Of a stretch of DNA of 61,656 bases, positions 1 through 61,656 are shown piece after piece; position 1 is the stretch's first letter; each line of letters starts with the position of its first letter. The position numbers were made by a program, and so were the translations under genes. The notes beneath the pieces were generated by a model. The model searched no databases. It saw only the letters and a list, made by a program, of their open reading frames with translations, and was not told the DNA's origin. The DNA comes from a virus (taxonomy: Duplodnaviria; Caudoviricetes), in the IMG/VR virus record IMGVR_UViG_3300028897_000348, positions 1 to 61,656 of that record; one strand, given 5' to 3'.

Positions 1-1
1 A

Positions 2-193
2 TCAACGTCTACTTCTACATCTACTACAACTACATCTACATCCGCGTCTACCAGTACTTCTACTTCTACTTCTACTACAACTACATCTACATCGACGTCT
101 ACTAGTACAAGTACATCTACGTCAACTAGTACATCAACGTCAACATCAACCAGTACTTCTACTTCTACCAGTACTACTTCAACCACAACTTCT
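2..193 (+). repeat. Low-complexity (Ser-Thr)n coding repeat
   Basis: Degenerate TCTACT/TCAACG/AGTACT hexamer repeats encoding STSTSTSTTT... Confidence 0.9.
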
Positions 194-904
194 GGAGCCA
201 CTTTCAGTCCACCTGACGTATCAGGTTTAGAACTATGGTATGATGCCTCTCAAGAATCTTACAATGATAATGACGCAGTTGGTACTATCCATGATTGGGC
301 GTCTGGTTATGATGCAGTACAAGCCGTCGCTGACAAGAAACCAACGTTCAAAACTGGAATACTAAATGGACAACCTGTATTTAGGTTTGATGGCACTGAT
401 GACCAACTTCGTACTGCGGAAGGTGACATTTTTGGTGGATTTCATGACCAGACATGGTTCACAGTATGTCTTATTTCAGACCTCTCAACAACACGATGTC
501 CACACACCACATCAGTAGACGGAGCTACTTCAAATCAAAATTCCATTAGATGGTTATTTGTTATCAACCCATCAGACTTGTTAACTATTTGTAGATCTTC
601 CGGGAGAGCTTGTGAGATAGATCTAGGAATTGCTGCAGTCGAAGATACACCCTATGTGGGGATATTTGACATGGCAGGTCAAACGGCTAGAATGTGGTTA
701 AATGGAGTTTCAGACTCAGACGATTACGTTGATTTGAACAACTTAAACCCAAATTACATGGAAGTTGGCGCAGGACAAGGAGGTGGTGGTCAGTATTTCG
801 AAGGCGATTTGGCAGAGCTTATAGTTTATCAAGGGAAACTCTCAGACGTTGACAGAGGAAAAGTTGAAGCTTATTTGAAGGCAAAATATGGGATCTCATA
901 TTAA
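2..904 (+). CDS. 5'-truncated Ser/Thr-rich protein with C-terminal LamG/concanavalin-like jelly-roll domain (probable virion surface protein)
   Basis: The frame of ORF 578..904 is open from position 2. The first 64 codons are Ser/Thr except one Ala. They are followed by GLELWYDAS, PTFKTGILNGQPVFRFDGTDD and GDLAELIVY...VEAYLKAKYG, typical of LamG-like domains. Confidence 0.75.
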   Translation, partial: STSTSTSTTTTSTSASTSTSTSTSTTTTSTSTSTSTSTSTSTSTSTSTSTSTSTSTSTTSTTTSGATFSPPDVSGLELWYDASQESYNDNDAVGTIHDWASGYDAVQAVADKKPTFKTGILNGQPVFRFDGTDDQLRTAEGDIFGGFHDQTWFTVCLISDLSTTRCPHTTSVDGATSNQNSIRWLFVINPSDLLTICRSSGRACEIDLGIAAVEDTPYVGIFDMAGQTARMWLNGVSDSDDYVDLNNLNPNYMEVGAGQGGGGQYFEGDLAELIVYQGKLSDVDRGKVEAYLKAKYGISY

Positions 905-1409
905 TAGAATACCAGCTGCTCAGAGTGGAGAATATAGGATAGAGAAATACCGAGGTTATACTAGGTTGTGGAAGGGAGATCTACAGATCATGATAGATTC
1001 TCCTAAAGAAGCAGCCGACTTAGCTGAATTTCGTGAGAAGGTTCATGGTGATGTATTGATAAACGGTCTTGGCATTGGTTTTGCTCTTGAGATGGCGTTA
1101 GACAAGTCGACCGTAGATCTAGTAGTAGTTAACGAGATTTCAAAAGATGTAATAAACCTAGTTGGCCCCTACTTTGTCGATAACAGACTTACTATCAACC
1201 ATGCAGATGCTTTTGCTGCTAGATTACCAAAAGACATGATGTTTGATATTATCTGGCACGATATATGTTTTACCGAACAAGATATGACTTTTTTTAGACT
1301 CTGTGAATTACATGCATGTTATACTAAACGACTGAAAAAGGGAGGATGGCAATGTTCTTGGGAGGAAGCACACTTAGGATATAGATTACAGAAAATAGGG
1401 GTTCCGTAA
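888..1409 (+). CDS. Class I SAM-dependent methyltransferase-like / spermidine synthase-like protein
   Basis: VLINGLGIG motif I, VVVNEIS motif II, HADAF, and FDIIWHDI. Confidence 0.7.
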   Translation: MGSHINRIPAAQSGEYRIEKYRGYTRLWKGDLQIMIDSPKEAADLAEFREKVHGDVLINGLGIGFALEMALDKSTVDLVVVNEISKDVINLVGPYFVDNRLTINHADAFAARLPKDMMFDIIWHDICFTEQDMTFFRLCELHACYTKRLKKGGWQCSWEEAHLGYRLQKIGVP

Positions 1410-1478
1410 ATAACTTGGAACATAAAAGATAGGAGATGTTTGAATATCAAGACTAAATAGAACTTTACAAAAAACAAA

Positions 1479-1494
1479 AGAACAAATACTAAAA
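1479..1494 (+). promoter_or_regulatory. Putative phage late-type promoter motif (AGAACAAATACTAAAA)
   Basis: Copy of the recurrent intergenic GAACA-N5-TAAA motif, 28 nt upstream of the 1522 ATG. Confidence 0.55.
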
Positions 1495-1521
1495 TAAATG
1501 AAAAGAGGAGAATGAGAAATT

Positions 1522-2748
1522 ATGAAAATTGGAATCCTTACTCATTTTGGTTCATTTCAAGATGGTTACGCCCTTCACGTTGGTTGGCTCGAACGAGCTA
1601 AACTTCTAGATTACTTTAATCAAGACTTTGACTTTCTAGTTAATGAAAGATGTACGTCTGATATATATCCACATATGAAAGCAGTTCTACAGCCTGCTAA
1701 AAGCGGACAAGGTTTTGAAAATAAAGTAAAACATTATGAAAACCAATATAGAGAACTTCTAACTGAGTATGACGCAATATTAACAGCAGATTTAATTTAT
1801 CAGAGACGTGGAGACTTTCTAGCACAGAACCAAGCTATGCGGAAAGCAGCTCCAGATTTAAAAGCTCATTGGTACCACTGGATACACTCATCTTGGATAA
1901 ACCCACCAAAAAGTCCTAACTTTCCAGATAGTCTTAGATTTACTCCAATGGAGAAGTCAACGATCGTTTATATGAATAGTTCAGAGAAAACTGGAGTATC
2001 TAAAATGTATAGTGTTCCAATAGAAGACGTTGCTTGTGTTTATAATCCAAAAGATATCAGGTCATTCTCTGACTTCCATCCATTATCTTGGGAGATTATA
2101 AAACGTCTTAAAATACCAGAGAAAGACGCAGTACAAATACTTCCACATTGTAGTACAAGAATGGACGCAAAGGGAATCGATGTCACAGTTAAAGCTTTCG
2201 CAGCTTTTAAAAGAAGTGGATTAAAGGTTGCATTGGTTTTTGCTAACGCAAACGCGAGACAAGTACCTCAAGAACTTCTTATTAAAAAGAATTTTATAAT
2301 TTCGACGGGATTAATAGAAAATGAAGATTTTCTATTTACTTCAGATTTAAATGAAAATCGACCTCTACCGAGAAAAGCTGTATCAGACATCTACAAAGTT
2401 GCTAACGTTTTTGTGTATGCTACTTATAGTGAAGTCTCTCCAAACGCACTAATGGAAGCAAAAATAAGTGGGAATCTTTTAGTTTTAAGTAACCGACTTC
2501 CATCACTTGCTGAGTTTGGTGGTCCAAACGCAATTTACTTTGACGCATCTTTTAGAACTCCTGGTACCCCAAGTGGAGAAGAAGGAGATTTGCAAGTAGT
2601 TACATATCATAATGAAGCTGCTTACTTTGACGAACTTACTAAAAAAGTAGTTAGTCAGCTTCCAAGTAGAAAGCATCTGTGGGAATTCTCTTACGAACGA
2701 ATCTGGAATGAGCAACTGAAACCGCTACTTTATGGAGAGAAAAAATGA
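1522..2748 (+). CDS. Glycosyltransferase, GT-B fold (family 4-like)
   Basis: MKIGILTH start, RMDAKGID, and C-terminal YKVANVFVYATYSEVSPNALMEA (E-x7-E motif). Confidence 0.8.
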   Translation: MKIGILTHFGSFQDGYALHVGWLERAKLLDYFNQDFDFLVNERCTSDIYPHMKAVLQPAKSGQGFENKVKHYENQYRELLTEYDAILTADLIYQRRGDFLAQNQAMRKAAPDLKAHWYHWIHSSWINPPKSPNFPDSLRFTPMEKSTIVYMNSSEKTGVSKMYSVPIEDVACVYNPKDIRSFSDFHPLSWEIIKRLKIPEKDAVQILPHCSTRMDAKGIDVTVKAFAAFKRSGLKVALVFANANARQVPQELLIKKNFIISTGLIENEDFLFTSDLNENRPLPRKAVSDIYKVANVFVYATYSEVSPNALMEAKISGNLLVLSNRLPSLAEFGGPNAIYFDASFRTPGTPSGEEGDLQVVTYHNEAAYFDELTKKVVSQLPSRKHLWEFSYERIWNEQLKPLLYGEKK

Positions 2749-3335
2749 TAGCAGGAGTCATGCCTATTTGTAGTTTTCCTTTAGCTCCCGAATTGGCTGG
2801 TAAACTAGCGAAGAGAGTAAATCATATAAGTTTAAGATTCGATAGTATAAAGGGTGACAGAAAAATATGGGAAGAATGTAAAAAGACAGTAAAAGAAATA
2901 TGTCCATCAACTCACTTTTTTGAAACAGATATTAAGTGGAATAGATGGAATTGGCGCGAGCAACTGATTAGATCACTTGATCATATTAGACCAGAATATG
3001 TTCTATTTATTGACGAAGATGAAGAATATGATAATAGTTTTGATGAGGATTTTGAAAAGTTTAAACTTTCTGAATTCCCAATGATGATGTTTGATTACCA
3101 AATGGTCACCGATGATAACCGACAAGTAATGAAGTATCCAAAAGCTAGACATTGTAAAGTTTATAAATGGATGCCCGGAATAAAATATCAACCATACCAT
3201 GGTTACGCTATACCAGATTTTCCCGGCGAACCAAAACCTACCTACCATACAAACAGATACAGAGCAGAATCAAGGATAAAACACTATTGTTTTTATACTC
3301 GTGAAATGGAAGAATCTAAGATTCTCCATAAGTAG
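2745..3335 (+). CDS. Glycosyltransferase family 2-like (GT-A) protein
   Basis: WNWREQL...YVLFIDEDE (DxD motif) and C-terminal IKHY; ATGA overlap with the GT4-like gene. Confidence 0.6.
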   Translation: MIAGVMPICSFPLAPELAGKLAKRVNHISLRFDSIKGDRKIWEECKKTVKEICPSTHFFETDIKWNRWNWREQLIRSLDHIRPEYVLFIDEDEEYDNSFDEDFEKFKLSEFPMMMFDYQMVTDDNRQVMKYPKARHCKVYKWMPGIKYQPYHGYAIPDFPGEPKPTYHTNRYRAESRIKHYCFYTREMEESKILHK

Positions 3336-3414
3336 GTCAAGTATCGTTCTAAAATCATAGAGTATCGAACTAACCCAAATAGTTAAGTACTCAAAACCTT
3401 TACCTATAACGAGT

Positions 3415-3430
3415 TAGAACAAATATTAAA
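3415..3430 (+). promoter_or_regulatory. Putative phage late-type promoter motif (TAGAACAAATATTAAA)
   Basis: Recurrent GAACA-N5-TAAA motif upstream of the 3461 ATG and its AAGGAG RBS. Confidence 0.6.
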
Positions 3431-3460
3431 AATATAAATTCAAAAAAAGGAGTATAATAT

Positions 3461-4726
3461 ATGACTTATGTTCGTTATCCAGGAATGCTGGAGTTTGTTC
3501 AAGAACAGAAAGAAAACGGGTTAAATAGTAAAGAAATATATGATCTAGTTAGAAAAGAATTTGGCTACTCTAGTAGTTACCCAACATTCAGAAGATACGT
3601 AGTTTATGTTCAACAAAAGAAAACAGATATAGATATAAATATAGAACCAGAAGATATTGACACTTTAGATAAGAGATATAAAAAAATAAGAGTAAGTAGT
3701 CGAGATGATATAAAGTTTCTAGAAACAATATCTAAACACCGAGTTCTAAAAGTAGATGACCTTTGTAATAAACTAAATTGTCCTCCAAAAATTGTATATG
3801 ATTTTGTTGACCATTATAGATCCAAAGGATATGAAATTGTTGTTGATGACGATAAAGTTATCTTCTCAGAAGGAGTTGTATCGAACGGTGAACTTAGAGT
3901 ACATCCTCTTGAAGAAAAAGAAATAATATTTGGCGTAGCTGGTGACTTCCATTTTGGTTCGAAGTCAGTCCAAATAACGCCGTTAAATGAATTTTGCGAA
4001 TTGGCCAGGAAAAAAAGTGTAAAACACATGTTTATTCCTGGAGACATAGTTGCTGGTTATAATGTATATCCAGGTCAAGTATTTGATTTATACGCTATTA
4101 GTTCTGAAGAGCAAGAGAAGTCTGTAGTTACTAATTTACCTTATGGATTCGAATGGTATGCTCTTGGCGGGAATCATGATTACTCATTCATAAGACGAGG
4201 AGGTGGACATAATCCTTTATTAACAATTTCAAGTTTAAGAGAAGACTTCCATTATGTTGGATTTGATGAAGCAGACGTTCCAATTCTACCAGGAGTTGAT
4301 TTAAAAATGTGGCATCCGAGTGGGGGAGTTCCTTATTCAATATCATATCGACTACAAAAAGGAGTTGAACAAGTGGCGTTTGACGAACTTACTTCTATAG
4401 TAAGAGGAGTTAAATCAAGACCAACTATAAGGTTTATTCTCTCAGGTCACCTTCATATACAAATGCAAGCAATGTTTGGTAGTATATTTGGAACTCAATG
4501 TGGTTGCTTTGAAGGTCAAACAAACTACTTAAAAAGGAAAGGTCTCGTCCCACATGTTGGTGGATACATTATAGAAGCACTAATTGGAAAGAACGGACTA
4601 TTAAAGAATTTTGAAGCTAAATTCTACATCTTTGAAGAAGTAAAAGATGACTGGAAGAATTATAAACACAGTATTTCTGAACCAAAAATAACAAAACCTC
4701 TTTTTAATGGAAATAACGAAAGTTAA
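3461..4726 (+). CDS. Calcineurin-like metallophosphoesterase with N-terminal HTH-like region
   Basis: All five motifs present: GDFHFGS, GDIVAG, GNHD, WHP and GHLH. Confidence 0.85.
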   Translation: MTYVRYPGMLEFVQEQKENGLNSKEIYDLVRKEFGYSSSYPTFRRYVVYVQQKKTDIDINIEPEDIDTLDKRYKKIRVSSRDDIKFLETISKHRVLKVDDLCNKLNCPPKIVYDFVDHYRSKGYEIVVDDDKVIFSEGVVSNGELRVHPLEEKEIIFGVAGDFHFGSKSVQITPLNEFCELARKKSVKHMFIPGDIVAGYNVYPGQVFDLYAISSEEQEKSVVTNLPYGFEWYALGGNHDYSFIRRGGGHNPLLTISSLREDFHYVGFDEADVPILPGVDLKMWHPSGGVPYSISYRLQKGVEQVAFDELTSIVRGVKSRPTIRFILSGHLHIQMQAMFGSIFGTQCGCFEGQTNYLKRKGLVPHVGGYIIEALIGKNGLLKNFEAKFYIFEEVKDDWKNYKHSISEPKITKPLFNGNNES

Positions 4727-4748
4727 CAAAAAATAGATTTCAACTAAA

Positions 4749-4776
4749 AAATGGGGGAAGTCAAGTTCCCCCATTT
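4749..4776. terminator. Intrinsic terminator hairpin between convergent genes
   Basis: Stem AAATGGGGGAA / TTCCCCCATTT with an A-run on the left. Confidence 0.8.
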
Positions 4777-4786
4777 GAATAGTAAG

Positions 4787-4957
4787 TCATATACAAAGTT
4801 TCCACTCTTCTCTAACATGTTCAATATTAGTATAAATCAACGAGTCGTTCTTCGTACTCACAACAAGTGAATCCATAGCGATATTCAGAACTCCTACGTC
4901 ACCAATGTTAGTACTACCAAAATCTTTTTTGGCGATAAGATAAATAGTTCTTGTCAT
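4787..4957 (-). CDS. Small hypothetical protein (56 aa, MTRTIYLIAKKDFG...), not in the ORF track
   Basis: Read by hand; GGAGG RBS before ATG; lies between a TATA-type motif and a terminator. Confidence 0.7.
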   Translation of the reverse strand: MTRTIYLIAKKDFGSTNIGDVGVLNIAMDSLVVSTKNDSLIYTNIEHVREEWKLCI

Positions 4958-5010
4958 CTTAAATATCCTCCATAAAGTGAATATTCTTAAAACTAATATC
5001 TACTACCAAT

Positions 5011-5025
5011 AATTAATATATATAG
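5011..5025 (-). promoter_or_regulatory. Putative phage early-type promoter motif (CTATATATATTAATT on minus strand)
   Basis: Recurrent intergenic TATATATAT(T/A)A motif upstream of minus-strand genes. Confidence 0.55.
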
Positions 5026-5123
5026 ATCTGTTGCTTTTATCACGTAAAATCTACGTAAAAATGGGAACCTGAATTCCTATTTTTATTTCTATAAAATTTA
5101 CTTTACGTAACCATTACTTATCT

Positions 5124-5378
5124 TCATTTTGTAGATTGACTCATGCTAATAAATTTCGGAGTGATTTTTCCAATCTGTTCTCCTAAGAATGAGAACACTA
5201 AAATAATTCCAACAAAATGCCAATATGGAATATTATGAAGTTGATCTGGAACATACGAAGCAAAGTATACAGGGACCACAGCATTCCAAGCAATACGGAA
5301 TGGAATTGCAGAAACAATTGCGAACGCTACCTGGAATGCTACTTTCACAAAAGCCATGATGTATTCTAATCCAAACAT
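5124..5378 (-). CDS. Small membrane protein (2 TM)
   Basis: Hydrophobic segments; ATG at 5378 preceded by AGGAAGAGG is preferred over the upstream TTG. Confidence 0.7.
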   Translation of the reverse strand: MFGLEYIMAFVKVAFQVAFAIVSAIPFRIAWNAVVPVYFASYVPDQLHNIPYWHFVGIILVFSFLGEQIGKITPKFISMSQSTK

Positions 5379-5477
5379 TTTTAAATACCTCTTCCTAAAA
5401 TTAAAAAAAGATTTCTTGAAGTCATTATTAAAATTATATTTCATTTTGCTACCCAAAAAACAGTTTCTATCTATCTA

Positions 5478-5495
5478 CTAATTTATATATATAAC
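5478..5495 (-). promoter_or_regulatory. Putative early-type promoter motif (TTATATATATAAATTAG on minus strand)
   Basis: Same TATA-type motif, directly abutting the divergent GAACA motif. Confidence 0.5.
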
Positions 5496-5511
5496 TAGAA
5501 CATATTATAAA
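5496..5511 (+). promoter_or_regulatory. Putative late-type promoter motif (TAGAACATATTATAAA)
   Basis: GAACA-N5-TAAA motif upstream of the 5588 ATG. Confidence 0.55.
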
Positions 5512-5587
5512 CTTACTCATTACACTATAAACCAATGGACTTTAAACTAAAATAAGGTCGTAGTCCGAGACCTTGGGAGGAACCATT

Positions 5588-6391
5588 ATGGTGTACAAAA
5601 ATTCTTTTGTAGTCGTTGTGAAATGCAACGGTCAAATCCTTCGAGAGAGGGACAATGTTGTTATCCTACCTTTTGGAAGTCATTATTCTCTTCAACTAAA
5701 AAATCTAGAATCTAGAAAAGCAAATATCAAAGTTAGTGTTGATGGACAAGATGTTCTAAACGGTTCGTCACTTATTATGGAACCAAATTCTAATTTTGAG
5801 TTACTTGGATTTCTAGAAGGTATGGTAGTTAGGAATAAATTCAAGTTCATACAAAAAACAAAAGAGATCCAAGAGCATAGAGGAGACAGAATCGACGATG
5901 GTATTATAAGAGTAGAATTTGCTTTTGAAAAACAAGTAATTATCAGAAGTATAATTCATGACCATCACTACTACCCTCCAGTAATTCATCACCATCATCC
6001 TTATTGGGGTCCACACTGGGGATTTCACTGGGTTGGAGATTCTCACAGTCTTACAAATGATGGTACAATAGGAAGTTCTAGTGATCTTAGATGCTACAAT
6101 GCTTCTGTAAACTCTTTTAACGAATCTAAGTCGTTTGCTTCTGAACCAATAGTAGACGAAGGAATTACTGTAAAAGGTGAAGAAACAAGACAAGATTTTG
6201 TTTATGGACATATAGGAGAATTAGAATCATCTCAAGTAATAACTGTTATGTTAAGAGGAACAAAAAGTAATAATATTACTGCAGTTTCGGAACCAGTTAC
6301 TGTGAAAACTAAACTTACATGTCCTACATGTGGAAAGAGATCGTCGTCAAGTTCTAAGTTCTGTTCTAATTGTGGAACATTCTTAGAGTAA
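5588..6391 (+). CDS. Hypothetical protein with His-rich linker and C-terminal zinc ribbon
   Basis: GGGAGG RBS before the ATG at 5588; C-terminal CPTCG...CSNCG; HDHHYY..HHHH segment. Confidence 0.75.
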   Translation: MVYKNSFVVVVKCNGQILRERDNVVILPFGSHYSLQLKNLESRKANIKVSVDGQDVLNGSSLIMEPNSNFELLGFLEGMVVRNKFKFIQKTKEIQEHRGDRIDDGIIRVEFAFEKQVIIRSIIHDHHYYPPVIHHHHPYWGPHWGFHWVGDSHSLTNDGTIGSSSDLRCYNASVNSFNESKSFASEPIVDEGITVKGEETRQDFVYGHIGELESSQVITVMLRGTKSNNITAVSEPVTVKTKLTCPTCGKRSSSSSKFCSNCGTFLE

Positions 6392-6416
6392 TAAGAAAAA
6401 AGTGTAATGAGACTAT

Positions 6417-6448
6417 TGAGGGATGATACTATAATATATCATCCCTCA
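6417..6448. terminator. Hairpin terminator between convergent genes
   Basis: Perfect 12-bp stem TGAGGGATGATA / TATCATCCCTCA. Confidence 0.75.
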
Positions 6449-6457
6449 TCTTCATTT

Positions 6458-6850
6458 TCAATGAATATTACCTTTATTTTTAGCTCGGACTAACTCCAAC
6501 TCAACGATGAAAGAATCAAGTTCAGAAAATAATATTTCCCTCGGAAGAAGATTTCCTGCTACTGAATAGGCAGTAATAATTCTCATAACTCTTTCGAACT
6601 TCTCACCCTCTCCATTTTCACATATCTCAACTAACGGACATTCTTTACAAATACGTTTGTGAATAATACAGAATGGAACAATCAAACCTGCTGCTTCTCC
6701 CATCATCTCGAAGTCTTCTTCAGATTTTACACCTTCTGAAAACTCCCTAATTCTCGTCCATTTCTCTATTGTTAAATCGAAGGGATCCTCGCCCCTCTCA
6801 GATCTTTCTTTCATTTCCGGAACAAACATTAAAGTCATAATAATCTCCAT
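6458..6850 (-). CDS. Hypothetical Cys-containing (possible metal-binding) protein
   Basis: PFCIIHKRICKECPLVEIC cluster; the true start may be the second Met. Confidence 0.7.
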   Translation of the reverse strand: MEIIMTLMFVPEMKERSERGEDPFDLTIEKWTRIREFSEGVKSEEDFEMMGEAAGLIVPFCIIHKRICKECPLVEICENGEGEKFERVMRIITAYSVAGNLLPREILFSELDSFIVELELVRAKNKGNIH

Positions 6851-6929
6851 TCTAAAATTTTACCAAAAAATTGGCAATCGTCAAATCGTATGAGGGGCTA
6901 ATTCTAGACGACTACCAATTTTAAAACAC

Positions 6930-7250
6930 CTATGTTTCTTTTTTGAGAGCGGCTACATCTTTCTTTATATCTTCCAACTCAGATCGAACCTCCTGTTCTA
7001 TTGAACGAGTCCTCCGTCGTATCAGCCAATGTCGTACAGCCCAACATATAATAACGCCGAGTGCGAAGGCCAAGATTTGTATCAAAAGTTCATGTATCAT
7101 ACTTTGATGTACGATCCGTTGCATAGTTGATCCACTATACATAAATAGCCTTACGAGGTTAATACAAATAACTATCACACCCAGGTAATACAGAACGTTC
7201 AATAAACCAGTTAAACTAAACTTCTTAAATCTTAACGGATGAGTTATCAT
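6930..7250 (-). CDS. Membrane protein (2 TM) with C-terminal coiled coil
   Basis: Two hydrophobic stretches; GGGAGGA RBS. Confidence 0.7.
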   Translation of the reverse strand: MITHPLRFKKFSLTGLLNVLYYLGVIVICINLVRLFMYSGSTMQRIVHQSMIHELLIQILAFALGVIICWAVRHWLIRRRTRSIEQEVRSELEDIKKDVAALKKET

Positions 7251-7303
7251 AATAACGTCCTCCCTTTAGAATATTTTTAAAATAATTCAAAAGCCCCTTC
7301 CTG

Positions 7304-7320
7304 TTAATTAATATATATAG
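7304..7320 (-). promoter_or_regulatory. Putative early-type promoter motif (CTATATATATTAATTAA on minus strand)
   Basis: Near-identical to the motif at 5011-5025. Confidence 0.55.
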
Positions 7321-7348
7321 TAAGTACGAACTAATCTGTTCTAAATTT

Positions 7349-7364
7349 TAGAACAAACTATAAA
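7349..7364 (+). promoter_or_regulatory. Putative late-type promoter motif (TAGAACAAACTATAAA)
   Basis: Upstream of the 7404/tail sheath operon; overlaps the inverted repeat TGTTCTAA..TTAGAACA. Confidence 0.6.
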
Positions 7365-7403
7365 GTTTATCAATAACTATTTTCTTAGTAAGGAATTCCA
7401 AGT

Positions 7404-8069
7404 ATGGAAAAAAAAGTAGAGAATATTTTAATTCAAGTAGAAGAGAAATATGGAGACCAATGTCTCTCTGACTCACAAGGAAACCTTTCTTGTGGAATAA
7501 GAAAACCACAAGGACTAGTAGAAGTTTTTGAAGTCGGTGAGAACGGATCGAAACGTCTAATTAGAAAAAGTAATTTAGTTGTATACGATGGGAGAGAGTT
7601 AATTACTCAGAAAATACTTGATATACAAAATACAAATGCAGATACTGATAAAGATGAGTTTCTTTGCTGGTTTGGATTAGGAAGCGGAGGTGTAAATCCG
7701 GCAGATCCATTTGATCCAATTCCTCCAGTAAACAGTGATACCGATTTATATGAAGAAATTCCAATAAGCGCAACTGATACAACTTGCGGAGACTTTCATG
7801 ATGGATCTTATTATAAACATCCATTCGAAAGTGTAATTTATGAACAAGACTCACATAATGATGGTAAATGGTTAATTGCAAAAATTATTACCACAATTGA
7901 TACAGATGATGCAAATGATGAGGAAATAAGTGAAGCTGGACTTTTCACCAATTTAACTAACGCATGTGGTGCTTCTGGACCATTCCACTTATTTGCAAGA
8001 GTTACGTTCCCTACAATCTTAAAAACTAACGTAAGGAGACTTACTTTTGTTTGGTATCTATATTTCTAA
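7404..8069 (+). CDS. Putative virion structural protein (tail-collar/baseplate-associated type)
   Basis: NLVVYDGR, FGLGSGG, ISEAGLF and LFARVTFPTILK resemble phage tail-collar fibre-type proteins; precedes the sheath gene. Confidence 0.55.
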   Translation: MEKKVENILIQVEEKYGDQCLSDSQGNLSCGIRKPQGLVEVFEVGENGSKRLIRKSNLVVYDGRELITQKILDIQNTNADTDKDEFLCWFGLGSGGVNPADPFDPIPPVNSDTDLYEEIPISATDTTCGDFHDGSYYKHPFESVIYEQDSHNDGKWLIAKIITTIDTDDANDEEISEAGLFTNLTNACGASGPFHLFARVTFPTILKTNVRRLTFVWYLYF

Positions 8070-8178
8070 ACTAAACAACCATAAAAGGATTTAAATGTAG
8101 AATAGACTCCATCAGAAAGGTTATATGATTTTTTAGAGAATTTTAACTTAGAAAAATTAAATTTGGGAGGAAACAAAG

Positions 8179-10167
8179 ATGCCAAATATTTCGCCTGGAG
8201 TCTATACCAAGATAATTGACCTCTCAACATATGTCCAAGTAGTTCCGAGTACTATCGGGTTCATTTGTGCTCTTACTACAAAAGGTAGAGATAATGAACT
8301 ACTTCTTATTGGATCTAGAGCTGACTTAGTCAGTGAATTTGGTGAACCAAACATTCAAGATTATGGAAAAAATTACGGACAAGGTCTTTACTGCGCATAC
8401 AATTTCCTAGGGGAATCTGGAAGTCTATATTTTATGAGATGTCTCCCAGATGATGCAGCTTTTGCTAATATGAGAATTGATGCAAAAATAGCTGCTGCTG
8501 ACGCAACTGCGTCAATAGTTATTACCTATGTTGACGCAATAGATACATTAGCCGACTTGAATACAAATCTTGCTGACGCAGCTCCAAACTATCCTATTGC
8601 TTTTTTATATCCGATTGGACGAGGAGAATATTACAACGGAATTGGAGTTAGATTTACAGAACATTCTAATCCGTTACTTAATGATGTTTATGTTATGGAC
8701 ATATATGAGAGACAATCTGATGGTGACGACGTAATTATCGAATCATTCGAAGTTTCATTTAATCCTAAAGCGGTTGATGATGCAGGTGAGTCAATCTTTA
8801 TCGTAGATATTCTAAATACATATTCTTCAGTACTAAGAGCAGATATGACTTTAACTTCTGGAAGTTATACTGGTGGATATGATTTAGTTTCCAGAATCTA
8901 TGACAAAAATATTGGAACTGTATCAGTAGTAGAAACTGTAGGCTCAGCAACTATTACTGATAATAAACAAGACTTTTCTGATTGGGCAACTACTGAAGCT
9001 CCTGGTGCTACACTAACTTATGTAGTAATAGCCACTGATGGAAAAGGAAATAAAGTTTGGGGTTGGTTAGGAGATTATAGTGGTGGAGATAATGAAACAA
9101 TTAACGTTTTTGACGAACGACATTATGATTCAGCAACACAATCTTGGAAAGGAGACACATCATTATTTGATGCAGTAGCTGGAACAGGAAACGAAATTAC
9201 TTACGTAATTAAGAAAGCTAATACAAGTATAGCAACTGCTTTTACTTCTAGCGAACCAGTTCCACTAAAACGAGGTTCTGACGGTTCTCTTATTGACGCC
9301 ACTGGAGACCTCGATACTGATGAAGCAACAAATATTCTAGCACAAGGTTATGCTGGAGTAATAGATGACCAAGTACTTGACGACGAAAATATCTACTTTA
9401 CTCTAGTTTTCGATTGTGGTTATCCAGATGAAGTTAAAACTAGTATAAGTTCACTAGTTCAAACAAGGAGAGATTGTGTAGGTATTTTAGACAATGGTGA
9501 TAATTCAGTAGTTGGTGGACCAAGTAGTAGTAGTGGTGCTATTTATCAACGTTTAAATAACCATACATATAATACCTTCTTGCTAGCTCTCTATGAAGAG
9601 TATAATAAAGTTTATGATGTATTTACTGGAAAAGACGTTTGGTTTTCACCGATTTATCATATGTCTTACATACTTCCAAGAAATGATACTGTATCTGAAC
9701 TTTGGTTTGCTGCTGCTGGTTTTAATAGAGCTGCTATTGATTCAATTAAAGAACTTAGATTCAATCCGAATCTTGACCAAAGAGATACAATGTATCTAAA
9801 ACAATTGAACCCAATCGTTAAGTTCAATCCTGGACATGTTGTTTGGGGTCAACTTACTACACAAGCGAAAGCAAGCGCATTACAAGATTTAAACATTGTA
9901 AGACTTGTATTGTATTGTAAACGAGCGTTATCAGAATACTGTAGATACTTTATTTTCGAACAAAATGATGCTATAACATGGAATCTAGTATCTGGCGATA
10001 TAGTTGAGTTTTTAGAAGCGATCAAAAAGAAAAGAGGTCTGTATGATTATAATGTTGAAGTTGGAGCTACAGACTATGAAAAGAAACGTAAAACATTCCA
10101 TGTTAATATAGTTCTAAATCCAACTAGAGTCGTTGAGAAGATCGAACTTAATTTCTTTATCAAGTAA
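8179..10167 (+). CDS. Tail sheath protein
   Basis: N-terminal SPGVY, WFAAAGFNRA, LNPIV, VVWGQLT, LNIVRL, FEQND and PTRVVEKI are sheath hallmarks. Confidence 0.95.
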   Translation: MPNISPGVYTKIIDLSTYVQVVPSTIGFICALTTKGRDNELLLIGSRADLVSEFGEPNIQDYGKNYGQGLYCAYNFLGESGSLYFMRCLPDDAAFANMRIDAKIAAADATASIVITYVDAIDTLADLNTNLADAAPNYPIAFLYPIGRGEYYNGIGVRFTEHSNPLLNDVYVMDIYERQSDGDDVIIESFEVSFNPKAVDDAGESIFIVDILNTYSSVLRADMTLTSGSYTGGYDLVSRIYDKNIGTVSVVETVGSATITDNKQDFSDWATTEAPGATLTYVVIATDGKGNKVWGWLGDYSGGDNETINVFDERHYDSATQSWKGDTSLFDAVAGTGNEITYVIKKANTSIATAFTSSEPVPLKRGSDGSLIDATGDLDTDEATNILAQGYAGVIDDQVLDDENIYFTLVFDCGYPDEVKTSISSLVQTRRDCVGILDNGDNSVVGGPSSSSGAIYQRLNNHTYNTFLLALYEEYNKVYDVFTGKDVWFSPIYHMSYILPRNDTVSELWFAAAGFNRAAIDSIKELRFNPNLDQRDTMYLKQLNPIVKFNPGHVVWGQLTTQAKASALQDLNIVRLVLYCKRALSEYCRYFIFEQNDAITWNLVSGDIVEFLEAIKKKRGLYDYNVEVGATDYEKKRKTFHVNIVLNPTRVVEKIELNFFIK

Positions 10168-10170
10168 ACA

Positions 10171-10212
10171 AAAAAAGAGTAGAGGAATAGATCAAAAATA
10201 TTCCTCTACTCT
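10171..10212. terminator. Intrinsic terminator between the sheath gene and the TNSSS cluster
   Basis: 14-bp stem AGAGTAGAGGAATA / TATTCCTCTACTCT, with an A-run giving a U-tail for minus-strand transcripts. Confidence 0.85.
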
Positions 10213-10224
10213 ACTCCAAAGACT

Positions 10225-10599
10225 TTAAAGGTTTTTTTCATATTTCTTTTTTATTTCATTAAGTTTCTCTTGATATTCGTCGTACCAAGCATTTACAATC
10301 CATCCTCTATCTGGTCCTGCATCATCTTCTATAATAACTAAATTCATCTCACTTAATAATGAGTGAAGTACACTAAATTCATTATTATTTGGGTACTCGT
10401 GAACCATACCAGTGTCTCTTAATTTATAGAAAATTTCAGAAAGTTTCTCAATAGAGATCTCACCATAATCTCCAATAATATCTATTATTCCAGTTTGTTC
10501 TTTTATTGAGAGACATTGTTCAAATGTTAAAGATGGCGGTATTGCTACTATCATATTCGTTGACGAACTATTAGTAACAAAATCATTCTTTATCTTCAT
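10225..10599 (-). CDS. TNSSS-tag family protein 1 (MKIKNDFVTNSSSTNM)
   Basis: N-terminal motif shared with four other ORFs. Confidence 0.85.
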   Translation of the reverse strand: MKIKNDFVTNSSSTNMIVAIPPSLTFEQCLSIKEQTGIIDIIGDYGEISIEKLSEIFYKLRDTGMVHEYPNNNEFSVLHSLLSEMNLVIIEDDAGPDRGWIVNAWYDEYQEKLNEIKKKYEKNL

Positions 10600-10602
10600 T
10601 TC

Positions 10603-10965
10603 TTATCCTGTGTCTATTATCTTAAATGAGATTGATTTAAAACCAAAAAGTTCCAACAATCTTTTTGGTCGAACTTTAGAATCTATAATCAACTCTCGCA
10701 TATAATGGGGTATATCATCATATGTATTAAACATACTTATAGATTCAGTTATTTCAAACATTCCCTTTCTTTTTTCTTCAACTTTTCTTGGATTGTAAAA
10801 TCTTAAAGTAGGAAGTTTCTCAGCATATCTATATGTTTCTAAATACCTCTCAAGGTACCGGTTCAAATTCGTTTGGAAACTATCTAAGTTTTTATCTGTT
10901 GACATAATAACCATAATAAAACTTGCTGAACTACTGTTAGTTACGTAATCAGTTTTAATTTTCAT
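10603..10965 (-). CDS. TNSSS-tag family protein 2 (MKIKTDYVTNSSSASF)
   Basis: Shared N-terminal motif; tandem array. Confidence 0.85.
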   Translation of the reverse strand: MKIKTDYVTNSSSASFIMVIMSTDKNLDSFQTNLNRYLERYLETYRYAEKLPTLRFYNPRKVEEKRKGMFEITESISMFNTYDDIPHYMRELIIDSKVRPKRLLELFGFKSISFKIIDTG

Positions 10966-10973
10966 TTCAGTCT

Positions 10974-11477
10974 CTAATGATGACTTATTCGAATATTCGA
11001 AAGTTCTCCAAATATATCTCCATGTTCCATATCAGAATAAATCCCTCCATCCTCATCTGAATAAGTAAAGAAATACAGTACTTTACCTATATTCTTTTTA
11101 ACGAATTCTGAAGCGACTTGTTCTGCTCCCCTTCTCCGTTTACTTTCAAATATTTTATTAACTTGTTGTATATCCATTCTAGTCTTAATAAGGCGATCAT
11201 ATTCTTCCCAACTCACATCTTCTTGAAAAGTTCCTGACATTAATTCTTCAATAACTCGATTAGTTATTCCTTTAAGTACTGGATCTAAATCAAAATCAAA
11301 ATTTCCTTGTTTTAAAACTATTGGCTCTTGATCTAGGATATCTTTAAGAACTATTCTTGCATGTTCAGTATACGTTAAATGTTCTTTAACATCGTCAAAT
11401 GTTTTTACTATCTTATCCCAAGCAACTATAAAACTTGAAGAACTTGAGTTTGTTACAAAACTCGTTTTTACTTTCAC
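10974..11477 (-). CDS. TNSSS-tag family protein 3 (MKVKTSFVTNSSSSSF)
   Basis: Shared N-terminal motif; GTG start overlapping the upstream stop (GTGA). Confidence 0.85.
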   Translation of the reverse strand: MKVKTSFVTNSSSSSFIVAWDKIVKTFDDVKEHLTYTEHARIVLKDILDQEPIVLKQGNFDFDLDPVLKGITNRVIEELMSGTFQEDVSWEEYDRLIKTRMDIQQVNKIFESKRRRGAEQVASEFVKKNIGKVLYFFTYSDEDGGIYSDMEHGDIFGELSNIRISHH

Positions 11478-11992
11478 TTCTCAGATCCTCTTTTCTTTTT
11501 CTTGTCTCTTTCTTTTTTCCACTTTTCTATTTCTTTTTCAAAAAGGATACTTCTCTCTCTTACAAATTCTTGTCTTGTTTTCATTTTAAAATCAGTTAAG
11601 TCCAAAAACAACTCACCTCTATCATCATGGTCAAGATATTCGTCTTCGTCAACATAGCGTTCTATTTCTAGTCCTCCACCACTCCAATCCTCATTTCTAC
11701 ATGTATCAACTCGAACTTTTCGTCCTCTAGCGACATCAATCCAATCTCCTCCAAAGATAAAAGTTTCGTAATTACAAGTCCATGGAATAATAATATTCCC
11801 CTCAAATTTAGGATTGTCCTTCAACCACTTTTTAACTTCTTTCTCATGAGGATGTGGGTCGCCTTCTGAGGTTTCTTTCCAGTTCTCAAAAAATATTTTT
11901 AACATCTTTTTAGCTGTAGTGATAGGCTTTCTATACTTTACAATAAATGAAGAACTAGAACTATTAGTTACAAAATCACTTTTAACTTTCAC
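11474..11992 (-). CDS. TNSSS-tag family protein 4 (MKVKSDFVTNSSSSSF)
   Basis: Shared N-terminal motif; GTG start with GAGG RBS. Confidence 0.85.
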   Translation of the reverse strand: MKVKSDFVTNSSSSSFIVKYRKPITTAKKMLKIFFENWKETSEGDPHPHEKEVKKWLKDNPKFEGNIIIPWTCNYETFIFGGDWIDVARGRKVRVDTCRNEDWSGGGLEIERYVDEDEYLDHDDRGELFLDLTDFKMKTRQEFVRERSILFEKEIEKWKKERDKKKKRGSEK

Positions 11993-12026
11993 TAATTTTT
12001 CCTCTAAAAATATAAAAAATACACTC

Positions 12027-12059
12027 GAAAAGTGGTACTAGATCAATACTAGTACCACT
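12027..12059 (-). terminator. Hairpin terminator / processing site upstream of the TNSSS array
   Basis: Stem AGTGGTACTAG / CTAGTACCACT with a short A-run on the left. Confidence 0.6.
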
Positions 12060-12240
12060 ATCGCAATGAAAAAACTCTGACTCCACGATTACTACTCTTC
12101 CCACCTTTCTTACATCCAGGACAATAAACTCTTGGAACTCCGTTTCCCCTCCATTCATATTTAAGTTTTGTCTTATGAGTAGTTTGACAAGAAGGACAAA
12201 TAGCTATTACAGTGTTTTTCTCCCTAGACGATTTCTTCAT
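12058..12240 (-). CDS. Small zinc-ribbon protein
   Basis: CPSC...CPGC; GGAGG RBS. Confidence 0.7.
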   Translation of the reverse strand: MKKSSREKNTVIAICPSCQTTHKTKLKYEWRGNGVPRVYCPGCKKGGKSSNRGVRVFSLR

Positions 12241-12413
12241 TTTTTATCCTCCAATTTATGTTCTCTAGACAGTATTAAAACACCTACTAGAAAAATAGCT
12301 ATCACTAAATTCATCATAGAAGAAAAACAAATAGCTAAAAGAGCGTTAAAAAGAAACAGGAAACACACGAAACGTCTAACAACTTTTCTTACTTCTTTTT
12401 CTTCATTAGTCAT
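12237..12413 (-). CDS. Small membrane protein (58 aa, MTNEEKEVRKVVRRFVCFLFLF...), not in the ORF track
   Basis: Read by hand; AAAGGAG RBS; ATGA overlap with the next gene; two hydrophobic segments. Confidence 0.7.
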   Translation of the reverse strand: MTNEEKEVRKVVRRFVCFLFLFNALLAICFSSMMNLVIAIFLVGVLILSREHKLEDKK

Positions 12414-12426
12414 AACTCACTCCTTT

Positions 12427-13497
12427 TTAGTATTCATAAGGACATATATCTGGATGTAACTTCAATCGATATCTACATGACTGGAAGGGTACAGAATTAT
12501 TCCAAGCATTTTCAATTGAGTTATTTTTTAACGAAATTCCAAACCTTTCATGATCAGCGAAAGAACATGGAACCAACTTCATGTCCGGAGTAATATAAGT
12601 TGACATCCTTCCAGCCTCACAAGTATCAATTGACATTTCTTGAAAAGAAGAAAATTTAGCGAACTTTTTTGTCTTGTTTACCATACAACTGTCAAGTCCG
12701 ACTTTAAATCTACAATGTGGTTCTCGAAGTAAATTACTAAGACGAAATATTTGACTTGTTTTTGGAATCCAATGCAAAAGATTCTTACCTCTTCCTTGTG
12801 GTTTAAATAAAAGAAAAATAACTGCATTGAGTCTCTCTAAATCTACTTTTTTATTCCACACATCAAACCCCTGTAATATTTTAATAGATCTCTCTGCAGA
12901 TATTCTTGTAAATACAAAATGTATATTAGTTTTGATACCCGCATCTACAAACATGTTTAATGCTTGATATGTAAAATCTTTTTGATAGTCAGAAACTGCT
13001 ACAGCACCACATAGTTTTGAAACTTCTACTTGAAAATTTGTTAACCCAATTCCACTTGTTGTATAGTTTGGAACTACATTATTTTTTCTCGAATATTCTA
13101 CTATCTCTCTAAAATCTTCATGTAAGTTTGGATCACCTCGTCCACCGAGAGCTACTTGATTCGTATGATGTTTACACTCATCAATAATTCGTTTGAAATC
13201 CTCAAGTTTCATATTGGGTTCTTGAGAACTACCTTGATAACAGAATTCACATTTATTCTTACAATGTCCCATTATCCCACAATCGATCATTGACGGCATA
13301 TCAAGAGAAAAAGGGTCTGGGTGACCATTAGTACCATGAAGTACTTCAAAACCTGTCCTCGTGTTGAATAATAGTTCATAGTGGTCGTTTCTAAAGCACT
13401 TATCAAAGTAACCAACTATTTCGATACTAGTATTTTCATCTCTTAATGTTTTGAATTCTATATCGAACTTATTATTGATTCCCATCTGTTTTCTCAC
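12427..13497 (-). CDS. Radical SAM enzyme with C-terminal SPASM/Twitch-like domain
   Basis: CKNKCEFC (CxxxCxxC), GGRGDPNLH, and CEAGRMSTYITPDMKLVPCSF with further C-terminal Cys; start may be the MGINN Met. Confidence 0.9.
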   Translation of the reverse strand: MRKQMGINNKFDIEFKTLRDENTSIEIVGYFDKCFRNDHYELLFNTRTGFEVLHGTNGHPDPFSLDMPSMIDCGIMGHCKNKCEFCYQGSSQEPNMKLEDFKRIIDECKHHTNQVALGGRGDPNLHEDFREIVEYSRKNNVVPNYTTSGIGLTNFQVEVSKLCGAVAVSDYQKDFTYQALNMFVDAGIKTNIHFVFTRISAERSIKILQGFDVWNKKVDLERLNAVIFLLFKPQGRGKNLLHWIPKTSQIFRLSNLLREPHCRFKVGLDSCMVNKTKKFAKFSSFQEMSIDTCEAGRMSTYITPDMKLVPCSFADHERFGISLKNNSIENAWNNSVPFQSCRYRLKLHPDICPYEY

Positions 13498-14011
13498 CGA
13501 ATCTAGTATAAACTACTCCATCAATTGTTCTAACTTGTTTAATATCTTTATAAACATCAAGAGTCATCGGCGCTATTTTATGTAATAACATTTGATCTTC
13601 TGGTCTCGTATTTTCCCACTCTTCTTCAGTAATGACTTCATCTGAATTCAGAATAATGAACTTATTTGCTTTATAGGGACCAAAGTCATTTTGTACAATC
13701 AACAAGGTATTGTAAAATTTCTTTCTAAGAACTTGTTGTAAACAATTCCCTCGATATCTATCATGGTAAACGCCCCAGCAAAGACCATTATTTACAAGAA
13801 TGTCTTCAATTTTATTTGCGTTCTCTTCGTTTGACTCAACTATTTCGTTAAGGTCATCAAAGTAGTCAATTAAAAGTTCCAGAACTGATTTCCACTTCTT
13901 TCCTACTAATCTTAAAACTCGATCTTTATTTTCATCATAATTTAAATTACGGATAATTTCTCGCCACCTTTTTTTTGGCGATAAAATAAACGTATCAACT
14001 AGATTTCCCAC
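13472..14011 (-). CDS. Hypothetical protein
   Basis: 179-aa ORF in a tightly packed operon. Confidence 0.7.
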   Translation of the reverse strand: MGNLVDTFILSPKKRWREIIRNLNYDENKDRVLRLVGKKWKSVLELLIDYFDDLNEIVESNEENANKIEDILVNNGLCWGVYHDRYRGNCLQQVLRKKFYNTLLIVQNDFGPYKANKFIILNSDEVITEEEWENTRPEDQMLLHKIAPMTLDVYKDIKQVRTIDGVVYTRFGEKTDGNQ

Positions 14012-14294
14012 TTAGAACCTCCAATACATTAAAACCATCTGGATAATGGTGTGCTCTATACTCTTTCATTTGTTCATCCATACTCATATTGAGATCATAA
14101 ACTTCTACTACTACAATTGCACTATGTGGCTCAGAGTACTTCAAATATTCTTCTTTAAATTCCTCTAAGCCACTAGTGTAGACTGGAAAATCAAACCAAT
14201 CAATTTGGTCACAAAATACAATCATATGACTTTTTTTCTGGTTAACTCCCTCCTTAAACCACGAAATTAGATCTTGTTTTGATGCTGCACTCAT
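13995..14294 (-). CDS. Hypothetical phage protein
   Basis: 99-aa ORF with overlapping start/stop. Confidence 0.7.
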   Translation of the reverse strand: MSAASKQDLISWFKEGVNQKKSHMIVFCDQIDWFDFPVYTSGLEEFKEEYLKYSEPHSAIVVVEVYDLNMSMDEQMKEYRAHHYPDGFNVLEVLSGKSS

Positions 14295-14515
14295 ATTTTA
14301 CTTCCATTCAGTTTTTTGACGATTGGAACTCCCTTTGTCCGTATTTTCTTTCTGACATACCAAATTGTTGGACAAATAGGACCTAAAAGAAAAATAAATA
14401 TGATAGAAAATAAGTCTACTAACATTATACCTTTATAGGACTTATTTACTCCTATAAAGTAATAGATACAAGAAACAAGGCCAATAAGTCCCCACAACAA
14501 TAATAGTAATTTCAT
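14291..14515 (-). CDS. Small membrane protein
   Basis: Two hydrophobic stretches; AGGAGG RBS; ATGA overlaps. Confidence 0.7.
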   Translation of the reverse strand: MKLLLLLWGLIGLVSCIYYFIGVNKSYKGIMLVDLFSIIFIFLLGPICPTIWYVRKKIRTKGVPIVKKLNGSKI

Positions 14516-15573
14516 TTGTTTACCTCCTTAGTTAAATAACTACTTACTATTAATATACATAACTTGTCCAACAATTCTTTGTCTGGTTTTTCTATTAAGA
14601 AACTATGTTTTTTAAGTTCTTTAAGTTCATTTGTTTGATCATTTGTTATCGATATTAATTCGTCATAAGAAATATTTCCAGATAAGATATATCTTAGTAT
14701 CTCTACATCTGGTCTAGGAAAAGTAATATTACCATCTGATAATACTTCATCTCCTTCTGATAACAAACGATACAAGTGAGTAGCATGTTTCAAGTCATAT
14801 CCAAATTTCTCTTCTAGTTTAGCCCTAGCAGGGTTTCTATTGTTCTTCCAATTTTGATATGACTTCCATTCTCTCATTGCATTCATATACGCTTTTTCTT
14901 TGTCAAGAGCCTCAATAAAGTTATCACTAATAGGCATTAATATTTTTATAGCTTCATAATCAGGTTCTTTTAAGTTTTGAGTCAAACTAATAAAAGAAAC
15001 GAATTCTTCCATTGACTCTAATTGCTCTCTCAACTCATGAAATTTTCCAATTTGTTGTAAGTATAAAGATAACAGTTTATTAAAAGCTCCAATTTGGTCT
15101 TTTGGAATTAAGGAATGGTTACTAGGAAGACCGTACTTCTCTCTTGTTGGATATTCTTTTGGTGGGTTTAAAAGCCAACTTCTATGACGTTTGATACGTT
15201 TTAGTTGCTCATTAGCATATCCAATAAATGTATCAGCACATAATTTAGAAACAATACTATCTCTCACAGAAACTATTTCAATCCATTCCTTTGATCGTAC
15301 TCTCCACAATTTCTTTGGAATAAATAGAAATTCAAGAACAGTAGGATTATTAGCTAATAACAGTTTCATGAAACTACGAATATCATAATAAGCTTTATCA
15401 TTCTCTTTATCTTCATAGTCTTTTAAACTAATTGTATTTAAAAAACCATAAAAATATTCCTTACTCGGTATGAAAACTCCTCTGATATCCATGTCTGATT
15501 CCTCTGTACTAGTTCCATATAGATTACTTCCCGTTATAGCTTCGAATATTAATTTAAAGTTGTTTGGTATCAT
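14512..15573 (-). CDS. Pol-beta superfamily nucleotidyltransferase (YcgL/RlaP-like)
   Basis: GSNLYGTSTEESDMDIRGVFIP (GS...DxD), NPTVLEFL, and GYDLKHATHLYRLL. Confidence 0.85.
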   Translation of the reverse strand: MIPNNFKLIFEAITGSNLYGTSTEESDMDIRGVFIPSKEYFYGFLNTISLKDYEDKENDKAYYDIRSFMKLLLANNPTVLEFLFIPKKLWRVRSKEWIEIVSVRDSIVSKLCADTFIGYANEQLKRIKRHRSWLLNPPKEYPTREKYGLPSNHSLIPKDQIGAFNKLLSLYLQQIGKFHELREQLESMEEFVSFISLTQNLKEPDYEAIKILMPISDNFIEALDKEKAYMNAMREWKSYQNWKNNRNPARAKLEEKFGYDLKHATHLYRLLSEGDEVLSDGNITFPRPDVEILRYILSGNISYDELISITNDQTNELKELKKHSFLIEKPDKELLDKLCILIVSSYLTKEVNK

Positions 15574-15914
15574 ATCAGACCATATTCTTTGAATTTCTGA
15601 TCTGCCTCTTCTTCAAGTTTGGCTTTTAGAACTTCTGAATTTCGTAGTAAGAAATTAAGCATTATTCCATCGAACACCAGTTTAGTAAACAATTTTGTTT
15701 CAAAGTCCCACTGTACTACTTCTTTTTCCTTACAAAGAACAGTTATTATATTCGTCATTACAGGTGGTATCTCTAAACTAACTGGCGTTTTTTCTTTTTT
15801 GTTAAACCAAAATAAAGGTCCATTTTCTAATGTTTCTACTACTATTTTCTTGACCATTGACTTTTCTTCCTCAGAAAGGTTAAATGGATTTTTAAGATAT
15901 TCATATATGTTCAT
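15570..15914 (-). CDS. Hypothetical protein
   Basis: 114-aa ORF with GGAGG RBS. Confidence 0.7.
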   Translation of the reverse strand: MNIYEYLKNPFNLSEEEKSMVKKIVVETLENGPLFWFNKKEKTPVSLEIPPVMTNIITVLCKEKEVVQWDFETKLFTKLVFDGIMLNFLLRNSEVLKAKLEEEADQKFKEYGLI

Positions 15915-17235
15915 TATATTCCTCCACTAATTTAGTTAGAATTTCTTTAGTGTTTAACTCTGGTTCATCTAGAACCTTATCTAAAAGAAAGTCAAGAATT
16001 TTTCCGATTATTGTTCCAGGACTTAAACCAGTTATTTCCATTATTTCATTTCCGTCTAATGCTAAATCACCAAACTTCTTCGGTGGTTTCTCGTTAACTA
16101 CTTTCTTTATAAACTCTAATAACGTTTTTACTTCATTAATTTTATACGGTAATTGTTTCAGATTTCCATGTTTGTCAGCAATTACTACTCTTATTAAATC
16201 CCTACAGTCTATTCCAGCTTCATGTAATTCTTTTAGAACTCGTCGAAGTGCTTTTGGATGACCAGGACTTATGTCTCTCATATGTAGAAATACTAATTTG
16301 GAAATATAGTCTATCTCTCTATTTGAGAACTTTAAAGTACTTAGTTCATCTTTTATTAAATCAACTCCGATATCAACATGACCAACAAACGTTAAGTCGT
16401 TCGTTCTTGGATTTATCTTACTCGCACTTGGTTTACCTACATCATGTAAATAAGTTGCTAACTTTAATAGTGGATATCTAGTAGAAATACAATCACCACA
16501 TATCATACTATGTTCAAAGACATCTTCATAATGATGCGGTCCATGTGGGTGATTAACACAGTCTTCTAACGATGGAAAAATATATATTAAGGCACCAATT
16601 TGGTGAAGAGTTCTAAAAAATTTTGAAGCTCTTCTGATTTCCATACTTTTAAGGATCTCAAGTCGGATCCTTTCTGGAGAAATAAGAGTTTCTACATAAT
16701 CAGAATATTCTCTAAGAGCATTCCACGTATTTTTCTCGATTATACCATCTAATCTTGCGTCAAACCTACAAGCTCTTATTATCCGATTTGGATCTTCAAG
16801 AATCCTCTTTTGAGGTTCTCCAACAAACTTTATTACTTTATTTTTAAGATCTTCCTTGCCTCCAAATAGGTCAATCAATTTATAATTTTTTACATCGAAA
16901 GCCATTGCATTGATTGTAAGATCTCTTCTAGCTAAATCTTCTTCTAAAGATCCAGCGAAAGTTACTTCTACATTTTTATCATTAAGACCACCATATCTAT
17001 CAATTCTATAAGTAGCTACTTCTACTCCATCAACTAAAACAACTCCAAAATTTTTTCCTACAGTCTTTATAGTTCTATCTCGAAATATATATTCAATCTC
17101 ATCGGGTCTAGCAGAAGTAACTATATCAATATCATGAGGTTCTTTTCCTAACAGATAATCTCTAACTGTACCACCAACTAAGTAAGCTTCGTATCCATAG
17201 TTATGTAATCTTTTAATTATCGGATGCGATCTCAA
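15901..17235 (-). CDS. cca: CCA-adding tRNA nucleotidyltransferase with HD domain
   Basis: VGGTVRD, DIDI, EVATYR, DLARRDLTINAMA, EDPNRIIRACRF and HD motif LHDVGKP; TTG start with AGGAGG RBS. Confidence 0.88.
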   Translation of the reverse strand: MRSHPIIKRLHNYGYEAYLVGGTVRDYLLGKEPHDIDIVTSARPDEIEYIFRDRTIKTVGKNFGVVLVDGVEVATYRIDRYGGLNDKNVEVTFAGSLEEDLARRDLTINAMAFDVKNYKLIDLFGGKEDLKNKVIKFVGEPQKRILEDPNRIIRACRFDARLDGIIEKNTWNALREYSDYVETLISPERIRLEILKSMEIRRASKFFRTLHQIGALIYIFPSLEDCVNHPHGPHHYEDVFEHSMICGDCISTRYPLLKLATYLHDVGKPSASKINPRTNDLTFVGHVDIGVDLIKDELSTLKFSNREIDYISKLVFLHMRDISPGHPKALRRVLKELHEAGIDCRDLIRVVIADKHGNLKQLPYKINEVKTLLEFIKKVVNEKPPKKFGDLALDGNEIMEITGLSPGTIIGKILDFLLDKVLDEPELNTKEILTKLVEEYNEHI

Positions 17236-17299
17236 TTTTATTGTCCTCCTTTCCTTTTATATTCTAATAGTACATTTTGTAACTTGTCTAAAAATTGTT

Positions 17300-17434
17300 T
17301 TATACATCTTCATGATACCGATAAGTCAATTCCCATTCAGACTCAGTAATCCTATTTCTTATCTTAGGTCTATCTTTTACATCTCTACAATATTTATAAG
17401 TCAGTTCTGACATTTCTTTTGGATGAATCCACAT
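17300..17434 (-). CDS. Small hypothetical protein (44 aa, MWIHPKEMSELTYKYCRDVKDRP...), possibly a truncated repeat protein
   Basis: Read by hand; AAGGA RBS; internal near-repeat ELTYKY / ELTYRY. Confidence 0.45.
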   Translation of the reverse strand: MWIHPKEMSELTYKYCRDVKDRPKIRNRITESEWELTYRYHEDV

Positions 17435-17484
17435 ATTCTGTTCCTTAAATAATCACCCTAAAATTAAGATTAAAAATAATCAAC

Positions 17485-17518
17485 AAAAATATCTGGAAGA
17501 AATCCTCCAGATATTTTT
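17485..17518. terminator. Bidirectional-type terminator hairpin
   Basis: Stem AAAAATATCTGGA / TCCAGATATTTTT. Confidence 0.7.
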
Positions 17519-17551
17519 TACAGTCCTCTGTATGGTCCTCTACTTTGACCA

Positions 17552-17728
17552 TTACATTAAACCCAAAAGCTCCATTCCGAACATAATTACTGCCGAAATA
17601 CATCCAACGATGAATATTAGAATAATCGCAGCAGGTATAGAAGCAAGAGACCACTTGACTGTGAACTTTACCATCGACCAAAATGGCATTCGAATGTCTA
17701 TTATAGTAACTTCGCTTCGTTGTTCCAT
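17552..17728 (-). CDS. Small membrane protein (MEQRSEVTIIDIRMPFWSMVKF...)
   Basis: GGAAGGAG RBS before the ATG at 17728; hydrophobic C-terminus. Confidence 0.7.
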   Translation of the reverse strand: MEQRSEVTIIDIRMPFWSMVKFTVKWSLASIPAAIILIFIVGCISAVIMFGMELLGLM

Positions 17729-17919
17729 TTTCTTCTCCTTCCTTATTTTTTGAAATAAGTAGATCATTTCTTACAACCCTTCTGAGGTTATATTTTCGTC
17801 AGTTTCTACCCATAAAATACTTTTCTTTTTTATTCTAGCCATACAGAAGAAACAAATATAGAAAGGTTCTCTAAGTAAGTCCTTTTACATAAACAATCTC
17901 CAACTACTTATTATTAGAT

Positions 17920-17933
17920 AGTAATATATATAG
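17920..17933 (-). promoter_or_regulatory. Putative early-type promoter motif (CTATATATATTACT on minus strand)
   Basis: Heads the long minus-strand block; abuts a GAACA motif at 17934-17949. Confidence 0.55.
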
Positions 17934-17962
17934 TAGAACACAATCTAAACTGTTAGTATCTT

Positions 17963-17978
17963 TAGAACAAAATATAAA
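17963..17978 (+). promoter_or_regulatory. Putative late-type promoter motif (TAGAACAAAATATAAA)
   Basis: Heads the structural block; a second copy TAGAACACAATCTAAA lies at 17934-17949. Confidence 0.6.
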
Positions 17979-18003
17979 TTTTATACGGTGTTGGTATCAA
18001 GTT

Positions 18004-18486
18004 ATGAATCTAAAAAAATACCTAGAACACATACAAAAAGACGAATCTATATTTCCTATCGATTCATTTGAGAAAAAGAAAAAGAATGTCTTACGAACTG
18101 TGTATCCTGAACAAACTAGTCCTTCTACTGAGAATAAACGAGTTATGATAGATTTCGATGGAGTTATTAGTAGTTACAAACATGGTTGGATGAACGGGAA
18201 ATTAGTAGATGAACCAAACCTTGGTACCAAAGAAGCAATAGACGAATTACATAATAAAGGATATGAAATAGTCATATTTACTACTAGGGCGTCTACTTCA
18301 TATGATGTTGGTCCACCTGCTTCCAGACTAGTAGAAGATCTGAAAAACTACTTACAAACACATAACATTTATTATGATTTTATTACTGCTGAGAAGTTAC
18401 CAGCAGTAGTATATATCGACGACAGAGCGATTCGATTTAAAAACTGGAAGCAAGTTTTAGAAGATTTTAGTAAAATAGAGGATTAA
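18004..18486 (+). CDS. HAD-superfamily hydrolase/phosphatase
   Basis: IDFDGVI motif I, IFTTR motif II, and K...YIDDRA motifs III/IV. Confidence 0.8.
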   Translation: MNLKKYLEHIQKDESIFPIDSFEKKKKNVLRTVYPEQTSPSTENKRVMIDFDGVISSYKHGWMNGKLVDEPNLGTKEAIDELHNKGYEIVIFTTRASTSYDVGPPASRLVEDLKNYLQTHNIYYDFITAEKLPAVVYIDDRAIRFKNWKQVLEDFSKIED

Positions 18487-18508
18487 TCCTTAGAGGAGGA
18501 TAAGTAAG

Positions 18509-19231
18509 ATGAAGTATTCATTTGCTGAACTTGGTCAAAACATAGTTTCTAGAAGATTTGGAGGAACTACTATTGGAGTTGCTGACCCTTATGTTACAGG
18601 TTATCACTTTATATGGTTTACAAAATTACCTACAAAACTAGTTGATTATACTAAACAAGGTATTTCAGGAATTTCTAGTACTTCTGAGATCCAAAATATT
18701 CTAGCAGCTTCATGTCTATCTGTCACTCCTCCTGGGGGAACATTAGGTAAAATCGAATATACTGGTCTAGGAGGAATAAAGTGGGCAGTTCCATCAAATA
18801 TTGACTATGGAAATACAGTTACAATAAAATTCTTAGAGTTCAATAAAACACCAATTCTCGATATTATGCATAGTTGGGTAAAAATGATTCGTGATTATAG
18901 AACAGGTATTAGCGATATATTAGAAGACGGAGACGCAGGTGAAGGTTATACAAAGAAAACTTATGCCGCAATGATGTACTACTGGACCACAGCTCCAGAT
19001 GGAAAAACTGTTGAGTATTACGCAGCTTATGATGGAATGTTTCCTGCGAAAGACCCACAAGATTTATTTACAAGTGACGTAGAAACTGTTGGAAGACTCG
19101 ATGTTGAGGTTGAATTTAATGTTGATTATGCATGGCATGAACCATGGGTAAAAAGTAAATGTGATTCATTTACATCTACATTCATGGCCGCAAAAGAGAT
19201 CGTCAAAAGATACGGTGAGAGAGAACAATAA
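18509..19231 (+). CDS. Probable tail tube protein (gp19-like)
   Basis: SVTPPG, TVTIKFLE, GMFP and VEFNVD pattern; size and context in the tail module. Confidence 0.65.
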   Translation: MKYSFAELGQNIVSRRFGGTTIGVADPYVTGYHFIWFTKLPTKLVDYTKQGISGISSTSEIQNILAASCLSVTPPGGTLGKIEYTGLGGIKWAVPSNIDYGNTVTIKFLEFNKTPILDIMHSWVKMIRDYRTGISDILEDGDAGEGYTKKTYAAMMYYWTTAPDGKTVEYYAAYDGMFPAKDPQDLFTSDVETVGRLDVEVEFNVDYAWHEPWVKSKCDSFTSTFMAAKEIVKRYGEREQ

Positions 19232-19260
19232 GACATACTTTCCTAAGAGGAGGAAATAAA

Positions 19261-20316
19261 ATGATACTTACAGAAAATATTAACTTAACTGACTCAACAT
19301 TATTCTTACTTTGTGCGAGAGATATTATAAAAGAAGTAGTAAATACATCCTCAATCGAGAACAAAGATACAGTTAAAAACTTCATTGTAAATGAAGCATC
19401 TGACTATCAGATCATGTCACTTCTAATTAATGAAGAACTACCAGAAAAGAAATATGATGTTGAAAAAGAAATACTACTTTTTAGTCAATTAAAAGAACAA
19501 GTAGTTTTTAATTATTCAACATTAACAGAGACGATCGGTGAAAATTTAACCAAGAATATTATTTTTGAAGTTGGACCAATCTCACCAAGATATTCTTCAG
19601 CTGCTTTAATAGCAGAGTTCCTAGTCGCTAAACGAGCCCTTGAACAAGTAGTAACAGTAACAAAGGATCCTGAAGCTGCTAAAAAAGCCCTAGCTGTAAT
19701 TAAAACAAGTATCAAGTTTTGGAAAAATAAAGCCGGAGTACTAAAGAATAGGGTAGCTGCCGCAGTTGGTCCAAATAAAGCAACTTTAGCACTACAATTG
19801 AAGAAAGCGAATCAAAAGATCGCTAGTTTAGAAAAACAACAAGGAAGTATTACGGCCAACTTGAAACGAGCAGGTAAACTTGCAGTTGGAAAAGGAAAAG
19901 TTGCTAGTATTGCGGCATCTGGAAAAGTTGTGGCAGCGTTACAAGCTATAGGAGCGAAAACTGGTGCTGCAGGAGTTGCAGCAAAACTTGGAGTTCCCGC
20001 TACTTCTGTAGGAATCGTTGGTGGTGGTGCAGTAGTTCTTGGAGGTTTAGCAGCTGCAGCTATTCTTACCTATGCAGCAGTAAAAACTTACAAACGATTC
20101 TTAAGTCAAGCAGCTAAGGCATGTAAGGGAAAATCAGGAGCAGATAAAACTGCTTGCATGAAAGCTTATAGAATTAAAGGCTTACAAGCACAGATAACTG
20201 ACTTAAACAAAGCTTTAGCAGGTTGCGCAAAAACAAAAGACCCAGGAAAATGCTCTAAAGCAGTTGGTAATAAACTGACTTCTTTAAAAAAGAAACTAGC
20301 TAAAATACAGAAGTAA
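19261..20316 (+). CDS. Putative virion protein with Gly/Ala-rich hydrophobic segment and C-terminal 4-Cys module
   Basis: VGIVGGGAVVLGGLAAAAILTYAAV; C-x10-C...C-x8-C. Confidence 0.65.
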   Translation: MILTENINLTDSTLFLLCARDIIKEVVNTSSIENKDTVKNFIVNEASDYQIMSLLINEELPEKKYDVEKEILLFSQLKEQVVFNYSTLTETIGENLTKNIIFEVGPISPRYSSAALIAEFLVAKRALEQVVTVTKDPEAAKKALAVIKTSIKFWKNKAGVLKNRVAAAVGPNKATLALQLKKANQKIASLEKQQGSITANLKRAGKLAVGKGKVASIAASGKVVAALQAIGAKTGAAGVAAKLGVPATSVGIVGGGAVVLGGLAAAAILTYAAVKTYKRFLSQAAKACKGKSGADKTACMKAYRIKGLQAQITDLNKALAGCAKTKDPGKCSKAVGNKLTSLKKKLAKIQK

Positions 20317-20319
20317 AAA

Positions 20320-20679
20320 ATGTTAACTGTACAAAAGTATTTAGAAGACCTACAATGTGTATCTGAAATCTCACAGTATACGATATCACTGGGAACTGGT
20401 GGATGGCCCGCCTGGCAAAGAATCTTATCAGATATTACAACTGCCACTGAAGGTTGTATGAGGTTAAGAACGCCAATTGAAAGGAAAATATGTAAGTATA
20501 GAATAAAAATTATAGAAGCAAGGAGGAAAATCGCTTTTCTAAGAACTGTTGACTGTCGGTTAGCTAAACAACCAGAATCTTGTGACAAACAAATTGACGA
20601 ACAAATCGAGAAAATGCAAATGTCTCTAAGAGACAATACAGAAAAAGTTGCTAGAACACTTAGAACTATTCCCAGGTAA
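20320..20679 (+). CDS. Putative virion protein with the same 4-Cys module
   Basis: C-x11-C...C-x8-C similar to 19261..20316. Confidence 0.65.
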   Translation: MLTVQKYLEDLQCVSEISQYTISLGTGGWPAWQRILSDITTATEGCMRLRTPIERKICKYRIKIIEARRKIAFLRTVDCRLAKQPESCDKQIDEQIEKMQMSLRDNTEKVARTLRTIPR

Positions 20680-20702
20680 AATAAAAATAAAAGGAAAAAA
20701 AG

Positions 20703-21242
20703 ATGACCAATAATATGATAAGGATTTTAGCAGGAAGTATAATTGTAAAATCTAAACTTCATAAAGAAGCAAAGACTCAGTTACTTAATTTTATACAAAA
20801 AGAAGCCTCTATTGAACAAGTAATGGTTCTTATATTAGATGGTAGAATCGTCCAGTTAGATGAACAGACTTCTGAAATTGTTCGAGATAGATTTAAGGTT
20901 AATGAAGCTGGTGGACGTATATCAACTATGAGAAAAACATACGCAACACAATATGGTTCTTCACTTGGTGTAGTCCCTTGGGTGCTCTATAGAAAAATTA
21001 GATCTAAATTTGATGAATGTACAAAAAGATGTGGAACATACGAACTAAACACTGCCAGACGACAAGTATGTATGTCTAAATGTAAAGTTGACAAACTAAA
21101 AGCAGAACTATCTGCTTTACGAAAAGCAAAAGTTGATCCTACAAAAATAAATAAGAAAAAAATTCAGTTGTTAAAGGCTGAAGAAACCTTCAAGAAATAT
21201 TTAGAAACTTTTAAGAAACGTGGTTCTTCTATTAAAGTTTAA
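20703..21242 (+). CDS. Putative virion protein, paralog of 19261..20316
   Basis: NFIQKEASIEQVMVL matches NFIVNEASDYQIMSL; Cys module CTKRC...CMSKC. Confidence 0.65.
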   Translation: MTNNMIRILAGSIIVKSKLHKEAKTQLLNFIQKEASIEQVMVLILDGRIVQLDEQTSEIVRDRFKVNEAGGRISTMRKTYATQYGSSLGVVPWVLYRKIRSKFDECTKRCGTYELNTARRQVCMSKCKVDKLKAELSALRKAKVDPTKINKKKIQLLKAEETFKKYLETFKKRGSSIKV

Positions 21243-21312
21243 AACTGAACTTAAAAACTAAAATTCATCGAACATAACTAATATTAGAAAGAGAAAAGAA
21301 AGGAGATAGATC

Positions 21313-22104
21313 ATGACATTTACGAGTTTCAATCTGAAGTTTCCAGAATATGAAGTAATCACACCTCAAACACATCAGTCATTCACGGTACGATCATTAA
21401 ACGTCCAAGAAGAAGAACAAATGAAGGGAAGTTTAATGACACCAACTAAAATAACTGAACACCTCAACAAATGTATTTTTGATTCAATTGTGAAGAAACC
21501 TGATACAATCAAAGATTATGACACATTTTTAAGGAATATAACAATAAAAGATAGAGATGCTTTATTATATGGACTTTATCATATAACCTATGAAGAAATA
21601 AGAAATTACCAAGTAAGATGTGGTAAATGTAATAGTGAATATCCAGTAACAGTTAAAGCTTCAAGTACATTTAACTTCACACCTTATCCAGGAAAAGATA
21701 TATTTACTAAAAAAATCAAAACAGTATTACCTGTTTCTAAAACGGTTAGTGCTATCGTAAAACAACCGAGTCTTTTTGACGAAATTTTCGCTATGAGAGA
21801 ACTGTTAAATACTCCTGGTTCTAGCATTGATACGATTACAGAAACTCTAATTATCGATAGTTTTGAACAAGATATTCAAGAAAAACCTGAACCAATTATA
21901 TATAAAGACCGACAAGACATAATTGACGCTTATAGATCACTTCCTGCTAAAGATAAAAGAAAAATTCATGAAGATTATATGGAAAACTTTGGAAAATATG
22001 CAGTAGAACTAAAAATGAAAAGTTTCTGTCCATCTTGTGGAACAGAGGAAACTTTAGACATTGACCTAGTGGAAAACTTTTTTCGTATGGTGTTCACGTC
22101 ATAA
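21313..22104 (+). CDS. T4 gp26-like baseplate hub / tail assembly chaperone
   Basis: PEYEVITP, VRSLNVQEE, DRDALL, CGKC and CPSCG, terminal NFF; immediately before gp25. Confidence 0.75.
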   Translation: MTFTSFNLKFPEYEVITPQTHQSFTVRSLNVQEEEQMKGSLMTPTKITEHLNKCIFDSIVKKPDTIKDYDTFLRNITIKDRDALLYGLYHITYEEIRNYQVRCGKCNSEYPVTVKASSTFNFTPYPGKDIFTKKIKTVLPVSKTVSAIVKQPSLFDEIFAMRELLNTPGSSIDTITETLIIDSFEQDIQEKPEPIIYKDRQDIIDAYRSLPAKDKRKIHEDYMENFGKYAVELKMKSFCPSCGTEETLDIDLVENFFRMVFTS

Positions 22105-22285
22105 TGATGTTATCGAATTTAAAAAAATAATTTCCGAAGATATTTTTATGTGCATGGAAATGAGTGGACAGTCATATATAGATACCATGGCGATGCCAGT
22201 TAAAAAGTTTCAAAACTATCTGAAATGGAAAGCTGAAATTGAAGAAGAAAAGGGAAAATTGATACAGGAAGAAACACATAGATAA
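22070..22285 (+). CDS. Overlapping +1-frame extension of the gp26-like gene (small tail/baseplate assembly chaperone segment), not in the ORF track
   Basis: The frame opens after TAG at 22067-69 and runs to TAA at 22283-85, encoding FVWCSRHNDVIEFKKIISEDIFMCMEMSGQSYIDTMAMPVKKFQNYLKWKAEIEEE... The first ATG (22148) lacks a clear RBS. Confidence 0.6.
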   Translation, partial: WKTFFVWCSRHNDVIEFKKIISEDIFMCMEMSGQSYIDTMAMPVKKFQNYLKWKAEIEEEKGKLIQEETHR

Positions 22286-22295
22286 GGATAACTTT

Positions 22296-22736
22296 ATGGC
22301 AAACTTACTTGACAGATTTAATAAAGAAGTAGTTGGTTCAAAAGGAAAAATAGCTGACTACTTATCAAAGATCTCAGCAAAGGGAGACTTTTTAAGAACT
22401 ACTAATTTAGATGTAATACTCTCGTCATGGAACAACATATTACTCACTCCCAAAAGAAGCTATGTGTGGGACCCAGAATATGGTAGTGACCTATATAAGA
22501 TGGTTTTTGAACCAGCAGATACAGGAACTTCTGAAAATATTAAAGACGAAGTTATAAATAGTATCCAAACTTACGATGATAGAGCTGAAATTACTGGAGT
22601 TGACGTAACGTTCTTATCAAACCTAAAAGGTTTCAATATAACAATAAATGTAGATTATCAAGGTGAGCAGTCAGAACTTTCTTTAACAATGGATGAAGTC
22701 ATGTTCTCTAACTTTATGGAGAGTAGTGGTCAATGA
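22296..22736 (+). CDS. GPW/gp25-family baseplate wedge protein
   Basis: NILLTPKRSYVWDPEYGSDLYKMVFEP...YDDRAEI. Confidence 0.85.
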   Translation: MANLLDRFNKEVVGSKGKIADYLSKISAKGDFLRTTNLDVILSSWNNILLTPKRSYVWDPEYGSDLYKMVFEPADTGTSENIKDEVINSIQTYDDRAEITGVDVTFLSNLKGFNITINVDYQGEQSELSLTMDEVMFSNFMESSGQ

Positions 22737-23245
22737 AACTTTACTTTATTGGACTAAAAACCCTTAAAGGACGATTTTCACTAAAATGGACTGGAAGTTA
22801 TATTCCGTTGTTATTAACCCCACTAACAAATATGTATGGTGCTTTATTTATTATTGGAGCAGAGTCAGCGACAGAAGAAAATGTATATTATTGTCCTAGA
22901 ACATCTAGTTTTCCAACTTCAGAAATCGAGCAACGAGTTCAAAGGGAACTTGAACATAATAAAGAACAAAAGAAAACTGAGTGGGTAATAGTAGAGTCAC
23001 TAGATTGTTCAGCTAGAAAAGTAACATCAAATTTCGTAATAACTCCTAAAAGAACTGGTAAATATATAAAATCAGAACTTCTATTGGAGTTCGATCCAGA
23101 CCAAAGTAGTAAAGACATTAAAATTTATAAGTTAACTGGAGATATTAATGTTAATATTGAGGTGTCGGATTTAACTACAATGAAAATGACTTTATTTAAG
23201 AAGATGGCTTTTTACAAAGGTTTGAAAAAACTACGAGGAACTTAA
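22733..23245 (+). CDS. Hypothetical protein in the baseplate module
   Basis: ATGA overlap with gp25. Confidence 0.7.
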   Translation: MKLYFIGLKTLKGRFSLKWTGSYIPLLLTPLTNMYGALFIIGAESATEENVYYCPRTSSFPTSEIEQRVQRELEHNKEQKKTEWVIVESLDCSARKVTSNFVITPKRTGKYIKSELLLEFDPDQSSKDIKIYKLTGDINVNIEVSDLTTMKMTLFKKMAFYKGLKKLRGT

Positions 23246-23247
23246 AA

Positions 23248-23892
23248 ATGCAAAGATATGATAGACTATATGATTACATACACGAATATCAACATCTAGT
23301 TTATAACTACTACAGTAAACATGGAATTGCATTTTTAACCACTTACTACAATATAAATCCTCAAGCTACCGTATGGGAAGACGAAGATTTACTAGGAGGG
23401 GCTTATGAAGAAGTAGGAGACCTAACAGGAATAAAATTCGATAAAATATTATTGTTGCCTGTTTATTTCATTGAAGAAGTAAACACAACTTTTGATGGAC
23501 AAGATATAGGTTATATAAAAGAGAACGAAACAAATTTTGTAATTCCATATTCATATGGAATAACTCCGTACCCCAGAGACTTAGTTAAGTTAGAACAAGA
23601 ATATTTGAGGCCAACAAACGACATTTATCCAACTTTCGTAGTTACTGGTGCAGAGATTTCTGCAAATACTGATAAAAGATTTTGGAAATTAAAATTAGAA
23701 ATTTTTCAAAGTAAAACTACTACTCAAATAGAACAACAAGTAGAAGAAACACATGTATTTTTTGATTACGATAAAAAAATACATACTTTACCTGACTCTG
23801 AGTCTTTAACTAGACTTCTAAATAAAAATGAGACTCTTAGAGAAACGTTAAGAAGTTTATATGACGAAAACTCAGGTTTTTATCTTTGTTAA
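23248..23892 (+). CDS. Hypothetical (probable virion) protein
   Basis: 214-aa ORF in the structural operon. Confidence 0.7.
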   Translation: MQRYDRLYDYIHEYQHLVYNYYSKHGIAFLTTYYNINPQATVWEDEDLLGGAYEEVGDLTGIKFDKILLLPVYFIEEVNTTFDGQDIGYIKENETNFVIPYSYGITPYPRDLVKLEQEYLRPTNDIYPTFVVTGAEISANTDKRFWKLKLEIFQSKTTTQIEQQVEETHVFFDYDKKIHTLPDSESLTRLLNKNETLRETLRSLYDENSGFYLC

Positions 23893-23908
23893 CTTTCGAG
23901 GATAAAAT

Positions 23909-26386
23909 ATGACTAAACCAATTTCAACTCAAATTCATCTGTCTAGAGATTCGATAAGACAACAAATAACTGACTATGTAAAAACATATCTTGAGTTAGA
24001 GAATGTGGATCTTACAAAGTCGTCTTTCCTTTCTTTTATAATAGATATCATTTCTACTCTTACGGGAAATTTGATGTTTTATCAAGTCTCCACATATAAG
24101 GAATTTTTCTTAACAAAAGCACAGTTACCTGAGTCAATCTTAAATCTTTCTGCTTTCTTGGGATACTCATCTCAAGACGCATCTTACGCTTCTACAAATG
24201 TTTTGATGAAAGTTCCTCTTTCATTTCAAACTTCTCCAGCGACTTTCATAATTCCAGAAAAATTTAAATTTTACGCTAGTGCTGTAGAATTTATTACATA
24301 CTATACAGTTACAGTTACAATTGTTAATAATGCTTCTGCTACAATACTTCTTTCTGAAGGAAGTAAAAGGTACAATGTTCCTTTTTCCATTACAGATGAC
24401 GTACTTTCTTTTGTACTTCCACTAAGACAATATAAAATAACAGAACAAGAATTTCAAATCGACGAAGATACTCCACTATTTCAGTTCGTAACTCTTGATG
24501 TTCCGATTTCCGGAAAAGTTGCAGAAATGGTTGTAAAAGTAAAAAACCCAGGTGACTCATCATTTACAACATGGACAGAATTTAACAGTATTTATCTGAT
24601 GTCATCAACCAACCAGGGCTACGTTTCTAGAAGAACAGACGAAGGACAAAGACTTTATTTTGGAAATAGTTTAATTGGAGTCCAACCAACACCCGGAGCA
24701 ACTGTACAAGTAACTATTAAAGAAACTGAAGGCGCAGACGGTAATGTAATCGCCGGTTCTGTAAAAACTGGTCAAAGAATATATACATCTACTGGTACTA
24801 CAACACAAATAGTAAATTATACAGTTACAAATCCATCTCCAGCTATAAACGGAGAAGACGAGGAGTCAATGGAAGACATCAGAAAAAATGCGATTGCAAG
24901 TCTAACTGCCCTTGGAAGATTAGTAACAGAAAACGACTACGAAAATATCGATGTTGTAATACCAACTTCTCCATTGGCAGCGAACTCCTTACCTGTACTA
25001 AAGAGGTCCGATGTAAAAGTTAATGAAATAGAGATTTTTACTACTTTACTTTTTGGTTCTGAGACTACTACAATAGAAAATCTAGTTCCGTCAAGGAACG
25101 CGAAATATGAAATTCCGATTACAACAACTTCCATACCTAGAGGAACAATTATATCGTTAGATGGAGTAAATTACATAACTTTATTTGATATGAATGTAGA
25201 TCTATTGAACTCTGTAGCTTATTATGATTATACAGTATATTCTATATATCAAACTCCATCTCTTGTAACTAGTTATAATTCTGATTATGATTTAGTTTCT
25301 GACAATTTAACTATTTCAAAGGTCGGTAATACTGCTGTTTTTGAACTCCATTATACTTCAACTGAGTCAGACGCTGATCTTACTACTTGTGAAATGGAAG
25401 TGGTATCTTCTAGTATGAAATATACTATGACAAATGATGCAACTTCGCACAATTTTATATTAATCATAGATCCTTACACATCTATCCCAGAAGACATCCA
25501 AACTTACTATTTTATAATCAGAGACGCATCTTCTTCCCCAATTGCGAAGTATTCTGGTTCATTGGTTTTTAGAAAAGACTTAACTGACTTCATGAGATCA
25601 AATACGTTTTCTGATTCTACGAGCACAACAGTCTACGATATTCCAGTAGTAAAAAATAGTTGGTATAATGGAATAACGAAAGCAGACTTCGAAAACCAAG
25701 TTCTTCAAACGATGATGACTTCTATGGACTTCGCTAGTTATAAAATGTTAACAGATTTTGCTAATGTCAAATTATGTAATACTACTGGAACCATGGAAAA
25801 CATGAAATTAAACCCAGTTACTAAAAGTGCTGTGCTAAGTATTCTAGCTACTCCACCAGTTAGTCCATCTTTTGACGATAGATATATAGTTGATCCACAC
25901 CAAACTAGTGGTGAGTGGATTGGTCACGAAAATGAAATAGCATATTGTACTGACGCAACTTCAGTTACCTGGGCATATATCGAACCAGTAGCTGACGATA
26001 TAGTTTACGTAGGAAATATAAAATACATTTTTGCAGGAATAGGTTGGATTCCAATTCCAGATTATCAAATGCCTCTGGAGATAGAAATAGAAGTTTTTAA
26101 AGATGAAAGTTATTCAGGAACCTATAATGACCTCTCAAACGCAATTCGAGATACAATTATCGAAGAGTTCAGTGACAGATTTGGTCCCAACGCTGAGATC
26201 TACAGGTCGGAAATTAACGAGACAGTTCAGAATGTAGATGGAGTTGACCATTGTAGAATAGTAAAACCAGAGTCAAGTATATTCTATACATTTAGATTAG
26301 ATGAGTTAACAGAAACAGAGCTGTTAGAATATGGTCCAGAATACGTTTATTTTACAGAAGACAGTATTACAATAAGGATCTTATAA
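23909..26386 (+). CDS. Baseplate wedge protein (T4 gp6 / baseplate J-like)
   Basis: EFFLTKAQLPESILNLSAFLGY, LYFGNSLIGVQP, GADGN, GEDEESMEDIRKNA and RLVTENDY. Confidence 0.88.
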   Translation: MTKPISTQIHLSRDSIRQQITDYVKTYLELENVDLTKSSFLSFIIDIISTLTGNLMFYQVSTYKEFFLTKAQLPESILNLSAFLGYSSQDASYASTNVLMKVPLSFQTSPATFIIPEKFKFYASAVEFITYYTVTVTIVNNASATILLSEGSKRYNVPFSITDDVLSFVLPLRQYKITEQEFQIDEDTPLFQFVTLDVPISGKVAEMVVKVKNPGDSSFTTWTEFNSIYLMSSTNQGYVSRRTDEGQRLYFGNSLIGVQPTPGATVQVTIKETEGADGNVIAGSVKTGQRIYTSTGTTTQIVNYTVTNPSPAINGEDEESMEDIRKNAIASLTALGRLVTENDYENIDVVIPTSPLAANSLPVLKRSDVKVNEIEIFTTLLFGSETTTIENLVPSRNAKYEIPITTTSIPRGTIISLDGVNYITLFDMNVDLLNSVAYYDYTVYSIYQTPSLVTSYNSDYDLVSDNLTISKVGNTAVFELHYTSTESDADLTTCEMEVVSSSMKYTMTNDATSHNFILIIDPYTSIPEDIQTYYFIIRDASSSPIAKYSGSLVFRKDLTDFMRSNTFSDSTSTTVYDIPVVKNSWYNGITKADFENQVLQTMMTSMDFASYKMLTDFANVKLCNTTGTMENMKLNPVTKSAVLSILATPPVSPSFDDRYIVDPHQTSGEWIGHENEIAYCTDATSVTWAYIEPVADDIVYVGNIKYIFAGIGWIPIPDYQMPLEIEIEVFKDESYSGTYNDLSNAIRDTIIEEFSDRFGPNAEIYRSEINETVQNVDGVDHCRIVKPESSIFYTFRLDELTETELLEYGPEYVYFTEDSITIRIL

Positions 26387-27498
26387 TGGAAGAGTTACTT
26401 TCAAAGTCCAAAATTGATAAGTTAAATTTAAAACGTCTTTTAATTAAAGTAGTCGCTACGAACTTATCCAGACTTTCTGAACCATGTTTTTATCCAGTTG
26501 TAAGAAAGAACTTTCATGAATTCCTTCGTTTATGTAATTTAACAGAAAAAGATATTAAGGAGTTTACAAAGAGACGTTGGGAAAAAAGGAAGGAATCTAG
26601 ATTTAAAATTCATATGGATCCAAAAACTAACTTCTACATCTTCCTAATGCAGTATTTCCTCTCAGAAAGAGATCAACCTTCTTTTCGAACAATGATGGTA
26701 TTCTTTATGATACGTTATTACGCAAATCTCATGTTTAGACAGATTCAATATTGCAACATTTCTTTATTTAGATATACTCTAGAGCATCTAACAAGAACTC
26801 ATTTATTTTCACGAGAAAGAACAATACCTAATGCGTTGTATTACCTTTCTGACGAAATGATAAAGAAATATCAAAGAAGTTTAAAAGAAAATAATCTAGA
26901 TGAGATCTCAAAGTTTATTCAAGAAAGTAGAACAAGAATAAGTCAAAGTGTGAAAAGTTTTGCGGAAACATATTATAAGGCTAGTAAAGAAGGAAGTAAA
27001 ATAACAACTGCACCCGAACCTACAGAAGGAGAAGAAGATACTTATCAATATCAAGCTATAGAGAAAAGTACTAGATCAGTCGACGAAGTTACAAAAAAGA
27101 TAACAATTTACAAATACATTGATAAGAATGCAAAAGAAGAATCTAAGAAACTAACTAGAGTTAGTTCTGAACTAGTAGAACTAATTTCTTCTGGAATCAC
27201 AAATACTAAGTACTCAGATGACATTAGAATCATTTTGCAGTTATTTGTTAAAGACTTAAAGAACGTGAATGTTATTTGTGGAAAGGCATATTATGAATAT
27301 GTAAGACGACTAATGGCTGTGAAAAGAACTAAGTCAACTATATACTTTAAGCAACGTGTTAATATTCTGTTATTAAAAATCTTAGAAGATGTTAAGTTCA
27401 AAAAGAGATTTGAATTACTTACAAGTCAAACAAAATCTTTAATAAATCTGTTCCTTGCCTACTACATCACTATGGTTCTTAGAAATACAATTTGTTAA
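26386..27498 (+). CDS. Hypothetical basic alpha-helical protein
   Basis: 370-aa ORF translationally coupled to the wedge gene; no recognised motif. Confidence 0.7.
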   Translation: MEELLSKSKIDKLNLKRLLIKVVATNLSRLSEPCFYPVVRKNFHEFLRLCNLTEKDIKEFTKRRWEKRKESRFKIHMDPKTNFYIFLMQYFLSERDQPSFRTMMVFFMIRYYANLMFRQIQYCNISLFRYTLEHLTRTHLFSRERTIPNALYYLSDEMIKKYQRSLKENNLDEISKFIQESRTRISQSVKSFAETYYKASKEGSKITTAPEPTEGEEDTYQYQAIEKSTRSVDEVTKKITIYKYIDKNAKEESKKLTRVSSELVELISSGITNTKYSDDIRIILQLFVKDLKNVNVICGKAYYEYVRRLMAVKRTKSTIYFKQRVNILLLKILEDVKFKKRFELLTSQTKSLINLFLAYYITMVLRNTIC

Positions 27499-27509
27499 AC
27501 ATAAGTATT

Positions 27510-28670
27510 TTATAACCAAATTAAATCATCATAAATACTCTTATCTTCAGTACTTACTCTATTAGGTATTATAGTAGGGGGTCTAGATGTGGGTGGTCTT
27601 CTTCTTGCAGACTGATTATTTATTAATTGTGGGCCCTGACTTTTTTCAGCTATTTGCTCATTTGTTATTAGAGAAACACTTTCATAACCCACCATCTTTT
27701 CTGCAGTAGAATAATGATCTCTAATAGATGGCAACGTATTTTTCATTGCCTGTAAATATGAATACAAAGTTGGTCTGTCTTTGTTTTTGGAACCTACTAA
27801 TATACTATTAAATAAGCTTCCAAAATCTATTCTTACATCAACTATACTAAGCGCTTGGTTAAAAGAAATCTGTTGTTGGTCACCACCTTTTACTACTGTT
27901 ATATTTGTAATCATCGCAGGATTTAGACTATAAATGCCAGGAGCTTCTATTTGTTGGAAAAACGGCCAATTATAAGTATTTCCTTCTGTTGACACTGGAA
28001 GTCCTAAACAAAGAAGAACAGCTAAAGGACCAATTATATATCTGTCAGTAGATTCTTTATTTCCTGGTCTTGGATTATATAGTCTAATAGTCATCGTATA
28101 AGATGGAGTAAACCCACTGTTTCTCCAAAGTTGTGGAAAATCAACTCTAGCACCAGCTAACATAGCACCAATAGTTTTAGCAGCGCCAAATCTTCCTTCA
28201 AGTGCTTTTAAGGCCGATACAGCCGTTTCTCCAGCTTTACCTGCCATCTCAATCATTGAACCTCCTAGTCCTCCCGTACTTTCTGCCATTCCCTTGACAA
28301 GACTAGTCGCCCTCTCTAAACCACCTCTTAAAGATTGAGTCCCAGTAGCTTGCATTACTTCTCTTACACCTTGAGAAGCTACATCTGTAAATTTTTGTAA
28401 AAAAGACTCACCATACTCATTAGTAAAAGAGTCTGTTGGAAAATTATCAGCTAAGAAGGCTACCTTAATTGGCGGATCATAATCATAGCCAACAGAATTT
28501 AAATAACGTTTATATGTCTCGGGAGACCGACGTACACGAAAGACAGTCATTCCTTTTGTAAGACTTGGTGTTGCTGGATATATCTTTGCTATTGGCATAG
28601 ACTCTTCAATTACATGACTACTTACATAGTTACCTGGTGGTAATCCTATAATACCCTCGATTTTTATCAT
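27510..28670 (-). CDS. Putative tail-tube-like baseplate protein (gp48/gp54-like)
   Basis: FPQLWRNSGFTPSYTMTIRLYNP, WPFF, ITNITVVKG and VDVRIDF; follows the tape-measure-like gene. Confidence 0.55.
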   Translation of the reverse strand: MIKIEGIIGLPPGNYVSSHVIEESMPIAKIYPATPSLTKGMTVFRVRRSPETYKRYLNSVGYDYDPPIKVAFLADNFPTDSFTNEYGESFLQKFTDVASQGVREVMQATGTQSLRGGLERATSLVKGMAESTGGLGGSMIEMAGKAGETAVSALKALEGRFGAAKTIGAMLAGARVDFPQLWRNSGFTPSYTMTIRLYNPRPGNKESTDRYIIGPLAVLLCLGLPVSTEGNTYNWPFFQQIEAPGIYSLNPAMITNITVVKGGDQQQISFNQALSIVDVRIDFGSLFNSILVGSKNKDRPTLYSYLQAMKNTLPSIRDHYSTAEKMVGYESVSLITNEQIAEKSQGPQLINNQSARRRPPTSRPPTIIPNRVSTEDKSIYDDLIWL

Positions 28671-28685
28671 CTTACTTTACCTCTA

Positions 28686-31355
28686 TTATTGAGTATTACA
28701 CTCCAATGCTTGTGCCACAAATGGGTCCAATCCACCAGAATATTCACCTTCTAACTGGGGTGTAGTTACATTAGAATTAGTTGAATTTGCTAAACTTAAA
28801 TTAGTTACCATTGCAGTAGTTGCCTTGTTTACTATTGATCCAACTTCTTTTGCGCCTTCTCTAATTTTACTACCTAATTTTTCTACCATTCCCTTAGTAC
28901 CAGCTGCAGCTATTTCTGATTGTCGTCGCACATACTCAGCTGTTCCTACATGTGTTTCTGCTCTACGAGCTTCAGTAATTCCACCATATGTAGATACTTT
29001 AGCTAGTTCGTACTCAGAAAGAGGTTTACCTTTCTTTTTTAAGTACTTCAAAAACGACTCTTCTCGGCTTCGTCCATATTTCTCTGGACTCTCAAAAAGT
29101 GATTTTCCTCGAAAGTGACTCAAAAAACTCTTATTCCACTCTGACCTCAATTGATTTACTTGTTCATGACCATATGTAATATATTCACCTATATGTTCTT
29201 GCATGTATTTATCTTGTTCAGCTTCAATTAAGGGCATAGTTGTTCTACCCCATATTCCAACCTGTTTCGCCCTTTCTTCAGCTGTCATTGCTCCTGCACG
29301 ACCTGCATATATTTTTGTGGCTATCCGTTTCTCTACTCGTTCTTTACCTGGAATTGGTGCCATAGCACCACGACGAGCTTCTTCAACTGCTCGTATTGCC
29401 GCATCTGTCGATTTTTTAGTTCTTTCGTCAAGTGCTTTGTACCACTTATTAACTATTGGATTTATTAAATATTTGTTTATTATTGACCCAACAGCAACAC
29501 CTGCTGCTCCAGCTAAAGCAACGCCCATTATTGGTCCTAAGTGTGGACCAATTGCAGACGCCAATCCTCTACCCATCGTCATGAATCCACCCTTAAGAAA
29601 CATACCAGTAAAAGAAGTTACTTTTGAAATAAACGGACCTATAAAACTCTTAAGCATAGTAAAAGCAAGCATTATATATTTCCAAAATGATCCACCTAAC
29701 TTTCTTAGTCGGCTTCTCATTCCACTAACACCACTACTTACTTCATAAACTCCCTTTCTAGTTTTCTTCATTTCAAGTGCCTGTTCCTTAGCTGTTTCAA
29801 TGGACTTCCTTTCTATCCCAGGAAAAAATCCTCTAAAGAAAGCAAGATGTGCTTCCGTTCTAGTAGAAGCGTCAGCGATAACATCTATAGCAGCCCGTCC
29901 GGGTACTACTTCTTTTTTCTTTCTAAAAAGACCCAAAATACCCTTTCTTTCCCTTGTTAACATTTCTGCTTGTTCTTTCGAAAAAATCATCTGTTTTTCG
30001 CCAAGTTTTTTCACAGCAAACTCAAATGGTATTGCTGCTCCCCTCAACATCTTTCTAGCAATCGTCCATGTTGGTCCTTTTAGTTCTTTTGCTTCACCAG
30101 TTTGAAACTCGAGAAGTTGTTTCACATAAAAGTTTAATTGGTCAAGTTTAAACATTCCTTCTGTAAAGATCAACCCTAGAACACCAATCATTTTCTCATA
30201 CGCATTAGCAGGTCTTGTAGCTCCTCGTAACATACTTAAATACCTACCACGAGCAGCAAAAAGGAATCTAAAAGGAAACGTAAAAGCTTTTGTAAGCTTA
30301 GTAGTTAACATTATTAAAGTTCTAAAAACAGGATGGAGAACTAAAGTTCTTTGCCAGGCTAATCTTAAACGAGATGACATTCCAACTAAACCAATCTTCA
30401 AGTCAAGAGTTGCTCTCAACATCCTATCTTGCCAAGTCTCTTGTTGTAGATTAGTAGCTTTTGTAAAACCAATTATAAAATCACGAACTAAACCTTTTCT
30501 TCGTACATCTTCAGTACCAACGTATTTTTCAAGACGAGCTGAAGTCTTTGAAAGGGAACCAATACCTTTAACTATCATGCTTTCAGTTTCTTCAGCAGGT
30601 TTTACTCGTTCGTCAATACGTTCTAACAAATCATCAATCGGAATAACAGCTTCAGCTGGGTGAACTCTAGCTAAACCACCCTTCTCAATGTATCCACCTC
30701 GTTGCATTGTTGGAATCGCTTCAGTTTCTTCAGTTACTTTTTCCGCTACCTCAGCAACTCCTTTTGGTTTCCTACTAAATAAATCTCGTATCTTACTACC
30801 AACAGTAGTCGTTACAGAAGAAATAGCAGAACCAATTCGAGATTTAATTTTACTTATTGCATTTTTAAAAACGTCAGTCTCCATAAATTTAGCAGCAAAA
30901 TATCCAAAGATCGGAGTAGATCTAGCAAGCGTCATTGCAATAACACTTTGTTTATTTATGCTAATATCTTCGCTTATAGCTTTTCCATATTGAGAAACTG
31001 CGTCCTTTGTCGCTCTAGCAGTAGCAACTGTAATATCTTTCATTCCAGTTGCTAATCGTTGGACTGTTAATCCAAGTTTATCTAATATTCCCGTTACTGC
31101 TGGAACCATCGATTCAATTTCTGTTGACGGAGATTCTTTTATCTCTTTTAAAATGTCGTCAGTTTCTTTCTGTTTTACCATTACAGAACTGACTTGCGAA
31201 CTTATTTTCTTAGTTGCCTCTTGTGCATCTTTGTTCATTCTATTCATTTTGTCGGCAAGACCACTAATTCTTTTTACTCGATCAGTGGTTTCCATATCTG
31301 CTTCTTCAACAAGTGCTTTTGTTTTTGGTGGTATATCTGGTGGTTTTGCAGCCAT
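28686..31355 (-). CDS. Tape-measure-like tail protein
   Basis: Long Ala/Lys-rich helical protein, MQRGGYIEKGGLARVHPAEAVIP motif, and a hydrophobic Gly/Ala segment. Confidence 0.6.
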   Translation of the reverse strand: MAAKPPDIPPKTKALVEEADMETTDRVKRISGLADKMNRMNKDAQEATKKISSQVSSVMVKQKETDDILKEIKESPSTEIESMVPAVTGILDKLGLTVQRLATGMKDITVATARATKDAVSQYGKAISEDISINKQSVIAMTLARSTPIFGYFAAKFMETDVFKNAISKIKSRIGSAISSVTTTVGSKIRDLFSRKPKGVAEVAEKVTEETEAIPTMQRGGYIEKGGLARVHPAEAVIPIDDLLERIDERVKPAEETESMIVKGIGSLSKTSARLEKYVGTEDVRRKGLVRDFIIGFTKATNLQQETWQDRMLRATLDLKIGLVGMSSRLRLAWQRTLVLHPVFRTLIMLTTKLTKAFTFPFRFLFAARGRYLSMLRGATRPANAYEKMIGVLGLIFTEGMFKLDQLNFYVKQLLEFQTGEAKELKGPTWTIARKMLRGAAIPFEFAVKKLGEKQMIFSKEQAEMLTRERKGILGLFRKKKEVVPGRAAIDVIADASTRTEAHLAFFRGFFPGIERKSIETAKEQALEMKKTRKGVYEVSSGVSGMRSRLRKLGGSFWKYIMLAFTMLKSFIGPFISKVTSFTGMFLKGGFMTMGRGLASAIGPHLGPIMGVALAGAAGVAVGSIINKYLINPIVNKWYKALDERTKKSTDAAIRAVEEARRGAMAPIPGKERVEKRIATKIYAGRAGAMTAEERAKQVGIWGRTTMPLIEAEQDKYMQEHIGEYITYGHEQVNQLRSEWNKSFLSHFRGKSLFESPEKYGRSREESFLKYLKKKGKPLSEYELAKVSTYGGITEARRAETHVGTAEYVRRQSEIAAAGTKGMVEKLGSKIREGAKEVGSIVNKATTAMVTNLSLANSTNSNVTTPQLEGEYSGGLDPFVAQALECNTQ

Positions 31356-31376
31356 CTAATCTCTATCTCCTTACTA

Positions 31377-32297
31377 TTATATTTGTTTAATCGTTTTCGT
31401 CACTTTAGCTCTAAGTCCATGTTCAGAACATATACAAATTACTTCAGAGGGATAAATCAATTCTTGAATACAAAAAACATTTAAGTTCTTAAAACCAAAA
31501 GTCCTTTTATAGGCAACATATATTGGTCCTATAATGCTTTCAAACTTCTTTGCTATTGAGTAAAAAACATCAAAGTTACGTAGAAATAATTTAACAGTAA
31601 CTATATACTCTCTAATTTTTTTATCAAATGTTTCTCCATCTAAAGTTGTAACTTTAGAAAAAGTAGAACTGAGTAGACTATAGTATCTAACTAAGTCACT
31701 ATTTGTAATCTCACCTCTTTTTAATTCTAACTTTCTAAAGACAAAACGAATTAAATCTTGGATTTCCGAATCGTTTATTTTACCTTCATCTAAACTAAAA
31801 ATAGTTTTCCATAGGTTTTTATAAAAAACAACCAATTCATCTTTAAATAAATTAAAGAAAGACATTGGACTCCTACTTGCTGACATATGTATGAGTTCAT
31901 GAACTGTAACAGCAGCTATGTAATTGTTAGATACATGAGCAAAAAAGTTTACGTTATTGTCTATAAGAACATATATTTTCTTAGTTTTTATAGGTTCAAA
32001 AAATGCTACAGTTGCCCTCCCAGACCTAGGAGTAAAAAATTTTCTAGCAACAAATCCTAATATCGTTTTTGATAAAAAACATGGGATAACTTCTTTCTTT
32101 TCAACAAGTGATTGAATTTTATCTACTACTGGTTTAGTTCTACTAGATTTTGTAAGTGCTTTAATGAAACTTCGATTCAAGTTATCAGAACCAAATAACT
32201 CAATTCCATCGAGGATAGCAACTACTCGTAAACCAGTGGGAATAACAAAAACTTCATCTACATTTACTTGTAAACTATTTCTTTGGTCGTATGTCAT
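31377..32297 (-). CDS. HExxH-motif protein (putative zincin metallopeptidase)
   Basis: VTVHELIHM and downstream QELIYPSE. Confidence 0.55.
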   Translation of the reverse strand: MTYDQRNSLQVNVDEVFVIPTGLRVVAILDGIELFGSDNLNRSFIKALTKSSRTKPVVDKIQSLVEKKEVIPCFLSKTILGFVARKFFTPRSGRATVAFFEPIKTKKIYVLIDNNVNFFAHVSNNYIAAVTVHELIHMSASRSPMSFFNLFKDELVVFYKNLWKTIFSLDEGKINDSEIQDLIRFVFRKLELKRGEITNSDLVRYYSLLSSTFSKVTTLDGETFDKKIREYIVTVKLFLRNFDVFYSIAKKFESIIGPIYVAYKRTFGFKNLNVFCIQELIYPSEVICICSEHGLRAKVTKTIKQI

Positions 32298-33957
32298 CTA
32301 CATTCCCTCGATTATACATAGAAAGAATATCAATAAATCCTCCCATTTCATCAATGTTATCTTTAACAACTCTCATAACTGAACGATTCGAAACTTCCGT
32401 ATCACCAACATTAAAATCAAGTATTTCGTTTAAATCACCTAGTTGTACTTTTGTAGTACTTTGAATCATTAGAGGAGGATCCCATTTTCGAACATAAAAA
32501 GCAGCAGAAGTAGCAATCACTAAGTCATCATAAGTATCAGTGTCAGCTTCTACTCGTCCACTAGTTTTTGAAACTAAACTAATTAGTTCTAAAACTAATC
32601 GTTTTGACTTAACAGATCCAGGAAATTCTGTAATGTATGAATATAAAGCGTCAATCATTAGAGGTCTTGTTTTTGAGTTAGTAGATAAACCTGGAACCAT
32701 TTTTCCTAAACCTCTTGTTTCTTTGTATAACATCATAGAAAATTCAGAAGCATTTAGTTCTTCTACTACTTGATTTCCATATGAATTAGACTCAATAACC
32801 AAACAACCAGGATATAAAGCGCAAGCAAGTTTAACTACTTTTACAAAATCGAGAACTCTACATTTTCCTTGATATTCCCAAACTTGGTCTAAAGTCTCAT
32901 AATCCCAAATTGTTATTGCTGACTTATCGATACCATGTTCAGGAGCAGTATCTACTCCTATCAAATAAAACTTTTCACGACCAACGTCACGACTAGGTTC
33001 TACAAACTTCCAAATTTCACCATTGTACATTTTTACTTTTTCAATTGGTTCTGTATCTATTTCTTGGAGTTTTTCAACAGTATCACTATCAAAGAATGAT
33101 CCAGTAGTGGGTAAGAACTTCAATTCTAATTCTTGTTGTATCTTTCTAGAGTCATTACCAAATAATCTACACTGGTTTCTGTACCAATTTGGATCATTAG
33201 CTAACTGTGGTATTTGTTTCCAATGTATCTTAAAAGGATGAAATATTTCGTCTCCAGTTATTGCTTTTGAGTAATTATCAAAAAACCATTTTCCAACTCC
33301 ATGAGTTTTATTAGGAGTCGATAATAATACAGTACCAAAAGGAATATTATTTTTCTTAGCCATCATCTGATTTGTAGAAAGAGCTGGAACCATAGCAGTC
33401 CAAGCAACATCAATAAACTTAATAAATGCACCTTCATCAATAACTAAAAGCGTTATTGCTTTACCTCTAAGAGTTTTCTCTGGTGCTGTTGGAGCCACTG
33501 GTGAGGCATAAACTTTACTTCCATTTGTCAAAATAAACGACTGTTCTGTTCTTTTTGAGAATCCTCTTCCTACAATTCCCTTTGGTGGTTTCATCCAGTC
33601 TGGAACTTTCTCAATCATTCCTCTTATGCTTCTAGCAAAATCAGTAGCTTCTTTTCCATCTTTTGAAATAATTCCAACTACCACATTGTCATAAAACAAA
33701 GCTAACCAAGCAGCATAAGCCTGAATTACAGTAGAAATTCCTATCTGTCTACTTTTCAGAACCAAAACATATTTTTCAGAATTTATAAGGTCAACTAGTT
33801 CTAACTGTTTCTGGTATGGTGTCATTAAAACGTCACCACCTGGAAGTTCTAAATAAACGTAGTTCTTACAAAAGTACTCAAAGTTACTCTTACACCTAAT
33901 ATAGTCAGAAACTTTACTTTCTGCGTCTTGTTTGGTTCTCTCTATAGTTACGTTCAT
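32275..33957 (-). CDS. terL: Terminase large subunit
   Basis: YQ motif, KSRQIGIS Walker A, LVIDEGAF Walker B, STPN, IGVDTA nuclease motif, ESNSYG and DDLVIA. Confidence 0.95.
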   Translation of the reverse strand: MNVTIERTKQDAESKVSDYIRCKSNFEYFCKNYVYLELPGGDVLMTPYQKQLELVDLINSEKYVLVLKSRQIGISTVIQAYAAWLALFYDNVVVGIISKDGKEATDFARSIRGMIEKVPDWMKPPKGIVGRGFSKRTEQSFILTNGSKVYASPVAPTAPEKTLRGKAITLLVIDEGAFIKFIDVAWTAMVPALSTNQMMAKKNNIPFGTVLLSTPNKTHGVGKWFFDNYSKAITGDEIFHPFKIHWKQIPQLANDPNWYRNQCRLFGNDSRKIQQELELKFLPTTGSFFDSDTVEKLQEIDTEPIEKVKMYNGEIWKFVEPSRDVGREKFYLIGVDTAPEHGIDKSAITIWDYETLDQVWEYQGKCRVLDFVKVVKLACALYPGCLVIESNSYGNQVVEELNASEFSMMLYKETRGLGKMVPGLSTNSKTRPLMIDALYSYITEFPGSVKSKRLVLELISLVSKTSGRVEADTDTYDDLVIATSAAFYVRKWDPPLMIQSTTKVQLGDLNEILDFNVGDTEVSNRSVMRVVKDNIDEMGGFIDILSMYNRGNVDDIRPKK

Positions 33958-33984
33958 TTTTTCTAACCAAAAAATCTTCCTTTA

Positions 33985-34000
33985 TTTATATTTTGTTCTA
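33985..34000 (-). promoter_or_regulatory. Putative late-type promoter motif (TAGAACAAAATATAAA on minus strand)
   Basis: Exact reverse complement of the 17963-17978 copy, upstream of terminase. Confidence 0.65.
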
Positions 34001-34033
34001 CTATTTAAACGTATTCCTGTTTATCTAAGAATT

Positions 34034-34050
34034 CTATATATATAAATAAG
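34034..34050 (+). promoter_or_regulatory. Putative early-type promoter motif (CTATATATATAAATAAG)
   Basis: TATA-type motif divergent from the terminase GAACA motif. Confidence 0.5.
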
Positions 34051-34107
34051 TAGAATATAAGGTAAGGTTGTTTTTAACTATCAAAACCTCTAAATGGAGT
34101 TCTTAAA

Positions 34108-34158
34108 ATGGTAAAGTTTTCGGTCGTTTTTGTGTTTCAATTCTTGATAGGAAGGTAG
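34108..34158 (+). CDS. Possible 16-aa hydrophobic peptide MVKFSVVFVFQFLIGR
   Basis: GGAG RBS; flanked by a promoter-like motif and a hairpin. Confidence 0.3.
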   Translation: MVKFSVVFVFQFLIGR

Positions 34159-34194
34159 TCTTTAAACCTTACAAAATTATAGTTTTTGGTTTAG

Positions 34195-34228
34195 TTTTTC
34201 CATTAGTCACCTAGTGTGACTGGAAAAA
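34195..34228. terminator. Hairpin terminator
   Basis: TTTTTCC...AGTCAC / GTGACT-GGAAAAA stem with a bulge. Confidence 0.55.
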
Positions 34229-34245
34229 CTTTTTTGTATAAATGT

Positions 34246-35511
34246 CTATATTTTTTTGTTCGTTCTGATTAAATTGACTATAGCTACAGATTGCCATTCT
34301 CCAGACTTAGTAAATCTTAATTCACTTGACCACAAAATATACTTACCTGATAAACTAACATAATCCATTATCTGAGTATTGAATTTAACTGACTCTCCAA
34401 CATTCATCAAATTTAAAATCGGTAAGTTTCTTTCCAAACTAAAACTAACAGTTGCTAAATTTGATACCATCCTTGCGATTCGAGAGGTAAACTGAGTCGA
34501 TGAATCTTCATAACCAGTATCATCATTATAATATCGAACTCTAGTTTCTTTAGAAATATCTGAATCTACTGAAATGTCTTTATTCTTATAAATTAATCCG
34601 TAATTAGCACAAATTGTTTGTAAATCTGATTCAAGTGTATAAAATAATTTATCAGAGGGTTTAGTAATATACCTAAGCGTTGGCGCAATAGTTGCAAACT
34701 TCGCGTTACCAGAAAAGTTATTATCTATTGCTGTATATGTATAAAAGTTCTTACCATCAATACTTTTTTCAATTATGTCTTCGTTTTTTGATGAAGAACT
34801 AAGCTGATACATTGTAAATGTTTGATTCTTATTAAATTTTGAAGAAAGATTTTTTATATAAACCTTATTGTCATATTGACAAAAAACTCCTGGAACACCA
34901 TCAAATAAACCAAAACGACTATCTAAATACCCATCAAACTCATCAGGGTTTGCTTTTGATTCTTCTTTTATAATTTTATAAAAAGTAGTTGGTGGGATAC
35001 AAACTTGGTCAATTACTTCTTTATTTTCACCATCAGAATCATATTCAACATATGCTCCAACTTTACTTGCTAAATCTTCTATAATATGTCTCATAGTAGC
35101 CCCAATATATACTTCATTAACAAGAGTATTCATAGTTTTAAATGGTTTTCTACAAACAGTAGTAATAAGAAGCGGGGTCCTTTCTTTTTGCTCAGCAGGC
35201 GCAGTATCTGATTTCTCAATAATTTTAGAGTCTGATTTAAGATATATTAACTCAAGATCAACTTCTTCCATTGGTGGAACCTCTAATTGACCAATGTACC
35301 TAATGTTTAACTTTATTGGATCAGATCCAAAGAGATCTTGTAGAATAAAATCACTAGGATCAGATAACAATCTCAGTAAAACAATTTGATAAGCAGAAGT
35401 TAATGACGAAACGACTCTGACTCCAAGAAGGTCGTTTGTAAAGTCTATATCTTTAATTGTCATCTGAATATCATAACTTCTACCCGGAATTACATATCTT
35501 TCAGTAGGCAT
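34246..35511 (-). CDS. Probable baseplate hub / tail protein
   Basis: Size and C-terminal VGESVKF...LSGKYILWS pattern resemble gp27/GpD-type hub proteins; preceded by a GAACA motif. Confidence 0.5.
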   Translation of the reverse strand: MPTERYVIPGRSYDIQMTIKDIDFTNDLLGVRVVSSLTSAYQIVLLRLLSDPSDFILQDLFGSDPIKLNIRYIGQLEVPPMEEVDLELIYLKSDSKIIEKSDTAPAEQKERTPLLITTVCRKPFKTMNTLVNEVYIGATMRHIIEDLASKVGAYVEYDSDGENKEVIDQVCIPPTTFYKIIKEESKANPDEFDGYLDSRFGLFDGVPGVFCQYDNKVYIKNLSSKFNKNQTFTMYQLSSSSKNEDIIEKSIDGKNFYTYTAIDNNFSGNAKFATIAPTLRYITKPSDKLFYTLESDLQTICANYGLIYKNKDISVDSDISKETRVRYYNDDTGYEDSSTQFTSRIARMVSNLATVSFSLERNLPILNLMNVGESVKFNTQIMDYVSLSGKYILWSSELRFTKSGEWQSVAIVNLIRTNKKI

Positions 35512-35523
35512 AAACTTCTCCTT

Positions 35524-35539
35524 TTTTATATTTGTTCAA
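35524..35539 (-). promoter_or_regulatory. Putative late-type promoter motif (TTGAACAAATATAAAA on minus strand)
   Basis: GAACA motif variant just upstream of the 35511 start. Confidence 0.5.
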
Positions 35540-35578
35540 AATAGTTATATTATTAGAACCTAGAGAACTTAAACGTAC

Positions 35579-35610
35579 AAAAAAAGAAGGAAATATCATC
35601 CTTCTTTTTT
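35579..35610. terminator. Intrinsic terminator
   Basis: AAAAAAAGAAGGA / TCCTTCTTTTTT. Confidence 0.75.
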
Positions 35611-35615
35611 AAAAG

Positions 35616-36524
35616 TTACACAAGAGATATCATCTGGTTTGGAACTATTAGTACCCGCTCAGCTATGTTTTCTAACAAAACTTTAGCATTCAAGTTTTTC
35701 TCACGACTACTAAACCTTGTAATTGCTAGGAACATATTCCAACTAGACGTAGTAGCTGAACTACCAGACAATTCTTCTAATATTGATGAGATACCTTCTC
35801 TTCTTCTTTTTCCAATTTCTTCAACGAGATCCAAAACTCGTAGTACATCATCTTCAGATAATGAATTATTGAAGTTATCTTCAACAAGTGATACTATATT
35901 CTGCGAAAAGGTAGATACATAAACTCCAACGGCTGTACTAATAAAAGTTTTAGAACTGTCTACATGCACTTGAAATATCGTTCCCAATTTCGTACGGAAC
36001 CCGAAACCTACCCATCTAGTAGATAAACCATCAACCTCAGACATAGAAAGACCAAACTCAATAGTAGCTCTCCTAGTTCCATTGTAACTATTTCTAACTA
36101 TTAAGGTTGGAAATATATCTCCAACTCTCGGAACATTCGAAGGATGTTGTATAGTAATCATATTATACATTTGTGTAAAGTTAGATGAAAATACTGGGAG
36201 TTCGACCAAAATCGGATTTCCTGTTTCAGCAACCGAATCTCTTATTTGTTGATTAAGCGTGTCGTTACCGATAAATTTATATAAATCAGAAAGTATCGCA
36301 ACTAACTTAAAATGTACATCTCTTCGTTTTCTTGTAAATAATGCAAGATAGGGTACTCTAAAGTTGTTCAAATCGTTTAAAAAAGATAATTCTTCACTAA
36401 AGTTAGAACTAGACATTGTAGTTAAAATTCTATAGACAACTTCTCCATACCTATCTATGTAGTAAAAACAACCACCTCCAAGATTACTTAAACCCATAAC
36501 CTGTGCTCGTTCTTCAAAGCTCAT
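35616..36524 (-). CDS. DUF932-like protein
   Basis: LSDLYKFIGN and LIVRNSYNGT resemble DUF932 motifs. Confidence 0.5.
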   Translation of the reverse strand: MSFEERAQVMGLSNLGGGCFYYIDRYGEVVYRILTTMSSSNFSEELSFLNDLNNFRVPYLALFTRKRRDVHFKLVAILSDLYKFIGNDTLNQQIRDSVAETGNPILVELPVFSSNFTQMYNMITIQHPSNVPRVGDIFPTLIVRNSYNGTRRATIEFGLSMSEVDGLSTRWVGFGFRTKLGTIFQVHVDSSKTFISTAVGVYVSTFSQNIVSLVEDNFNNSLSEDDVLRVLDLVEEIGKRRREGISSILEELSGSSATTSSWNMFLAITRFSSREKNLNAKVLLENIAERVLIVPNQMISLV

Positions 36525-36855
36525 TCGCCAACCTCTTTTTTATTTCCCTTACAAACTTTCTATGATTCTTCTTAGAAGTCCTCATATTATGAAAAGTTAA
36601 AACTTCTTGGACCACCCTTTTTAAATCATCTTTAAAAACTTTTTCAAACATATTAGAGTTACTGTTAAAATAAATTCTTGAAAGTAAATTAATACAAAAA
36701 TCTAATATTTCATCGTTTTTGTTCTTACTATATGTATAAGATTTATATCTATCTTTTACTACTAAAACTTCTCGATCTTTTATAAGTATCACTATATCGC
36801 TTTTTAGAACTTTGTCATGAAAATAATAAGATGCAGACCCTATCAATTCTTCCAT
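36514..36855 (-). CDS. Hypothetical protein
   Basis: 113-aa ORF in operon. Confidence 0.65.
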   Translation of the reverse strand: MEELIGSASYYFHDKVLKSDIVILIKDREVLVVKDRYKSYTYSKNKNDEILDFCINLLSRIYFNSNSNMFEKVFKDDLKRVVQEVLTFHNMRTSKKNHRKFVREIKKRLANEL

Positions 36856-36858
36856 AAT

Positions 36859-37470
36859 TTATTTCACCTTTTTAGCAATAAAATGGATATAGATGTCCCT
36901 ACCTTCAAATTCAAATCTCTCCTGTATAAGTTTTATTTCAAATCTTCCTTCTAATTGAAAGAAATATCGAATTCGTTTTAGAGTCCAAATACTAGCATGT
37001 GGATCATAAGGTTCGTTTAAAAGTTCAGTTGTAGTTAAGATATTTTGTGATTCAAAATCTGGAACAAACGGATCTTCAGTAAGAATTCGTCTTGCTAGAG
37101 TTTCATAGTTCGGAACTATTACGTCAACAATTCCTCCAACTTTTAAACAAGTAGAAAGTGAGTATATAAAAAACGGAACGTTAGTCATCTGAACATGTTC
37201 TAGAAATCTCCAAACAACAATAACATCAAACTCTATCAAACAAGAAGGAAGAAACTTTTCCCACGAGTCATTACAATAAAGAACTTTTTTTGGTTCTTTA
37301 AAAATATTCCAGTCTCGAAATTCAGAATCTATCTGGTCCGATTCCAAAACAAAATGTTGTTTATACATAGGGTCTAAGTTTACTAAAAAGAATATGTCAT
37401 AATCCTCTAACCATGTTGGAGTTACTTTTCCAGCAGCTATATTCAAAATTACAGTCTTTATATTACTCAT
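36859..37470 (-). CDS. Class I SAM-dependent methyltransferase
   Basis: LNIAAG, VNLD, FDVIVVWRFLEH and LKVGGIVDVIVPN. Confidence 0.75.
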   Translation of the reverse strand: MSNIKTVILNIAAGKVTPTWLEDYDIFFLVNLDPMYKQHFVLESDQIDSEFRDWNIFKEPKKVLYCNDSWEKFLPSCLIEFDVIVVWRFLEHVQMTNVPFFIYSLSTCLKVGGIVDVIVPNYETLARRILTEDPFVPDFESQNILTTTELLNEPYDPHASIWTLKRIRYFFQLEGRFEIKLIQERFEFEGRDIYIHFIAKKVK

Positions 37471-37484
37471 TCCTAAAAAGTCTC

Positions 37485-37877
37485 CTAGGCGTCCATCCAG
37501 GACTCTTCTATATAACTAAGTTCCTTAATAACAAGACCACTTTCTTTTAATGAATCTAGAACTTTAGTTTTAAATTCTCGTAATGTCTCATCGTCTTTCA
37601 TCTTACTAACTAACTTTCCTATAAGAATGTCATCATAATCAAACCTTCTTTGTACAGTCAGATCATACTTGTTAAAATGTTCATGGAGAAATTCAGTTAA
37701 TACTTCTTCACACTCATCATACTCATCGTCTTCTGTTTCTGTCAAACCATGTTCCGTTTTGTATTCATCAAACTCCTTCTTTAATCTTCTTTTTAAACTG
37801 CTTTCGTCAGTTTGTATTCCCCACGCAACAAAACTACAAGAACTAGAGTTAGTTACAAAATCACACTTTACTTTCAT
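37485..37877 (-). CDS. TNSSS-tag family protein 5 (MKVKCDFVTNSSSCSF)
   Basis: Same N-terminal motif as the four ORFs at 10225-11992. Confidence 0.85.
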   Translation of the reverse strand: MKVKCDFVTNSSSCSFVAWGIQTDESSLKRRLKKEFDEYKTEHGLTETEDDEYDECEEVLTEFLHEHFNKYDLTVQRRFDYDDILIGKLVSKMKDDETLREFKTKVLDSLKESGLVIKELSYIEESWMDA

Positions 37878-38146
37878 TTCTTCTTTTTCCTCATTCTTTC
37901 CGTATCAGCAATATCTTTATCACATTGCTTGATTTGTTGTTCTATCAGTAATAAAGTAGAAGTAACATCAACTTCTTCTTTCTTGGCTTCTAACTCATTT
38001 CGTTTAACAACTAACTCCTCTCTTTTCTTAATAAGACTTTCTAATTTAATTTCATGTCTATTTAAATATGGTCTTACTATAAACTTCATACCTATCCAAA
38101 CGATAACAACAATTATCACTATTGTTATAAGTGATTGTGCTAACAT
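37874..38146 (-). CDS. Single-pass membrane protein with coiled coil
   Basis: N-terminal TM segment and heptad-rich C-terminus; AGGAG RBS. Confidence 0.75.
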   Translation of the reverse strand: MLAQSLITIVIIVVIVWIGMKFIVRPYLNRHEIKLESLIKKREELVVKRNELEAKKEEVDVTSTLLLIEQQIKQCDKDIADTERMRKKKK

Positions 38147-38173
38147 ATAACTCTCCTATTTAGAATTTTGAAA

Positions 38174-38209
38174 CATTCCTGGAACTAAGAAAATTAGTCC
38201 CAGGAATAT
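38174..38209. terminator. Imperfect hairpin downstream of the SPFH gene
   Basis: ATTCCTGG-ACTAA / TTAGT-CCAGGAAT. Confidence 0.5.
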
Positions 38210-38217
38210 TAGAACAC

Positions 38218-39486
38218 TTACTTATTAGAAACAGCACCCTTTGGGATGCTAAAGTCTAAACCCAATTGCTTCACAGCCATTAAAGATATAACTTCAGACA
38301 TCGAAAGGGAGTCGCCATCAGTAGGAGTTTTTGATCCTCCCATTATAACAGTAGGAACTAATCTCTTTGAATGAGCATCGGCCCATATTGCCATAACTTT
38401 CTCATATGTTTCAAGTTTCTGTTTCAAAGCACCATCAGCAGCAAGAACTAGACGTTTCCTCTCAGCTTCACCCTGTCCAAGAAGGATCTGTTCTTGTTTC
38501 TTAAGCGCAGCTGCTTCCTTATCAAGCGCAGCAACTTCCTTTCTTTGCTCAGCAGCAATAACGTTGACTTCTTTTTCTCTATTTGCAACAACTACAGCTC
38601 GGACTTTAATCTGTTCCTCTTCATATCGTGCTTTTGCTACATTCGCTTTGCCCTGCGCTTCAAGAGTCAGTTTATTTTGCTCAGCTTCCTGGGCTTTTGC
38701 TTTAGCAGTTGCAACCGCCATTAATGCTTCCTGCTGTGTAGCGATCTGACTATTTACTTTACCTTCGTAAACAAACTTTTTAATTTCAAAGTTTTGTAAA
38801 AGAATACCAGTTCCTTCTAGAGGATTAGGATGATGAAGAGAATTTCCATTTTCATCTCGTTTTACTACTTTGAACGATTTAGTGACCATCTCACCAGAAA
38901 TCATATCCGTTATTTTCCTCTCCTCAGAAGTAGTCTGATACATTCCTTTTATAATCTGCTCTCTAGCCCACATCACATAGTCAGCCCTCTTTGTAGAATA
39001 ACTTTCTCTAGCAGTCATAAGGTTTGCTGTTAACCTTAAAACGTTTCTGATTGTAGGAAGAATCAATTTCTGTTCCACATCTTTGTATGTTTTATGACCA
39101 CGTACAGTTGTCAAAGCAATCGCTTCAGATTCTGTAGTTGGAAGAATAATACGTAAAGTTCCTGAAAGATTACATAAAGATCCATCTACAAATCTTACTT
39201 CAATACTCTGGTCAACTTTTTCTCCCTCTAATACATCAGCTGTAAAGAAGAAAGTTTCTGCCTTTGGCCATGTTTCAATATCACCAAAGAACTGAAACCA
39301 CAAACCAGGGTCCATTTTGGCGGACATGGTTCCAGATACAGCAGCTTGTTTTATCTGATATGTTCCTTTTTCAACTGTTTCTATAATACTTCCTCCTACA
39401 ATCAAACCAGCTAAAATGATTATGATTATAAGAACCAAACCTATCATCTTTTTACTTCCCATTCGTTGTTCTCCTTTTCTATACAA
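38218..39486 (-). CDS. SPFH/band-7 domain membrane protein with coiled-coil tail
   Basis: N-terminal TM, PGLWFQ, IEVRFVDG and an Ala/Glu-rich AEA coiled coil; start probably MGSKK. Confidence 0.8.
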   Translation of the reverse strand: MYRKGEQRMGSKKMIGLVLIIIIILAGLIVGGSIIETVEKGTYQIKQAAVSGTMSAKMDPGLWFQFFGDIETWPKAETFFFTADVLEGEKVDQSIEVRFVDGSLCNLSGTLRIILPTTESEAIALTTVRGHKTYKDVEQKLILPTIRNVLRLTANLMTARESYSTKRADYVMWAREQIIKGMYQTTSEERKITDMISGEMVTKSFKVVKRDENGNSLHHPNPLEGTGILLQNFEIKKFVYEGKVNSQIATQQEALMAVATAKAKAQEAEQNKLTLEAQGKANVAKARYEEEQIKVRAVVVANREKEVNVIAAEQRKEVAALDKEAAALKKQEQILLGQGEAERKRLVLAADGALKQKLETYEKVMAIWADAHSKRLVPTVIMGGSKTPTDGDSLSMSEVISLMAVKQLGLDFSIPKGAVSNK

Positions 39487-40207
39487 ATTCTACTACTATA
39501 CTTTTCGTAAAAGGTTTAATATAAAAATCAAAATACCATTGTTTGTCTACATCATTTAATTCCATCATTTTCGTTGTTTGTTTAGTTATCTCAATATTAC
39601 CAAGTTCTTTTAAAACTACAGTATATTTATCACTCCCCTCTATTGGAATACAAAACATTTCTGGGTCTTTTGAAAATAGTATTTTATCTTTGATCTCTTG
39701 TAGACGTTTAAAGATCCTAGATGGAATGTTGAAATTTATCTTTGTAATTTCATTATAAATTTGATCAATTCTTTCATACCTATACGGAACTCCCTTTATT
39801 AATGACTCAGTCCCATCAAAAGCAAGGTACTTAGATCTATCAAAAGAAATAATAAAAACTTCAAATATAGAACGAAGTTCAAGAGGAATAAAATCTGTGA
39901 TCGTTTCTGTAAGAGTTCTTGTCACAATAATTCCATCATATTGTCTTAAGATTAACTCATCACTACTAACTTTATTTCTTAAAAGATATTCATCAACTAA
40001 GTAATTTGTTTGACTTCTCAATACATTAACTAACCTAGGGTTCTCCCTCATCAACTTTCCGATCTGAATATTTCTCTCTTTTTTATTATTCTTATCTATA
40101 TTTAACATATTAAACCCTAGTCTCTCTAGAATCGTATAATGACAAGCTCGAATATCATATAAATAGATATTTCTTAAAACTAACTTACAACTCTTATTTA
40201 TATCCAT
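39479..40207 (-). CDS. Possible stand-alone DNA polymerase palm-like protein
   Basis: YLYDIRACHYTIL (motif A-like) and LRQYDGII (motif C-like), plus a later IKG. Confidence 0.45.
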   Translation of the reverse strand: MDINKSCKLVLRNIYLYDIRACHYTILERLGFNMLNIDKNNKKERNIQIGKLMRENPRLVNVLRSQTNYLVDEYLLRNKVSSDELILRQYDGIIVTRTLTETITDFIPLELRSIFEVFIISFDRSKYLAFDGTESLIKGVPYRYERIDQIYNEITKINFNIPSRIFKRLQEIKDKILFSKDPEMFCIPIEGSDKYTVVLKELGNIEITKQTTKMMELNDVDKQWYFDFYIKPFTKSIVVEFV

Positions 40208-40282
40208 CTCTTTAAAGTACTAGTAGTAGAAGAGAACTTCCCAGCTAAGTTCTTATAGTTCCTACTACTAATACTTGCCCTT

Positions 40283-41029
40283 CTATTGTAAACTTCGAAT
40301 CAAGATATTATCAATTTGAAGATGATGATTAATATCCATAACAGTTTTTTGTCGTTCCAAGAACCAGTTTACAGTATCTTGTTTCGTTTTAATCTCACCA
40401 ATATGTTTAACTATTTGTTTATACAAAATTTGTAAAGATTCTGTATCTTCTGGAAGAACCAACTTCGCCATTAGGTCTTCTGTATTCCTATGAATTACAA
40501 CTAGGCTAGAATCTTTTCTCTTTACTTTCGTTATGGCGTATGAAATTATCTGGTTATCTATGTTTTTACAAAACACAACAAATAAACCAGTTTTTACTCC
40601 ATAACATTTTAGAAAGATATCGTTGTAATTATAGATGATTTTAAAACCGTTACTAAAGACATCCATCGCCAAACCTGGAAGATCAAGAACTGGAGTTATA
40701 TCAGCATCTTCAAATATAAACAACTTTCGTTTCTGACTTTCTGTTTGATCTAGAGTAGACACAGACATAATTAAGGTCTTAGATGAGTCAATTCCCCTAA
40801 TTGCTACCTTTACATGATTTACATTATCAAACCTCTCATGATTCTGTTCAAACCATGTAGAAAGGGCCACAGTTTTTATCACATCAATAGTTTGAGACTC
40901 TTCTTCCGGCGATTCCGGAATACTTTGTGTATCATCTCTCACATTCTCAGGGGTATCTAAATCTTCTTCAGAAAATCTTACAGGTTCTTCTGGACGTTTA
41001 ATCATATCTGTTAAATTTTCATTATCCAT
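40283..41029 (-). CDS. Hypothetical protein with acidic N-terminus
   Basis: 248-aa ORF with AAGGAG RBS. Confidence 0.75.
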   Translation of the reverse strand: MDNENLTDMIKRPEEPVRFSEEDLDTPENVRDDTQSIPESPEEESQTIDVIKTVALSTWFEQNHERFDNVNHVKVAIRGIDSSKTLIMSVSTLDQTESQKRKLFIFEDADITPVLDLPGLAMDVFSNGFKIIYNYNDIFLKCYGVKTGLFVVFCKNIDNQIISYAITKVKRKDSSLVVIHRNTEDLMAKLVLPEDTESLQILYKQIVKHIGEIKTKQDTVNWFLERQKTVMDINHHLQIDNILIRSLQ

Positions 41030-41062
41030 TTAGTGTTCTCCTTTCATAGACATTCTAAAACT

Positions 41063-41389
41063 TCACAATTCTGGTCGCCACTTAGAAACGTCGATTTCAG
41101 TATACGATTCCAACGCAGCGCCTGCTAAAGTCATTATTTTAATAAGTGCGTCGTACGTAGTCACTGGCGCAGACTTTTGTATTTGTAACTCCCTACAAGA
41201 AACCAACCAAGACGGAAGTTCATTAGTCCAGTCCTCAGTATATGATTTGTCTGCTCGTGTAATATACGCTCTCAAAAAAGTTAACACACTAGCCATATTT
41301 AAACAATCGTTTAGTTCGTATCTACCAAATTCCTTTGTTTGATATCGTCTTTCTTTCTTATATAATTCAACTACTTCTTCATATGTCAT
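41063..41389 (-). CDS. Helical protein, possibly all-alpha NTP pyrophosphatase (MazG-like)
   Basis: ERRYQ near the N-terminus and LIKIMTLAGAALE at the C-terminus. Confidence 0.4.
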   Translation of the reverse strand: MTYEEVVELYKKERRYQTKEFGRYELNDCLNMASVLTFLRAYITRADKSYTEDWTNELPSWLVSCRELQIQKSAPVTTYDALIKIMTLAGAALESYTEIDVSKWRPEL

Positions 41390-41403
41390 TACTAACCCTT
41401 TTT

Positions 41404-41565
41404 CTAAGGTTCATCTTTAGTAAAGAATAATTTAACTAAAGTAAAGATCCACTTCTCATACAACTTACAAATTCTTCTACATGTTTTAACAGAAAAGTTA
41501 TGTTCCCTAAGTCTACAGTAAATATGCAGAGGATTTAAGAAATGTTGAAATCTTATTGGAATCAT
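41404..41565 (-). CDS. Small protein (53 aa, MIPIRFQHFLNPLHIYCRLREH...), not in the ORF track
   Basis: Read by hand; fills the gap in the operon. Confidence 0.6.
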   Translation of the reverse strand: MIPIRFQHFLNPLHIYCRLREHNFSVKTCRRICKLYEKWIFTLVKLFFTKDEP

Positions 41566-41589
41566 CTTTTAAGTCTATCCTACTTTTTT

Positions 41590-42327
41590 TTATTTTTTTG
41601 TTCTCCTATTACCAAAAACTTCATTGCCAAGCAATCTATTCAAATAAAGCCAGTTAGAAAAAAGTTTATTTGAATAATCAGATAAATACTCTAAAACAAT
41701 ATCACCACTCCACTTATAGTTCCTTAGTTTTCTTACAAAATCTACTAACCTAAGTTCTCCTTTCTCAGCTGTAAAAGGACGATGTCCCTTTCTATCCACT
41801 CGATTCGATAAGTGAATTATAGAAATTTCAGGTAATAAATAACTAAATATTTTATCTTCAAACCAAACAACTTCTGAATGACTCGTATCAAAAGTAATCT
41901 TTACATTTGGAAATCTTCTACAAACATCATAAATCTGGAGTGGACTTCTCAACTCTTTCTTCCTTTTCCACAAGAAATTCTCAATACAAAGTTCATAAGA
42001 TCTTTCATAACATATAAAATAACTTATAAATTTCGTTATACTTCTGTTAGGATGTATTACAAATTTTTGTACGTTAATATTATTATAGAAGAAGTCCATT
42101 AAATCTATTATAACTGAAAACTCTAATGATAGACAATTAATAGGAAGATGAACTATATTTACAAGTATTTTTTTATCTTTAATTATAGAAACTAAATCTT
42201 CTTTGAATTTAAAATAAGTTACATTCTGAGAAATAGATAATTGAATTGGTATATAAAAGGAATGATTTCCAAGTCTAATTAAAGAACTCTCATTTTTTAT
42301 TCCAAAAGATATCAACGTATTTATCAT
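41590..42327 (-). CDS. Xylose isomerase / AP endonuclease 2-like TIM barrel protein
   Basis: VHLP, VIHP, CIEN, TFDTSH, IHLSN, H and VLE metal-binding motifs. Confidence 0.75.
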   Translation of the reverse strand: MINTLISFGIKNESSLIRLGNHSFYIPIQLSISQNVTYFKFKEDLVSIIKDKKILVNIVHLPINCLSLEFSVIIDLMDFFYNNINVQKFVIHPNRSITKFISYFICYERSYELCIENFLWKRKKELRSPLQIYDVCRRFPNVKITFDTSHSEVVWFEDKIFSYLLPEISIIHLSNRVDRKGHRPFTAEKGELRLVDFVRKLRNYKWSGDIVLEYLSDYSNKLFSNWLYLNRLLGNEVFGNRRTKK

Positions 42328-42339
42328 AACATTAATTTC

Positions 42340-43218
42340 CTAAATGTAGTAAGTATCGTCGAATCCCCCTTCAATTCCTTTCCAGTTTATTGCGATCGCC
42401 TCAGAAGTATGTATCGACTCTTCATGTATACATTTAATTATCCAATCAAAAAAGTCCTCTCGACCCTCAAGTGCTTTAGATATCTCTCGTATCGTATCTT
42501 CAACAAACATCGGGTTCTTAGCCGCGACCTTGGCTATTTCTTGTTCATCAACACGCTTTATTACAGGATATGGAAGAGTTTTTATAGCATCTTCTACTGT
42601 TTCAATAATATCTTCCAACCAAACATAATGTCTTTCTACTACTTGTACTAAAACATCAACAAAAGACCTTTGAGCATGTGGAAATCCCAAAATTTCTTTC
42701 TTCGATAAATCATTACAAAGCTCCGCTGAACATGGACAATATGAGGAATATTGTATTCTAACACCTTGAAAAAACTTAAAAGCATTAGCAGACCAACTTC
42801 CTTTACTTGATATTTCTGTAAGTTGTCCCTCAAATCTACATTTATAATAAATTGGAAATTCATTATCAGAAACTGGTGATCTCTTAATTATTGGTAATCT
42901 AAACTCAAATTTCATAAAACTGTTTGTAGAACCAATATTTATTTTTAGATCTTCTAATATTTCTCTTATTAAAATATGTTTCAATGGTTTTTCAAGATAT
43001 TCCTTTAAAGTAAGTATTAGTCTTGACATAGAAATACCTCTAACAGAAGGACCTAAACTAGTTCGCATCGAGACTCGAGCTACTAAGTCAGAAAATCCAC
43101 CGTACTTCAATTCCAGTTTAAACGGAACTTCTAAGTTCTCAATACCTACTTGTTGAATTGGAATCTCAATTTTAGGTCTTGTTTGTTGAATGTCTGATAA
43201 ATCATCTTTTTCCATCAT
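42340..43218 (-). CDS. folE2: GTP cyclohydrolase IB
   Basis: DIQ, QVGI, RGISMSR, SYCPCS, PHAQRS, KRVDEQ, NPMFVED and EESIH. Confidence 0.92.
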   Translation of the reverse strand: MMEKDDLSDIQQTRPKIEIPIQQVGIENLEVPFKLELKYGGFSDLVARVSMRTSLGPSVRGISMSRLILTLKEYLEKPLKHILIREILEDLKINIGSTNSFMKFEFRLPIIKRSPVSDNEFPIYYKCRFEGQLTEISSKGSWSANAFKFFQGVRIQYSSYCPCSAELCNDLSKKEILGFPHAQRSFVDVLVQVVERHYVWLEDIIETVEDAIKTLPYPVIKRVDEQEIAKVAAKNPMFVEDTIREISKALEGREDFFDWIIKCIHEESIHTSEAIAINWKGIEGGFDDTYYI

Positions 43219-43221
43219 AGT

Positions 43222-46200
43222 TTATTCCTTATCTCTAGAAAGTCTAGTTTTTCTATGTTCCACCCCTAAAACAGTTAAATACGCATTTAATAATTTTACA
43301 GACTCAGGTACACTATCAACTTCTTCTTTTGGAATCAAATCCGTTTGTATATAATTTCGAATATATTCGTTTTTCAAGTCAATACAATCAGATTTAGTTG
43401 TAAGAAATTCATGAAGATCAGATGGAACATCATGAGCGATTAGACATGCAGTTTCCATTTCACCGCATCTTTGTCCACCTTTATTTTTTCTTCCTCCTAA
43501 TGGCTGTAATGTTCTCCTAGCATATGAACCAATTCCCCTCGATGATAATCTCTCTTCAGCTATATGGACCATCTTAAAAAAATAGATAAAACCTGCTGCA
43601 ATATCATTTTCAAGATTAGTTTTCGATACTGGATCAAAGATATTATATTTAAATTTAGTACCTGTATATTCTAATGCTTTTGTAACCTGTTCTTTTGTAA
43701 CAGATTCAAAAGGTGATTGTATCAAAGTTAACTCTTCTACAAAACTTTCATCTATAACTTTGGGACATTGATCTATAAATTGTTTAGAATACCAGTTATC
43801 TTTTGTATTATCTATTATTTTGATATAATCTAACAGATACTTTTTAATTTCCTTATTATTTTGATTGTTTTTTATTTTCTCAAGAAGTTTATCTTTCAAG
43901 TCATTCAATGACATTGCGAGATGGAGTTCAAATAACTGACCAATATTCATTCTTGAAATTATTCCAAGAGGGTTAATACATATGTCTACATGTCTACCAT
44001 CTTCTAATTGTGGCATTTTCTCATGCTCAACAATTTGAGAAATAACTCCTTTATTTCCATGTCGATTTGCAATTTTATCACCAACTTGAATTTGTCTTGA
44101 AAAAACTCCGAACATCTCAACAAATATTCCATTTATACGTTCTCGTTTATTCTTATATTTTCCAACGAACGAAAATTTATCAAGTCCTTTCTCCCGAATA
44201 ATTCTAGAAGCTACTTCTTTAGGAAACATGTCATACAAAATCTTTTTGAAATAATTCTCTTGTTTTTGTTGAGAACTTATCTTTTCATTTACCCATCGTT
44301 TAAATTCTGGTATTTCTTCATCCCAAACGTTTGGATATATATTTGTTTCTGTTATAATAAGTTTTTTCTCAGCTTCCAAACTTATTTCTTCTTCAAAAAC
44401 TGAGAAATAATCGTCAGAAGAAACTTCTTTTAAAATGGCGTAAGGATTCCCAACTTCTATAGTTTCATATATATTTGGAAGTGGTTTATAACTTTCTTCA
44501 CTCAAACTTAAAAGTACTTTATTTGGTGGTAATGTAAATGACAAATCTTTATAATGGACCGAAGTAAAAATACCACTATTAACTAACTTGTCTGAAACTA
44601 CAATCCCATCTTCATAATTATTTCCATAATAAGACATAACAGCAGTTAGAAGATTCTTTCCAAAACGTACTTCTCCATTTTTACAGAAATTACTTTCTGC
44701 TAAAATATCACCAGCCTTAAATTTATCTCCTACCTTGACATACACACTCATAAAGTCCATATTTTCAACATAAATTTTCCTATATGATACATCAAAAATA
44801 TCAACGTCTTTGTCTTCATATACTACTATAATATAATTCATATCTTGATAAACAACATCGCCATCCTTTTTCGCTCTTTTTACAAACTGAGTAAAATCAG
44901 TATATAGTCCTTCGCAACCAGATTGAATCATTGGAGTATCAAATTCTTTTAACATAATAGATTGTCGCATTTGAGATGACGCCATTTGTAATCTAGTTTG
45001 ATCATCATGCTCAAGAAACGGAACAAACGAAACTGGAATTGAAACAGGTTGATTTTCTAACGTTTCTTCTGTAAACCGTAAATCATCATCTAAATGAACA
45101 TTTAAAATTAAATCTTGTAAAACTCCACAATTATCTCGGTCTGGAGTATCCACAGGACATATTCTTCCAAACATTGATGGATATATATCTCGAAGATGCG
45201 CAGGAACATTCTCTCTCTTAAATCCACCTGGACCTAGAAGACTTATTCTAGAAAGTCGAGTTAGTTCTTCTATTGGGTTAATAGAAAAGTCAAATTGAAT
45301 AATATCAGAAACATTACATTCAGATAAGATCTGCGTTGAATTTACATTAAACTTTGGTTGTCTTGTAGACCTATTAGACAAACATAAATCAAAAATAGAC
45401 TTTGCAACCTTTGACAATACTATATATTCAAAACATCTTACTCGTTTATTAGTAAATAGAGTGTCGTCTAGTTCTTCTTTTTCAATCACAGAAACCAACT
45501 CGTCCAGAACATTATCTTTCTCAAAAAATCTTCTTGACATAATGTCGACTTTCAACATTAAATCGAGAGCGTAAACGATATCTTCTCCTTTTGATTTGGA
45601 ATTAAACTTCGAATAGTTTCTTCCTAACTCAAGTATAAAATCGTCTTGCGTCATTCCTTTAGACTCGACCTCGTATAACTTTAAATCACTCATCAACTTA
45701 TTAATCATGTTATCAGTTTTTGGTCTTAACTCCGAAATCTTATATTTCTCTTCTATCTTCTCAGGACCAAAATATGAAAGCATTAAAAGAGCAAGAGGAA
45801 CTTTTTTATTTAAGAAAGTGACTTTAATATATGGATATTCTTTGTCCTCAGAAATAGTTATAGAAGCTACATTAGTACGTAACTTAATATTGTCTCCTCT
45901 TGTAACAATTGGAATATCCATCAATTGAAATTGTGGAACTTTCTTTCGCCCATTGATAACAATGTAATTATGGTCAACTAGTTTTGGCACTAACATACTT
46001 ATATCAATTTCAGAACTACCTTTCTGGAGTTTGATAACTAAGTTATTTCTCAATGTTTTACTTAATTCACCAGAAGAGAACTTATGTTCTCGAAAGTCCA
46101 ACTCTGATATTGTAAAACCTAACTCCTCTACAGGTTTTAGTATTTCTACAATATTGTCTAAAATCTTTACATACTCCTTCTCCCTAATAATAAAGATATT

Positions 46201-46257
46201 TCTATCTTTGTTTACTTTAAAATATGGATTTATTATATTCAACTTCTCTCCCCCCAC
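43222..46257 (-). CDS. rpoB: Phage multisubunit RNA polymerase beta subunit
   Basis: LGPGG, GRICPVDTPD, PFLEHDD, NYEDG, GDKIANRHGNKGVIS, NPLGIISRMNIGQ and QPLGGR..GGQRCGEME. Confidence 0.93.
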   Translation of the reverse strand: MGGEKLNIINPYFKVNKDRNIFIIREKEYVKILDNIVEILKPVEELGFTISELDFREHKFSSGELSKTLRNNLVIKLQKGSSEIDISMLVPKLVDHNYIVINGRKKVPQFQLMDIPIVTRGDNIKLRTNVASITISEDKEYPYIKVTFLNKKVPLALLMLSYFGPEKIEEKYKISELRPKTDNMINKLMSDLKLYEVESKGMTQDDFILELGRNYSKFNSKSKGEDIVYALDLMLKVDIMSRRFFEKDNVLDELVSVIEKEELDDTLFTNKRVRCFEYIVLSKVAKSIFDLCLSNRSTRQPKFNVNSTQILSECNVSDIIQFDFSINPIEELTRLSRISLLGPGGFKRENVPAHLRDIYPSMFGRICPVDTPDRDNCGVLQDLILNVHLDDDLRFTEETLENQPVSIPVSFVPFLEHDDQTRLQMASSQMRQSIMLKEFDTPMIQSGCEGLYTDFTQFVKRAKKDGDVVYQDMNYIIVVYEDKDVDIFDVSYRKIYVENMDFMSVYVKVGDKFKAGDILAESNFCKNGEVRFGKNLLTAVMSYYGNNYEDGIVVSDKLVNSGIFTSVHYKDLSFTLPPNKVLLSLSEESYKPLPNIYETIEVGNPYAILKEVSSDDYFSVFEEEISLEAEKKLIITETNIYPNVWDEEIPEFKRWVNEKISSQQKQENYFKKILYDMFPKEVASRIIREKGLDKFSFVGKYKNKRERINGIFVEMFGVFSRQIQVGDKIANRHGNKGVISQIVEHEKMPQLEDGRHVDICINPLGIISRMNIGQLFELHLAMSLNDLKDKLLEKIKNNQNNKEIKKYLLDYIKIIDNTKDNWYSKQFIDQCPKVIDESFVEELTLIQSPFESVTKEQVTKALEYTGTKFKYNIFDPVSKTNLENDIAAGFIYFFKMVHIAEERLSSRGIGSYARRTLQPLGGRKNKGGQRCGEMETACLIAHDVPSDLHEFLTTKSDCIDLKNEYIRNYIQTDLIPKEEVDSVPESVKLLNAYLTVLGVEHRKTRLSRDKE

Positions 46258-46499
46258 TCCTGTTTTAAGTTTTCTGGAAGACCATGGTAAACCTCTTCAA
46301 GTAGTCTTAAAAGAGAATCATCAGAAAAGTCAGTTAAAAAGTTCAACCCCATCTTACGTTCTACTACATAATCTTTATGACTACTTCTTGAATAGTAAAA
46401 TCTTAAAGTTTTAAACAGTTTCCTTCTAATTCGTTTTCGAGATACAGAAGTTCTTTTTAATTCTTCCATTAATTCAGAAATATTTGCGTCAAGCATCAA
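46239..46499 (-). CDS. Small basic protein between the RNAP subunit genes
   Basis: 86-aa ORF overlapping both neighbours. Confidence 0.6.
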   Translation of the reverse strand: MMLDANISELMEELKRTSVSRKRIRRKLFKTLRFYYSRSSHKDYVVERKMGLNFLTDFSDDSLLRLLEEVYHGLPENLKQEWGERS

Positions 46500-49200
46500 C
46501 CTTTTCTCCTTCTAAAATTTTGTCCATTATTCCTCGGTATGAGTCACTATTCAGAATTCCTAAAAGAATACTTCGTTTTGGATTTGAAAAAGCTAAACTA
46601 AGTAACCATGACTCGTAACTTGGAACTGTTTGTATACTGTGATATTCTGGAGATACCTTATCTCGATTATCTAAAAGTCTCCATTTTTTGGCACCTTTCC
46701 ACATTAGTTGTGAAACCACACATTCAAAATGTATATGATGTATATTTTGTCCACTACTGTTATATACTTCAAACAGTTCTGACACTATTTCTTTATAAGT
46801 TTTATCTTTAAACTGGTGTAGTAACTTTGAAATCGTAGACAAATCCGCAACGATGTCCATTTGTCTCATATTTATATTATCATCAACACCTTTTATAACA
46901 GCAGATCCAGAAGTATGAAAAGTTCTAAGAATTAATTGCGTTCCTCTTTCTCCTAAAGATTGAGCGGCAATTACTCCAATGAATCTACTATGAAGCGTTT
47001 TATAAAGATCACCATAACATTTATGACAAATCTTTGGACTCTCACAAAATATAGGACTTCTTAGTTGTATTATTCTATCGATAAAATTTCTATAGTTATC
47101 TGGAGTAATCTGTTTTAATTCCCCATCCTCTAAAAAATATCTCCAAACTAACATCTCAGCCTTCTTTGGAGTATCTACATGAACTTCTAAACAATCTCTA
47201 GTTCCACAATCATCTAGTTCAGGGTCAATCTGAAGGTTAACGCAAGTAAATATTAGTTTCCTAGAAAGATATCCAGATGTTCCAGTATTTAATGCAACAT
47301 CTAAAAGTCCTTTTCTACAACCATATGTAGAGTTGAAAAACTCCTCTTGATTTAATCCATCTAATAAACTACTTTTAATTGGCGTCGGCAAAATCTCGCC
47401 ATTAAAGTTAGACACAAAACCTCTAGATAAAATTATTTGTCGTACTTGATCCCAAGTTCCTCTCGCACCAGACTCCACTAAATAAGAATAGGTAAAATTT
47501 TCTTTAAGTAACTCTTCTGTTTCTTTCTTAGTAGTATTAGTAAGTTGAGATCTTATATCTTGAGGAGAGTACAACAATTCTTTTACTTTCTCAGAACCCT
47601 CAAAAAAGCAATCATCTAATGCCATTGTAACACCAAGTAAAGTCGAATATTTAAATCCAATTCTTTTAATATTATCTAACGTTTTTATAACAACAAGTTC
47701 ATCATATTTCGATTTGATATCATTCAATATTTTCATCAATGTTTTCTTATCGACAACTTCATTTACTAATGGATAATCTTCTGGTAGACTTTCATTAAAA
47801 ACTTTTATCCCTTGATAAACGTCTTCTCCTTTGTAATGAACTTTCTCTTGTAAATTAGAAAATCTATCTGATGTAAGACTAAAAACTCCTAGTATAATAT
47901 CCTGCCCAGGAATTGTAGTTAAATTTCCATCTGCAGGACTATTCAAATTTTTACCTACAAACAGTTTCTCTCTAACTTCTTGTTTACTTTCTTCTGATAT
48001 CGGAATGTAAACCGCCATTTGGTCTCCATCAAAATCTGCATTAAATGGAGTACAAATAAGGGGATGTATCTTAATAACTGAGTCTAAACTAATCTTAATA
48101 TTAAACCCTAACATTCCAAGTCGGTGAAGAGAAGGTTGTCTATTTAAAATACATACTTCATCTTTTGATATCTCTTCACAAACTTTGAAAAGAACTGGAG
48201 ACTTGAGTTTAATACAATTGTCCACAAAATCGATAGCTTTGTTTAATAATTTAAATCTCCTAACTTCAAGTAACTTTTTCGCTACAGGAATTTTAAACAT
48301 CTCCAAAAACATCAAATATGGAATAATGCACTCATCTAAATTTAAAGTTGGGTCTGGAACAATTACAGCTCTTCCAGAAAAGTCAATGCGCTTACCTAAG
48401 ATGTTTCCTCTAATAAGACCTTCTTTCTTAGAAAGTTTGTCAAGAATATGATGATATAACTCATTTACGTCTTTCTGTAGTTGCTTAAAATAAGTATAAA
48501 ATAGACTTTTATCACGTTGAATATCAAAGATCGTATCTTTCATTATCTCCTTTTTCGTAAGTATTTGAACATAGAATCTGTTAATCTTATCTACTACTTG
48601 GTCATTTTTACTTACACTTTTCGAAGCAGGTCTAAGATCTGGTGGAAGAACTATAACATGTTTAATAAAAAGTTTATCAATATTATCTCGAACTAACTTC
48701 CAATCTAATAAATCATCTGCAAGATTATTTGCGAGATCTAAAACTACTTTCTGGATTGCTTCCAATTTCTCCCACTTTTGAGCACCACTAGGGACTTGTT
48801 CTAGTTTAGTTGTAACTACATGCTCGTCACCATCCATATATAAAATACTTTTCTCACTTCTCAACAACTCATCAAGAACTGACTTTAGATCACTTCCACC
48901 TACATCAACTAGTAAATCATAAAATACAGGATTTACTACCGGAATAGGCAACGTTATCTTAGCAAATCTTTGACGTCGTTCATAACTATTTACAATGTCA
49001 ACTCCACATATTTTACAAGTCCCACCAGACTTAGAAACACCATAATACGTACCACATTGACAAGTATAGTTCCTCACAGGCCCAAAAATCTGTTCAGAAA
49101 ATAGACCTTCTGGATGAAACCTTCTTTTTAACATAACCTTGGTTGAAGTAACTTCTTTCAAGTTCTCACAGAATTTATTGTTGTCCAAGAGTTTTGGCAT
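46489..49200 (-). CDS. rpoC: Phage multisubunit RNA polymerase beta' subunit
   Basis: Zn finger CQCG..CKIC, GKRIDFSGRAVI, NRQPSLH, catalytic NADFDGD, bridge helix GYLSRKL and trigger loop GTQLILRTFH. Confidence 0.95.
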   Translation of the reverse strand: MPKLLDNNKFCENLKEVTSTKVMLKRRFHPEGLFSEQIFGPVRNYTCQCGTYYGVSKSGGTCKICGVDIVNSYERRQRFAKITLPIPVVNPVFYDLLVDVGGSDLKSVLDELLRSEKSILYMDGDEHVVTTKLEQVPSGAQKWEKLEAIQKVVLDLANNLADDLLDWKLVRDNIDKLFIKHVIVLPPDLRPASKSVSKNDQVVDKINRFYVQILTKKEIMKDTIFDIQRDKSLFYTYFKQLQKDVNELYHHILDKLSKKEGLIRGNILGKRIDFSGRAVIVPDPTLNLDECIIPYLMFLEMFKIPVAKKLLEVRRFKLLNKAIDFVDNCIKLKSPVLFKVCEEISKDEVCILNRQPSLHRLGMLGFNIKISLDSVIKIHPLICTPFNADFDGDQMAVYIPISEESKQEVREKLFVGKNLNSPADGNLTTIPGQDIILGVFSLTSDRFSNLQEKVHYKGEDVYQGIKVFNESLPEDYPLVNEVVDKKTLMKILNDIKSKYDELVVIKTLDNIKRIGFKYSTLLGVTMALDDCFFEGSEKVKELLYSPQDIRSQLTNTTKKETEELLKENFTYSYLVESGARGTWDQVRQIILSRGFVSNFNGEILPTPIKSSLLDGLNQEEFFNSTYGCRKGLLDVALNTGTSGYLSRKLIFTCVNLQIDPELDDCGTRDCLEVHVDTPKKAEMLVWRYFLEDGELKQITPDNYRNFIDRIIQLRSPIFCESPKICHKCYGDLYKTLHSRFIGVIAAQSLGERGTQLILRTFHTSGSAVIKGVDDNINMRQMDIVADLSTISKLLHQFKDKTYKEIVSELFEVYNSSGQNIHHIHFECVVSQLMWKGAKKWRLLDNRDKVSPEYHSIQTVPSYESWLLSLAFSNPKRSILLGILNSDSYRGIMDKILEGEKVDA

Positions 49201-49215
49201 GATTGTCTCCTTTTA

Positions 49216-49419
49216 TTAATCGAATTTTTCTTTGATAAATTCTGCTATTTCTACAAAATGTTGTTTTACTTTTTTAGAAATTAAACGGTCGAGATCTGAT
49301 TGAATTTCTTGTACAATTTTTGAGATCTCGGCTTTAGTGATTTCAGTTTGTGTTTCCTTCACTTTTTTCTCAACTAGTTCATTTACTTCTTTCTCGATTT
49401 GTTCACTTAAAATCGTCAT
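49216..49419 (-). CDS. Small coiled-coil protein
   Basis: MTILSEQIEKEV... start preferred to minimise overlap with the upstream gene. Confidence 0.6.
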   Translation of the reverse strand: MTILSEQIEKEVNELVEKKVKETQTEITKAEISKIVQEIQSDLDRLISKKVKQHFVEIAEFIKEKFD

Positions 49420-49912
49420 CAACTTTTCCTTTCTTCCTTTGTTGAGGGAGTATTCTACCTTTATCAAAAATACTTTTGATTTTATCTTCTATAAATCTTG
49501 AAATTAAACCTAATTTAGGTGAGTTAGAAAAAACGTCTGTTTCTTTTCTTTCTTTTCCTATTTTTAACCACTTTTCAACTCCGATACTTTCATATTTAAT
49601 TTCTCCCCACGGAGTAAAGTAACAATTATCCAAGTTGAAAATATTGATCATATGTTCTATATACTCAATAGACTGTTCATTAAGAGGGAGATTTCTCAAC
49701 TCAAACGGTATACAAAATTCGTTTGTATCTGGGTCAGAATTTGGATGTATAGAATCTAAATAAACTGAGTCAATTTTTCCGTCAACTAATCTAACTGTAT
49801 ATTTCCTTATAACATATTTTGGGTCAATATCCGTAATTCTAAACAAACTATTTCTGTATATCATTTTCTTTGGAACTATAACTTTTTTTGTTTCTACCTC
49901 TTTTATACTCAT
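49403..49912 (-). CDS. Putative E2 (UBC-fold)-like protein
   Basis: HPNSDPDTNEFC = HPN-x8-C, the spacing of UBC active sites; coupled to a ThiF gene. Confidence 0.5.
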   Translation of the reverse strand: MSIKEVETKKVIVPKKMIYRNSLFRITDIDPKYVIRKYTVRLVDGKIDSVYLDSIHPNSDPDTNEFCIPFELRNLPLNEQSIEYIEHMINIFNLDNCYFTPWGEIKYESIGVEKWLKIGKERKETDVFSNSPKLGLISRFIEDKIKSIFDKGRILPQQRKKGKVDDDFK

Positions 49913-50769
49913 TACGCTGCTCCAGTCTCTGGAATTAGTACTACGTAATTTTTATCTTTTTCTGTATAAGTAGATATAATAAAGTTATTAAATATAACTG
50001 GTAAGTTTAACATAGAAGTTAAATTAACAATAACATCTTCTCCAGATTTTAAAGAACCAGCTGGTATAGTTTTTACTGAAACATTTTTTTCACCAATACA
50101 CATACTTACATCTAAATCTGATTTTTTATTCATTTGAAGAATTGGAAGTAAATTTTCTTTTAAGTTTATTAGTTTCTCCTCTCCAACAGTAGCGTCATAA
50201 GCCACATCATCTGTACTTTGATTCATCTGTTTTAAATAATCTAAATCAAATTTACTTACATTATTATCTCGGATTAAAGAAGAAATAATATCGCTCTCGA
50301 TGAGCGTTGTTACCATATTAGCGGCGTTTCTCAAATCACCTTTAGTCAATCTACTTATGTATCTCCCTTCGAAATGTCTATCATACATTACATTCTTGCG
50401 ACAGTCTACTATTAAGTATCTCGACGATATATGCAACCTCGCATGGATTAAATCTTTCCTGTCATAAGTAAAATCTCTACAATCTAATATCAAATCGCAG
50501 TTTGGTAATTCTTCTTCTCCTTCAACAAATCTTGTATTTAATTTTACAACTTCTAAATCTTTATTCCTTGCCTGAATTATATCTGAGATCGCGTCAACTT
50601 TTAGTTTTCCAACATCGTTAGTTTTATATATAGCATTTCTCAAGTTCTTCTCATATACGACGTCATAGTCTACTAAGACTATCTTCTTTATCATATCAAG
50701 TTGTGAAATAACGTCGGCAACAAATCCACCGAGAGTTCCAAGTCCGATAACAGCAATATTAGAATACAT
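49912..50769 (-). CDS. ThiF/MoeB/E1-family adenylyltransferase-like protein (second copy)
   Basis: IAVIGLGTLG, LVDYDVVYEKNLRN, DVGKLKV and LILDCRD. Confidence 0.85.
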   Translation of the reverse strand: MYSNIAVIGLGTLGGFVADVISQLDMIKKIVLVDYDVVYEKNLRNAIYKTNDVGKLKVDAISDIIQARNKDLEVVKLNTRFVEGEEELPNCDLILDCRDFTYDRKDLIHARLHISSRYLIVDCRKNVMYDRHFEGRYISRLTKGDLRNAANMVTTLIESDIISSLIRDNNVSKFDLDYLKQMNQSTDDVAYDATVGEEKLINLKENLLPILQMNKKSDLDVSMCIGEKNVSVKTIPAGSLKSGEDVIVNLTSMLNLPVIFNNFIISTYTEKDKNYVVLIPETGAA

Positions 50770-50805
50770 CTTATCCTTCCAAAATAAAGATTTTTACAAT
50801 CAAAA

Positions 50806-51081
50806 TCAAGAACTTTCTTTACTACTTTCAAAATTAACAATAAGTTCTAGTATTTCCGGGCCACGATCTAAAATAAATTTAACTTCTTCTTTATTAAGAC
50901 GTCCTATCTTAGAATAACCTATTGTACCATCTTGTTTCTTAAAAGACCTCACAAGTTGAAGTTTTGCTTCGCCTCCATCATAAGAAAATACTGATAGCTG
51001 TAAAGTCGACTTCTCCTGTTCAAATTCAAACAATTTTATCAAAATGTCTTTCTCTTGGTCATATCCCATATTTTTCTCCAT
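50806..51081 (-). CDS. Putative PC4/YdbC-like nucleic-acid-binding protein
   Basis: SVFSYDGGEAKLQLVR...KIGRLNKEEV pattern. Confidence 0.5.
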   Translation of the reverse strand: MEKNMGYDQEKDILIKLFEFEQEKSTLQLSVFSYDGGEAKLQLVRSFKKQDGTIGYSKIGRLNKEEVKFILDRGPEILELIVNFESSKESS

Positions 51082-51088
51082 TTAAGTT

Positions 51089-51118
51089 AACGGGACGAAC
51101 AAATATTCGTCCCGTTTT
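51089..51118. terminator. Hairpin terminator
   Basis: Stem AACGGGACGAA / TTCGTCCCGTT. Confidence 0.7.
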
Positions 51119-51127
51119 CTAAAGGAA

Positions 51128-51718
51128 TTATAAGAGGAATAGTCTCTTCTCCGTATCGGTTGGATCAGGCATAAATTCAGATTTAAACTTAAAAACTTTG
51201 ACAGTTTCTTTTAATGGATAATCTCGTGGAATCTTATATAGAATCTTAACTTTCTTATTTCCCTTTGAATCTTCTTCTGTTAAAGTCTTAATCCAATTTT
51301 TATCGTCAGCTTTTAAACCAGAAAGAATAGGAAGAACTTCACCATTAAAAAAGTCAAGATCTTGATCATTTCTCATTCTCATAGATCTCCCAACAAACAA
51401 AGTCTTCCAACGATATGGCTGATTATTAATCGGTTCAGAACTCACTTTATACTCAGCAGCTTTTAGTGCTCTACTTAAAGCAATTCCTCTTCCAGTTGCT
51501 TTCGAAAATGAGTCTAGAACAGAACATATAGCAACTCCTCTAGCAATCATAGTCTTATCAATGTTAAAGAAAACACAAGCAGTAAAAATATTTTGAGTCA
51601 CTGGTGAAGTATGACGATAATATTTTACAGATACTTGTAAATCGTCTAATCTTTCCTCTACTGTTTTCCTTACTTTAACATTAACAACAGACCCTTCTAC
51701 ATTTGTTTTTGATTTCAT
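51128..51718 (-). CDS. Hypothetical phage protein
   Basis: GVAICSVLDSFSKATGRGIALSRA pattern resembles small phage proteins; function unknown. Confidence 0.7.
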   Translation of the reverse strand: MKSKTNVEGSVVNVKVRKTVEERLDDLQVSVKYYRHTSPVTQNIFTACVFFNIDKTMIARGVAICSVLDSFSKATGRGIALSRALKAAEYKVSSEPINNQPYRWKTLFVGRSMRMRNDQDLDFFNGEVLPILSGLKADDKNWIKTLTEEDSKGNKKVKILYKIPRDYPLKETVKVFKFKSEFMPDPTDTEKRLFLL

Positions 51719-51744
51719 TTCTCTAATTCCTTAGTTTTAATGAA

Positions 51745-51768
51745 GGGAACTAGATAATTCTAGCTCCC
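51745..51768 (-). terminator. Hairpin downstream of the Ubl gene
   Basis: GGGAACTAGA / TCTAGCTCCC stem. Confidence 0.55.
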
Positions 51769-51785
51769 CCCATATTCCCAGTTGT

Positions 51786-52253
51786 CTAACCTTTAGTTCC
51801 AGCTGTTTTTAAGAACTCAAGCGTGTCTCCCGGTTGAAGGATGTAACCATCGTTTACTGGATTTCCATTAACAATTCCTTGTGCTAGTCGGTCAACATTT
51901 AGAACTTCCTTCAAGAACTCAGCTACAGCACCTACAGTCTTATATGCTACATCAAAAGTTCCAGAAGCAGCGCCGCTTGAGACCCGAACAGTAGTAGTAG
52001 TCCTATCACCTTTCTGATTCTGAGGTTTCGTTAACCTACTTTCAAACGTACCTGCCATAGCAGTAACTCGCTGATCCACTTTTTTCGAAGGTGCTACAGA
52101 AGCTGTACCACCTTGCTTCTCAAGAATCGCACTTATGATCACATCTTTCCTTTTCTTAGTTAACCCAGGAATGTTAAGATCATAAACACACATTTGTCTT
52201 AATTCGACTACCGTTTTTTGTTCGAGTTGTTCTCTTGTATACGTAGTAGACAT
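51786..52253 (-). CDS. Ubiquitin-like (beta-grasp, ThiS/MoaD-type) protein with N-terminal HeH/Rho-N-like domain, C-terminus AGTKG
   Basis: IVNGNPV..GYILQPGDTLEFLKTAGTKG*; N-terminal KTVVELRQMC..LNIPGLTKKRKDVIISAI. Confidence 0.8.
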   Translation of the reverse strand: MSTTYTREQLEQKTVVELRQMCVYDLNIPGLTKKRKDVIISAILEKQGGTASVAPSKKVDQRVTAMAGTFESRLTKPQNQKGDRTTTTVRVSSGAASGTFDVAYKTVGAVAEFLKEVLNVDRLAQGIVNGNPVNDGYILQPGDTLEFLKTAGTKG

Positions 52254-52255
52254 TA

Positions 52256-52948
52256 CTACCTCCTTTGTCTAATTGTTCTGACTTTGGCGTCAGATGTCAT
52301 TGTCAAAATATCAAAATAGACTTCAGAGAACTTGTAGTTCTCTTTTATAGCAACATTATAAAGTGCCCAGCACATGATTGTTGCTACTCCCATATTAGTA
52401 AAAAGTAACTGAGGTTCTGACTTAGATAACTCTTCACAAGATAGTTCATCAGGCGTTTTGTCAAGTGGATTTTGTATTTCTGGATGATAGGCGCATAAGT
52501 CCGGCGTTAAATCTTTACCCTCCTTTCTGACATAAATTTGCACGTTCCCATCTGTATATTCATTTCCGCCTGAAACTAGAGTTACATTCTGTAACTCCTT
52601 ACAATAATTTGATACCAGCATCCTCGTTTTATGATTATCTACACCTAGAAGAACTATATCATTCTCCTTTATTATACTTGGTATAATATTCTCGTCAACA
52701 AAACAAGGAACTGAGTTAATTGTTACATGTTCGAACTTAATACTAAGTTCTCTCTCCTTTACATCAGCCTTATTTCCCAACTGAGAAAATTCCTGTCTCT
52801 CAGTATTTTTCAATTCGTAACTATCTCCATCAACTAATGTTATTTCAGTCTGTATGTCTCTCAAATGGTCTACAAATCTACAAACTTTCTCCGATAAAAT
52901 AGAACCAATTCCACCTAAACCAATAATCCTTACCTTCATCTCCTTCAT
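52256..52948 (-). CDS. E1/ThiF-family activating enzyme
   Basis: IIGLGGIGS, LVDGDSYELKNTERQ, GVDNHKTR, and SCEELS..EPQLLFTN with candidate catalytic Cys. Confidence 0.9.
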   Translation of the reverse strand: MKEMKVRIIGLGGIGSILSEKVCRFVDHLRDIQTEITLVDGDSYELKNTERQEFSQLGNKADVKERELSIKFEHVTINSVPCFVDENIIPSIIKENDIVLLGVDNHKTRMLVSNYCKELQNVTLVSGGNEYTDGNVQIYVRKEGKDLTPDLCAYHPEIQNPLDKTPDELSCEELSKSEPQLLFTNMGVATIMCWALYNVAIKENYKFSEVYFDILTMTSDAKVRTIRQRR

Positions 52949-52994
52949 TTAAATCCTCCATTAAGAAATAATAAAATCTGATTCAAAGAATGTC

Positions 52995-53969
52995 TTATTC
53001 CAAATCTAAAATATCTTTTAATATTAGATCTACTTTAAAATTTCTAAACATACAATCCGTACATGGGTTATAAGACTCGTCTCGATCTTCGTCTTTCTTG
53101 ACGTCAACAATTGAGGTAACTCCAACTTGCTTAGTTGGACTTTGATATGATTGGAACAAATCTGCATAACCTGAATACAAACTAGTAAAATCTACATATT
53201 TACCACTATAAGCAGTATATGTTGTTTTTCTTGACTTAACAAACCCAATCCACCTTTTATCAAATTTCCTTTCTTCTCTACTAGCTAAAATTGTATAACC
53301 AAGTTTAGACTTTACATATTTTTTGTACTCTTTTTTTCCACCAACTACTGTAAAATTAGGCTTAAACATCGAAGGCCACCAAGGAGTATATTCAACTAAA
53401 TTTAAACCATCTATATACTCTGTAGGACTCACCATAAATCTATAACCATTTGCCATAACTGACGCAGAAATAGATATAAATTGATCATCTACGTCTCCAA
53501 TAGTAATATGAAGTCCGTCAAAGTGCGCCTCGTCCATATGATCAATAGTTGAGTGAAAAGCAGACATATTTCCATGACTATGAATTGAACCTATCAAATT
53601 ATAACCATCATATAAAACATTTTTTACATAACTAATTCCACCATATGAAACTTCTTGGGGTGGTACTTGTATTATATAACGTTTTTTCTTCTGATTATAA
53701 TGAAGAAGAACACAAGCTTCGCTCTTCTTTAGTTCATAAATTGTTTTAAAGAACTCAAAGACTTTTGCGAATCTTTCACTAGGAATCTTCTTGATATGTA
53801 GAGTTGCTTCTGGAGAAATATCTTCCAATATCGAAATTTTATCAACTGGCGCTAAACTCTCAAGAACACCCATTCTTTTCTTTAAATAAATTCCACCTTT
53901 TGCTATAACATAAAAGATATCATCATTTGGAAGTTCTGATTTTCCATCATGTATAACTACTTTAAACAT
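52995..53969 (-). CDS. JAB/MPN+ (JAMM) metalloprotease, PRTRC protein A-like
   Basis: SEAC Glu followed by HSHGNMSAFHSTID = HxH-x7-S-x2-D. Confidence 0.9.
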   Translation of the reverse strand: MFKVVIHDGKSELPNDDIFYVIAKGGIYLKKRMGVLESLAPVDKISILEDISPEATLHIKKIPSERFAKVFEFFKTIYELKKSEACVLLHYNQKKKRYIIQVPPQEVSYGGISYVKNVLYDGYNLIGSIHSHGNMSAFHSTIDHMDEAHFDGLHITIGDVDDQFISISASVMANGYRFMVSPTEYIDGLNLVEYTPWWPSMFKPNFTVVGGKKEYKKYVKSKLGYTILASREERKFDKRWIGFVKSRKTTYTAYSGKYVDFTSLYSGYADLFQSYQSPTKQVGVTSIVDVKKDEDRDESYNPCTDCMFRNFKVDLILKDILDLE

Positions 53970-56487
53970 TGTATATTAACCTCCTATCAACTCGAAAAAC
54001 CATAGGTGATCTTGGTTCTTCTGTATATAATCCATGAAAATTTGGAAATAAAGTTCTTCTGGAAAAACCTTGTTCTTTACTTTCAGAATATCTTGGCATC
54101 AGAAAACCATACCTAGTTTTTGATGTAACATAACCTGGACTTTCAAATCCCCAGAAAGCACCAACATTACTATAATTTTGAAGTGAAAAGTATACACTAT
54201 ATCCACCTCTGTCTTTTACAGACATATAATGATATAATTTTTTGGAATAAGTAGAAGTAACAAAAATATCACCTGGTTGATTTCTAATCCTATTTAACTT
54301 CAGTGGAACATGTTGTAAGTTATTCCATTCTTTAGAATCTGGAGGAATCAAATCAAAATTCTCTTCGAGGTCAAAAATCCACAATGTACAACAATTAGAA
54401 CATAGTACAAGAGATGGTCCACCAGTATCAATTATAAAAGCTACAATCATATTTATATCTTTCTTTGGAAAGCATGAAATCCCTGTAGTTTTTGCTCTGA
54501 TTTTTGTACCAACCTTAATTCCATTAAGTTCGTTAACAACTTTACGAACTAATCCTACTTCTACATCTCCAGTTAAAATGTTAACATATGTTACTTCTTT
54601 TTTTTCCATCTTATGTTCCAAACAAAGTTTTATATCAACCGAATCCGTTTTAAAACCAGTAACTGTCCAAACTTTTAACATCTGCATTGGATCAACCCAA
54701 TCTGCAACTACTACTTTGTCATTAACACTAAAACTGATATCTAAGTCAAAACTCCTAATTTCGAGTTTATTATCTTTAATAATCTCTTGTCCAGCAACTT
54801 CTGAACTATAATTCTTCTCAAGTTCAAGTCGACCATTAAGTAGTACTTTATTACCTCTCGAATAAACAGTTTTTCCAGAATCTATAAGAAGTTTTCTTCC
54901 AACTCGAAAAAGTTTACCTACATGTTGAAACTTCTGTTTAGGTTCAATATTCCAGTTATCATCACCAACACTTATATTGTACTTCTTGCCTGTCATGAGA
55001 CTAAATTCCATAACTAATTTTCCGTCTTTAGAATTATTTAACTGATTAAACTTAACTTCAAAACAAGAAGAAATTGGAAGACTATTCGTTTTAACTTCTG
55101 TTAAAAAGTATTTTTTCCCCGATTGTAATCTCACTGACTTATAAGAAAAGTCCTTGAAATCAATTAGTTCTGCTTCTAGATTTTTTGCAATATAATAATC
55201 ATTTAGTAACTTAACTTCTACTAATCCATCTCTAGCAATTCGAATCTTCTCTACCGTTCTATATGACTTCACTGGAAAATCAACACATAATATATCACCT
55301 ACTTTAATCACTTTCTTATCACTAAGTTTTACTGAATCTAAAAACTTAGTTTTGTCAAGTTGTTCACTAAAAGTATCTAACACATTCTTTGTTAACTCAA
55401 CTGTTTCTATATTTCCATCTTCACTTTCAATATTAACATGAGTAGGTTCTAATGAATCTTTCGGACCAAGGAATGAGTAAATATAATAATTCTTCCCTTG
55501 AAATATAACTGCCTCACCAATAGAAAGTTCTTTATTTGACAGAAATATTGAGTCACAAACATTATCTAACTCTGGACCATCTTCAGTAGGAATTTCTACT
55601 TGGGGTTTAACAAAAACTGCTCTTACATTATTATAAGTTAAATGACCCCCTTCTTCACTTCTACCAGAAGCGTCAACTATCATAGATTTAAGCAAAGAAC
55701 CTACAGTATGTGTATATTTAATCCACGGAATGTTAAAAACAAACAACGGATCTCGATTTGTATTATATGACCAAGTCAAGAAACTACATATTTCTGGAAC
55801 ATCATCGTACTTCCTGTAATTTTCTGTATAGTCACCATTAAACGAGTTAACCCACCATTTTTCTAGAGCTTCATAGAATGACTCAGCTAGTGGTAGATAT
55901 TTTGACGAAGGGTCTCCAAGACAAGCCGAAGAAGAAGAATCTAAATTCGGAAGATTACAAACAAGAAGATAATCTGAAAAAGAACTAATAGGACTTAATC
56001 GATAAAATACTTTAAATCTATCATACACAAATTTGTTTCTTTCACTATAGAAGGAAACAAAGTAAACTATATATGGAAATGATAAAGTAAATCTGAACGG
56101 AGAATTATTCTTTTCAAGGAAATTTTTAAATCCATACTCAACTAGTTTACCTGTTTTTTTAAGACGTTCAATATCACGTTCCATACTCAGTTTAACTAAA
56201 ATTGTTCTAATCTTTGGTGAGTCTTCAACTACAAGAATTACATAAGATCCAAATCTTCTAACAAATCTACAGTTTTGAGGAAGTACATCTAATACTTGAC
56301 TACCACTTAACTTACTAAGTTTATATAAAAAATCTCTAGTCAACAAAGTCTTATTTCTTATTCTTGGTTCTGTATCTCCAACTTGTTGGTCATGAACTTT
56401 AGACACTAAACAACTAGAGTACCTTGAATCAATTCGTATCTCATGTATTGCCTCACTAGTATCAGGAAACATATCATACCTTCTCAT
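53962..56487 (-). CDS. Large protein with N-terminal prokaryotic E2 (family D / PRTRC protein B-like) domain and long C-terminal extension
   Basis: LSFPYIVY, NLPNLDSSSSACLG (PN-x7-C) and WWVNSFN; adjacent to JAB, E1 and Ubl genes. Confidence 0.7.
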   Translation of the reverse strand: MRRYDMFPDTSEAIHEIRIDSRYSSCLVSKVHDQQVGDTEPRIRNKTLLTRDFLYKLSKLSGSQVLDVLPQNCRFVRRFGSYVILVVEDSPKIRTILVKLSMERDIERLKKTGKLVEYGFKNFLEKNNSPFRFTLSFPYIVYFVSFYSERNKFVYDRFKVFYRLSPISSFSDYLLVCNLPNLDSSSSACLGDPSSKYLPLAESFYEALEKWWVNSFNGDYTENYRKYDDVPEICSFLTWSYNTNRDPLFVFNIPWIKYTHTVGSLLKSMIVDASGRSEEGGHLTYNNVRAVFVKPQVEIPTEDGPELDNVCDSIFLSNKELSIGEAVIFQGKNYYIYSFLGPKDSLEPTHVNIESEDGNIETVELTKNVLDTFSEQLDKTKFLDSVKLSDKKVIKVGDILCVDFPVKSYRTVEKIRIARDGLVEVKLLNDYYIAKNLEAELIDFKDFSYKSVRLQSGKKYFLTEVKTNSLPISSCFEVKFNQLNNSKDGKLVMEFSLMTGKKYNISVGDDNWNIEPKQKFQHVGKLFRVGRKLLIDSGKTVYSRGNKVLLNGRLELEKNYSSEVAGQEIIKDNKLEIRSFDLDISFSVNDKVVVADWVDPMQMLKVWTVTGFKTDSVDIKLCLEHKMEKKEVTYVNILTGDVEVGLVRKVVNELNGIKVGTKIRAKTTGISCFPKKDINMIVAFIIDTGGPSLVLCSNCCTLWIFDLEENFDLIPPDSKEWNNLQHVPLKLNRIRNQPGDIFVTSTYSKKLYHYMSVKDRGGYSVYFSLQNYSNVGAFWGFESPGYVTSKTRYGFLMPRYSESKEQGFSRRTLFPNFHGLYTEEPRSPMVFRVDRRLIYNV

Positions 56488-56488
56488 A

Positions 56489-56869
56489 TTATTCTCCCTT
56501 CATAAATTTAAATATTTTCACATATTCTTTAACTATTTTACCAGCCTCATTCTCTCTAATTTCAGTTGCTTTAGACCTCTTCATATTGTCAAGACCTTTC
56601 TTCCTCGCGTTAGTCCACAGGACTATTATATATCGTTGAGACATTTCTCTTTCTAAAGCAAGAAACGCTACCTCTTCCTTTGTTCTACCAGGAACTTCTA
56701 GTGCTAAAAATATATTTGGTCCACTTGGTAAATTATTGAAATGTTTTATATTTCCTTTTTCTTTTTCTTCATCAAAAATCTTATCACATATTTCTCTTAC
56801 TTGTTGGTCAACATCATTTGACTCAATCTCGTTTAGAAGAGTTTCCAGAATTCCCACTTTTCCCTCCAA
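56489..56869 (-). CDS. Hypothetical protein
   Basis: 126-aa ORF in operon. Confidence 0.7.
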   Translation of the reverse strand: MEGKVGILETLLNEIESNDVDQQVREICDKIFDEEKEKGNIKHFNNLPSGPNIFLALEVPGRTKEEVAFLALEREMSQRYIIVLWTNARKKGLDNMKRSKATEIRENEAGKIVKEYVKIFKFMKGE

Positions 56870-57062
56870 ACTTTGGGATTATTCGGATTGCTAATGTAAG
56901 AAATAATATAACAACTCCAAGTAACTTCAGAAATATAGAACTACTAACTAGTGGCCAAAATATATTTGACGCTACTGCTATTATTACAGCAAACTTTGCT
57001 ACAGAATCTAGTTTATCATAGAATTCATTTATTCTTTTAGAAATACCAAAAAAGTTTTCCAT
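56823..57062 (-). CDS. Small membrane protein (2 TM)
   Basis: Hydrophobic segments; coupled start/stop. Confidence 0.65.
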   Translation of the reverse strand: MENFFGISKRINEFYDKLDSVAKFAVIIAVASNIFWPLVSSSIFLKLLGVVILFLTLAIRIIPKFGGKSGNSGNSSKRD

Positions 57063-57409
57063 TACTTACCCTCTAATGTCTTCGCTAGTTTGTTTATCAC
57101 TTCATAAGAAGTATCAAGAAATTCTTTCTTATCTAATAACTTCGGATTCTGAAATGTTTGTAAAACTAGAAGTTGTACTATATCTTCAATCTTCTCATTT
57201 AAATCGTCTTCGACTCGAGGTATTTTAGATCCTTCTATCATTATCGCTTTATTATTAGCAATGTCTATCACATCAAACTTTTCACTCTTAATTTCAAAAT
57301 CCAATCTACATATTCTAAGAACGCACTTAGTTAAGTCATTCAACCAAATTCTTCCTTCGTCTGGGTCAACTTCTAACGAACCCAACAAGATCTTCTTCGC
57401 AATTCTCAC
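57062..57409 (-). CDS. Hypothetical protein
   Basis: GTG start with AAGGAG RBS. Confidence 0.7.
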   Translation of the reverse strand: MRIAKKILLGSLEVDPDEGRIWLNDLTKCVLRICRLDFEIKSEKFDVIDIANNKAIMIEGSKIPRVEDDLNEKIEDIVQLLVLQTFQNPKLLDKKEFLDTSYEVINKLAKTLEGK

Positions 57410-57419
57410 TTTCTTCTCC

Positions 57420-57728
57420 TTACTTTACCCTATAGAATCTTCGTTTTTGAGGATCCTCTACCCACTCAACTTTATCAAAGGGAACTGATCTCCAGTCATG
57501 TTTTTCTAAGTCGTAAACATGAAGAATTCCATGTTGATGCATTAACTTCAAGATCTTAGATAAATTTACTCCTTTCGGACGGTTTGATACTGGTATCTTA
57601 TCAAAATTTAATGTACATTTCATTAAACGAATAGTGCCATCTTTCTTCGTAAACTTAACAGTTATTTCATCTTCTTCTTTGATCTTGTCTAAAAAGTCAG
57701 TAACAGTACGTATTATATCATTTGGCAT
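57420..57728 (-). CDS. SH3/Sm-like beta-barrel phage protein (DUF2693 / WYL_2-like)
   Basis: VKFTKKDGTIRLMKCTL...VYDLEKHDWRSV. Confidence 0.75.
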   Translation of the reverse strand: MPNDIIRTVTDFLDKIKEEDEITVKFTKKDGTIRLMKCTLNFDKIPVSNRPKGVNLSKILKLMHQHGILHVYDLEKHDWRSVPFDKVEWVEDPQKRRFYRVK

Positions 57729-57729
57729 A

Positions 57730-58764
57730 TCATATTTTCCTCCTATCTAAATGTACTAAATCACCTAAACTTTCTTTATCATCAACTAATTCTGCCATCA
57801 TAGTACAAGTCCAGTTACATTTTTTACAGTAGAACCTTTTATCTCTAAACAAATATACTTTCAAAAACGGATTAAGTTCATTATCATTTGTAAAAAGATT
57901 AGAAAGACTCATATATTTTGGAGAGTCAACCCCTCTAACTCGTAGACAAAGTCTTATAGATGAGTCTGCGTCAACAGTTATAACTTGGACATCATGATAG
58001 TTACTACATTCCATATCAGAAGGGAGTGAGTCCCATATCTTAGCCACTAAATCCTTACCCATATGAACATTTAATTTATCATTAAAAATCTTTTTAAACT
58101 CTTCCGCCAGTTGCGCTGATGGATATACTAAAGTACTCTCGTCTCTGATATTAGAGAAATCATAATATGGAGTTTTTGCTATATCAACAAATGTTATAGA
58201 ACTACTTATATCACGACTATCTAAATCTTTTACAAGACGATGTAAATATTGTACAGTATTCTTATCAACAGTTATCTCAGCAACTAAATCTTTTACAAAC
58301 TTCTCAAATCTAGTTAACTTCTTAATTCCAGAAATACTTTTCAAAACAATATCACCGCTAGCATTTTTATCGAAAATAATAGGATCTACTGAAGATGTAA
58401 GACCACCAACAAACTCTACTTTAGAAAATAGGTTCTCCAACATTGGTTGAACTTGATCTGAATTATTTGTAATAATTGTATAGAAAATATCTTCTTTGTT
58501 ACAATAGTTAATAATCTCAGGGAGATCTTTTCTTAACAGAGGTTCGCCACCATACAATATATGGAAACAATCTGGATTATGAAGTTTGAATCTCCTAAGA
58601 CCTTCAATAACTGTATCAGTCGACATTTCGTTTTCTAGATAATACTTCATATCCGGATATTCAGTAGGTTTCCCATCATAGTCTCGAACTATAGAACAAT
58701 ATTCACACCTTAAATTACATCGTCTTGTTAATAACCAGTTAACAATTTTTACTTTATCCATCAT
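57730..58764 (-). CDS. Radical SAM enzyme (second), with C-terminal Cys cluster
   Basis: CNLRCEYC, YGGEPLLR, ITN, and C-terminal C...DADSSIRLC...CKKCNWTC. Confidence 0.9.
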   Translation of the reverse strand: MMDKVKIVNWLLTRRCNLRCEYCSIVRDYDGKPTEYPDMKYYLENEMSTDTVIEGLRRFKLHNPDCFHILYGGEPLLRKDLPEIINYCNKEDIFYTIITNNSDQVQPMLENLFSKVEFVGGLTSSVDPIIFDKNASGDIVLKSISGIKKLTRFEKFVKDLVAEITVDKNTVQYLHRLVKDLDSRDISSSITFVDIAKTPYYDFSNIRDESTLVYPSAQLAEEFKKIFNDKLNVHMGKDLVAKIWDSLPSDMECSNYHDVQVITVDADSSIRLCLRVRGVDSPKYMSLSNLFTNDNELNPFLKVYLFRDKRFYCKKCNWTCTMMAELVDDKESLGDLVHLDRRKI

Positions 58765-59144
58765 ACTTTCACCATATTCAATTCAACCTTGTATCTTCCG
58801 TCCCCGCCCATACTATTAATAATAATAGTACCGGGATGTTCTTGTCCTCCATAATTAGTTTCATCTAACCAATCCATCCAATCTTTTTCTATCCAATAAC
58901 AAGGGTCAGAAACTACCATTTTTCCAGAAGTAATCTCAACAGTTCCCTCCCCATCTATTCTTCCGTTCCAGGTATCTCTAATTAGCCACTTCACTTGATA
59001 TGTGCCAGGAACTACATCAAATGTATTTTTTCGATCAGGATTCTCATCCATATCATATCTCTTATAATAATCTTCATCACAAATCATTATTAAACCAGCG
59101 TCAACCCCAACATTTTCAGCCGTCAATTTCATTTTATTCTCCAT
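58761..59144 (-). CDS. DUF4241-like small acidic protein
   Basis: VGVDAG, SGKMVVSDPCY and GGDGRY motifs. Confidence 0.5.
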   Translation of the reverse strand: MENKMKLTAENVGVDAGLIMICDEDYYKRYDMDENPDRKNTFDVVPGTYQVKWLIRDTWNGRIDGEGTVEITSGKMVVSDPCYWIEKDWMDWLDETNYGGQEHPGTIIINSMGGDGRYKVELNMVKV

Positions 59145-59145
59145 T

Positions 59146-61341
59146 TTAAAAGAAACTTAAAACCTCATCAGCATCGATCTGGTCTATATGTCGATGACTA
59201 ATGATATTTATCGACTTATCTACTACTAATGTACGAAGTAGATTTGAAACGTATGTAATATTTTCATCATCTAAACTATCAAAAATTTCATCAAATAAAA
59301 CAATATTAAACTTGATATCTTGAATATCATTTTGTAAATCACATAAAGTCAAAATTGTGGCAATGTCAACAAGTCTTGTTTGTCCGCCAGATAACTTAAC
59401 TCTAGAATTTGCTTTAGTAAGATTGTCAAGAACGTTTACTGAAATTTTGTCTCTAAATTCACCCTCTTTTGTTGCTTTTAGAGTATCAAAAGAAACAATG
59501 TATCTTCCATTCGATATCTTATCTAAATAATACGAAACTTTCATATTCATAAATGGAATTGACTCATCGATTAATAAACTAGGAATTCCAACAGACGAAA
59601 AACCAACCTTCCAGAATTCCAAAACTACTATGTCGTCCTCTAAACTACTCTTCTGAGTTTCTAGTCCCCTAATTTCTTCTTCTATAGATTCAACTTTCTC
59701 TGTATAGAAGTTTAGCTGAGACTCATCAAATTTCTCTTCTTGTTTACGAGCAAGAAATCCTTCTACAGTCTTAATTCCAGATTCAATATCAGAGATTTGT
59801 TTTTCTAATTTATTGATCATTCCGATCTTACTTTTAATATTACCAATTTCAGTTTCTAAATCTTGTTTCTTTAATTTCAAAAGTTCCATCTCATTAGAAG
59901 ACTTTTTAGTTTCTTCTTCAAGTTTCTTACTACTTAATTGTTCTACTTGCTCTACTAACTTATCATATTGCTCTTGAACTTTCTGAATTTCCGAACTCTC
60001 GTTAATGTCTATAACATTAAGTTCGTTTTCTTTCTTTTGATTGTTCTCTGAAACTTTAATAACTAAATCATCATGTTTTCTAATTATTGTCCTTATATAA
60101 AACTCAATTTCCTCCTTTTTCCCTCCAAGATTGAGAATTTCATTTTTGATCTGTTCTCGTTTCTCCTCCAAATTACGTATAGTGCTTGGACCAATCTTCT
60201 GTTCACAAGTGGGACAAGTAGCAATTTCTTTATCTATCACACTTTCTTTAATTTCAACACTTCGTTCATCCAACGAAGTTATTTTAGTTTCAATACTCGC
60301 AACTTTATTCTCTAGTTTGTTTCTTTCCTCGCTTAAAGAAAGTAGTTCAGAATTAATTTCATCTTTTTCAGACCCTAAAGTGCTTCTTAACTCATCTCTC
60401 AACTCATCATATTTGGTTTTTATTTCATCAGAACGTTTCAACATTTTATTCTGAAGTTCAGAAATCTTTAATCGTTTCTTGTTACCTAAGTCTTGATAGA
60501 AAGAAACTAAACCTGAATCGATTATCGAAATTTCTTTCTCAACCAAAACTACTTCCTCAGAAAGTTTCTCAAGGTTAGAAGTTTGTTCTCGAACTTCTTC
60601 AACCTCTTCAAAGAGACTATCGATTTCTGACTTCCGTCTTACTATCGTGTTCTGATACTCTTCTATGTCTTTAGCTTTATTTATCTCAAAATCAGATTTT
60701 ACTTTATTAAGGGTTACAATTTGAAACTTAGCATCAGAAAGTAACTGTTGGTCTACTGACAACTTATTCTTAATTTCGTCCAAGCTTTCTGATATTTGTT
60801 TTATTCTTTTTACAGTTTCATTATAATATAAAACATAATCGTCTAACTGCAAAATCTTTCTGAAGATCTCTTTCTTATCAGTATCAGTAAGATCAGTAAA
60901 GAAGTTTTTAACTTTCTGTCCAAACAACAACGTATTCATAAACAATTTCTGTGGAATAAGTATTCGTTCAAGCTCAGGTAGAACTTCTCGTTGACCCTTT
61001 TTTATAGGGTTCTTCATATCATGTCTATATAGAAGTACTGTATTCCCATTCTGACGATGCTTATGAAATCTATCAACTCGATATGGAACACCATCTACTT
61101 CAAATGTTAACCAAGTGTGACAGTCTCTCATTATCACATCATTTACTACATCATCTCCATGTCTACCTGTACTAGTTACTCCATATAATGTATAAGGTAA
61201 ACAATCAAATATCGAAGATTTCCCAACTCCATTTGGTCCAGTAAAAAGAACCATTTTATTGTCTCTAAAATCATGAACCATCTCATTAATATAACAACAA
61301 TAGTTCTTCATTCCAACTTGGAGAAATTTTACATCTTTCAT
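59146..61341 (-). CDS. sbcC: SbcC/Rad50 (gp46-like) recombination nuclease ATPase subunit
   Basis: GPNGVGKS Walker A, coiled coils with CPTC zinc hook, LSGGQ signature, FDEIFD Walker B and ISH. Confidence 0.92.
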   Translation of the reverse strand: MKDVKFLQVGMKNYCCYINEMVHDFRDNKMVLFTGPNGVGKSSIFDCLPYTLYGVTSTGRHGDDVVNDVIMRDCHTWLTFEVDGVPYRVDRFHKHRQNGNTVLLYRHDMKNPIKKGQREVLPELERILIPQKLFMNTLLFGQKVKNFFTDLTDTDKKEIFRKILQLDDYVLYYNETVKRIKQISESLDEIKNKLSVDQQLLSDAKFQIVTLNKVKSDFEINKAKDIEEYQNTIVRRKSEIDSLFEEVEEVREQTSNLEKLSEEVVLVEKEISIIDSGLVSFYQDLGNKKRLKISELQNKMLKRSDEIKTKYDELRDELRSTLGSEKDEINSELLSLSEERNKLENKVASIETKITSLDERSVEIKESVIDKEIATCPTCEQKIGPSTIRNLEEKREQIKNEILNLGGKKEEIEFYIRTIIRKHDDLVIKVSENNQKKENELNVIDINESSEIQKVQEQYDKLVEQVEQLSSKKLEEETKKSSNEMELLKLKKQDLETEIGNIKSKIGMINKLEKQISDIESGIKTVEGFLARKQEEKFDESQLNFYTEKVESIEEEIRGLETQKSSLEDDIVVLEFWKVGFSSVGIPSLLIDESIPFMNMKVSYYLDKISNGRYIVSFDTLKATKEGEFRDKISVNVLDNLTKANSRVKLSGGQTRLVDIATILTLCDLQNDIQDIKFNIVLFDEIFDSLDDENITYVSNLLRTLVVDKSINIISHRHIDQIDADEVLSFF

Positions 61342-61619
61342 ATATCTCTCCCAAAAAGTACAGACCCAAAAACTTCCGATAGGACACCAGACTCACTAGG
61401 GTGTTTTGAAACAACGTCATCAATATTAGACACTCCAAACATTACTGATATTGAGAACTTTAATTCATTAACTTTTATAGAATCTAGAATAAGTTTTGCT
61501 AAGTCATTAATCCAAATCGATAGTCTTTCTCTATTAGTCTGTGTTTCAGGAGGGATCAGTTCTTTTAAAAAGATAATCAAACCGATTACTTCACTTATCG
61601 GAATCTCGATTTTTTTCAT
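61338..61619 (-). CDS. Hypothetical protein
   Basis: AAGGAG RBS; ATGA overlap with sbcC. Confidence 0.65.
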   Translation of the reverse strand: MKKIEIPISEVIGLIIFLKELIPPETQTNRERLSIWINDLAKLILDSIKVNELKFSISVMFGVSNIDDVVSKHPSESGVLSEVFGSVLFGRDI

Positions 61620-61656
61620 ATTATTGTCTCCTTCTGACTTTCAATTATATCAATTG

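Follow-up and report, generated by a model that had tools for sequence, protein, structure and literature searches.

In their 2006 account of operon type 6d, Iyer, Burroughs, and Aravind (PMC1779556) describe a JAB protease, an E1, a small ubiquitin-like protein (Ubl) whose C terminus is Gly, and an E2 that lacks the His but keeps a conserved Cys. PRTRC (ParB-Related, ThiF-Related Cassette) appears to be this operon type; the paper does not use the name PRTRC, and no mechanistic study turned up in the available portion of the literature mentioning PRTRC. PRTRC-like cassettes are carried by Bacillus jumbo phages, namely, vB_BauM_KLEB27-3 (gp194-gp199, OM634661) and also vB_BceM_WH1 and Edson. 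The Bil (bacterial ISG15-like) systems resemble the locus described here in having separate genes for E1, E2, Ubl, and a JAB-type deubiquitinase and in that bacterial Ubls there also bear diverse N-terminal domains (PMC11601603), but they are host encoded and anti-phage. Type II CBASS Cap2/Cap3 resembles it in that a JAB partner accompanies the E1 and E2 chemistry and a protein C terminus is activated. Judged by sequence comparison, the locus is a remote, ParB-less relative of PRTRC that is linked to it via the Bacillus jumbo phages.

The window (the whole 61,656-nucleotide stretch of viral DNA analyzed) contains four contiguous, co-oriented minus-strand genes that the earlier note had described as a complete cassette at positions 51786 to 56487. 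All four are present in the ORF list at those coordinates. Their predicted products are an 841-aa putative E2-like protein (big841, 53962 to 56487), whose gene overlaps by 8 nt that of a 324-aa JAB/JAMM metalloprotease with a C-terminal CxxC pair (52995 to 53969), followed after 46 nt by a 230-aa ThiF-type adenylating enzyme (E1a, 52256 to 52948) and after 2 nt by a 155-aa Ubl (51786 to 52253). Position 51786 is not the end of the cassette, however: farther downstream come another E1-like gene and an E2-like gene of more canonical type. On the same strand are the genes for a 285-aa ThiF-like protein (E1b, 49912 to 50769) and a small E2-like protein (p169, 49403 to 49912), and the block thus extends to 49403.

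Other minus-strand genes within and beside the block are annotated without a function. Those for a 196-aa protein (51128 to 51718, between Ubl and E1b) and a 91-aa protein (50806 to 51081) are variable accessory genes, with tblastn matches in only 14/48 and in 8/48 related loci, respectively. The 196-aa protein has a single weak PHROG match, itself of unknown function, and no match among PDB sequences; family scans of the 91-aa protein gave no family at useful E values. The gene for a 126-aa protein (56489 to 56869) lies directly upstream of big841 and has a tblastn match in 43/48 related loci, each time just upstream of the block. Family scans of this protein gave no match. It is conserved alongside the block and may belong to the system. 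FolE2 (GTP cyclohydrolase) and two radical SAM genes are found elsewhere in the window.

The order and strand of big841, JAB, E1a, Ubl, and E1b are kept in all 48 related viral loci, with the big841 and E1b genes each found in 48/48, and those of p169 are kept in 45 of them. In every one of the 48, the block adjoins the RNA polymerase beta' gene. The big841 family is large: at E ≤ 1e-3 it comprises 1468 representatives, and at E ≤ 1e-30 it comprises 265; almost all have lengths of about 820 to 900 aa. Relatives of the 841-aa protein are 27 to 68% identical to the window copy. A synteny survey had been proposed as a check; because the same genes occur in the same order by RNA polymerase beta' in 48/48 loci, it rules out a recent mobile-element insertion, and in this uncultured jumbo-phage group the block has a fixed place next to the RNA polymerase genes. 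When 185,579 species genomes were scanned, only two loci were returned, both on MAG contigs, which supports the earlier claim that the phage itself carries these genes.

The motifs that had been read from the four genes (PN-x7-CLG, E...HSH-x7-S-x2-D, SC, and AGTKG followed by a stop) are all present, and their key residues are invariant in relatives. The metal-site motif of the 324-aa protein consists of E84, H130-S-H132, seven residues, S140, two residues, and D143, with E84, H130, H132, S140, and D143 invariant in 41 sequences. The match to Pfam Prok-JAB (PF14464; E = 2.2e-4, 21.5 bits) is just below the cut-off of 25, and the JAB profile matched nothing in PDB sequences at E ≤ 0.01. E1a matches Pfam ThiF (PF00899) above the cut-off (E = 2.8e-20, 72.9 bits versus 28.1), and its ATP site is intact. 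G10, G12, G13, and G15 of the GxGxxG motif, D40, N48, R51, Q52, K60, D104, N105, R109, and C171 are invariant in 42 sequences, and Cys171, in the S170-C171 pair at the candidate site, is a putative Ubl-accepting catalytic Cys. On the basis of motif and family matches, the identification of these predicted proteins as a JAMM protease and a ThiF-type E1 is well supported.

The 155-aa protein has a predicted helix-extended-helix head of the Rho_N/SAP type (residues 9 to 47, minus strand, 52113 to 52229; Rho_N E = 3.1e-6, above the cut-off), a linker, and a beta-grasp region at about residues 85 to 155 that ends in AGTKG, with Gly155 followed directly by the stop. When 41 Ubls were scanned member by member against Pfam, matches were obtained to TGS (35), Rho_N (33), ThiS (28), Ub-Mut7C (18), and SAP (7), with best beta-grasp E values of 1e-7 for TGS and 7e-5 for ThiS. 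The sole beta-grasp match of the window's Ubl was to ThiS (E = 0.12). G152, K154, and G155 do not vary among the 41 sequences. The assignment as a beta-grasp Ubl ending in a conserved, free Gly is likewise well supported. It had been argued that, with the Gly already terminal, the JAB protein would be a deconjugase rather than a maturase. This does not hold across the family: 28 of the 41 distinct Ubls end at Gly, 10 have one additional Cys, and 3 have five-residue tails (13/41 with 1 to 5 residues after Gly). Therefore, JAB probably has both activities, maturation and deconjugation.

The kinship with PRTRC that had been suggested was borne out by remote matches and by the Bacillus jumbo phage link, but PRTRC's own score cut-offs were not reached. 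The models tested were NCBIfam TIGR03735-03738, from the system set TIGR03734-03742. JAB matched PRTRC_A (E = 1.1e-11, 44.7 bits) below the cut-off of 101.8, and E1a matched PRTRC_ThiF (E = 2.2e-10, 40.3 bits) below the cut-off of 144.75, with general MoeB/ThiF models scoring slightly higher. At E ≤ 1, PRTRC_B did not match the N-terminal domain of the window's big841, and PRTRC_C matched neither the window's Ubl nor those of two relatives. NCBIfam scans of 53 ORFs of the window (12 at E ≤ 0.1 and 41 at E ≤ 0.001) gave no match to ParB or to PRTRC_D, E, or F. PRTRC, as described for operon type 6d (PMC1779556), has the same parts: its JAB carries additional N-terminal sequence, its E1 is of the ThiF type, its small Ubl has a tail of the A-G-x-K-G type in which the C-terminal Gly is conserved, and its E2-like protein has a conserved Cys but no HPN His. 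In contrast to PRTRC, the window's E2-like domain continues into about 560 further residues of the same protein, its Ubl has a Rho_N/SAP head, the phage block also encodes another E1-like protein and an E2-like protein with the HPN-Cys motif, and the carrier is a jumbo phage, with the block beside RNA polymerase genes, rather than a plasmid or ICE.

The link to PRTRC runs through KLEB27-3. Its ThiF protein gp194, which itself matches PRTRC_ThiF (E = 7.7e-31), is about 30% identical to E1a and aligns with it by hhalign (probability 99.5%, E = 1e-22) over a span that includes the Cys motif, with Cys171 conserved. The JAB protein gp195 aligns with the window JAB family (hhalign probability 98%, E = 1.8e-13), and gp196 matches the big841 N-terminal domain (E = 0.0098 over 200 columns). 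The KLEB27-3 cassette differs in having a standalone E2-like protein of 255 aa and a Ubl gene made of four tandem PRTRC_C repeats with no Rho_N head, and a second E1 is not annotated nearby. We considered the 559-aa neighbor gp197 as a counterpart of big841 and rejected it, as there was no detectable likeness.

The description of the 841-aa protein as E2-like is supported for its N-terminal domain on weaker evidence. The window copy itself has no family match, Pfam E2 families included. The proposed UBC-like domain spans residues of about 62 to 255 (minus strand, 55723 to 56304) and contains P180-N181, seven residues, and C189-L-G191 (C189 codon, 55921 to 55923); N181, C189, and G191 are invariant in two alignments (11 and 15 relatives). 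When PRTRC_B was compared with the N-terminal domains of four relatives, one (L002) matched (E = 0.025). Both the HPN His and the downstream invariant His described for type 6d E2s (PMC1779556) are lacking. The domain is probably a distant UBC domain of the Prok-E2_D/PRTRC_B-like kind. The remaining C-terminal region of about 560 residues is beta-rich, with no fold or family assigned.

A second E2-like candidate is p169, which is folded over residues 1 to 110 and has a tail with predicted disorder. H56, P57, N58, and C67 (HPN-x8-Cys) are invariant in 38 sequences. In the model, strand 46-52 precedes this motif and helices 70-73 and 79-89 follow it, which is the strand-HPN-loop-Cys-helix order of eukaryotic E2s (UBC), and the motif aligns with the catalytic HPN...Cys of the solved E2s 1yrv and Pex4. 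All 50 of the structural relatives in the PDB among the matches listed are E2s. The window's p169 has no Pfam E2 family match, and from its model it looks like an E2-type protein of the UBC-like fold.

E1b matches Pfam ThiF (E = 5.5e-16, 58.9 bits; cut-off, 28.1), but its E1 match covers residues 3 to 109 only, and hhalign likewise aligned it with E1a (probability 96%) over about 100 residues. G9, G11, G14, D34, K57, and D96 are retained, whereas an Arg is not conserved at the NxxRQ position. Its profile matched MoeB (1e-12), ThiF, MccB, PaaA, Cap2, and UBA5 in the PDB, with every match confined to the N-terminal half. About 110 residues make up the C-terminal region, in which we looked for a fold assignment and a beta-grasp signal and detected neither; it ends with invariant Gly283 and two small residues. 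This tail raises an alternative to conventional tagging, in which another C terminus is activated (that of E1b, compare Cap2 with CD-NTase) or the Ubl is placed on an acceptor other than a protein lysine (for example, nucleic acid, lipid, or a small molecule) or is joined by oxyesters as in Bub. Without exception, the 41 distinct E1b relatives have [T/R]-G-[A/G/S]-[A/S] as their last residues, MccB and PaaA act on peptide C termini, Bub pathways use oxyesters (PMC11601596), and BubCD chains recur in the fold comparisons. However, no beta-grasp signal could be detected in the tail region of E1b, the catalytic positions are Cys rather than Ser, and a canonical Ubl with an invariant Gly is kept in 48/48 loci. 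We consider such a donor or acceptor unlikely.

E1a has its top NCBIfam matches to models named MoeB and ThiF, names that belong to sulfur-carrier enzymes, and the beta-grasp matches of the Ubl are to TGS, ThiS, and MoaD rather than to ubiquitin. In the sulfur relay of ThiS, MoaD, and TtuB, an adenylated carrier is converted to a thiocarboxylate. By analogy, E1a could adenylate the Ubl to yield a C-terminal thiocarboxylate that donates sulfur for phage nucleic acid or cofactor modification, with JAB merely trimming the carrier. The radical SAM genes and FolE2 suggest nucleotide modification chemistry in this phage but do not adjoin E1a or Ubl. In agreement with the earlier claim, the NCBIfam scan of the 53 ORFs matched no thiamine or molybdopterin biosynthesis families; no rhodanese, cysteine desulfurase, sulfurtransferase, or cofactor synthesis family was matched by name either. 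A relay would also have no use for two block-conserved E2-like proteins with an invariant Cys, and the Ubl has a 47-residue head of nucleic-acid-binding type, unlike ThiS or MoaD. A sulfur relay is therefore quite improbable.

The resemblance of E1b to host immune components suggests another role. Its best PADLOC matches are to Cap2-type 'E1-E2' (E = 1.3e-10), and Cap2 appears in its PDB matches and in fold rows. E1 and E2 are separate in the block, in contrast to CBASS, and the 'E1-E2' matches of E1a and E1b cover the E1 Rossmann part only. No CD-NTase or CBASS effector family was matched by name in family scans of the window ORFs. When BilA, BilB, BilC, and BilD models were compared with nine proteins, only E1b with BilD gave a weak match (E = 9e-4), and the other eight gave none. 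Host Bil systems put Ubl on phage tail proteins (PMC11601603), and Cap2 conjugates CD-NTase (10.1101/2023.09.04.556158). A JAMM protease with an invariant site could strip such host marks, on virion proteins or Cap2-primed CD-NTase, with E1, E2, and Ubl as decoys or regulators and no tagging pathway. Decoys, however, need no invariant ATP site, E1 Cys, E2 Cys, and Ubl Gly across such divergent relatives, and the tails on Ubl precursors suggest that JAB acts on the Ubl of the phage itself. The accessible text of the Bil preprint has no mention of phage-encoded or prophage systems. We regard counter-defense of this kind as a poor prospect.

Taken together, we find it reasonably likely that the block is a phage-encoded Ubl protein conjugation system fixed beside jumbo-phage RNA polymerase genes. 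This is supported by the invariant active-site residues of E1a, JAMM, Ubl, big841, and p169, by the beta-grasp Ubl with precursor-like variation after Gly, by two proteins with UBC-like folds in a conserved gene order, by homology to PRTRC-type JAB and ThiF via KLEB27-3, by the lack of sulfur-relay and cofactor-synthesis families in the 53 ORFs, and by the matching part set of type 6d (PMC1779556). Counted against it are the lack of a Pfam E2 match for the window's big841 and p169, the MoeB and ThiF names of E1a, the nonubiquitin beta-grasp matches, the absence of both His residues from big841, and the missing Arg and unassigned C-terminal fold of E1b.

We infer the chemical steps, transfer order, and targets as follows, and the reversible tagging and the roles put forward earlier are inferences as well. 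The JAMM protease would trim residues after the terminal Gly where the Ubl precursor has them and probably also strip Ubl from targets. E1a would adenylate Gly155, accept Ubl on Cys171, and hand it to an E2-like Cys, with Cys189 of big841 (the PRTRC_B/Prok-E2_D equivalent) or Cys67 of p169 as candidates. The long C-terminal region of big841 may select the substrate, to which Ubl would be joined, bringing along its Rho_N/SAP-type nucleic-acid-binding head. E1b and p169 would form a second E1/E2-like pair, in which E1b either joins E1a as a partner subunit and recruits p169 or has its own Gly-small-small C terminus activated. If this is true, this group of giant phages would link other proteins to a small Ubl whose head binds DNA or RNA.

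Sequence comparisons and structure models make it somewhat probable that the block encodes a protein conjugation system. Its core consists of four minus-strand ORFs that lie where the earlier note put them and encode, from upstream to downstream, an 841-aa protein proposed as an E2 (big841, 53962-56487), a 324-aa JAMM protease (JAB, 52995-53969), a 230-aa ThiF-type protein (E1a, 52256-52948), and a 155-aa beta-grasp protein (Ubl, 51786-52253). The first two genes overlap by 8 nt, the following gaps measure 46 nt and 2 nt, and all of the motifs quoted for them earlier were found in the ORFs. The description of a cassette of four genes holds in that all four are present, but it omitted two genes further downstream on the same strand, which encode a second ThiF-like protein (E1b, 49912-50769) and a small protein with an HPN-Cys motif (p169, 49403-49912).

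The record has an estimated completeness of ~20% (CheckV), corresponding to a genome of some 300 kb, and the window codes for a tail sheath, baseplate proteins, a large terminase, and an SbcC-like nuclease. The RNA polymerase beta and beta' subunits are unsplit, and beta' shares at most 27 to 30% identity with any listed phage record. Searches of 50,697 phage records with the cassette (blastn) and with big841 (tblastn) returned no match. On the basis of its jumbo size, tail and baseplate genes, unsplit RNA polymerase, and lack of a match among phage records, we conclude that the window derives from an uncultured jumbo myophage. The minus strand also encodes the GTP cyclohydrolase FolE2 (42340-43218; 217 bits, with 215 required) together with two radical SAM/SPASM-like proteins (12427-13497 and 57730-58764), which may serve phage nucleotide or cofactor modification chemistry. 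Other minus-strand genes specify a CCA-adding tRNA nucleotidyltransferase with an HD domain (15901-17235) and an RlaP-like nucleotidyltransferase (14512-15573); ARAGORN found no tRNA genes in the window. A 421-aa protein on the plus strand (3461-4726) may be a nuclease of the Mre11/SbcD type; it resembles the small subunit of archaeal DNA polymerase II in the phosphoesterase part, though with a score far under the cut-off (E = 2.6e-13).

Gene content was compared by tblastn across 48 related viral loci, two of which (L002 and L022) share one contig and several pairs of which carry identical proteins. Matches to big841, JAB, E1a, Ubl, E1b, and RNA polymerase beta' were present in all 48, and p169 was matched in 45. 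Upstream of the core, p126 (56489-56869, minus strand) was matched in 43 loci, the WYL_2 protein in 43, and the radical SAM protein encoded at 57730-58764 in 42, while SbcC was matched in 37; some upstream misses reflect truncation of the locus by the end of its contig. Order and strand were identical for all matches. Two genes between Ubl and E1b, encoding p196 (51128-51718, minus strand; 14/48) and p91 (50806-51081, minus strand; 8/48), are variable accessories, and p196 had no match in the PDB. A scan of 185,579 species genomes yielded two loci, both on MAG contigs. The conserved order in viral loci together with near absence from species genomes bears out the earlier view that the phage itself carries the machinery. 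A recently inserted host element is ruled out by the GC content of the block (0.31 to 0.33, the same as its flanks) and by the conserved synteny. The gene for the WYL_2 protein (57420-57728, minus strand), an Sm-like SH3 barrel recognized at E = 5.5e-10, precedes big841 by two genes, and its product could regulate the block. Promoter-like (76 versus 71 expected) and terminator-like (6 versus 4.8 expected) signals in 46000-61656 were at chance level.

E1a matched Pfam ThiF above the cut-off (72.9 versus 28.1 bits; E = 2.8e-20). Its nucleotide-binding loop and residues D40, N48, R51, Q52, K60, D104, N105, R109, and Cys171 are invariant in 42 sequences. JAB matched Prok-JAB (E = 2.2e-4) and PRTRC_A (E = 1.1e-11) weakly, both below cut-off, and its profile found nothing in the PDB at E ≤ 0.01; residues E84, H130, H132, S140, and D143 do not vary in 41 sequences. 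Relatives of JAB range from 300 to 627 aa across the 48 loci (e.g., L002:6244-7998 and L020:12562-14445), and the longer proteins have several CxxC pairs in tails at the C terminus, which are probably zinc ribbons; the window JAB has one CxxC. The only matches to the window Ubl were Rho_N (residues 9 to 47, E = 3.1e-6) and ThiS (E = 0.12). When 41 family members were scanned one by one, TGS was matched in 35, Rho_N in 33, ThiS in 28, Ub-Mut7C in 18, and SAP in 7, from which we infer that in Ubl a linker joins a helix-extended-helix head to a beta-grasp domain. A profile search of PDB sequences returned only Rho N-domains and a weak FHA match. G152, K154, and G155 of Ubl are invariant. Three points count against conjugation: the scores for fold similarity are weak, the closest enzymes with a name are E1s of sulfur carriers, and the Ubl matches are of the ThiS/TGS type. 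A sulfur relay is the reading to which such similarities would belong, and we judge it quite unlikely.

The C terminus of Ubl bears on the role of JAB. In 28 of 41 distinct sequences the conserved Gly is the last residue; 10 extend by one residue (Cys), and 3 have 5-residue tails. Variable residues past an invariant Gly are the hallmark of a precursor that needs trimming, and the JAMM enzyme is the sole protease seen in the block. The earlier argument that JAB is not a maturase fits the window, where Ubl is already mature, but not the family, in which the tails (13/41) indicate that maturation would be part of the job of JAB. Counter-defence through deconjugation only, with JAB as its effector, is improbable; under the conjugation reading, JAB would trim Ubl and also reverse tagging.

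Whether big841 is an E2 is less clear-cut. A confident AF2 model of residues 1 to 280 was obtained from 15 sequences (pLDDT 84.5), but Foldseek found no PDB row at E ≤ 0.001 for this model or for that of p169, and the window's own copy of big841 matched no family. Supporting evidence comes from relatives. Pfam Prok-E2_D was matched by 5 of 15 family members (best E = 2.2e-4), and residues 59 to 285 led to ESM Atlas viral clusters of 239 to 267 aa in which 19 to 40% of members carry Prok-E2_D. A Bacillus jumbo phage also encodes a free-standing protein of 255 aa that aligned with the N-domain over 200 columns (E = 0.0098). N181, C189, and G191 are invariant, and the candidate catalytic Cys is modeled in a loop between the last strand and the helix at 200 to 213. 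We hold with moderate confidence that the N-domain is UBC-like and probably catalytic. The family is large; a library of 1.84 billion proteins contains 1468 of its representatives at E ≤ 1e-3. Small beta-rich modules with recurring G-D-x-V/I motifs seem to follow one another along the C-terminal 560 residues, and a weak match of a RAD23 ubiquitin-like domain to the big841 profile at positions of about 338 to 405 (E = 0.57) is a lead only.

The 169-aa p169 has H56-P57-N58 and C67 invariant in 38 sequences, with an HPN-to-Cys spacing of 8 residues in 29 of 37 distinct relatives, 6 to 7 in 5, and 20 to 21 in 3. Its AF2 model has a pLDDT above 93 over residues 1 to 110. It had no Pfam match, and its 44 database relatives are unnamed or annotated "hypothetical protein." In a profile search of PDB sequences, the top score (E = 0.0037) was a designed helical repeat protein matched over a short motif only; the HPN-Cys motif fell on the catalytic HPN...Cys of the E2 1yrv (E = 0.18) and of Pex4 (E = 0.87). 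The Asn...Cys loops of p169 and big841 aligned in hhalign, not significantly (E = 0.19). The C-terminal tail of p169, predicted to be disordered, is encoded across the start of the following ORF (49216-49467, minus strand; 83 aa, TTG start). With this overlap and with relatives of 108 to 158 aa, the ends of the p169 gene are uncertain.

E1b matched Pfam ThiF over residues 3 to 109 only (E = 5.5e-16). Its N-terminal half resembles MoeB (1e-12), ThiF, MccB, PaaA, Cap2, and UBA5, the rest being unmatched, and it is homologous to E1a across about 100 residues (probability 96%). No Arg is conserved at its NxxRQ position. All 41 distinct relatives end in (T/R)-G-(A/G/S)-(A/S) followed directly by the stop. 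This invariant end (Gly-Ala-Ala) could be a second conjugatable C terminus. The last ~110 residues show a strand-strand-helix-strand-strand pattern in the alignment, judged by eye only; a Pfam scan of 42 E1b sequences found no beta-grasp families, and hhalign of Ubl against E1b found nothing. A non-canonical donor or acceptor of this general kind has, in our estimate, little chance of being the explanation of the block. Complex prediction for E1a, E1b, and p169 (residues 1 to 115, p169 as partner) gave an uninformative ipSAE of 0.00 in two runs without controls.

E1a matched six phage records by tblastn, of which three belong to Bacillus jumbo phages (identity of about 30%). In one of these, the cultured phage vB_BauM_KLEB27-3 (OM634661), a PRTRC-like set spans 718-6708 of the locus L050. 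It comprises gp194 (PRTRC_ThiF, E = 7.7e-31), gp195 (PRTRC_A, E = 3e-7), gp196 (PRTRC_B, E = 0.0011), and the Ubl gene gp199, which has four tandem PRTRC_C repeats (E = 8.8e-17, above cut-off). The E1a family resembles gp194 (probability 99.5%, Cys motif included) and the JAB family resembles gp195 (probability 98%), and there is a weak likeness between the tails of gp199 and Ubl (E = 0.13); gp197 against big841 and gp198 against Ubl gave nothing. Iyer et al. 2006 (PMC1779556) describe an operon, type 6d, that has these parts, among them an E2 without the His but with the conserved Cys; type 6d E2s are described there as having a downstream invariant His, whereas the big841 family has none. 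All window proteins failed the PRTRC cut-offs, and neither ParB, as noted earlier, nor PRTRC D, E, or F was found among 53 window ORFs scanned. By sequence, then, the system is a remote relative that would work in the way proposed for PRTRC, outside PRTRC by NCBIfam rules. The literature searched contained no tested function for a PRTRC-type cassette, the papers among the matches listed being genome, transcriptome, and unrelated studies. It also contained no description of a phage cassette of this Ubl/JAB/ThiF/E2 type (subscription journals were outside the search) or, for KLEB27-3, of its cassette. By term search, "JAB," "Ubl," and "E1-like" each occur 0 times in a 2021 jumbo-phage overview (PMC7824862).

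In the conjugation reading, E1a would adenylate Gly155 of Ubl and then carry Ubl on Cys171. Ubl would be handed to Cys189 of big841, to Cys67 of p169, or to both, and joined to targets picked by the C-terminal 560 residues of big841. The adjoining RNA polymerase genes and the nucleic-acid-binding head of Ubl suggest, as a guess, that the block acts on DNA- or RNA-bound proteins. A more elaborate reading, which we consider rather unlikely, is that a jumbo-phage lineage operates a Ubl cascade of its own, eukaryote-like and in two tiers. E1a would pair with the half-degenerate E1b to make an asymmetric E1, comparable to UBA3/APPBP1, that charges the canonical HPN-Cys mini-E2 p169 and the giant E2/E3-like scaffold big841. 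These would attach Ubl, whose Rho_N/SAP head would bind nucleic acid, so that tagged proteins would be tethered to or marked on DNA or RNA. In this way the phage might, for example, steer its RNA polymerase, encoded next to the block, or silence nucleoid proteins of the host.

To our knowledge, bacterial ubiquitin-like tagging as shown so far is a host weapon against phages (Bil and type II CBASS). Here the machinery is on the virus side and is conserved across a large group of uncultured jumbo phages. The tag is unusual in bearing a head that binds nucleic acid, the E2-like domain sits in a giant fusion protein, and there is another E1/E2-like pair. Cultured vB_BauM_KLEB27-3 offers a tractable model for this type of cassette. 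If proteins are conjugated, this would be a phage-run ubiquitin-like system and a tractable route to the role of PRTRC-type cassettes.
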